From Nemertoderma westbladi (Eukaryota; Animalia; Xenacoelomorpha): DNA of 41,957 nt. The stretch is from positions 1 to 41,957 of the forward strand of contig JAUCBJ010001216.1 of NCBI GenBank assembly GCA_032718475.1, given 5' to 3'. The notes under the pieces are model-generated. The model was not told where the DNA came from. It saw only the letters and a program-made list of their open reading frames with translations, and searched no databases. This document shows positions 1 to 41,957 of this stretch, piece by piece. A program made the position numbers and the translations under genes. The number at the start of each line of letters is the position of its first letter. Within the stretch, counting starts at the first letter, position 1.

Positions 1-1006
1 TAATATAATTATCACTTGATTGTACCGGTACGTAGAGTGGTGAGGGTAATATAATAATCACTTTATCATTGGTACGTAGAGTGGTGAGGGTAATATAATA
101 ATCACTTTATTGTACCGGTACGTAGAGAGGTGAGTGTAATATAATTATTACTTGATTGTACCGGTACGTAGAGTGGTGAGGGTAATATGATAATCACTTT
201 ATTGTACCGGTACGTAGAGTGGTGAGTGTAATATAATTATCACTTTATTGTACCGGTACGTAGAGTGGTGAGTGTAATATAATTATCACTTTATTGTACC
301 GGTACGTAGAGTGGTGAGTGTAATATAATTATCACTTGATTGTACCGGTACGTAGAGTGGTGAGGGTAATATAATTATCACTTTATTGTACCGGTACGTA
401 GAGTGGTGAGGGTAATATAATAATCACTTTATTGTACCGGTACGTAGAGTGGTGAGGGTAATATAATAATCACTTTATTGTACCGGTACGTAGAGTGGTG
501 AGTGTAATATAATTATCACTTGATTGTACCGGTACGTAGAGTGGTGAGGGTAATATAATTATCACTTTATTGTACCGGTACGTAGAGTGGTGAGGGTAAT
601 ATAATAATCACTTTATTGTACCGGTACGTAGAGTGGTGAGGGTAATATAATAATCACTTTATTGTACCGGTACGTAGAGTGGTGAGTGTAATATAATTAT
701 CACTTTATTGTACCGGTACGTAGAGTGGTGAGGGTAATATAATAATCACTTTATTGTACCGGTACGTAGAGTGGTGAGTGTAATATAATTATCACTTTAT
801 TGTACCGGTACGTAGAGTGGTGAGGGTAATATAATAATCACTTTATTGTACCGGTACGTAGAGTGGTGAGTGTCATATAATAATCACTTTATTGTACCGG
901 TACGTAGAGTGGTGAGTGTAATATAATTATCACTTTATTGTACCGGCACGTAGAGTGGTGAGGGTAATATAATAATCAGTTTATTGTACCGGTACGTAGA
1001 GTGGTG
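1..1006 (+). repeat. 44/46-bp tandem satellite, left segment (runs off the window start)
   Basis: Unit GTACGTAGAGTGGTGAG(T/G)GTAATATAATAATCACTTTAT followed by TGTACCG (46 bp) or CATTG (44 bp); head-to-tail with no spacers. Confidence 0.98.
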
Positions 1007-1550
1007 TGTGACGGGATCCGAGAGGATCCCGGTTTATCCGGTGTTGGTTACGTACGCGTCAGCCGCACCGTGTGATGGAAAAGGTGATAAGTTTGTTGTT
1101 CCAGTATTACTGATAAGGTATAATGTAGTTGATAGCATATACAGGTATAATAACAGATAACACGGTAATATACTATGGGTGACGGCGGTGACGGTCCTAA
1201 CTGTCACCGTACTACCTGACTGTACTGACAGACTGAGATAACTGAGTGAAAGCCGCATCGACCGGCAATATATATATCGCACAGTTGGCCATATTGCTAC
1301 TCTACCTAATCGATGCCTTTCCCCCCTCTGATTGGTTGATACCCTTGTTGGCGCCCTTTGGAGTGTTCCCGTTCACTCCTCCTGTTCTCTCTGGGTTAGG
1401 GGTTTGGCCCCTGACCCCTATTGTGTGTTTCTCTCCTTCCCACTCTATTGGGGTGACACGAGGTTGATATTGGTAATCAACCTCGTGCTCCCAATATTGC
1501 CTTATGGCTCACTCTATGGGTTTGTGTTAGCGGAATTGGATAAGCTAACA
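1007..1550 (-). repeat. 3' LTR (544 bp)
   Basis: TGTGACGGGA...AAGCTAACA; differs from 7816-8359 at only 3 positions that I could find, all transitions. Confidence 0.96.
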
Positions 1551-1560
1551 CTCCCCCCCA
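1551..1560 (-). other. Polypurine tract (plus-strand primer)
   Basis: Minus strand reads TGGGGGGGAG directly before the TG of the 3' LTR. Confidence 0.85.
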
Positions 1561-2530
1561 TGCTATCTTCCCGGTGAGAAGATAGCATCCAACTAAAGTG
1601 CGCTACAATTCCGCTGGATCCCGATCTAGCATCGGGTGTGGGGTGGGTATATTTTTTCGGAGTCGGCTTTCCAGGCCGCTCCCTATGGGTATGATGTCAT
1701 TACCCTCTGGCGTCTCGTGTCGGGCCGATCGTGCGCTTCTCGCACACAATTTTTGTTTCCCCAACACTCTCACCACTCTACTCCAACTCTCGCATACTCC
1801 CGGACCTCCTCGTCCCACACTCTTCCTCTCACTTCTCCTCCCCCACACTTGAATTGCGCCCACGCTCTCTTCGCACTCCGCACTATTACTCCATCTCTCC
1901 TTGACTACCTTATCCCTTCTGACGAATCTCACCCCCCCTCCGTGCCGTCGCACTCAGGAAATGTGAAATCGTCTGGCGTCTTGTCCCTAGTGCCATAGTC
2001 AGTTAGCCCCCCAGTCCCAGTAGCTAATTGAGAAAGGTTGTATGACTATAGTACTTACACCACTCTCTCCGCACTCCGCACTATCACCTCTCCACTCTCT
2101 TGTCACTCCCTAAGGCTTTAATCTCTAATGCTACCCCTGTGCTATCATACTATCTACCTACTGCTTACTAACTCTAACTATCTAACTAACTCTGCTAACT
2201 ACTAACTCTTACTACTTCTAGCTCTAACTGAGAGCCTCTAACTTTCTACTGACTCTAACTCTCTACTAAGTCTAACTAACTCCTACTAACTTTCTACTTC
2301 TACTAACTCTACTTGACTCCTCTGAGTCTACCAACTCTGCTAACTAGCTCTACTAACTCTACTCCACTAGCTCTGCTAACTCTACTCCACTAGCTCTGCT
2401 AACTCTACTAACTAGCTCTACTAACTCTACTCCACTCTTCTAACTACGTGGCGCTTGCGGTGCCCACAACCCCTTTACTACTACTTCCTTCTACGTGGCG
2501 CTTGTGGTGCCCACAACCACTCTACTATCT

Positions 2531-2860
2531 GGCACCCTTTGTGCCCTTCTACTACTCAACTACCTCTCTAACACTCTAACCCTACTACTTGGCACCCTAT
2601 GTGCCCTCTCTACTACTCCACTCTCTGGCACCCTATGTGCCCTCTCTACTACCTCTAACACTCTAACTCTACTACCTGGCACCCTATGTGCCCTCTCTAC
2701 TACTCCACTCTCTGGCACCCTATGTGCCCTCTCTACTACCTCTAACACTCTAACTCTACTACCTGGCACCCTATGTGCCCTCTCTACTACTCTACTCTAT
2801 CTCTAACTTTACTACCTGGCACCCTATGTGCCCTCTCTGCTACTCTACTCTATCTCTAAC
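2531..2860. repeat. Internal tandem repeat (about 36+51 = 87-bp period) with a GGCAC-CCTAT-GTGCC mini-hairpin in each subunit
   Basis: Repeated GGCACCCTATGTGCCCTCTCTACTAC; the 29-aa periodicity is visible in ORF 2495-2806. Confidence 0.85.
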
Positions 2861-3460
2861 TTAGTTCCTTTACATCCACTCGCCTGCACGTGACGCTCTG
2901 AATGCCGGCAGAGTGGGTACGTTAATTATGTGAACTACTACTAACTCTTACTAACTCTACTAACTCTCTACTAACTCTACTAACTCCACTAACTATCTAC
3001 TAACTCAACTAACTCTACTACTAACTCAACTAACTCTACTACTAACTCTTTTTGTGCCCGGCACCCCTTGTGCCCGGCACCCACCCTAATTAACATACCC
3101 TGCTCTTACATCAAACACGTCATCACGCCCGTGCCCCACTAAGTTCAGCGCATTCCCTACTAACTCTAACTACGTGGCGCTTACGGTGCCCACAACCTCT
3201 ACTGCTACTTCCATCTACGTGGCGCTTATGGTGCCCACAATTTCAATTTATTTATTTATTTCTCTTCCGTCTATATATATGATTGCACTCATAGTAGAAT
3301 ATTGAATATAAGGTAGAATATTGAATATATATGTGCATACTTTTAGAACTGTAGAGCACAATAATGATTATAAGGGTGTTATGTACACTGGGGGGGAGCA
3401 GTAGCAGTGCTAGTACGTCCCAGGGAGTAGTACAACCCTCTACTGCTCTACTAACACTCC

Positions 3461-3900
3461 TAACTAGCGGTACTACGTACCCTCCTACTACTCTAGCTCT
3501 CTCTACTAGCTAGCGGTACTACGTACCCTCTAACTCTCTAACTAACTAGCGGTACTACGTACCCTCTAACTCTCTAACTAACTAGCGGTACTACGTACCC
3601 TCTAACTCTCCAACTGACTAACGGTACTTACGTACCCTCTAACTCTCTAACCAACTAGCGGTACTACGTACCCTCTAACTCTCTAACTAACTAGCGGTAC
3701 TTACGTACCCTCTAGCTCTCTAACTGACTAACGGTACTTACGTACCCTCTAACTCTCTAACTAACTAGCGGTACTACGTACCCTCTAACTCTAACTAACT
3801 AGCGGTACTTATGTACCCTCTAACTCTCTAACTAACTAGCGGTACTTACGTACCCTCTAACCCTCTAACTAACTATCGGTACTACGTACCACCCTTTAAC
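3461..3900. repeat. Internal ~35-bp tandem repeat, about 12 copies
   Basis: Unit CTAACTAACTAGCGGTACT(T)ACGTACCCTCTAACTCT. Confidence 0.9.
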
Positions 3901-3963
3901 TAACTAATTCTTACTACCTAACTTCTACCTACTCTATTATTTAATTATTTTCATTAATTTTAA

Positions 3964-6900
3964 TTAAACAATTATTTTATATTTTATGCGTGGGAAGGAC
4001 GTCTCGCCCTCATTCCCACCCCCCTCAGTCCAAAACTTTGGACGACTAAAAACTCTCACGTGCCCCTTCTTCCAGTAGGCACTCTCCTGCTGCCCTCCTA
4101 TACGTCCTCTAACTCTTCGCCACACTCTCTTCGGTGCCACCTTTGCTGGCCTCCCCCTTCGTATGTGCGCTGGCATTAAAGCCCTCGACGACCCCCGCTC
4201 ATCCCTCAGTATACGCGGTGTCTGCCCATGTAATGCCCCCTCGCACTGTGTCAGTCCTGCGTGTGTATGCAACACGCCTCCTTCTACTTTCCCGACTCCT
4301 TTATGTTTGCTCATGGGCTGGCTTCTCTGCCCCTGGTCTAGTCCTTTCACATCCTCTCCCTTTCCAACACTCTCCGGATCTGTGTCCTTTTACCACACAT
4401 CGATGACATAGTCCGTTTGCGTCTGTGTAGGCTACACGATCTCGTTTGGGCAACGCTTGCCAGTACTTGCAACTCCTGGTCTTATGGGTTCCGTCCCAAT
4501 GTAATTGACATTGGAATCCTGGATTATAGCGTTTCCTGTATAGTCCTTCACGTATCGCGCTTAGGTTTATATGTACCGATTTAATGTTTCGATTGTCTAG
4601 ACTCGGCCTACTGGGTATATTGGGATTGTGTTTATTTATGGTGTTATTTTCTTTCTGTCCCTGCCACGGTGTGGCTCTGCTACCAGCTAACTGTGGACTA
4701 GCAGTCCCCTGTATGGCCGCGTGTGGTAGCGACTGTCCGCACGACCTATTCTCGTCCAAGGGGTTCGATGTTCTTGCTCCTATCGGGGTATATTGTCGAT
4801 ATTGTGATGGGGGAATGTCACCTTGTCCCCCCCCCCCCGGCCGGTATGTTTGGTACTGGGGTTGATGTTAATACATTGGGGCCCATACGTCTCCAATAAC
4901 TCCCCCCTCCCCTGGATATATGTTATGTCCCTGTGTATTATAGTCATGCTGCTGTACCGATATAGGCCTACCTACCTCTCGCCTACCTACCGGTATGTAC
5001 TCCGCGACTTCCGGGTTTAATCCCGTCGTTCGCGCTACCCTATCGCCTACTCTATCTCTCCCAGCATGGCCTATAATAGTATGTGCAGTAAGGCCTACAG
5101 TATGTCCTGCAGTCTGCATGTGCCCTTCCGAACCGAAGTTTATTCTTCGCGAATCTCGAATCTCCCCGCAACTACCGTACTCTCGATCGGCAGCTATATC
5201 ACGTCGGGAAGCTTCTCTTCGATCCCCTCTCCTGTTCTCGACTTGATATCGGTACGTCCTGTACCCCTCTCTTGGCGTGCGGTGCGTTTCTCCGGGGCGA
5301 CGGCAATCTCCCGAAGTTCGACCCCACTGACTCCCCAACTCCATCTCTACTATCGACGGTCCGTTATCCGTCCTCGCACTGCTATCGTTCGTGGCGACAC
5401 TTCTTCTACTATCTTCTTTTCTTCTCTTTTCAGTGCAGTATTCCGGCCCGTGAGGTCTCTCGTCGACCCCCCGGTTAAACTCCACTGTTCTTCTTCCCTC
5501 TTCTGATCGGGCTCGACGCTTCGTCTGCCCTCTCGCGACGTCAACCTGCCTCTCTCTGCTCGATCGCACGCCGCTGGGGATACTCGCAATCCCCCTATTA
5601 CTCTCCGTCGCCGGGTGTTGCGGATAACCTAATTCGGCCCGCGCATTATCCGCCGACGCCTGTGGGACACTCTCTGCCCCCCCTCTCTCTCTCTACTAAT
5701 CTCTCGCGGTGGGGTGCCTGTAGCCCCCCCCCCCCCCACCCGCCACTTCTAACTTCACTATCTCTTACTACACTTCTGCGTCCCTCTTGTCGGACATTCT
5801 CTACCCCCCTTCTCTCGCCACTAATCTTTCGTGGTGGGGCTCCTGTAGCCCCCCCCCCACCCGCTACTTCTAACTTCACTACCTCCTACTACACCTCTAC
5901 ACCCCCCTTGTGGGGCATTCTCTGCCCCCCCTCTCTCGCCACTAGTCTTACGTGGTGGGGCGCCCGTAGCCCCCCCCCCCCCCCACCCGCCACATCTAAC
6001 TTCAATATCTCTTACTTCGTCTCTACACCCCTCTCTAGTCGACGCACTGTCTTTACTACGGCTGGGTCTATTCACCCCCGCCTCTCTCTCTACTACTGCG
6101 TGGCCTATCAGGCCCACCTCGGGTTGGCTCAACCCCGCTACCTCCTGCCTACCAACTACGTGGCCTACCAGGCCGCCGTCGGGTTGGCTCAGCCCCGCCA
6201 CCTCCTGTCTACTAACTGCGTGGCCTACCAGGCCGCCGTCTGCTGGGCTATACACGTCTGACACGCTCATATTAATAGCACCATTCCCAATATTATTTGT
6301 TAAATCAATTAAATTATTATTTTCAAAATTTAAATTATCATTCGAATTATTTGAATTATTCTGAGTATTTGAATTAATGTTATTATTTGAGTTTAAATTT
6401 AAATTACTACTACCAGGTAAAATATTATTTCCTGTAATAAAGGGATTAGGGTTATCTACTACGGTACTATTAATATTAACTACTTCTAACGTACTACTAT
6501 TACCCCCCCCCCCCCCCCCCCGCCCGTACGGCTACACCAGTTCTGGTTCTCTCGCCCGGTGCCTGTAAGTGGGGTCTCACTCTCTGACATTTCCAACCGC
6601 GCCAGTTCTAGTCGGCGCTGGTCTAGTTTGGCTTGATATTGCGCAAGCCTCCCTAGCTGAGCACGCAAATCTTCCCGCTCACGCTCTACCTCTATCTCAC
6701 GCTCCCGGTTACCCTGCTCGAACAACTCAACTCTCGCAATTATCTCAAGCCACGGCGCCGGCTCGTCCCCTACTCTCATCTCCCGCTCTATACACTCCTC
6801 GACTCTCTTTCTATACTCCCTCGCCAACTCTCCTAACTTCTCTAAGTATGCGGTTTTACCCCTCAATTGTCTCTCTAACCCATTCTGCTTATTCGCCGCC

Positions 6901-7766
6901 ATTTCTAATATATACGTCAGATTTATCTCCCGCACCCTTCTTTCTTTTGCGGAGGATGTAGCAGACTTATCGGTTGCGACGGATTCCCGCCGCCCCTCCG
7001 TCCTATTAACTTTCCCCCGCCTCCCGGAACTTCCTCCGACCGACGAGACCGAATCCTCGGAGTTAACCTCGGATTCGCCCTCCTCAGGTCTCTTCCAACC
7101 CACTAATTTTACTCCCCGGGCATCGACTAAGTATGGCCCTACGTACACTACGCTAGATTCCATACCCCTACACTCCCATAGTTCAATCAGTTCGTTGGCA
7201 ACCCCCCTCGCTCTCTCCTCGGCTAGTTCTCTCTGCCCAGAACACACTAGGTAATCAAAGTATCTGTTCGACTCACCTAGTCGTCTCCTCAGTCTCACCT
7301 CGTCTATCTTCGCCCCTCCTTTGGCCTCTCTCAGTCGCTCCCTGGTCGCGAGGTAGGCTCGTCGAAGTCGATCAGAAACCCCGACGTCCTCGTCGCCGAC
7401 CTCTCTTCCGTCTCTCCGGGTCCGACGTCGTACCGACGGCCCCACTGTCGCCGTTCCGGTGGACCGTTCGTCGTCCTCGGCCTGTGGCTGGCCGGCGACA
7501 TCGGTACGTCGACCCTCGCTCTGCGTCGACTCGTCTTTCTCCCTTTCGACTCCCGACTCGTCTCTTCCTTCTCGTTGTAGACGACCCCCCACATCTTGGT
7601 TCGCTGGGTCGCTCGTTATCGACGTGGCGTCAACGTACGTCGACGTGGTCGGTGTAGCATCGACCGGCGTTGTGGGTTCGTATCGTCTCGCCGTGGCCTC
7701 GCGGATCGTTAGATCGTCGTCCGGGGTCCGCGGCGGTGTCGTTCCTTTCTCTCGACTCATCTCCAT
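3964..7766 (-). pseudogene. Decayed gag-like polyprotein of the LTR element (coiled-coil N-terminus, zinc knuckles near the C-terminus)
   Basis: ORF 6486-7766 (426 aa, coiled-coil-like) shifts at a poly-G run into a frame continuous with ORF 5821-6270. ORFs 4868-5569 and 4301-4759 are in the same frame, separated by one TAA. The latter contains CQLHWDGTHKTRSC...R...LCHRCVVKGHRSGEC (CX2CX4HX4C), a BEL/Pao-like knuckle arrangement. Confidence 0.7.
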
Positions 7767-7806
7767 CTTTGGTCTGTGTCTGGCAGTTACAGTTCGGCAG
7801 GCCTAG

Positions 7807-7815
7807 AGTTAGGAC
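7807..7815 (-). other. Atypical primer-binding site (GTCCTAACT), complementary to LTR sequence 8003-8011
   Basis: Abuts the 5' LTR, lacks the TGG of a tRNA-3'-end PBS, and has a perfect 9-nt complement within the LTR. Confidence 0.55.
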
Positions 7816-8359
7816 TGTGACGGGATCCGAGAGGATCCCGGTTTATCCGGTGTTGGTTACGTACGCGTCAGCCGCACCGTGTGATGGAAAAGGTGATAAG
7901 TTTGTTGTTCCAGTATTACTGATAAGGTATAATATAGTTGATAGCATATACAGGTATAATAACAGATAACACGGTAATATACTATGGGTGACGGCGGTGA
8001 CGGTCCTAACTGTCACCGTACTACCTGACTGTACTGACAGACTGAGATAACTGAGTGAAAGCCGCATCGACCGGTAATATATATATCGCACAGTTGGCCA
8101 TATTGCTACTCTACCTAATCGATGCCTTTCCCCCCTCTGATTGGTTGATACCCTTGTTGGCGCCCTTCGGAGTGTTCCCGTTCACTCCTCCTGTTCTCTC
8201 TGGGTTAGGGGTTTGGCCCCTGACCCCTATTGTGTGTTTCTCTCCTTCCCACTCTATTGGGGTGACACGAGGTTGATATTGGTAATCAACCTCGTGCTCC
8301 CAATATTGCCTTATGGCTCACTCTATGGGTTTGTGTTAGCGGAATTGGATAAGCTAACA
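7816..8359 (-). repeat. 5' LTR (544 bp)
   Basis: Direct repeat of 1007-1550. Confidence 0.96.
8050..8086 (-). promoter_or_regulatory. Putative LTR core promoter (TATA box and TCAGT initiator)
   Basis: Minus strand TATATATA at about 8078-8085, followed ~33 nt later by a TCAGT Inr-like motif at 8050-8054. Confidence 0.45.
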
Positions 8360-11300
8360 TGGTGAGTGTAATATAATTATCACTTGATTGTACCGGTACG
8401 TAGAGTGGTGAGGGTAATATAATAATCACTTTATTGTACTGGTATGTAGAGTGGTGAGGGTAATATAATAATCACTTTATCATTGGTACGTAGAGTGGTG
8501 AGGGTAATATAATAATCACTTTATTGTACCGGTACGTAGAGTGGTGAGTGTAATATAATAATCACTTTATTGTACCGGTACGTAGAGTGGTGAGGGTAAT
8601 ATAATAATCACTTTATCATTGGTACGTAGAGTGTTGAGTGTAATATAATAATAACTTTATCATTGGTACGTAGAGTGGTGAGGGTAATATAATAATCACT
8701 TTATCATTGGTACGTAGAGTGGTGAGGGTAATATAATAATCACTTTATTGTATCGGTACGTAGAGAGGTGAGTGTAATATAATAATAACTTTATCATTGG
8801 TACGTAGAGTGGTGAGGGTAATATAATAATCACTTTATCATTGCTACGTAGAGTGGTGAGGGTAATATAATAATCACGTTATTGTATCGGTACGTAGAGT
8901 GGTGAGGGTAATATAATAATCACTTTATTGTACCGGTACGTAGAGTGGTGAGTGTAATATAATAATCACTTTATTGTACCGGCACGTAGAGTGGTGAGGG
9001 TAATATAATAATCAGTTTATTGTACCGGTACGTAGAGTGATGAGTGTAATATAATTATCACTTGATTGTACCGGTACGTAGAGTGGTGAGTGTAATATAA
9101 TAATCACTTTATTGTACCGGTACGTAGAGTGGTGAGTGTAATATAATTATCACTTTATTGTACCGGCACGTAGAGTGGTGAGGGTAATATAATAATCAGT
9201 TTATTGTACCGGTACGTAGAGTGGTGAGTGTAATATAATTATCACTTGATTGTACCGGTACGTAGAGTGGTGAGTGTAATATAATTATCACTTTATTGTA
9301 CCGGTACGTAGAGTGGTGAGGGTAATATAATAATCACTTTATTGTACCGGTACGTAGAGTGGTGAGGGTAATATAATAATCACTTTATTGTACCGGTACG
9401 TAGAGTGGTGAGGGTAATATAATAATCACTTTATCATTGGTACGTAGAGTGGTGAGGGTAATATAATAATCACTTTATTGTACCGGTACGTAGAGTGGTG
9501 AGTGTAATATAATAATCACTTTATTGTACCGGTACGTAGAGTGGTGAGGGTAATATAATAATCACTTTATCATTGGTACGTAGAGAGGTGAGTGTAATAT
9601 AATAATCACTTTATTGTACCGGTACGTAGAGTGGTGAGGGTAATATAATAATCACTTTATCATTGGTACGTAGAGTGGTGAGGGTAATATAATAATCACT
9701 TTATCATTGGTACGTAGAGTGGTGAGGGTAATATAATAATCACTTTATTGTACCGGTACGTAGAGTGGTGAGGGTAATATAATAATCACTTTATTGTACC
9801 GGTACGTAGAGTGGTGAGTGTAATATAATAATCACTTTATTGTACCGGTACGTAGAGTGGTGAGTGTAATATAATAATCACTTTATTGTACCGGTACGTA
9901 GAGTGGTGAGTGTAATATAATTATCACTTGATTGTACCGGTACGTAGAGTGGTGAGTGTAATATAATTATCACTTTATTGTACCGGCACGTAGAGTGGTG
10001 AGGGTAATATAATAATCAGTTTATTGTACCGGTACGTAGAGTGGTGAGTGTAATATAATAATCACTTTATTGTACCGGTACGTAGAGTGGTGAGTGTAAT
10101 ATAATAATCACTTTATTGTACCGGTACGTAGAGTGGTGAGTGTAATATAATTATCACTTGATTGTACCGGTACGTAGAGTGGTGAGTGTAATATAATTAT
10201 CACTTTATTGTACCGGCACGTAGAGTGGTGAGGGTAATATAATAATCAGTTTATTGTACCGGTACGTAGAGTGGTGAGTGTAATATAATAATCACTTTAT
10301 TGTACCGGTACGTAGAGTGGTGAGGGTAATATAATAATCACTTTATTGTACCGGTACGTAGAGTGGTGAGTGTAATATAATAATCACTTTATTGTACCGG
10401 TACGTAGAGTGGTGAGTGTAATATAATAATCACTTTATTGTACCGGTACGTAGAGTGGTGAGTGTAATATAATTATCACTTGATTGTACCGGTACGTAGA
10501 GTGGTGAGTGTAATATAATTATCACTTGATTGTACCGGTACGTAGAGTGGTGAGGGTAATATGATAATCACTTTATTGTACCGGTACGTAGAGTGGTGAG
10601 GGTAATATAATAATCACTTTATCATTGGTACGTAGAGTGGTGAGTGTAATATAATAATCACTTGATTGTACCGGTACGTAGAGTGGTGAGGGTAATATGA
10701 TAATCACTTTATTGTACCGGTACGTAGAGTGGTGAGGGTAATATAATAATCACTTTATCATTGGTACGTAGAGTGGTGAGTGTAATATAATAATCACTTT
10801 ATCATTGGTACGTAGAGTGGTGAGTGTAATATAATAATCACTTTATCATTGGTACGTAGAGTGGTGAGGGTAATATAATAATCACTTTATTGTACCGGCA
10901 CGTAGAGTGGTGAGGGTAATATAATAATCACTTTATCATTGGTACGTAGAGTGGTGAGGGTAATATAATAATCACTTTATTGTACCGGCACGTAGAGTGG
11001 TGAGGGTAATATAATAATCAGTTTATTGTACCGGTACGTAGAATGGTGAGTGTAATATAATTATCACTTGATTGTACCGGTACGTAGAGTGGTGAGTGTA
11101 ATATAATAATCACTTTATTGTACCGGTACGTAGAGTGGTGAGTGTAATATAATTATCACTTTATTGTACCGGCACGTAGAGTGGTGAGGGTAATATAATA
11201 ATCAGTTTATTGTACCGGTACGTAGAGTGGTGAGTGTAATATAATTATCACTTGATTGTACCGGTACGTAGAGTGGTGAGGGTAATATAATAATCACTTT

Positions 11301-14300
11301 ATTGTACCGGTACGTAGAGTGGTGAGGGTAATATAATAATCAGTTTATTGTACCGGTACGTAGAGTGGTGAGTGTAATATAATTATCACTTGATTGTACC
11401 GGTACGTAGAGTGGTGAGGGTAATATAATAATCACTTTATTGTACCAGTACGTAGAGTGGTGAGGGTAATATAATAATCACTTTATTGTACCGGTACGTA
11501 GAGTGGTGAGGGTAATATAATAATCAGTTTATTGTACCGGTATGTAGAGTGGTGAGTGTAATATAATTATCACTTGATTGTACCGGTACGTAGAGTGGTG
11601 AGGGTAATATAATAATCACTTTATTGTACCGGTACGTAGAGTGGTGAGGGTAATATAATAATCAGTTTATTGTACCGGTACGTAGAGTGGTGAGTGTAAT
11701 ATAATAATCACTTTATCATTGGTACGTAGAGTGGTGAGGGTAATATAATAATCACTTTATTGTACCGGTACGTAGAGTGATGAGTGTAATATAATAATCA
11801 CTTTATCATTGGTACGTAGAGTGGTGAGTGTACTATAATAATCACTTTATTGTACCGGTACGTAGAGTGGTGAGTGTAATATAATAATAACTTTATCATT
11901 GGTACGTAGAGTGGTGAGGGTAATATAATAATCACTTTATCATTGGTACGTCGAGTGGTGAGTGTAATATAATAATCACTTTATCATTGGTACGTAGAGT
12001 GGTAAGGGTAATATAATAATCACTTTATCATTGGTACGTAGAGTGGTGAGTGTAATATAATAATCACTTTATCATTGGTACGTAGAGAGGTGAGTGTAAT
12101 ATAATAATCACTTTATCATTGGTACGTAGAGTGGTGAGTGTAATATAATAATCACTTGATTGTACCGGTACGTCGAGTGGTGAGGGTAATATAATAATCG
12201 CTTTATCATTGGTACGTCGAGTGGTGAGTGTAATATAATAATCACTTTATTGTACCGGTACGTAGAGTGGTGAGTGTAATATAATAATCACTTTATTGTA
12301 CCGGTACGTAGAGTGGTGAGTGTAATATAATAATCACTTTATCATTGGTACGTAGAGTGGTGAGTGTAATATAATAATCACTTGATTGTACCGGTACGTA
12401 GAGTGGTGAGTGTAATATAATAATCACTTTATCATTGGTACGTCGAGTGGTGAGGGTAATATAATAATCGCTTTATCATTGGTACGTCGAGTGGTGAGTG
12501 TAATATAATAATCACTTTATTGTACCGGTACGTAGAGTGGTGAGTGTAATATAATAATCACTTGATTGTACCGGTACGTCGAGTGGTGAGGGTAATATAA
12601 TAATCGCTTTATCATTGGTACGTCGAGTGGTGAGTGTAATATAATAATCACTTTATTGTACCGGTACGTAGAGTGGTGAGTGTAATATAATAATCACTTT
12701 ATTGTACCGGTACGTAGAGTGGTGAGTGTAATATAATAATCGCTTTATCATTGGTACGTCGAGTGGTGAGTGTAATATAATAATCACTTTATTGTACCGG
12801 TACGTAGAGTGGTGAGGGTAATATAATAATCACTTTATTGTACCGGTACGTAGAGTGATGAGTGTAATATAATAATCACTTTATCATTGGTACATAGAGT
12901 GGTGAGTGTAATATAATAATCACTTTATTGTACCGGTACGTAGAGTGGTGAGTGTAATATAATAATAACTTTATCATTGGTACGTAGAGTGGTGAGGGTA
13001 ATATAATAATCACTTTATTGTACCGGTACGTAGAGTGGTGAGTGTAATATAATAATCACTTTATTGTACCGGTACGTAGAGTGGTGAGTGTAATATAATA
13101 ATCACTTTATCATTGGTACGTAGAGTGGTGAGGGTAATATAATAATCACTTTATTGTACCGGTACGTAGAGTGATGAGTGTAATATAATAATCACTTTAT
13201 CATTGGTACGTAGAGTGGTGAGTGTAATATAATAATCACTTTATTGTACCGGTACGTAGAGTGGTGAGTGTAATATAATAATAACTTTATCATTGGTACG
13301 TCGAGTGGTGAGGGTAATATAATAATCACTTTATTGTACCGGTACGTAGAGTGGTGAGTGTAATATAATAATCACTTTATTGTACCGGTACGTCGAGTGG
13401 TGAGTGTAATATAATAATCACTTTATTGTACCGGTACGTAGAGTGGTGAGTGTAATATAATAATCACTTTATCATTGGTACGTAGAGTGGTGAGTGTAAT
13501 ATAATAATCACATTATCATTGGTACGTAGAGTGGTGAGGGTAATATAATAATCACTTTATCATTGGTACGTCGAGTGGTGAGTGTAATATAATAATCACT
13601 TTATCATTGGTACGTAGAGTGGTGAGTGTAATATAATAATCACTTTATTGTACCGGTACGTAGAGTGGTGAGTGTAATATAATAATCACTTTATCATTGG
13701 TACGTCGAGTGGTGAGTGTAATATAATAATCACTTTATCATTGGTACGTCGAGTGGTGAGGGTAATATAATAATCACTTTATCATTGGTACGTAGAGTGG
13801 TGAGGGTAATATAATAATCACTTTATCATTGGTACGTCGAGTGGTGAGGGTAATATAATAATCACTTTATCATTGGTACGTCGAGTGGTGAGGGTAATAT
13901 AATAATCACTTTATCATTGGTACGTAGAGTGGTGAGTGTAATATAATAATCACTTTATTGTACCGGTACGTAGAGAGGTGAGTGTAATATAGTAATCACT
14001 TTATCATTGGTACGTAGAGTGGTGAGGGTAATATAATAATCACTTTATTGTACCGGTACGTAGAGTGGTGAGTGTAATATAATAATCACTTTATCATTGG
14101 TACGTAGAGTGGTGAGGGTAATATAATTATCACTTGATTGTACCGGTACGTAGAGAGGTGAGTGTAATATAATAATCACTTTATTGTACCGGTACGTAGA
14201 GTGGTGAGGGTAATATAATAATCACTTTATCATTGGTACGTCGAGTGGTGAGTGTAATATAATAATCACTTTATCATTGGTACGTCGAGTGGTGAGGGTA

Positions 14301-17300
14301 ATATAATAATCACTTTATCATTGGTACGTAGAGTGGTGAGTGTAATATAATAATCACTTTATTGTACCGGTACGTAGAGTGGTGAGGGTAATATAATAAT
14401 CACTTTATTGTACCGGTACGTAGAGAGGTGAGTGTAATATAATAATCACTTTATTGTACCGGTACGTAGAGTGGTGAGGGTAATATAATAATCACTTTAT
14501 TGTACCGGTACGTAGAGAGGTGAGTGTAATATAATAATCACTTTATTGTACCGGTACGTAGAGTGGTGAGTGTAATATAATAATCAGTTTATTGTACCGG
14601 TACGTAGAGTGGTGAGTGTAATATAATAATCACTTTATTGTACCGGTACGTAGAGAGGTGAGTGTAATATAATAATCACTTTATTGTACCGGTACGTAGA
14701 GTGGTGAGGGTAATATAATAATCACTTTATTGTACCGGTACGTAGAGAGGTGAGTGTAATATAATAATCACTTTATTGTACCGGTACGTAGAGTGGTGAG
14801 GGTAATATAATAATCACTTTATTGTACCGGTACGTAGAGAGGTGAGTGTAATATAATAATCACTTTATTGTACCGGTACGTAGAGTGGTGAGGGTAATAT
14901 AATAATCACTTTATTGTACCGGTACGTAGAGAGGTGAGTGTAATATAATAATCACTTTATTGTACCGGTACGTAGAGTGGTGAGTGTAATATAATAATCA
15001 CTTTATCATTGGTACGTAGAGTGGTGAGGGTAATATAATAATCACTTTATTGTACCGGTACGTAGAGTGATGAGTGTAATATAATAATCACTTTATCATT
15101 GGTACGTAGAGTGGTGAGTGTACTATAATAATCACTTTATTGTACCGGTACGTAGAGTGGTGAGTGTAATATAATAATAACTTTATCATTGGTACGTAGA
15201 GTGGTGAGGGTAATATAATAATCACTTTATCATTGGTACGTCGAGTGGTGAGTGTAATATAATAATCACTTTATCATTGGTACGTAGAGTGGTAAGGGTA
15301 ATATAATAATCACTTTATCATTGGTACGTAGAGTGGTGAGTGTAATATAATAATCACTTTATCATTGGTACGTAGAGAGGTGAGTGTAATATAATAATCA
15401 CTTTATCATTGGTACGTAGAGTGGTGAGTGTAATATAATAATCACTTGATTGTACCGGTACGTCGAGTGGTGAGGGTAATATAATAATCGCTTTATCATT
15501 GGTACGTCGAGTGGTGAGTGTAATATAATAATCACTTTATTGTACCGGTACGTAGAGTGGTGAGTGTAATATAATAATCACTTTATTGTACCGGTACGTA
15601 GAGTGGTGAGTGTAATATAATAATCACTTTATCATTGGTACGTAGAGTGGTGAGTGTAATATAATAATCACTTGATTGTACCGGTACGTAGAGTGGTGAG
15701 TGTAATATAATAATCACTTTATCATTGGTACGTCGAGTGGTGAGGGTAATATAATAATCGCTTTATCATTGGTACGTCGAGTGGTGAGTGTAATATAATA
15801 ATCACTTTATTGTACCGGTACGTAGAGTGGTGAGTGTAATATAATAATCACTTGATTGTACCGGTACGTCGAGTGGTGAGGGTAATATAATAATCGCTTT
15901 ATCATTGGTACGTCGAGTGGTGAGTGTAATATAATAATCACTTTATTGTACCGGTACGTAGAGTGGTGAGTGTAATATAATAATCACTTTATTGTACCGG
16001 TACGTAGAGTGGTGAGTGTAATATAATAATCGCTTTATCATTGGTACGTCGAGTGGTGAGTGTAATATAATAATCACTTTATTGTACCGGTACGTAGAGT
16101 GGTGAGGGTAATATAATAATCACTTTATTGTACCGGTACGTAGAGTGATGAGTGTAATATAATAATCACTTTATCATTGGTACGTAGAGTGGTGAGTGTA
16201 ATATAATAATCACTTTATTGTACCGGTACGTAGAGTGGTGAGTGTAATATAATAATAACTTTATCATTGGTACGTAGAGTGGTGAGGGTAATATAATAAT
16301 CACTTTATTGTACCGGTACGTAGAGTGGTGAGTGTAATATAATAATCACTTTATTGTACCGGTACGTAGAGTGGTGAGTGTAATATAATAATCACTTTAT
16401 CATTGGTACGTAGAGTGGTGAGGGTAATATAATAATCACTTTATTGTACCGGTACGTAGAGTGGTGAGTGTAATATAATAATCACTTTATTGTACCGGTA
16501 CGTAGAGTGGTGAGTGTAATATAATAATAACTTTATCATTGGTACGTAGAGTGGTGAGGGTAATATAATAATCACTTTATTGTACCGGTACGTAGAGTGG
16601 TGAGTGTAATATAATAATCACTTTATTGTACCGGTACGTAGAGTGATGAGTGTAATATAATAATCACTTTATCATTGGTACGTAGAGTGGTGAGTGTAAT
16701 ATAATAATCACTTTATTGTACCGGTACGTAGAGTGGTGAGTGTAATATAATAATAACTTTATCATTGGTACGTAGAGTGGTGAGGGTAATATAATAATCA
16801 CTTTATTGTACCGGTACGTAGAGTGGTGAGTGTAATATAATAATCACTTTATTGTACCGGTACGTCGAGTGGTGAGTGTAATATAATAATCACTTTATCA
16901 TTGGTACGTAGAGTGGTGAGTGTAATATAATAATCACTTTATCATTGGTACGTAGAGTGGTGAGGGTAATATAATAATCACTTTATTGTACCGGTACGTA
17001 GAGTGGTGAGTGTAATATAATAATCACTTTATCATTGGTACGTCGAGTGGTGAGTGTAATATAATAATTACTTTATCATTGGTACGTCGAGTGGTGAGGG
17101 TAATATAATAATCACTTTATTGTACCGGTACGTAGAGTGGTGAGTGTAATATAATAATCACTTTATTGTACCGGTACGTCGAGTGGTGAGTGTAATATAA
17201 TAATCACTTTATTGTACCGGTACGTAGAGTGGTGAGTGTAATATAATAATCACTTTATCATTGGTACGTCGAGTGGTGAGTGTAATATAATAATCACTTT

Positions 17301-20300
17301 ATCATTGGTACGTCGAGTGGTGAGGGTAATATAATAATCGCTTTATCATTGGTACGTCGAGTGGTGAGGGTAATATAATAATCACTTTATCATTGGTACG
17401 TCGAGTGGTGAGGGTAATATAATAATCACTTTATCATTGGTACGTCGAGTGGTGAGTGTAATATAATAATCACTTTATCATTGGTACGTCGAGTGGTGAG
17501 TGTAATATAATAATCACTTTATCATTGGTACGTCGAGTGGTGAGGGTAATATAATAATCACTTTATCATTGGTACGTCGAGTGGTGAGGGTAATATAATA
17601 ATCACTTTATTGTACCGGTACGTAGAGTGGTGAGTGTAATATAATAATCACTTTATCATTGGTACGTCGAGTGGTGAGTGTAATATAATAATCGCTTTAT
17701 CATTGGTACGTCGAGTGGTGAGGGTAATATAATAATCACTTTATCATTGGTACGTAGAGTGGTGAGTGTAATATAATAATCACTTTATTGTACCGGTACG
17801 TAGAGAGGTGAGTGTAATATAATAATCACTTTATCATTGGTACGTCGAGTGGTGAGTGTAATATAATAATCACTTTATCATTGGTACGTCGAGTGGTGAG
17901 GGTAATATAATAATCACTTTATCATTGGTACGTCGAGTGGTGAGGGTAATATAATAATCACTTTATTGTACCGGTACGTAGAGTGGTGAGTGTAATATAA
18001 TAATCACTTTATTGTACCGGTACGTAGAGTGGTGAGTGTAATATAATAATCACTTTATCATTGGTACGTAGAGTGGTGAGTGTAATATAATAATCACTTT
18101 ATCATTGGTACGTCGAGTGGTGAGGGTAATATAATAATCACTTTATCATTGGTACGTCGAGTGGTGAGTGTAATATAATAATCACTTTATCATTGGTACG
18201 TCGAGTGGTGAGGGTAATATAATAATCACTTTATCATTGGTACGTCGAGTGGTGAGGGTAATATAATAATCACTTTATTGTACCGGTACGTAGAGAGGTG
18301 AGTGTAATATAATAATCACTTTATCATTGGTACGTCGAGTGGTGAGTGTAATATAATAATCACTTTATCATTGGTACGTCGAGTGGTGAGGGTAATAAAT
18401 AATCACTTTATCATTGGTACGTAGAGTGGTGAGTGTAATATAATAATCACTTTATTGTACCGGTACGTAGAGAGGTGAGTGTAATATAATAATCACTTTA
18501 TTGTACCGGTACGTAGAGTGGTGAGTGTAATATAATAATCACTTTATTGTACCGGTACGTAGAGAGGTGAGTGTAATATAATAATCACTTTATCATTGGT
18601 ACGTCGAGTGGTGAGTGTAATATAATAATCACTTTATCATTGGTACGTCGAGTGGTGAGGGTAATAAATAATCACTTTATCATTGGTACGTAGAGTGGTG
18701 AGTGTAATATAATAATCACTTTATTGTACCGGTACGTAGAGAGGTGAGTGTAATATAATAATCACTTTATTGTACCGGTACGTAGAGTGGTGAGTGTAAT
18801 ATAATAATCACTTTATCATTGGTACGTAGAGTGGTGAGTGTAATATAATAATCACATTATCATTGGTACGTAGAGTGGTGAGGGTAATATAATAATCACT
18901 TTATCATTGGTACGTCGAGTGGTGAGTGTAATATAATAATCACTTTATCATTGGTACGTAGAGTGGTGAGTGTAATATAATAATCACTTTATCATTGGTA
19001 CGTAGAGTGGTGAGGGTAATATAATAATCACTTTATTGTACCGGTACGTAGAGTGATGAGTGTAATATAATAATCACTTTATCATTGGTACGTAGAGTGG
19101 TGAGTGTAATATAATAATCACTTTATTGTACCGGTACGTAGAGTGGTGAGTGTAATATAATAATAACTTTATCATTGGTACGTAGAGTGGTGAGGGTAAT
19201 ATAATAATCACTTTATTGTACCGGTACGTAGAGTGGTGAGTGTAATATAATAATCACTTTATTGTACCGGTACGTCGAGTGGTGAGTGTAATATAATAAT
19301 CACTTTATTGTACCGGTACGTAGAGTGGTGAGTGTAATATAATAATAACTTTATCATTGGTACGTAGAGTGGTGAGGGTAATATAATAATCACTTTATTG
19401 TACCGGTACGTAGAGTGGTGAGTGTAATATAATAATCACTTTATTGTACCGGTACGTCGAGTGGTGAGTGTAATATAATAATCACTTTATTGTACCGGTA
19501 CGTAGAGTGGTGAGTGTAATATAATAATCACTTTATCATTGGTACGTCGAGTGGTGAGTGTAATATAATAATCACTTTATCATTGGTACGTCGAGTGGTG
19601 AGGGTAATATAATAATCACTTTATTGTACCGGTACGTAGAGTGGTGAGTGTAATATAATAATCACTTTATTGTACCGGTACGTCGAGTGGTGAGTGTAAT
19701 ATAATAATCACTTTATTGTACCGGTACGTAGAGTGGTGAGTGTAATATAATAATCACTTTATCATTGGTACGTAGAGTGGTGAGTGTAATATAATAATCA
19801 CATTATCATTGGTACGTAGAGTGGTGAGGGTAATATAATAATCACTTTATCATTGGTACGTCGAGTGGTGAGTGTAATATAATAATCACTTTATCATTGG
19901 TACGTAGAGTGGTGAGTGTAATATAATAATCACTTTATTGTACCGGTACGTAGAGTGGTGAGTGTAATATAATAATCACTTTATCATTGGTACGTCGAGT
20001 GGTGAGTGTAATATAATAATCACTTTATCATTGGTACGTCGAGTGGTGAGGGTAATATAATAATCACTTTATCATTGGTACGTAGAGTGGTGAGGGTAAT
20101 ATAATAATCACTTTATCATTGGTACGTCGAGTGGTGAGGGTAATATAATAATCACTTTATCATTGGTACGTCGAGTGGTGAGGGTAATATAATAATCACT
20201 TTATCATTGGTACGTAGAGTGGTGAGTGTAATATAATAATCACTTTATTGTACCGGTACGTAGAGAGGTGAGTGTAATATAGTAATCACTTTATCATTGG

Positions 20301-21515
20301 TACGTAGAGTGGTGAGGGTAATATAATAATCACTTTATTGTACCGGTACGTAGAGTGGTGAGTGTAATATAATAATCACTTTATCATTGGTACGTAGAGT
20401 GGTGAGGGTAATATAATTATCACTTGATTGTACCGGTACGTAGAGAGGTGAGTGTAATATAATAATCACTTTATTGTACCGGTACGTAGAGTGGTGAGGG
20501 TAATATAATAATCACTTTATCATTGGTACGTCGAGTGGTGAGTGTAATATAATAATCACTTTATCATTGGTACGTCGAGTGGTGAGTGTAATATAATAAT
20601 CACTTTATTGTATCGGTACGTAGAGTGGTGAGTGTAATATAATAATCACTTTATTGTACCGGTACGTAGAGTGGTGAGGGTAATATAATAATCACTTTAT
20701 CATTGGTACGTCGAGTGGTGAGTGTAATATAATAATCACTTTATTGTATCGGTACGTAGAGAGGTGAGTGTAATATAATAATCACTTTATTGTACCGGTA
20801 CGTAGAGTGGTGAGGGTAATATAATAATCACTTTATCATTGGTACGTCGAGTGGTGAGTGTAATATAATAATCACTTTATCATTGGTACGTCGAGTGGTG
20901 AGGGTAATATAATAATCACTTTATTGTACCGGTACGTAGAGTGGTGAGGGTAATATAATAATCACTTTATCATTGGTACGTAGAGTGGTGAGTGTAATAT
21001 AATAATCACTTTATTGTACCGGTACGTAGAGTGGTGAGGGTAATATAATAATCACTTTATTGTACCGGTACGTAGAGAGGTGAGTGTAATATAATAATCA
21101 CTTTATTGTACCGGTACGTAGAGTGGTGAGGGTAATATAATAATCACTTTATTGTACCGGTACGTAGAGAGGTGAGTGTAATATAATAATCACTTTATTG
21201 TACCGGTACGTAGAGTGGTGAGTGTAATATAATAATCAGTTTATTGTACCGGTACGTAGAGTGGTGAGTGTAATATAATAATCACTTTATTGTACCGGTA
21301 CGTAGAGAGGTGAGTGTAATATAATAATCACTTTATTGTACCGGTACGTAGAGTGGTGAGGGTAATATAATAATCACTTTATTGTACCGGTACGTAGAGA
21401 GGTGAGTGTAATATAATAATCACTTTATTGTACCGGTACGTAGAGTGGTGAGGGTAATATAATAATCACTTTATTGTACCGGTACGTAGAGAGGTGAGTG
21501 TAATATAATAATCAC
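8360..21515 (+). repeat. 44/46-bp tandem satellite, middle segment (about 290 copies)
   Basis: Same unit, with mixed 44- and 46-mers and diagnostic point variants. Confidence 0.98.
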
Positions 21516-23421
21516 AATTCAATATTCAATTCAATATAAATTTAATCCTTCTTGATGTATGAAATTCATTGTATTGCACGCACCCAAATACCATAAAATG
21601 TGGATATATATTGTAAATAGTTAAGAAAAAAGTTGGTTGGGTGTCAGGGAACGATGTAAGGACACGGAGGCTAGCTAATAGCAGGGCTAGTAGACGCTAG
21701 CCACCGGGGGGGGGGGGTGGGGGTGAGAGAGGAGGGGGTAGGGGGGGGGGGGGGGGGGGGGAGGGAGGTTACATCTGAATACTCATAATTTAGGGTAGTT
21801 TTTATTAGTTTCGAAATTTATTAATTATATTTTTGAACCGTGGGACTAATCTTGTAAATAGTTACTTTTGTATGTAATAAGTAAGGTAACGTCAGCGGGA
21901 AATCTGTAGGCGACGGATGTACAATGCGGATGGAATTAAGATTTTTGCAATTTGAAATAAAATTAAAATTGGGCAAAGACGCAGGCCAGTGATATGGTTT
22001 GTATGGGAGTGAAATTGGTTATAATTTAGAAATTAGATGAAGTTTGTAATTTTTTGAAAATGTAGGTTTGGATTTTTTGTTACGCATATCACAAGGGATG
22101 GTACTCCAAATAGATGGGCCTTGAAAACACATGGATTTTTGGGAAGAGGTTAGACGAAATAGCGGTAAACAAAAGTTTCCTAAAGATGAAAAGCGGGTGG
22201 CGTAATTGTGTATGGATGAAGTTTTAGTAAATAAAGAACCGAGATCAGAGGTGGGGCTTATAATGTGGTGGTGGATATCATGCATGAAAAGGCCGGCCTG
22301 GTGTTTATACAGTAAGTTTAAAGGTAGAATTCGTAGTGATTTGTATAGAGGCGCAGAGGACGATTGTGAGTGACTGAAAGTAATGCATCTGATAATTTTG
22401 TTTATTTTAACTCTAAGTGGATGAAGGGTGGTGGAATGAGTACTTCCCCAAAGTAGAATACCGTACTGTATGTAAGGGTGAATTAGGGTGAAATAAAGTT
22501 GACGTAGAATATTTAAAGGGAAGATATAGCGCAATTTGTAGAAAATTCCAGACATTTTAGATATTTTTTTAATTATGAAGTTTACATGAGGCTTCCAATT
22601 TAGTTTGCTATCCACCCAGATGCCAAGGATTTTGGAGTTTGTTGAAAATTTAATTTGATTATTTTTAATTTCGCAGCATGGAATCTGGGTGGATAAGTTT
22701 GTTATTGTATTAGAGAATATAGTGTATTCAGTTTTCTTTAGGTTTAGAGATAGTCGATTAGCGTTCAGCCAATCAGATAGTTTGTTTAGTTCAAAGTTTG
22801 TTTGATCGATGAGTTGATGGATTTCTGGGTTAGAATGGAGGAGGGTGGTGTCGTCAGCGAAAAGGGTGGATAATAGATTGGTAGCGTTAGGTAGGTCATT
22901 AATGTAGAGGAGAAAGAGAATAGGTGAGATTACCGAACCTTGAGGAACACCACAGAGGAGGGGTTCAATAGCAGATAGTTTGTTACTGATACATACTTGT
23001 TGAGTTCTGCCCGTTAGAAAACTGGATAAGAGTTGATTGGGGATTCCTCGAATGCCGTAACAGTCTAGTTTGCGTAGTAAGATCGGGTGGTCAATGGTGT
23101 CGAAGGCTTTTTTTAGGTCAATATATATCGCACATGTTGAATTTTTGTCATCGAGAGAACGGTGAATTTTTTCAATTATTGATAGAAGAGCGTGGGAGGT
23201 TGAGGTTCTAGGGCGGAAGCCATACTGGGAAGTTGTTAGAACTGAATACTTAGTTAAATACGATTGCAGTTGCGAGTTTATTATTTGTTCGAATATTTTT
23301 GTTAGTACTGGAAGAAGAGATATTGGCCTGTAATTATTGGAGTCTGTTGGGTCATTGCCTTTGTAAATAGGAATAATTTTAGCTGGTTTGAGTGCACTGG
23401 GGAAGAAGCCTTGGGTAATAG
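21516..23421 (-). mobile_element. 5'-truncated non-LTR retrotransposon, CR1/L2 group
   Basis: RT motifs on the minus strand; ATTGA/TTGAA-type 3' tail at 21516-21535; ATCAC duplicated at 21511-21515 and 23422-23426. Confidence 0.92.
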
Positions 23422-23422
23422 A
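22019..23422 (-). pseudogene. Reverse transcriptase and C-terminal part of LINE ORF2 (5'-truncated, frame apparently uninterrupted)
   Basis: Translation includes NYRPISLL, DLKKAFDTIDH, GVPQGSVISPILF and LFADD, and continues in frame into listed ORF 22019-22615. Confidence 0.9.
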
Positions 23423-26400
23423 TCACTTTATTGTACCGGTACGTAGAGTGGTGAGGGTAATATAATAATCACTTTATTGTACCGGTACGTAGAGAGGTGA
23501 GTGTAATATAATAATCACTTTATTGTACCGGTACGTAGAGTGGTGAGTGTAATATAATAATCACTTTATCATTGGTACGTAGAGTGGTGAGGGTAATATA
23601 ATAATCACTTTATTGTACCGGTACGTAGAGTGATGAGTGTAATATAATAATCACTTTATCATTGGTACGTAGAGTGGTGAGTGTACTATAATAATCACTT
23701 TATTGTACCGGTACGTAGAGTGGTGAGTGTAATATAATAATAACTTTATCATTGGTACGTAGAGTGGTGAGGGTAATATAATAATCACTTTATCATTGGT
23801 ACGTCGAGTGGTGAGTGTAATATAATAATCACTTTATCATTGGTACGTAGAGTGGTAAGGGTAATATAATAATCACTTTATCATTGGTACGTAGAGTGGT
23901 GAGTGTAATATAATAATCACTTTATCATTGGTACGTAGAGAGGTGAGTGTAATATAATAATCACTTTATCATTGGTACGTAGAGTGGTGAGTGTAATATA
24001 ATAATCACTTTATTGTACCGGTACGTAGAGTGATGAGTGTAATATAATAATCACTTTATCATTGGTACGTAGAGTGGTGAGTGTAATATAATAATCACTT
24101 TATTGTACCGGTACGTAGAGTGGTGAGTGTAATATAATAATAACTTTATCATTGGTACGTAGAGAGGTGAGTGTAATATAATAATCACTTTATCATTGGT
24201 ACGTAGAGTGGTGAGTGTAATATAATAATCACTTTATTGTACCGGTACGTAGAGTGGTGAGTGTAATATAATAATAACTTTATCATTGGTACGTAGAGAG
24301 GTGAGTGTAATATAATAATCACTTTATCATTGGTACGTAGAGTGGTGAGTGTAATATAATAATCACTTTATTGTACCGGTACGTAGAGTGATGAGTGTAA
24401 TATAATAATCACTTTATCATTGGTACGTAGAGTGGTGAGTGTAATATAATAATCACTTTATTGTACCGGTACGTAGAGTGGTGAGTGTAATATAATAATC
24501 ACTTTATCATTGGTACGTAGAGAGGTGAGTGTAATATAATAATCACTTTATCATTGGTACGTAGAGTGGTGAGTGTAATATAATAATCACTTTATCATTG
24601 GTACGTAGAGTGGTGAGTGTAATATAATAATCACTTTATCATTGGTACGTAGAGTGGTGAGGGTAATATAATAATCACTTTATTGTACCGGTACGTAGAG
24701 TGGTGAGGGTAATATAATAATCACTTTATCATTGGTACGTAGAGTGGTGAGTGTAATATAATAATCACTTTATCATTGGTACGTAGAGTGGTGAGGGTAA
24801 TATAATAATCACTTTATTGTACCGGTACGTAGAGTGATGAGTGTAATATAATAATCACTTTATCATTGGTACGTAGAGTGGTGAGGGTAATATAATAATC
24901 ACTTTATCATTGGTACGTAGAGTGGTGAGTGTAATATAATAATCACTTTATTGTACCGGTACGTAGAGTGGTGAGTGTAATATAATAATAACTTTATCAT
25001 TGGTACGTAGAGTGGTGAGGGTAATATAATAATCACTTTATCATTGGTACGTAGAGTGGTGAGGGTAATATAATAATCAGTTTATCATTGGTACGTAGAG
25101 TGGTGAGTGTAATATAATAATCACTTTATCATTGGTACGTAGAGAGGTGAGTGTAATATAATAATCACTTTATCATTGGTACGTAGAGTGGTGAGTGTAA
25201 TATAATAATCACTTTATCATTGGTACGTAGAGAGGTGAGTGTAATATAATAATCACTTTATCATTGGTACGTAGAGTGGTGAGTGTAATATAATAATCAC
25301 TTTATCATTGGTACGTAGAGTGGTGAGTGTAATATAATAATCACTTTATTGTACCGGTACGTAGAGTGATGAGTGTAATATAATAATCACTTTATCATTG
25401 GTACGTAGAGTGGTGAGGGTAATATAATAATAACTTTATCATTGGTACGTAGAGAGGTGAGTGTAATATAATAATCACTTTATCATTGGTACGTAGAGTG
25501 GTGAGTGTAATATAATAATCACTTTATTGTACCGGTACGTAGAGTGATGAGTGTAATATAATAATCACTTTATCATTGGTACGTAGAGTGGTGAGGGTAA
25601 TATAATAATAACTTTATCATTGGTACGTAGAGTGGTGAGTGTAATATAATAATCACTTTATCATTGGTACGTAGAGAGGTGAGTGTAATATAATAATCAC
25701 TTTATCATTGGTACGTAGAGTGGTGAGTGTAATATAATAATCACTTTATTGTACCGGTACGTAGAGTGATGAGTGTAATATAATAATCACTTTATCATTG
25801 GTACGTAGAGTGGTGAGGGTAATATAATAATAACTTTATCATTGGTACGTAGAGTGGTGAGTGTAATATAATAATCACTTTATTGTACCGGTACGTAGAG
25901 TGGTGAGTGTAATATAATAATAACTTTATCATTGGTACGTAGAGTGGTGAGGGTAATATAATAATCACTTTATCATTGGTACGTAGAGTGGTGAGGGTAA
26001 TATAATAATCAGTTTATCATTGGTACGTAGAGTGGTGAGTGTAATATAATAATCACTTTATCATTGGTACGTAGAGTGGTGAGGGTAATATAATAATCAC
26101 TTTATCATTGGTACGTAGAGTGGTGAGTGTAATATAATAATCACTTTATTGTACCGGTACGTAGAGTGGTGAGTGTAATATAATAATAACTTTATCATTG
26201 GTACGTAGAGTGGTGAGGGTAATATAATAATCACTTTATCATTGGTACGTAGAGTGGTGAGTGTAATATAATAATCACTTTATCATTGGTACGTAGAGTG
26301 GTAAGGGTAATATAATAATCACTTTATCATTGGTACGTAGAGTGGTGAGTGTAATATAATAATCACTTTATTGTACCGGTACGTAGAGTGGTGAGTGTAA

Positions 26401-26523
26401 TATAATAATCACTTTATCATTGGTACGTAGAGAGGTGAGTGTAATATAATAATCACTTTATCATTGGTACGTAGAGTGGTGAGTGTAATATAATAATCAC
26501 TTTATTGTACCGGCCCGTAGAGA
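23422..26523 (+). repeat. 44/46-bp tandem satellite, right segment, ending ~26 nt before the exon
   Basis: Same unit, mostly 44-mers; the last unit decays into ...CGGCCCGTAGAGAATATTATT. Confidence 0.98.
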
Positions 26524-26549
26524 ATATTATTATTATATTTCCCCATCAG

Positions 26550-26649
26550 GTTTTTGGTCTATTGGGATTAAACGGAGCCGGTAAAACTACGTTATTTAAA
26601 ATGCTTACTGGTGACGTCACTCCTAATTATGGGGCAGCCGAAATTAAAG
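26550..26649 (+). CDS. ABCA: ABCA-subfamily transporter exon, NBD Walker A
   Basis: Acceptor TTTCCCCATCAG; encodes [34 protein letters not shown]; donor GTTAGT; matches the ABCA NBD2 pattern FGLLGxNGAGKTTxFKMLTGD. Confidence 0.93.
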
Positions 26650-26954
26650 GTTAGTTTAGTATTGTTAGGAGTAATATAGGCCACCTAGTATAATTTTCTT
26701 TTGTGGTCCAACACTAAGATTCTGCGTGAGCTGATGGTGTCCTGATGATCTATCTATATATGTTTACTGGAATTTGGTAGAAACCTCTCACTGCGACGTT
26801 TCTTGTAGAGCCAATCTATATGGACTGCTTCTGTGTAAACCACACACACGCCCTGTAGTTTGGTAAACCTGGGTGTGGCACCTGCCCCGATAACAAATGT
26901 TTATTTAAACGAAAACTATACGATACTTAAGTAAAGGGTCTGCGACGCCGTTAA

Positions 26955-27531
26955 GGGGGGGGGGGGGTGGTTGGGGGTAGCGCATTTTCTGACCAAGAAG
27001 TCGAATTTTTGAAACATATCCTATCTGATGCAGAATTTCATGCTGAGTCTTCTTAATCTTCTTAAATTTCTTGCTTAGTTTTCGAGATATCTGGGATAGA
27101 AGATACTGGCTCCGATATATCACAATATTGGTAAAGGAGATGAAGTTTGGGGTTTGCATTCAATTTCTGCATATTTCTGTGCTCAGTGGTGCTAATTGGA
27201 TGTCTCCACGAGAAAGGGCACAAAATTTTAATTAGGAAGGTATTTTTTATGATTATTGGACCTAATGATCAGTTAATAAGACAACTTCAAGTCTCCAGAA
27301 TGAAGACGGGACTTGAATAAGCGACTCTGTGGTCTTTGCGGGATTACACGGAATAGACTTATCAGTCATTGGAGACCTACAAAATATATAATCTCCAGTT
27401 CTAGTGGTCGTACGAAGTTGTTTTAGGCTCATTCAAAAGCTCTTTTCCCAGAGAACAAAGTTTTGAAGTATGTTTTAAAAATTCAACTTTTTGGTCAGAA
27501 AATGCGCTACCCCCCCCCCCCCCCCCCGCAT
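26955..27531. mobile_element. MITE-like element, possibly Kolobok-type
   Basis: About 45-bp inverted repeats GGGGGTAGCGCATTTTCTGACCAA(G/A)AAGT(C/T)GAATTTTT with poly-G/poly-C ends; TTAA at 26951-26954 and 27532-27535. Confidence 0.6.
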
Positions 27532-27916
27532 TTAAATATATGTTGTCATTTTATTTATATTTTGGCACTTTTTCGGTATTGGGGCCCCATTATGGTGTTA
27601 CTGATCGTACTAGTAGCTACAACAAGCTCACGAACGTTCAATCGTGCATTTGGAAACATTATAACTAGCTAATGCATTATAAAATGTTCTAGAATGTGTT
27701 GTTTCCATAGAAACTAGGATGGGCCCCATTTTTTGGGTAAGTGTAATTCAGTTTTACTGCATATTACCAGTTAGCTAACAATTATTTATTGTTTGAAATA
27801 TACTTGCTGTTATATTTTCTGCTATATAATTATAACACATACATAACATATTAAGTAAATTAAAACCACAAACTAAAGGGATTAAAATACGGTAGGTACC
27901 TATCTGATATCCAAGT

Positions 27917-28063
27917 TCATGGAGAAACTGGGTATACCTTGCGGAGATGCATGGGAAAGTTTTGGAAGGGATCTTTCCCGAACTCACACCTCCACATAAA
28001 TTCGATTAAATATGATTCTATTAACGTTCTCGCTGTGCCACACTCTTTCTTGTTTCGTAGTTT
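27917..28063 (-). pseudogene. Merlin transposase C-terminal remnant (not in the ORF track)
   Basis: KLRNKKECGTARTLIESYLIEFMWRCEFGKDPFQNFPMHLRKVYPVSP*; fits the Merlin/ISXO2 motif SYLxEFMWR...DPF...YP. Confidence 0.8.
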
Positions 28064-28504
28064 GGACCGTAACGATCATGAAGCACATTCCATGCTGCTT
28101 CATAACCTCCTGGTATTCCCATAAAAAATTTGACTAATTGAAGAGGCTCGGGTCCCAAATACGTTGTTAAAGCCATCATTTTCTCCATTTCTGATAGCCG
28201 TTTTGATTCGATATAAGATATAAATGAAGAAACAAAATTTATATATAAACCGGTTTCCCCATTAAACTTTTGTGGTTCCATTTTTGGTAATGACATCATT
28301 GTATTTAGTCGCTCAATATCAGAAATATTTAATGCATTACACATTTGAAAGGCTGATATAAGTTTAGAATTTTGATTACTAGCTGTTCCAGAATGGTTTG
28401 GTGTTCTATTAATAAATCCGTCCGACACACTTTGACTTGCTGTCTGAGGAATAAATGGCGGATTTACTAAACCATCCATTCTGTGAACAGAACTGTTCCT
28501 ATAC

Positions 28505-29663
28505 TACTACTACTAGGTCGAGCGAACTCGGACAGTGGAAATGAGATCCTTCCAGGCTTCCCGATCCTCCAACTTCTACTAGGTCGAGCGAACTCGGACA
28601 GTGGAAAGGAGATCCTTCCAGGCTTCCCGATTCTACTACTACTACTAGGTCGAGCATACTCGGACAGTGGAAATGAGATCCTTCCAGGCTTCCCGATTCT
28701 CCATAGTTGTCGCAATTTCGTTTCTCCCAAGTTCAGTATCCCTTTCAAGTTGATCTATATATGTTATGGCCGGTCGTCCACGACTACGCTTTCCATGAGT
28801 TGGTTGCCAGAGAAGTAGATCTGGTATGACCTCGTCTTTACTTCGCCAGCAGTGCCCACTGAATCTTAATCTGCGTTCACGGAGGGTGGTTGATACAGGT
28901 GGTATTGTACCATAAAGCCCGGCGTTTGTCATGTGTTGTCTCCAGCTGATATTTAGGGCTGCCCTTAGTAGTCTTGTGTAGCAACCATCAATTCGTTGTT
29001 CAAGTGATTTAGTCAGTGTCCAGGTCTCACCCCCATATAAAAATACACTTTCCACTGTGGCTCGAAAGAACTTAGTCTTCAGGTGCCTGGAGGGATCTGA
29101 TTTCCAATGGTATCCATTTTTGATAGAGCTACCCAAGCCTTTGCTTTCCTAACTTCTATGTCCTTTTTGCTACTCTCTATCCATGATCCAAGGTACTGGA
29201 AGTAGTCGACCTTCCTTAGTTGATTATTATCAATGGTTGTCAAGTTTGGGGCCGTCCAAGTATGACGTCAGCACTTTAGGGGGGGAGGGGTGTTGGGAAA
29301 ATCTGATGACGTGCTGATGAGGGGATGTTCATTTATAGGTGCTAGAAGAGATATAGCAGAAGAGTAAATAGCTTGCCTATTTTAATTGTTCGAAGCCCCC
29401 GAAGGCCCGTAGCACGACCTTCTGTTTCAGTTACCAGTCACCATGTTTCAGTGATTAGGACGCGAACATTTTTTTAATCTGATTTAGGGGAGGGAGGGGG
29501 GTCAACGCCTATCTGATGACATCTGATTTAGGGGAGGGAGGGGGTCAACATTTTGGGGAAAAGTGCAGACGTCATACTTGGACGGCCCCTTTCCATCAAC
29601 ATTAAAGGTCATGAAATCGGTCTTGGTAGCATTTATATGCAATCCAACTTCCTTCCAATCCTC
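28505..29663 (-). mobile_element. 5'-truncated RTE-clade LINE
   Basis: GLHINATKT, FQYLGSW, FLYGGETWTL, RRLRFSGH and RSRGRP motifs; (TAG)n tail; 10-bp TSD GTTCCTATAC at 28495-28504 and 29664-29673; one frameshift near 29110. Confidence 0.9.
29248..29589. mobile_element. 342-bp MITE (Zator or PIF/Harbinger-like) inserted in the RTE
   Basis: 30-bp TIR GGGGCCGTCCAAGTATGACGTC(A/T)GCACTTT; 3-bp TSD TTT; excision restores the RTE frame NVDGNLTTID. Confidence 0.88.
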
Positions 29664-29933
29664 GTTCCTATACAAATCATGATAGTACATACTGTTATTC
29701 TGCAGCAATCTATCTACGCCTCCAGCATTATTTTCAGACACTGCATGGGTAGGACCTCTGTTAATACCATATTGACCCTGCACTAGAGGATTATTGCAGA
29801 GACGAGCCGCATCAGTACTAATTTGTGTCTGTGTTGTATTATAACCATAACCCACATTATAGGTTTGATTATAGACATTATTGTGATGTTGTAGCTCTTT
29901 CACCATTTGGATGCAATGACTGCTCTAAATTAT

Positions 29934-31312
29934 CGCAATAATTTTTATTGTCCGTTTAAATCCTTTTTTTGTCCTTTTTTTTGATTTTTTATGTCCTCCA
30001 AAAGTCTAATGTTAGGTTCCATGCTACCGGTTTCTCTACTGCTGTTCTCTCAGGCTATCAGTACCGGTATTAGTATATATAGCACTATTTTGCTGTATTG
30101 TATGTACAGATGTAGGTATAAAGCAGGTATTTCTGTATTTTAGTACCGGTACCGGCACCGGTACTGCTATAGGCCTACTGTGTAGCCTACCATTTAAATA
30201 CGGTAATAATAGGCCTACCGGTTGTGCTAATAAATTTTAAATAATTGATAGGCCAAACTGGATTGCAGGATTTTTAAAATGTGGATATACCTTTCACATA
30301 ATTTAGGCCTATTACTGTATTAGTTTTATCGTCTCTGTAACCTGCTCCTTTCCCTCAATTAGTTAAATGATCGTTTATTGTTTTGGTTAGAAAATCCCGC
30401 CTTTGTAACCTGCCCCTTTCCCTCAATTAGTTAAATGATCGTTTATTGTTTTGGTTAGAAAATCCCGCCTCTGTAACCTGCTCCTTTCCCTGAATTGGTA
30501 AAGTGACCGTTTATTGTTTTGGTTAGAAAGGCCCGCCTCTGTAACCTGCCCCTTTCCCTCAATTAGTTAAATGATCGTTTATTGTTTTGGTTAGAAAATC
30601 CCGCCTCTGTAACCTGCTCCTTTCCCTCAATTAGTTAAGTGATCGTTTATTGTTTTGGTTAGAAAATTCCGCCTCTGTAACCTGTCCCTTTCCCTCAATT
30701 AGTTAAATGATCGTTTATTGTTTTGGTTAGAAAATCCCGCCTCTTTAACCTGCTCCTTTCCCTCGATTAGTTAAGTGATCGTTTATTGTTTTGGTTAGAA
30801 AATCCCGTCTCTGTAACCTGCTCCTTTCCCTCAATTAGTTAAGTGATCGTTTATTGTTTTGGTTAGAAAATCCCGTCTCTGTAACCTGCTCCTTTCCCTG
30901 ATTTGGTAAAGTGACTGTTTATTGTTTTGGTTAGAAAACTCGGCCTTAACCTGCTCCTTTCCATCAATTGGTAATTGTTTTTGGCTATAAAATGAATGTT
31001 TTGCTACGTCATGTGGTAATCGATTATCGACAACAACCACAAACTATTAAATATAGAGTCTTTTTACCACAGGCGCATATGGAAATCTATCTCACAGTCT
31101 ATAAATCATGGAATCATGGAATGTTTTGGCACAGGCATAGTGAAATCAACTGTCTGACAGTCCAGAAATCAGCAGTCTGACAGTTTGAAGAAATACATAC
31201 ATAAAAAGTCATTAAAAGGACAATAAAAGTCATTAAATGGACAACAAAAGTCATTATGCATAATTCGTAAAAAAAATGACAAAAAAAGTCAAATAAAAGG
31301 ACATAAAAAATC
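29934..31312. mobile_element. Foldback-like insertion with inverted subterminal motifs and an internal minisatellite
   Basis: Flanked by a 15-bp direct repeat ACTGC(T/C)CTAAATTAT (29919-29933 and 31313-31327); GATTTTTTATGTCCT near the left end is inverted at the right end. Confidence 0.55.
30331..30990. repeat. 68-bp minisatellite, about 9.5 copies
   Basis: Unit CTCTGTAACCTGCTCCTTTCCCTCAATTAGTTAAATGATCGTTTATTGTTTTGGTTAGAAAATCCCGC. Confidence 0.95.
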
Positions 31313-31809
31313 ACTGCCCTAAATTATTACTTGAATTTATTGGCAGTACTCCCTTATCTGAATGAGGAGTACTGTGTAATGCGTTAAATATTGAATTTGA
31401 GTTTCTAGGACTGTATAAAGGTGCCTCAGAACATTTAACACTCATTATACTGCTGCGTAATGGTTCATTTTTTAGGTGATCTAATAAAGACCTAGGTACA
31501 GGTAGATCATTATATCCAGATCCATGATTCAAATTCACATTAATATCTGAATAATATAGGCCTACTGGTATCAGTGTAATGATTTGTATATAAAGAATGA
31601 GTTACAGATGGTATTGGTCTAAAGGAATTAACAGCACTAGAGACCTGAACATGAGGAAAGTAATTATTATCTCCAGTATAATTGGAAGTAGTGGTACTAG
31701 TATATATGTATTAGTATGGCGTATCTGCGAATGAGGAATATACTCTTCTGCATTAGGGCTTAAAATAGGACTATTGCGATTTGATTGCCTAACCATATTC
31801 ACATCATTA

Positions 31810-32562
31810 GTAAAACAAACAACCAACAAAACAACCTTCCAGATTTGTGATCTTCTGGTTACTATAGATCGATTAACCAAATCAACCACAAAGTACCCAA
31901 ATAATCAATACCGTCAATGGTCGGTTTCAACAAGTCCTTTCGGCTTTCCAAAGCAAGCAAACAATCATGACTGTGGAGTTTATGTTTGTTTGTATGCCAT
32001 CGCAATCGCACAGTCTTCAGAGGTTGTATCTTTCCATAATGACAGCAATAAGTGCAGGCAATGGTTATACGATTGTCTGCAATCAGTAAAGTTCTACATG
32101 CCAAATGACTCACACACCCAGCAAAGTACAACCTGCCTGAAAACTCCTCTGCATGGTGAACAGCTAGTAAATCTTCTAAAAAAACAATCAGACCCTGATA
32201 CATTTGTCTCCACACTGCGTACATCCCTTCTATTACAAAACCCCAAAGATGACCTTGTAAATTTTCTAAAAGAACTTGGCTTTAAGTTTCTAAGTAAAAT
32301 ACAGAAGGACCTTTTCAATTATATAAATCGTACAATAATGGGTGAAAAAATGGGGTTAAAGTGCTCATGCATAAACAGAAAATCCCTAGATGAATTGGCA
32401 TTGGATGTTGCAGAGTTTGCGATAGTTTTGGAAGAAAGGGCATTAACATCTTCCTTCAAGAAGAGAATAAATGCGAGCAGCGCTGATGCTGGAACTCATA
32501 AACCTCGTAACTACACTGCAAGTAGAAATAAAGTCCTTAAATACCCAATGTCAATCATATAA
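31810..32562 (+). pseudogene. 5'-truncated frame: Ulp1/C48 protease C-terminal half fused to a LINE ORF1 N-terminal-like domain
   Basis: W...PKQANNHDCGVYVCLYA matches the Ulp1/SENP motif PxQxNxxDCGV. The His/Asp half of the domain is absent, and the listed TTG start lies in antisense gag sequence. Confidence 0.65.
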
Positions 32563-33925
32563 TGTGCGGATCAAAAGTTTAGAAAGTACAATATCTAAGC
32601 TACAAAATGGTCTCCACTTTCAGACAGCCTGTCCCAACAACCTAAGGGAAAACCTCAACAATAGCTGCAATAGGAAAAAGGGTAAAAAGAAAAAGAAAAA
32701 AAATGCCCACAAAACTGGACATGGCAGGAATGATCAAAATGTCAATGCGAGTACAACGTCAGAATATAGTTTTGCTGACCCTGCATCAGACACTGGCACC
32801 CCTAATTCTGATACTGAACTAAATACTCCTCTAAATCAACAACCATCATCATTATCAATAGACAGAGATAATGAACAAACAATATCTTTTCCTCAGCCTA
32901 GTTCCCTTCAAGATGTTTTACAAAGTGAGAATGCGTGGACCAGCACCAACACAAAGACTTCTGTGAAATGTGGTAAAAACACCAACGACTTCCTGCCATC
33001 AGTAGTAACATCCAACATCTATGACAACTTGGATGATGTTAAAGCTGTTGGGAATATGTTGAAGAGGCAAAATGATCTCCTAAATGATATTCTTACGTCA
33101 CAAAAGGTAAATGCCCCAAAACCACAAGGAAATAGCAACAATAAAGAATCCGATTATAATAGGAACCAACCTGTCATTCCTAAACATAAACTTGCAACCA
33201 TCTTTGTTTCTGGTCTACAACCAAATAGCTCCTCAGTATCTGTCTCACAATATTGCTTTAAACAATCAGGTTATAGGCCAGTCAATGTCTGGGTGACTGG
33301 AAACAAAGGGCATACTAAAAGAGCTAAAATCACTATTGAAACAGAATATACAAATATATTCTTGAGACAAGATTTCTGGCCTAAAGGATGCTATGTAAAT
33401 GCAAATATAACAAATGACCATGCCCCACAGACCAGTTATCTAAGATATAACTATAATGAAAATGATCCCAACCACCCTTATATTTACCAAAAAATTATGC
33501 TGGAAGCGAATAATGAAACAAATCATGAGACCAAAACCTATAACAAAACTTCAAATCAACAATACCAAGTTCCCAAAGCAGCAACTAGTGTTCGAATAAA
33601 AGATCCAAGAAACACAAACTACTACCTAAATCAAAGTAGATCATATGATCCCTATATGATCCAGAGAATCATGGTGGAAGCAAATAATGATTACTCTCAT
33701 CAAACAGAAACTAAGCCAAATAACTGGGTTCCACGAACTACAAGTAACAAAACAATCAATACCACGTCTAACCTACAGAGAAATCTGCTGCCTTATACCT
33801 ATCAGAATTTTCCTCTTTCAACTTCTCCACCATATAACAGCCATGGATATCAAAATTATCCATATTGTCAGACAAAAAGAGACTCTCCCTACCCGATACA
33901 CCCACAGAGGAGATATCACTTTTAA
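32471..33925 (+). CDS. LINE ORF1 protein (coiled coil, basic patch, RRM-like domain)
   Basis: N-terminal heptad pattern, KKGKKKKKK, TIFVSGL...FWPKGCYV motif, located directly upstream of ORF2. Confidence 0.75.
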   Translation: MRAALMLELINLVTTLQVEIKSLNTQCQSYNVRIKSLESTISKLQNGLHFQTACPNNLRENLNNSCNRKKGKKKKKKNAHKTGHGRNDQNVNASTTSEYSFADPASDTGTPNSDTELNTPLNQQPSSLSIDRDNEQTISFPQPSSLQDVLQSENAWTSTNTKTSVKCGKNTNDFLPSVVTSNIYDNLDDVKAVGNMLKRQNDLLNDILTSQKVNAPKPQGNSNNKESDYNRNQPVIPKHKLATIFVSGLQPNSSSVSVSQYCFKQSGYRPVNVWVTGNKGHTKRAKITIETEYTNIFLRQDFWPKGCYVNANITNDHAPQTSYLRYNYNENDPNHPYIYQKIMLEANNETNHETKTYNKTSNQQYQVPKAATSVRIKDPRNTNYYLNQSRSYDPYMIQRIMVEANNDYSHQTETKPNNWVPRTTSNKTINTTSNLQRNLLPYTYQNFPLSTSPPYNSHGYQNYPYCQTKRDSPYPIHPQRRYHF

Positions 33926-36884
33926 AGCAGTTAAAACCGAGAGCAGTAACATCCCCAGAAATCAACCTTACAAGTTAAAAATGCTTACATTTAACTGTGA
34001 AGGTTTCACAAGAAATTCAAAATACCTGGGAGAAATTTTACAGAATCAGGAACCATCAATCATGTGCATCCAGGAACACTGGCTTGGGCCATTGCAATCA
34101 GATGTGCTTTTTACACGGAGAAAATTACACAGCAATTTTTCATGTCCGACATATACAGTGTCTAGTGAAATGCTGAAGCCTAAACCTAGAGTTCGCGGCG
34201 AAGGTGGTACAGCGATATATGTAAGAAATGACATAATACCGCATTGCAAAAGTTTTAAAACCGGTTCTGACCGAATTTCTGGCATTGTCATCAGATCTTT
34301 GTTTACTGAAGACATAGCAATTTTAAATGTATACTTGCCATCAAACTGTGGAAGAGAGGATGATGAATCTAATTATCTTAAAGAAGTTGGGAAACTAGGA
34401 CTGATCATTGATGAATGTTTAAACCAAAATCTAACCCCAATTGTTATGGGGGATATAAATGGTGTCATAAAGGGAGATCAGCAGTTACAGCCCAGAGGAG
34501 CTGTCAAATCATCGAAGTTTGGAGACATTTTCCTTGAGAAAATTATATCAGAATACAACTTCATCGCTGCGGACATGACTCAAAAAACGAATGGAAACAG
34601 ATTTACTTATCTCATGCAGTGCAAAGATGGAGACAAAAAAAGCCACATCGATCATACCTTCATACCTACATCATGGTACAACTATCTCACAGGTGGAGTA
34701 ATTTTCAACTGTACCAAAAACAATGTTTCAAGACACCTACCCGTGCTCTCAGAGATCACATTAAATACTCATCCAAATAAACACCATGCAATGGTGAGAA
34801 AGACAAAAAACAAAAATATTCGCTTTCATTTTAATAGAGCATCCAAACAGCAATTAGAATCCTACCGTGCTGAAATAGAACAGAATCTTCTTTATTATAC
34901 AAGCCAAGACATCAATAGTAAGGCAGAACTCGTGGTAAAAACTATTGGAAATGCCTGCAGATCAAATATTCCCTCCTCTTTCGTCAAATATAGAACATAT
35001 AACCAATCAGATAAAAATCCATCGTTTGAGTATAAAAGTCATGTGAAGTCGCTTGTGGCATCAAACCGCACCAATCCTAGCGCTTTCTGGAGGAAAATTA
35101 AGCCCAAAAGAGTTACAAATACAGTTTCTGATATCCACCTTAGCAAAATATTTAGTACCATCAAAACCAGCCTATCTTTACCCGAAAACGAAAAGTATTC
35201 TGCAGCTCAGCAAACTGGTCAATGCAACCCAACCAAACAATCTGGCCAATGCAACCCAACCAAACAACATACAGTAAATCCCTCTGAAATCTACAATCTA
35301 ATTAGTAAACTAAACACTGGTAAAACTAGTGATCTTTATGGGATAAATGCTGAATGTCTCATATATGGGCGGACGGAGACTCTATGCTCCTTCATTGCAG
35401 AACTTTTTGCAGAAATTTCTAACAGTGGTGTATGCCCAAAGATTTTCTCTCTTGGGACCATTGCACCCGTGCCCAAACTCCATAAGACAGAATGTATTAT
35501 TCCACAAGAACAATCCTTCAGGAACATAAGTGTTACACTTACATTAGGAAAGCTCTGGGAACTATCCATCTTGAAAGAAATAACATCTATATCTCCAAAT
35601 CACCTGCAACTAGGATACAAACCACACATAGGATCAGACATAGCCCATCAAGCCGTTTCCAGTCTCATCAACAAATTTACTAAGAAGGGATCTCCTATGT
35701 ACCTACTCAGTTTGGATCTTAGCTGTGCCTTTGATATGATATCTCATAGCAAACTCTTTCATAAACTAAGACAAACCAATATAGACGGAAACATAATCAA
35801 CGCTTTAGAATCGTACTACAACCAATCTTCTGCATATGTTTCTTGTGGGGGATACACTATAGGTGAACCAATTGCAATTCAACAGGGAGTGAGACAGGGT
35901 GGTATCTTGTCACCTTTCCTGTTCAATTTCTATCTGACAGACCTATTCGAACAGCTCGAAAAGTCAAACCTTGGTATCCACATTAAAGATATTTCTTTCT
36001 GCGCCATAAACTACGCTGATGACATTATAATCCTGGCGAACATGAAGTCACACCTCACTAGTTTACTGGAAATTTGTTCACAGTATCTCAGAGATCACAA
36101 CCTCAAATTAAATGAGTCAAAGTGTCACTTCCTGTCCATTAACACCAAAGGCACTACGAACACCAATGACATGCTTACCCTCAAGGATAAAACACTGCAA
36201 TCAAAAAAAAGTTGCAAATATATGGGCATTCCCCTCCCAGCTGATGGCAAAACAATATCAAAGTTTGTAATTGGAAAAATTTGGGGCAATGTAGGTCTGA
36301 TCTCGCACCGAGGTCTAACAATCAATGAAGTCCCACTGGATGTAACTAAACTAGTTTGGAACACAATTTGCCTATCGAGCATTCTATATGGCTCTGCTGC
36401 TCTACCATCAGGAAAAATTGACAAAACAGCTAAGGAGTTGCGTAAAGCGATGCGTCATATTATCGGAATGAACAACAGAATTTCAAACAAAGTGATATAT
36501 CAGCTATTTGGAATGGACGTGGAATTACAGCTTAGATTGAATCAATTTCAATTAATATACAGATTATTTAATACAAAGAATCCCAAACTAGCCTTTCTCT
36601 TTGGTAGTACATTGTGTGACCATTGTGTGGGATCCTCAGTAGACATATTTGCATCATATAATTTCACAGCATGGAGATATAATAATCCGAATTTGTTATC
36701 CATTGCTGTCCACCCATATTCAACCAAACATTGTAGTCAAACCGCAAAAATGGCCCAGACGGCGGATATCAGCCCCAAGGATCAATTCACCACTTGGTAC
36801 TCGCAATCACTCTTGAACAATACAAACTACGCTATATCCACTAGATTAATGATATTAAAGGAATTTCTAAATCCCCACACGTAG
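33687..36884 (+). CDS. LINE ORF2: AP endonuclease plus reverse transcriptase (true start may be ATG 33981)
   Basis: FNCEG, IQEHW, NVYLP, GDIN, IDH (APE); FRNISV, LDLSCAFD, GVRQGGILSPFLF, YADD, KYMG (RT). Confidence 0.93.
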   Translation: MITLIKQKLSQITGFHELQVTKQSIPRLTYREICCLIPIRIFLFQLLHHITAMDIKIIHIVRQKETLPTRYTHRGDITFKAVKTESSNIPRNQPYKLKMLTFNCEGFTRNSKYLGEILQNQEPSIMCIQEHWLGPLQSDVLFTRRKLHSNFSCPTYTVSSEMLKPKPRVRGEGGTAIYVRNDIIPHCKSFKTGSDRISGIVIRSLFTEDIAILNVYLPSNCGREDDESNYLKEVGKLGLIIDECLNQNLTPIVMGDINGVIKGDQQLQPRGAVKSSKFGDIFLEKIISEYNFIAADMTQKTNGNRFTYLMQCKDGDKKSHIDHTFIPTSWYNYLTGGVIFNCTKNNVSRHLPVLSEITLNTHPNKHHAMVRKTKNKNIRFHFNRASKQQLESYRAEIEQNLLYYTSQDINSKAELVVKTIGNACRSNIPSSFVKYRTYNQSDKNPSFEYKSHVKSLVASNRTNPSAFWRKIKPKRVTNTVSDIHLSKIFSTIKTSLSLPENEKYSAAQQTGQCNPTKQSGQCNPTKQHTVNPSEIYNLISKLNTGKTSDLYGINAECLIYGRTETLCSFIAELFAEISNSGVCPKIFSLGTIAPVPKLHKTECIIPQEQSFRNISVTLTLGKLWELSILKEITSISPNHLQLGYKPHIGSDIAHQAVSSLINKFTKKGSPMYLLSLDLSCAFDMISHSKLFHKLRQTNIDGNIINALESYYNQSSAYVSCGGYTIGEPIAIQQGVRQGGILSPFLFNFYLTDLFEQLEKSNLGIHIKDISFCAINYADDIIILANMKSHLTSLLEICSQYLRDHNLKLNESKCHFLSINTKGTTNTNDMLTLKDKTLQSKKSCKYMGIPLPADGKTISKFVIGKIWGNVGLISHRGLTINEVPLDVTKLVWNTICLSSILYGSAALPSGKIDKTAKELRKAMRHIIGMNNRISNKVIYQLFGMDVELQLRLNQFQLIYRLFNTKNPKLAFLFGSTLCDHCVGSSVDIFASYNFTAWRYNNPNLLSIAVHPYSTKHCSQTAKMAQTADISPKDQFTTWYSQSLLNNTNYAISTRLMILKEFLNPHT

Positions 36885-37570
36885 CATTTTTCACATCTTT
36901 TGTACCAGTGCTATGTCGCTTGATTAATAACAATTAATTCACGAAATTTATTTTAATTTGATTTGAATTTTTGAAATGTATATCACATAATAATATCTTA
37001 ATGCCTAAAGAATAGTGAATGGTTTATTTCGAGTACTAACATTGGCTTGAAATGCATACCGCAGCATTTTTCACATCTATTTACTGGTGTACGTGTAAAA
37101 TCGATTTTTAATATATCTGCGGCAAATAAGCTATTGGTGCAGTGCCAACGTAGCATATTTCACATCTATATACCGTTGTCGAATTCTGTATATCTATATA
37201 CTGGTGTCGGTGCCCGTGCCCGTGTAAAATCGATTTTTTGTATATCTGCGGCAAATAAGCTATTGGTGCAGTCCCAACGTAGCATATTTCACATCTATAT
37301 ACCGGTATCGAATTCTGTATATCTATACACTGGTTGTCAACGTAGCATATTTCACAACTATATACCGGTATCGTTTTTGTTTTGTATATCGGCGGCGAAG
37401 AAGTTTTGGTACAGTGCCAGTGCTACGTCGCTTGTTAATAGCAATTCACGAAATTTATTATTCTTCTTTATTTGAATTTTGAATCATGATTCTATATGTA
37501 TATCACATAATATGTCATATTGAATGGCTTATTTAGTGTACTATCTATCATTGGCTTGAAATCCACATAT
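36880..37570. repeat. Diverged local duplications directly after ORF2 (possible LINE 3' UTR)
   Basis: CGTAGCATATTTCACATCTAT recurs; 36905-37055 resembles 37417-37565. Confidence 0.6.
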
Positions 37571-38688
37571 TGTCTACTTGTGGCAACCGAATAGAAATAG
37601 TATTATTTTATGTGCCCTTACTCTGTTATTTTAAGCGTTATGTGCGTCGATTTTTATGATTTTATTTATGGCAATATTATAGCGCCGGGGACATCCCGGA
37701 TTTTAATATAATATATATAGTATTTAAACCTAACTCTGGTGCAGGTTCCTCAAAAATGTCACTAATACCGGTACAAATAGGTAAATTAAAATTGAAATTT
37801 CTTGGCCTACAAACATTGACATCCCATAATGGATCAGGCCTAACGTTATCTATAAAGGTGGAAGTATTTTCATTTATACCCCTTTCAAGTCTGGCTTCCG
37901 GTATATCACCTTCACCTAGTCCAAGGGCAGTGTCAGTGTGTGAGTGTGGGGCGAGACACGAATGGCGAGCCATCAGCGAACTGATATAATTATACTATGG
38001 CCATTTTTCAAAAGTCTGTGTGTGTGTGTGTCGGAAGCCATAAATGTCGGAAGCCATAATCTAAATTAATATCTTCAGCTAAATTGTATGGTTGAGTCAT
38101 TTTGAACGGTCTCTCCATGGAAATTAATTATTTAGCACCATACGATTAAAGTTATTTTGCACAGAAATTAGATATCTGGAATCCATGTACCCCATTCCAT
38201 TATAGTTTTTTTATTTTTTCAAGTGATTAGCGTTAATAAAGGTATTTTTCATTGATTTAAACATAATTAACATTGTAAATTCATACGCTGATTCCATTCT
38301 CCCCCATCATAGAGCCTAAGGCATGGCAAGGGCAGCCGTATCCAATAATATTTCTTGAAGTTTTACATTACTGCAAGCTAAAGTCTTTGACCAAGCCAGT
38401 GCCTAGGCTAGTACACAAGGACATACAGTAGTAGTCCAGTAGAAGGAATAGTGCTACTTCAATACATCTCAACAGACATCAATTCATTTGCCTGTGCCTA
38501 CCAACGCGTGCTACATACATAACATATATTCTTGATTTCCATCACCTCTCACCACAATTACTATTAGTAATTAAAAGTTTCAATTCGGTTTGTCTTTCCG
38601 TTATCTGGTTATTCAGTTATTGCATTATTAATAAATAAATGTTTTAAAATATATCTTACGAAATATGGTTAATAATTAAAACTTGTCG

Positions 38689-39400
38689 CTAACATTCTCG
38701 CTATGAGGGTGCTGATTACATTTCTGATGTCAGTTTTCACGTTTACATAAATCTAGTTTGTCTGTCTGTCGGTCATTCTGTTAGTCAGTCTGTCAAAACA
38801 TAAAAAATAATTCAAATTAACTAACATTCTCGCTATGGGGGTTTTAAGGGGTGCTGATTTCATTTCTGATGTCAGTTTTCAGGTTTACATAAATCTAGTC
38901 TGTCTGTTTGTCGGTCTGTCGGTCTTTCTGTCAGTCAGCCAGTATGTCAAAACTTAAAAAAGAATACAAACTAACTAACATTCTCGTTATGGGGGTTTTA
39001 ATGGGTGCTGATTTCATTTCAGATGTCAGTTGTCACGTTTAATAAATCTAGTCTGTCGGTCTTTCTGTCAGTCAGTCTGTCAAAACTTAAGAAAGTATAC
39101 TAACTAACTAACATTAACGCTATGGGGGTTTTAAGGGTTGCTGATTTCATTTCTGATGTCAGTTTCAGTAGCATTATACCATATAAAATATACTAAGGTT
39201 CTAGAACATTCACTAATATAAAAAAGCACTCAAATTCACAAAAAAATAAAGGTTAAAAAACTCATTCGGGACCCTTTTGCTTAAGGAGTCAAAATTGTAG
39301 AAAAAATTCCCGAAGTTTGCGACGTTTGCGAATTTCGCGACGTTTGCGAAATTCGCGAAGAATCCGTCAGTTTCTGTGCCCTAATGGGTTCGTGCCAAAA
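38689..39400. repeat. Four copies of a 130-155-bp repeat with GTCT microsatellite and a downstream hairpin; possibly Helentron/DINE-like
   Basis: CTAACATTCTCGCTATGGGGG...GCTGATTTCATTTCTGATGTCAGTT at about 38689, 38821, 38975 and 39107; imperfect hairpin at 39325-39359. Family call is tentative. Confidence 0.55.
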
Positions 39401-39673
39401 CAATCAAATCTTACACACTTAACACACACGAACTAATGTAATGTGGGTATTAGTATGCCTGAATAATTAAATAGAAATTCAATTAATGAACGCTATTTCA
39501 ACATGAAATCTACGGAATCAATACACAACACACCCACACTACTGAATTTAAAAATTTATATAGATTGCAACTTATATTTGGCTACCTTTTAGGCCTAAAT
39601 GGGTGACTAATTTAATTATTCACCCCTATATATTTGTAGCCTTTTTAATTTGTGCCTCTAATTGAATCAAACA

Positions 39674-40645
39674 TTAAACTAAAATATATGTCACAATATT
39701 GATCTGTCTGGAGCTGGTCAATGAATCTCTCATAAATTTGTTAATTAGTCGCTGCTCAGTCATTGAACATTTGAACACGTGCTGCTCGAAGACCCCCGCA
39801 ACGTGTTGTTGCTGTTGCAGGAATACATTATCTTTTCCTAGCAACCAAGATCCTACCTGACTGCCTGAACCTCTGTTAGAGCCGCGCTTTTCTTGTAACC
39901 AGGTGTCATCTTCTATTGCAATTTGACTATCCAAATCTGCCGGTTCCACCTCGTTTTTTGCCCGTTCTAACTTCAATTGACGGTCCAGGGCAGCCTGTTT
40001 TAATTCAAGTCCTGATACATTTTCAAGTTGCTTGTATTGTAACTCTTTGCGCCTTTTTTCAGAAATAGCCTTTTGCGCTTTTGGTATGATTGTTTCCCTG
40101 GATGTTGTGGTTAAGGAATCTTTGCGAGAAATGGATTTTCCTTCCGAACTGCCTTCATTTAATGGCAGGTCATCGGAATTAAAGCCTAAATTGGCCTGTT
40201 TAAATTGTTCTAAAGCCATTTCTATTTTGTTTAACTTTCCTTTTAAATCGCTATATACTATTTTAAATTCCGATTTAAATTTCTGGGATTGTTGAAAATC
40301 GCCCATTCTCTCAACTTCATCTATCACCTTAATATATAAACTGTGAATTGTTTCTATTATTGCCACTGCTTTTTTGTGTCTTTCTAAAATCAATGAAAAT
40401 GCAACATTTCTTCCGTTGGAATCCTTCCAAAACAAGTTGTAATTTCGGGTGAAATGAGCCCTGTGTCCACCAATGGTGGCCCTAAAAGCTACACTATCAA
40501 TCGTCTCTTTCATTGGTAATCCACAACTTTCACATGACATTGACTTGTGTAAGAGGCCATAATCCTTACAAAAGTCCATGGTGTTACTGATCGTACTAGT
40601 AGCTACAACAAGCTCACGAACGTTCAATCGTGCATTTGGAAACAT
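39674..40645 (-). CDS. Chimeric ORF: Merlin transposase N-terminus (CxxC) fused in frame to a BEL/Pao gag-like N-terminal region
   Basis: Residues 1-51 LNVREL...FCKDYGLL...CESCGLPM fit the Merlin N-terminal pattern; the remainder (RAHFTR, Ser-rich linker, coiled coil, VGSWL) resembles BEL gag. Confidence 0.6.
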   Translation of the reverse strand: MFPNARLNVRELVVATSTISNTMDFCKDYGLLHKSMSCESCGLPMKETIDSVAFRATIGGHRAHFTRNYNLFWKDSNGRNVAFSLILERHKKAVAIIETIHSLYIKVIDEVERMGDFQQSQKFKSEFKIVYSDLKGKLNKIEMALEQFKQANLGFNSDDLPLNEGSSEGKSISRKDSLTTTSRETIIPKAQKAISEKRRKELQYKQLENVSGLELKQAALDRQLKLERAKNEVEPADLDSQIAIEDDTWLQEKRGSNRGSGSQVGSWLLGKDNVFLQQQQHVAGVFEQHVFKCSMTEQRLINKFMRDSLTSSRQINIVTYILV

Positions 40646-40848
40646 TATAACTAGCTAATGCATTATAAAATGTTCTAGAATGTGTTGTTTCCATAAAAAC
40701 TAGTGAGCGACACTTTTTAAAAAAATGGGGCTCCAATACCGAATATTTTTATATTAATTTGTGTTGTCATTGATATTTTCAGATGTTATAATTATCTTGT
40801 TATTATTTTTACTAAGAGTTTAAAATGTAACTTCATTATAAAATGTAG

Positions 40849-40997
40849 GTGAGCCAATCACAAGGTCTGTGTGGAATTCCGGTTACCGTATTGGCTACTG
40901 CCCTCAGTTTAACGCCCTGGATTCGCGACTCACTGGTAGAGAACATTTGCTGCTGTTCGCGAGATTGATGGGTGTCCGGAAAGAAAGCCATCTAGAG
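40849..40997 (+). CDS. ABCA: ABCA exon, Q-loop region
   Basis: TAG acceptor; phase matches the previous exon (G/GT); GEPITRSVWNSGYRIGYCPQFNALDSRLTGREHLLLFARLMGVRKESHLE; GTAAGT donor. Confidence 0.93.
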
Positions 40998-41083
40998 GTA
41001 AGTTGTGGAATACCATCGAGTTATTGGTACGCCATCTAGAGGTAAGTTGTGGAATACCATCCAGTTATTGGTACGCCATCTAG
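40987..41083 (+). repeat. 44-bp tandem duplication (2.2 copies) spanning the exon end and donor site
   Basis: GCCATCTAGAGGTAAGTTGTGGAATACCATC(G/C)AGTTATTGGTAC at 40987 and 41031, with a partial copy at 41075. Confidence 0.92.
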
Positions 41084-41155
41084 TGGTCTGTAAGTGGATT
41101 TTCTAGGCCATTATTACCCAATAAAGTTTTTAATATTTAATTTATTTTCCTTTAG

Positions 41156-41267
41156 CTAATAAAATGGTTTGTTTCCAACCTAAAGATGGAGTCGTACATC
41201 AATAAACGGGTGGCGACTTACAGCGGTGGGATGCGGCGTTGTCTGAACAGCGCGATGGCTCTTATTG
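41156..41267 (+). CDS. ABCA: ABCA exon, ABC signature
   Basis: TTTTCCTTTAG acceptor; LIKWFVSNLKMESYINKRVATYSGGMRRCLNSAMALI-G; GTTAGT donor. Confidence 0.92.
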
Positions 41268-41625
41268 GTTAGTATTATAGCGCCGCACAGCGGTAGGTTG
41301 AGGAATTACTAACGAGTAACAATTCTGATTGGTTATCTACAGTAGAGTCTCCCCATACTCGTATAAAAGAGCCCATCGCGGGTGTTTCTTACTCCAATCT
41401 AATAGGAAAAGTGGCCAATATATGCCAAAAGGTGAAACAATGGTGTATTTATATTTCTACTGAATGAAATTTCATGAAATAAAATGTTAAAGGTAGATAT
41501 TATGAACCATATTTGCTCTACCCTAATTTATGTGTAGGTCAATAAATTTGACATACACCATAAAAAACTAGAGAAAACGTAAATTTTTTGACAAAGGGTG
41601 CAGTAAAATAAGGTGCGATAGCATT

Positions 41626-41847
41626 ATTGCATTGGTTCCTCAGTAACCAGGGTTACAGCCAATAGCATTGCATTGGTACCTCAGTAACCAGGGTTACAGC
41701 CAATAGCATTGCATTGGTACCTCAGCAACCAGGGTTACAGCCAATAGCATTGCATTGGTACCTCAGTAACCTGGGTTACAGCCAATAGCATTGCATTGGT
41801 ACCTCAGTAACCAGGGTTACAGCCAATAGCATTGCATTGGTACCTCA
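41626..41847. repeat. 41-bp minisatellite, about 5.4 copies
   Basis: Unit CAGTAACCAGGGTTACAGCCAATAGCATTGCATTGGTACCT. Confidence 0.95.
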
Positions 41848-41957
41848 TTAGTAAAACATTGGTAAAACAATAGCAGTTCCAAAATCGCCTTTAAATGCTT
41901 TCATTTGATGTATAATGTTCATATGCAGCAATTATAATGTGTGTTTGTCAGTGTCAG

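What the first reader, a model, noticed from the sequence alone, without database searches (positions are those of the whole stretch)
7807..8054. Candidate tRNA-independent self-priming system: PBS pairs with a hairpin loop in the element's own LTR
Seen: directly after the 5' LTR the RNA reads GUCCUAACU, with no TGG. Its exact complement AGUUAGGAC (8003-8011) lies in the LTR, displayed in the 10-nt loop of a perfect 7-bp stem CGGUGAC/GUCACCG (7995-8018); pairing extends to 11 of 12 nt. A second perfect 8-bp stem CGGGATCC/GGATCCCG sits at the U5 end (7821-7840). A fixed 9-mer is expected by chance in 544 nt with probability ~544/4^9, about 0.2%. Known: self-priming is described for Tf1/sushi-group Ty3/gypsy elements, where the extreme 5' end of the mRNA is the primer. 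Inference: here the putative TSS (~8052) is about 40 nt upstream of the anti-PBS, the primer sequence is loop-presented, and the gag knuckles look BEL/Pao-like, so this may be a distinct self-priming variant.
Basis: partly seen in the sequence, partly recalled or inferred. Interest (0 to 1): 0.78.

Follow-up and report, generated by a model that had tools for sequence, protein, structure and literature searches.

The report
Likely self-primer inside retrotransposon end repeat
A recently inserted, enzyme-less jumping gene of what is likely an animal has no standard tRNA landing site, and the site instead pairs exactly with nine bases of the element's own end repeat, so it likely starts its DNA copy with a cut piece of its own RNA, a trick proven so far only in a yeast element.

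Summary
A young, pol-less LTR element (minus strand, 8359-1007; 544-bp LTRs, 3 differences; 5-bp target duplication) has no TGG primer site. The first 9 nt after the 5' LTR pair exactly with LTR 8011-8003 (89 of 20,000 shuffles), and 11 of 12 pair on extension. In contigs of four runs the anti-PBS and PBS showed no substitution at 2% or more, while the spacer between them varies; no compensatory change was seen. 'Loop presentation' is predicted only while the RNA is being made: in the full leader the anti-PBS pairs with U5, and the priming duplex lies about 3 kcal/mol higher. Best reading: Tf1-like self-priming from an internal primer about 41 nt past the predicted start (0.55). A real rival appeared: the PBS matches 14 nt of a natural tRNA 3' end lacking its final CA, but only in phage tRNA-His genes; host tRNAs were unavailable. 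BEL/Pao membership is unproven (no pol, no homologues). No RNA data. The scan noted similar PBS-LTR pairings in BEL/Pao elements of other genomes; I did not check those.

The parts
7816..8359 (-). 5' LTR, 544 bp, TG...CA
   Evidence: 98.7% blastn match to 3' LTR, 3 differences
1007..1550 (-). 3' LTR, 544 bp
1002..1006 (+). target-site duplication TGGTG (left copy; right copy 8360-8364), inside a 44-46-bp satellite
8360..8364 (+). target-site duplication TGGTG (right copy)
7807..7815 (-). primer-binding site without TGG, flush with the LTR's CA; complementary to 8011-8003
7802..7815 (-). 14 nt complementary to positions 61-74 of a phage tRNA-His type; also holds the predicted PBS hairpin 7813-7810/7805-7802
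8003..8011 (-). anti-PBS, candidate self-primer; its 3' end would be C8003
   Evidence: no substitution listed in four runs
7995..8018 (-). 7-bp hairpin around the anti-PBS; predicted only in the nascent transcript
7987..8018 (-). R block predicted to form a long irregular helix with U5 7878-7848 in the full leader
7848..7878 (-). U5 arm, predicted partner of the R block
7893..7982 (-). variable spacer between R block and U5 arm, skipped or replaced in related copies
   Evidence: low cover, 14 of 16 substitution rows, 6 joints
7821..7840 (-). 8-bp U5 hairpin; family indels fall at 7828-7832, its loop and loop edge
8078..8085 (-). TATA-like motif
   Evidence: motif only
8049..8054 (-). initiator-like TCAGTT; predicted start near 8052
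   Evidence: INR consensus TCAKTY from PMC3601003 passages; not mapped
1551..1559 (-). polypurine tract GGGGGGGAG flush with the 3' LTR
6489..7766 (-). first gag-like open frame (ATG at 7766), mostly long helices, ends just after a 19-G run
   Evidence: no homologue
4304..4867 (-). open frame with two zinc-knuckle-like motifs (CX2HX4HX4C at 4510, CX2CX4HX4C at 4408)
   Evidence: zf-CCHC_3 E=0.045, below cut-off
2166..3890 (-). non-coding tandem repeats in place of pol; 14 copies of TAGAGTTAG, complementary to PBS nt 4-12

Best explanation
This is a young LTR retrotransposon copy with a gag-like region and no detectable pol, whose PBS pairs exactly with nine bases of its own LTR, and it likely primes reverse transcription with that LTR segment instead of a tRNA, using a partner's reverse transcriptase that was not found. 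Shown: the element's ends, the missing TGG, the flush 9-nt complement, and its constancy in family contigs. Predicted by folding: the R hairpin forms first, is displaced by a long R-U5 helix once U5 is made, and an alternative state about 3 kcal/mol higher pairs the anti-PBS with the PBS, stacked on a 13-bp R-U5 helix with the U5 hairpin beside it. Inferred from Tf1: Gag or RNA dimerisation favours that state, RNase H cuts after C8003, and the freed 3' end copies 7816-8002 as minus strong-stop DNA (187 nt). The primer would be the first ~50 nt of the RNA, not its first 11.
For: No TGG for 51 nt. Exact 9-nt complement at offset 0: 89 of 20,000 shuffles; 15 of 19 on extension, 5 of 5,000. PBS and PPT both abut the LTRs without a gap, so both primers would give TG...CA ends directly (inference). 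The match lies 74 nt downstream of the TATA motif. In contigs of 4 runs (at most 3 samples) no substitution at 2% or more was listed in 7984-8019 or 7789-7859; 14 of 16 substitution rows fall in 7895-7962, and 6 joints skip from 7869-7916 to 7983/7987. The common change at 7860 and the indels at 7828-7832 and 7854-7855 fall at predicted unpaired places. The R arm pairs with U5 at -18.7 kcal/mol, matched by 25 of 1,000 shuffled arms. Tf1 uses a central primer-PBS duplex with flanking duplexes and an RNase H cut (passages of PMC7175516; bioRxiv 10.1101/2022.12.06.519325).
Against: No covariation: both partners are invariant, which says nothing about pairing, and the R block's constancy is equally explained by its pairing with U5. 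A one-base insertion after 8007 occurs in one contig in each of three runs (437/7754, 281/3351, 406/9879 of summed depth) with no matching PBS change among the 12 of 16 indel rows shown. The PBS duplex has probability 0.005-0.009 at 37 C from a start at 8052, and less at 25 and 15 C. The match is 9 nt, under the 10-nt threshold used in PMC6317226. The Tf1 leader-U5 duplex has no significant equivalent (253 of 1,000 shuffles as good). A 14-nt tRNA 3'-end match pairs more strongly (-25.1 versus -12.7 kcal/mol). No canonical poly(A) signal was found in the LTR to show that R extends past 8002. No RT in the element.
Confidence: 0.55

Rival explanations
1. The primer is a host tRNA or tRNA-like RNA lacking its last two bases (CA). 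The PBS is complementary to tRNA positions 61-74, and the LTR's 10-nt loop is a captured copy of that primer end or a guard strand.
For: 9 of 57 viral loci holding the 14-mer have it at positions 61-74 of ARAGORN-called tRNA-His genes (6 distinct sequences, two types). The match covers T-stem, acceptor strand, discriminator and first C. The LTR loop equals positions 66-75, one base more than the PBS needs. Chance: such tRNA ends fill at most 2.6% of the possible 10-mer middles, and the GT-N10-GG shape occurs at 46 of 6,252 internal positions. BEL elements can use tRNA-Tyr (PMC4580426 passages); recalled, not checked: animal tRNA-Tyr ends in the same last bases, and Drosophila mdg3 was proposed to use a 3'-shortened tRNA-Leu.
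Against: The matching tRNAs sit in tRNA clusters of viral contigs with encoded CCA, which points to phages; 8 of 9 are near-identical, so it is about one event in a very large search space. Recalled, not tested: no standard animal cytosolic tRNA has this end. The match stops at position 61, short of the usual 59. The UAGG that mimics the T-stem is explained by the PBS's own hairpin (P 0.83-0.94). 0 of 9 prokaryote genome hits to the 16-mer lay in a tRNA. This rival needs a second explanation for the LTR complement.
Confidence: 0.15
2. The pairing is a regulatory or packaging switch (hiding the PBS, dimerisation, 5'-3' pairing with the 3' repeats), and priming uses something else.
For: Three mutually exclusive predicted states for the same 9 nt; PBS itself in a hairpin; PBS nt 4-12 also pair with 14 repeat copies at 2176-3793.
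Against: The match ends exactly at the LTR edge, where a primer's 3' end must lie; the 3' repeat copies lack the three bases needed to reach that edge; no other primer is evident.
Confidence: 0.12
3. Chance match in a hairpin-rich, repeat-rich element, or the fossil of a short inverted duplication of the U5/PBS junction with no function.
For: 0.45-1% shuffle rate for a feature picked from many windows; five perfect hairpins of 7 bp or more in this LTR; the TAGAGTTAG motif is common in the element; 15 of 19 pairing looks like an old inverted copy; no covariation.
Against: Offset 0, position downstream of the promoter motifs, enclosure in a stem, and constancy beside a freely varying spacer would all have to coincide; the element has recently moved (3 LTR differences) and needs some primer.
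Confidence: 0.15
4. The primer is made by splicing an intron out of the LTR, as other notes of this scan proposed for BEL/Pao elements elsewhere.
For: The anti-PBS overlaps a CAG acceptor-like site at 8012-8010; the best GT/GC-AG junction gives a 10-nt complement.
Against: All 5 junctions reaching 9 nt or more use donors at 8114-8309, upstream of the TATA motif; the gain is one base at most.
Confidence: 0.03

Closest known systems
Tf1/Tf2 (S. pombe), Tj1 (S. japonicus), Tosmo/Tcry and the Tf1/sushi group of Ty3/gypsy chromoviruses
   Same: PBS without TGG, complementary to the element's own 5' LTR; a helix between LTR sequence just downstream of the primer and U5 beside the central duplex (passages of PMC7175516, PMC4600332, bioRxiv 10.1101/2022.12.06.519325).
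   Different: There the primer is the first 11 nt of the RNA; here it is 9 nt about 41 nt past a predicted start, boxed in a hairpin and then masked by U5. No significant leader-U5 duplex, no pol or chromodomain.
Plant TAR (Houba, Osr-1) Ty1/copia and Tcn1 clade, predicted self-primers
   Same: Self-priming inferred from PBS-LTR complementarity alone, outside or beside Tf1/sushi (PMC6317226 passages).
   Different: Those calls needed 10 nt or more; this has 9 perfect. Different superfamily features and host.
BEL/Pao (Belpaoviridae), e.g. Achilles
   Same: TG...CA LTRs, two knuckle-like motifs in gag; 5-bp duplication; the 20-residue knuckle spacing resembles BEL gag (recalled).
   Different: Achilles has a tRNA-Tyr PBS and a third Pao-type Cys-His motif (PMC4580426 passages); neither is seen here; no DUF1759 or pol hit.
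Non-autonomous LTR elements with internal tandem repeats (Culex cqUNK group)
   Same: Near-identical LTRs, PPT, target duplication, tandem repeats instead of pol, unclassifiable by RT (PMC3286476 passages).
   Different: Those have tRNA-type PBSs and lack coding sequence; this keeps a gag-like region and has a self-complementary PBS.
Troyka/Kuafuortervirus LTR elements
   Same: Animal LTR elements outside the three classic groups.
   Different: Troyka has CG...CG ends and 3-bp duplications (PMC12440569 part 1 of 5); this has TG...CA and 5 bp, so it is not Troyka.

Membership tests
LTR retrotransposon (non-autonomous) | direct LTRs with TG...CA, target duplication, PPT | tested here: met
LTR retrotransposon (autonomous) | protease, RT/RNase H, integrase | tested here: not met
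   no Pfam hit in 5 internal frames or 6 sub-frames; no RT or integrase motif in the three minus-strand frames
Tf1/sushi self-priming group | PBS complementary to own 5' LTR, no TGG | tested here: met
   (9 nt perfect)
Tf1/sushi self-priming group | primer at the extreme 5' end of the RNA | not testable with these tools
   no RNA holder listed; motifs place the start about 41 nt upstream
Tf1/sushi self-priming group | three-duplex 'pretzel' | tested here: inconclusive
   central duplex and an R-U5 helix predicted; U5-end duplex weak; leader-U5 duplex not above shuffles
Tf1/sushi self-priming group | chromovirus RT/integrase with chromodomain | not testable with these tools
   element has no pol; partner not found
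BEL/Pao | RT-RNase H-integrase phylogeny | not testable with these tools
   no pol; no genome held
BEL/Pao | two CX2CX4HX4C knuckles plus a third Pao-type Cys-His motif | tested here: inconclusive
   one exact knuckle, one with His for the second Cys, third motif not seen in three frames; motif definition from PMC4580426
BEL/Pao | DUF1759 gag domain | tested here: not met
   no hit in the element's frames, while a separate fragment at 28024-28503 hit it at E=0.00023; gag is read in pieces, which lowers sensitivity
tRNA-primed LTR elements | PBS starts with TGG within 0-5 nt of the LTR | tested here: not met
tRNA-primed LTR elements | PBS complementary to a host tRNA or fragment | not testable with these tools
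   no host tRNA set; none in the window; 14-nt match to phage tRNA-His only
Troyka | CG...CG ends and 3-bp duplication | tested here: not met

The most novel reading that the evidence does not exclude
A BEL/Pao-related lineage has replaced the host tRNA with a tRNA-3'-end mimic carried inside its own LTR (the loop reads as tRNA positions 66-75). A folding switch controls it: hairpin during transcription, masked by U5 in the mature RNA, released onto the PBS in the particle. This would be an independent origin of self-priming with an internal, regulated primer, and a snapshot of how tRNA priming turns into self-priming.
Probability: 0.2. Interest if true: 0.8.

Novelty: new variant of a known kind. 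Interest (0 to 1): 0.55.

Why it matters
Self-primed reverse transcription has been shown by experiment for Tf1 and is predicted for its relatives and for plant TAR elements. An animal element with an internal primer would show that the primer need not be the RNA's first bases, that the cut can be made tens of bases inside the transcript, and that the mechanism arose again. It would explain LTR families with no tRNA site and put them out of reach of tRNA-fragment silencing at the PBS (inference). The family is young and abundant, so the test (5' RACE, strong-stop mapping) is simple.

Tried and rejected
No genome held, so no copy census, partner RT or host tRNA set. Homologue searches for the gag pieces found nothing: knuckle piece, first frame against 1.84 billion representatives, Atlas best 0.90 unnamed and 0.79, PDB best E=0.38 to a nucleocapsid; single-sequence model pLDDT 69, pTM 0.45, long helices, no viral fold match at E<=0.001. 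The DUF1759 fragment fetched no BEL proteins, so no BEL gag profile could be built. The U5-hairpin pattern gave 4 metagenome loci of 67-74% GC sharing only the pattern, and 0 viral loci. Rfam: one hit at E=3, ignored. D-arm idea: none of the 9 tRNA overlaps lay in a D-arm; two papers holding the 8-mer had it in unrelated primers; an animal tRNA D-arm match remains untested. Splice-junction primer rejected. Troyka rejected. Contig depths were not used as copy numbers. Edge caveat: variants at 7788, 8020 and 8023 seen were not listed, so constancy within about 10 nt of that stretch's ends is not shown; one search showed 40 of 109 substitution rows. Print check: searches 'self-priming + LTR retrotransposon + primer binding site' (12 papers), 'BEL + Pao + self-priming' (5), 'Belpaoviridae + primer binding site' (6), 'self-primed + retrotransposon + BEL + LTR' (8) and a five-term BEL clade search (0) showed no title or read passage reporting self-priming in BEL/Pao; the library lacks most subscription papers, including the original Tf1 and sushi papers, which I did not read. 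The mdg3 search did not confirm the recalled truncated-tRNA paper. No supplements were read.

Full report
Anatomy. The finding lies at the 5' end of a 7,353-bp LTR element on the minus strand, inserted in a 44-46-bp satellite. Its LTRs (8359-7816 and 1550-1007) are 544 bp, end TG...CA, differ at 3 positions (all transitions, K2P 0.0055) and are flanked by a TGGTG duplication. A purine tract abuts the 3' LTR. The inside holds gag-like open frames broken near long G runs (6521, 5984, 5858, 5737, 4838; possibly assembly errors), two knuckle-like motifs, then tandem repeats. No protease, RT or integrase was found, so it is non-autonomous. The host is inferred to be an animal from the satellite, a LINE and a DUF1759 fragment nearby; no genome is held.

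The observation. All described features are there. The first 9 nt after the LTR are the exact complement of 8011-8003; 11 of 12 pair when extended into the LTR end, 15 of 19 over a wider window. Shuffles give 89 of 20,000 for the 9-mer, 215 of 20,000 with a 0-3-nt offset, 7 and 5 of 5,000 for the extended matches. In the element itself 9 of 6,257 internal 9-mers have an LTR complement. The 9-mer sits in the loop of a perfect 7-bp stem, rare in shuffles (15 of 25,800 windows) but less so in this hairpin-rich LTR (8 windows). TATA and initiator motifs put the start near 8052 (consensus from PMC3601003 passages); this is unmapped.

The leader folds better than shuffles (z -4.2 and -3.5). The small hairpin is favoured only while the transcript grows (P 0.56-1.0 for 3' ends from 7990 to 7860) and drops to 0.005 or less from 7840 on. 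In the full leader the block 8018-7987 pairs with U5 7878-7848, masking the anti-PBS, and the PBS forms its own small hairpin. Forcing the anti-PBS:PBS duplex costs 3.1-3.4 kcal/mol of ensemble energy and stacks it on a 13-bp R-U5 helix beside the U5 hairpin; forcing the small hairpin costs 4.2-6.2. ViennaRNA cannot score loop-PBS kissing or pairing between two RNAs, so those remain open.

Relatives. Contigs of four runs (X1, X2, X3, X5; at most 3 samples, 3 studies) were laid on the region. No substitution at 2% or more was listed in 7984-8019 or 7789-7859; 14 of 16 substitution rows fall in the spacer, and 6 joints skip from 7869-7916 to 7983 or 7987, keeping both arms. The one common U5 change (7860) and the indels at 7828-7832 and 7854-7855 fall at predicted unpaired places. 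This supports a constrained R-U5 structure. It does not prove PBS pairing: nothing covaries, and a one-base insertion in the anti-PBS (4-8% of summed depth in three runs) has no listed PBS counterpart (12 of 16 indel rows shown). Only close relatives can be laid, and short contigs cannot link a PBS to its LTR. No RNA run was listed. No relative was found in metagenome or viral collections.

The tRNA rival. Host tRNAs were not available. A scan with the 14-nt PBS complement gave 57 viral loci, 9 of them at positions 61-74 of tRNA-His genes, i.e. a tRNA 3' end without its last CA; 0 of 9 prokaryote genome loci with the 16-mer lay in a tRNA. The nine are 6 distinct sequences of two types. From a sample of 130 loci (152 ends, 146 distinct; about 27,000 estimated) such ends fill at most 2.6% of the possible middles, so the match is itself a roughly 1-in-100 event. 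I weigh it below self-priming because these appear to be phage tRNAs, because the PBS hairpin explains the bases that mimic the T-stem, and because it leaves the LTR complement unexplained. It does show that the PBS has the shape of a tRNA end and that the LTR loop equals tRNA positions 66-75, which fits descent from a tRNA-primed ancestor (inference; BEL Achilles uses tRNA-Tyr, PMC4580426 passages).

Mechanism. Most likely (0.55) the RNA is cut after C8003 while paired to the PBS and the 5' piece primes DNA synthesis at A7816, with RT, RNase H and integrase borrowed from a partner. Shown: sequence, chance level, family constancy. Predicted: the three folds. Inferred from Tf1 (PMC7175516 passages; bioRxiv 10.1101/2022.12.06.519325 passages; PMC4600332 passages): the cut and priming. 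A splice-made primer was tested and rejected: every helpful donor lies upstream of the TATA motif.

Comparison. It works like Tf1 if the reading is right, but it is not shown to belong to the Tf1/sushi group: no pol, a probably internal primer, an incomplete pretzel. BEL/Pao membership rests on recalled knuckle spacing only; the third Pao motif and DUF1759 were not seen and no homologue was found. It is not Troyka (PMC12440569 part 1 of 5; PMC11673190 part 1 of 3). Self-priming is also predicted for plant TAR and Tcn1 elements (PMC6317226 passages), and Skipper has an unexplained non-tRNA site (PMC5006619 passages), so a further origin is plausible rather than startling. Passages of PMC5443660, PMC3587641 and PMC3286476 were also read. 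My five searches found no report of self-priming in BEL/Pao in this library. Other notes of this scan describe PBS-LTR pairing in BEL/Pao elements of other genomes; they are unchecked and were used as leads only.

Verdict. Real feature, new variant of a known kind, mechanism likely but unproven. Interest 0.55; 0.8 if the regulated internal tRNA-end mimic is confirmed (probability 0.2).

Noticed in passing
window 2176-3793 (minus strand): 14 exact copies of TAGAGTTAG in the element's 3' repeats are complementary to PBS nt 4-12, allowing 5'-3' pairing or decoying of the PBS.
   Followed up: partly
window 8359-8206 (U3): U3 holds three more perfect hairpins: 7 bp at the very LTR start (8359-8334), 12 bp (8296-8266), 7 bp (8229-8206); a further hairpin appears to end at the start of the PPT (about 1599-1560).
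   Followed up: no
L014, L019, L020:641-716, L021, L024, L029, L033, L040, L043: tRNA-His genes in viral tRNA clusters with C1:G72 and A73, unlike the usual bacterial C73 (usual state recalled).
   Followed up: partly
window 31735-36884 (+): LINE-like element: frame with a Ulp1/Peptidase_C48 hit (E=0.0002), a coiled-coil frame, and a 1,074-codon frame with endonuclease and RT.
   Followed up: no
window 28024-29250 (-): DUF1759 (BEL gag-like) fragment at E=0.00023 next to 66-bp tandem repeats and a 342-bp inverted-repeat element at 29248-29589.
   Followed up: partly
window 26551-26651 (+): Probable exon of an ABC transporter (Walker A-like reading by eye) directly after the satellite array, so satellite and LTR element may lie in an intron.
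   Followed up: no
window 1-1006 and 8360-26505: About 19 kb of 44-46-bp satellite with higher-order alternation of unit lengths and strong G skew.
   Followed up: no
window 26960-27527: 568-bp element with 59-nt inverted ends, MITE-like.
   Followed up: no
window 39677-40654 (-): 326-codon open frame with no Pfam hit.
   Followed up: no
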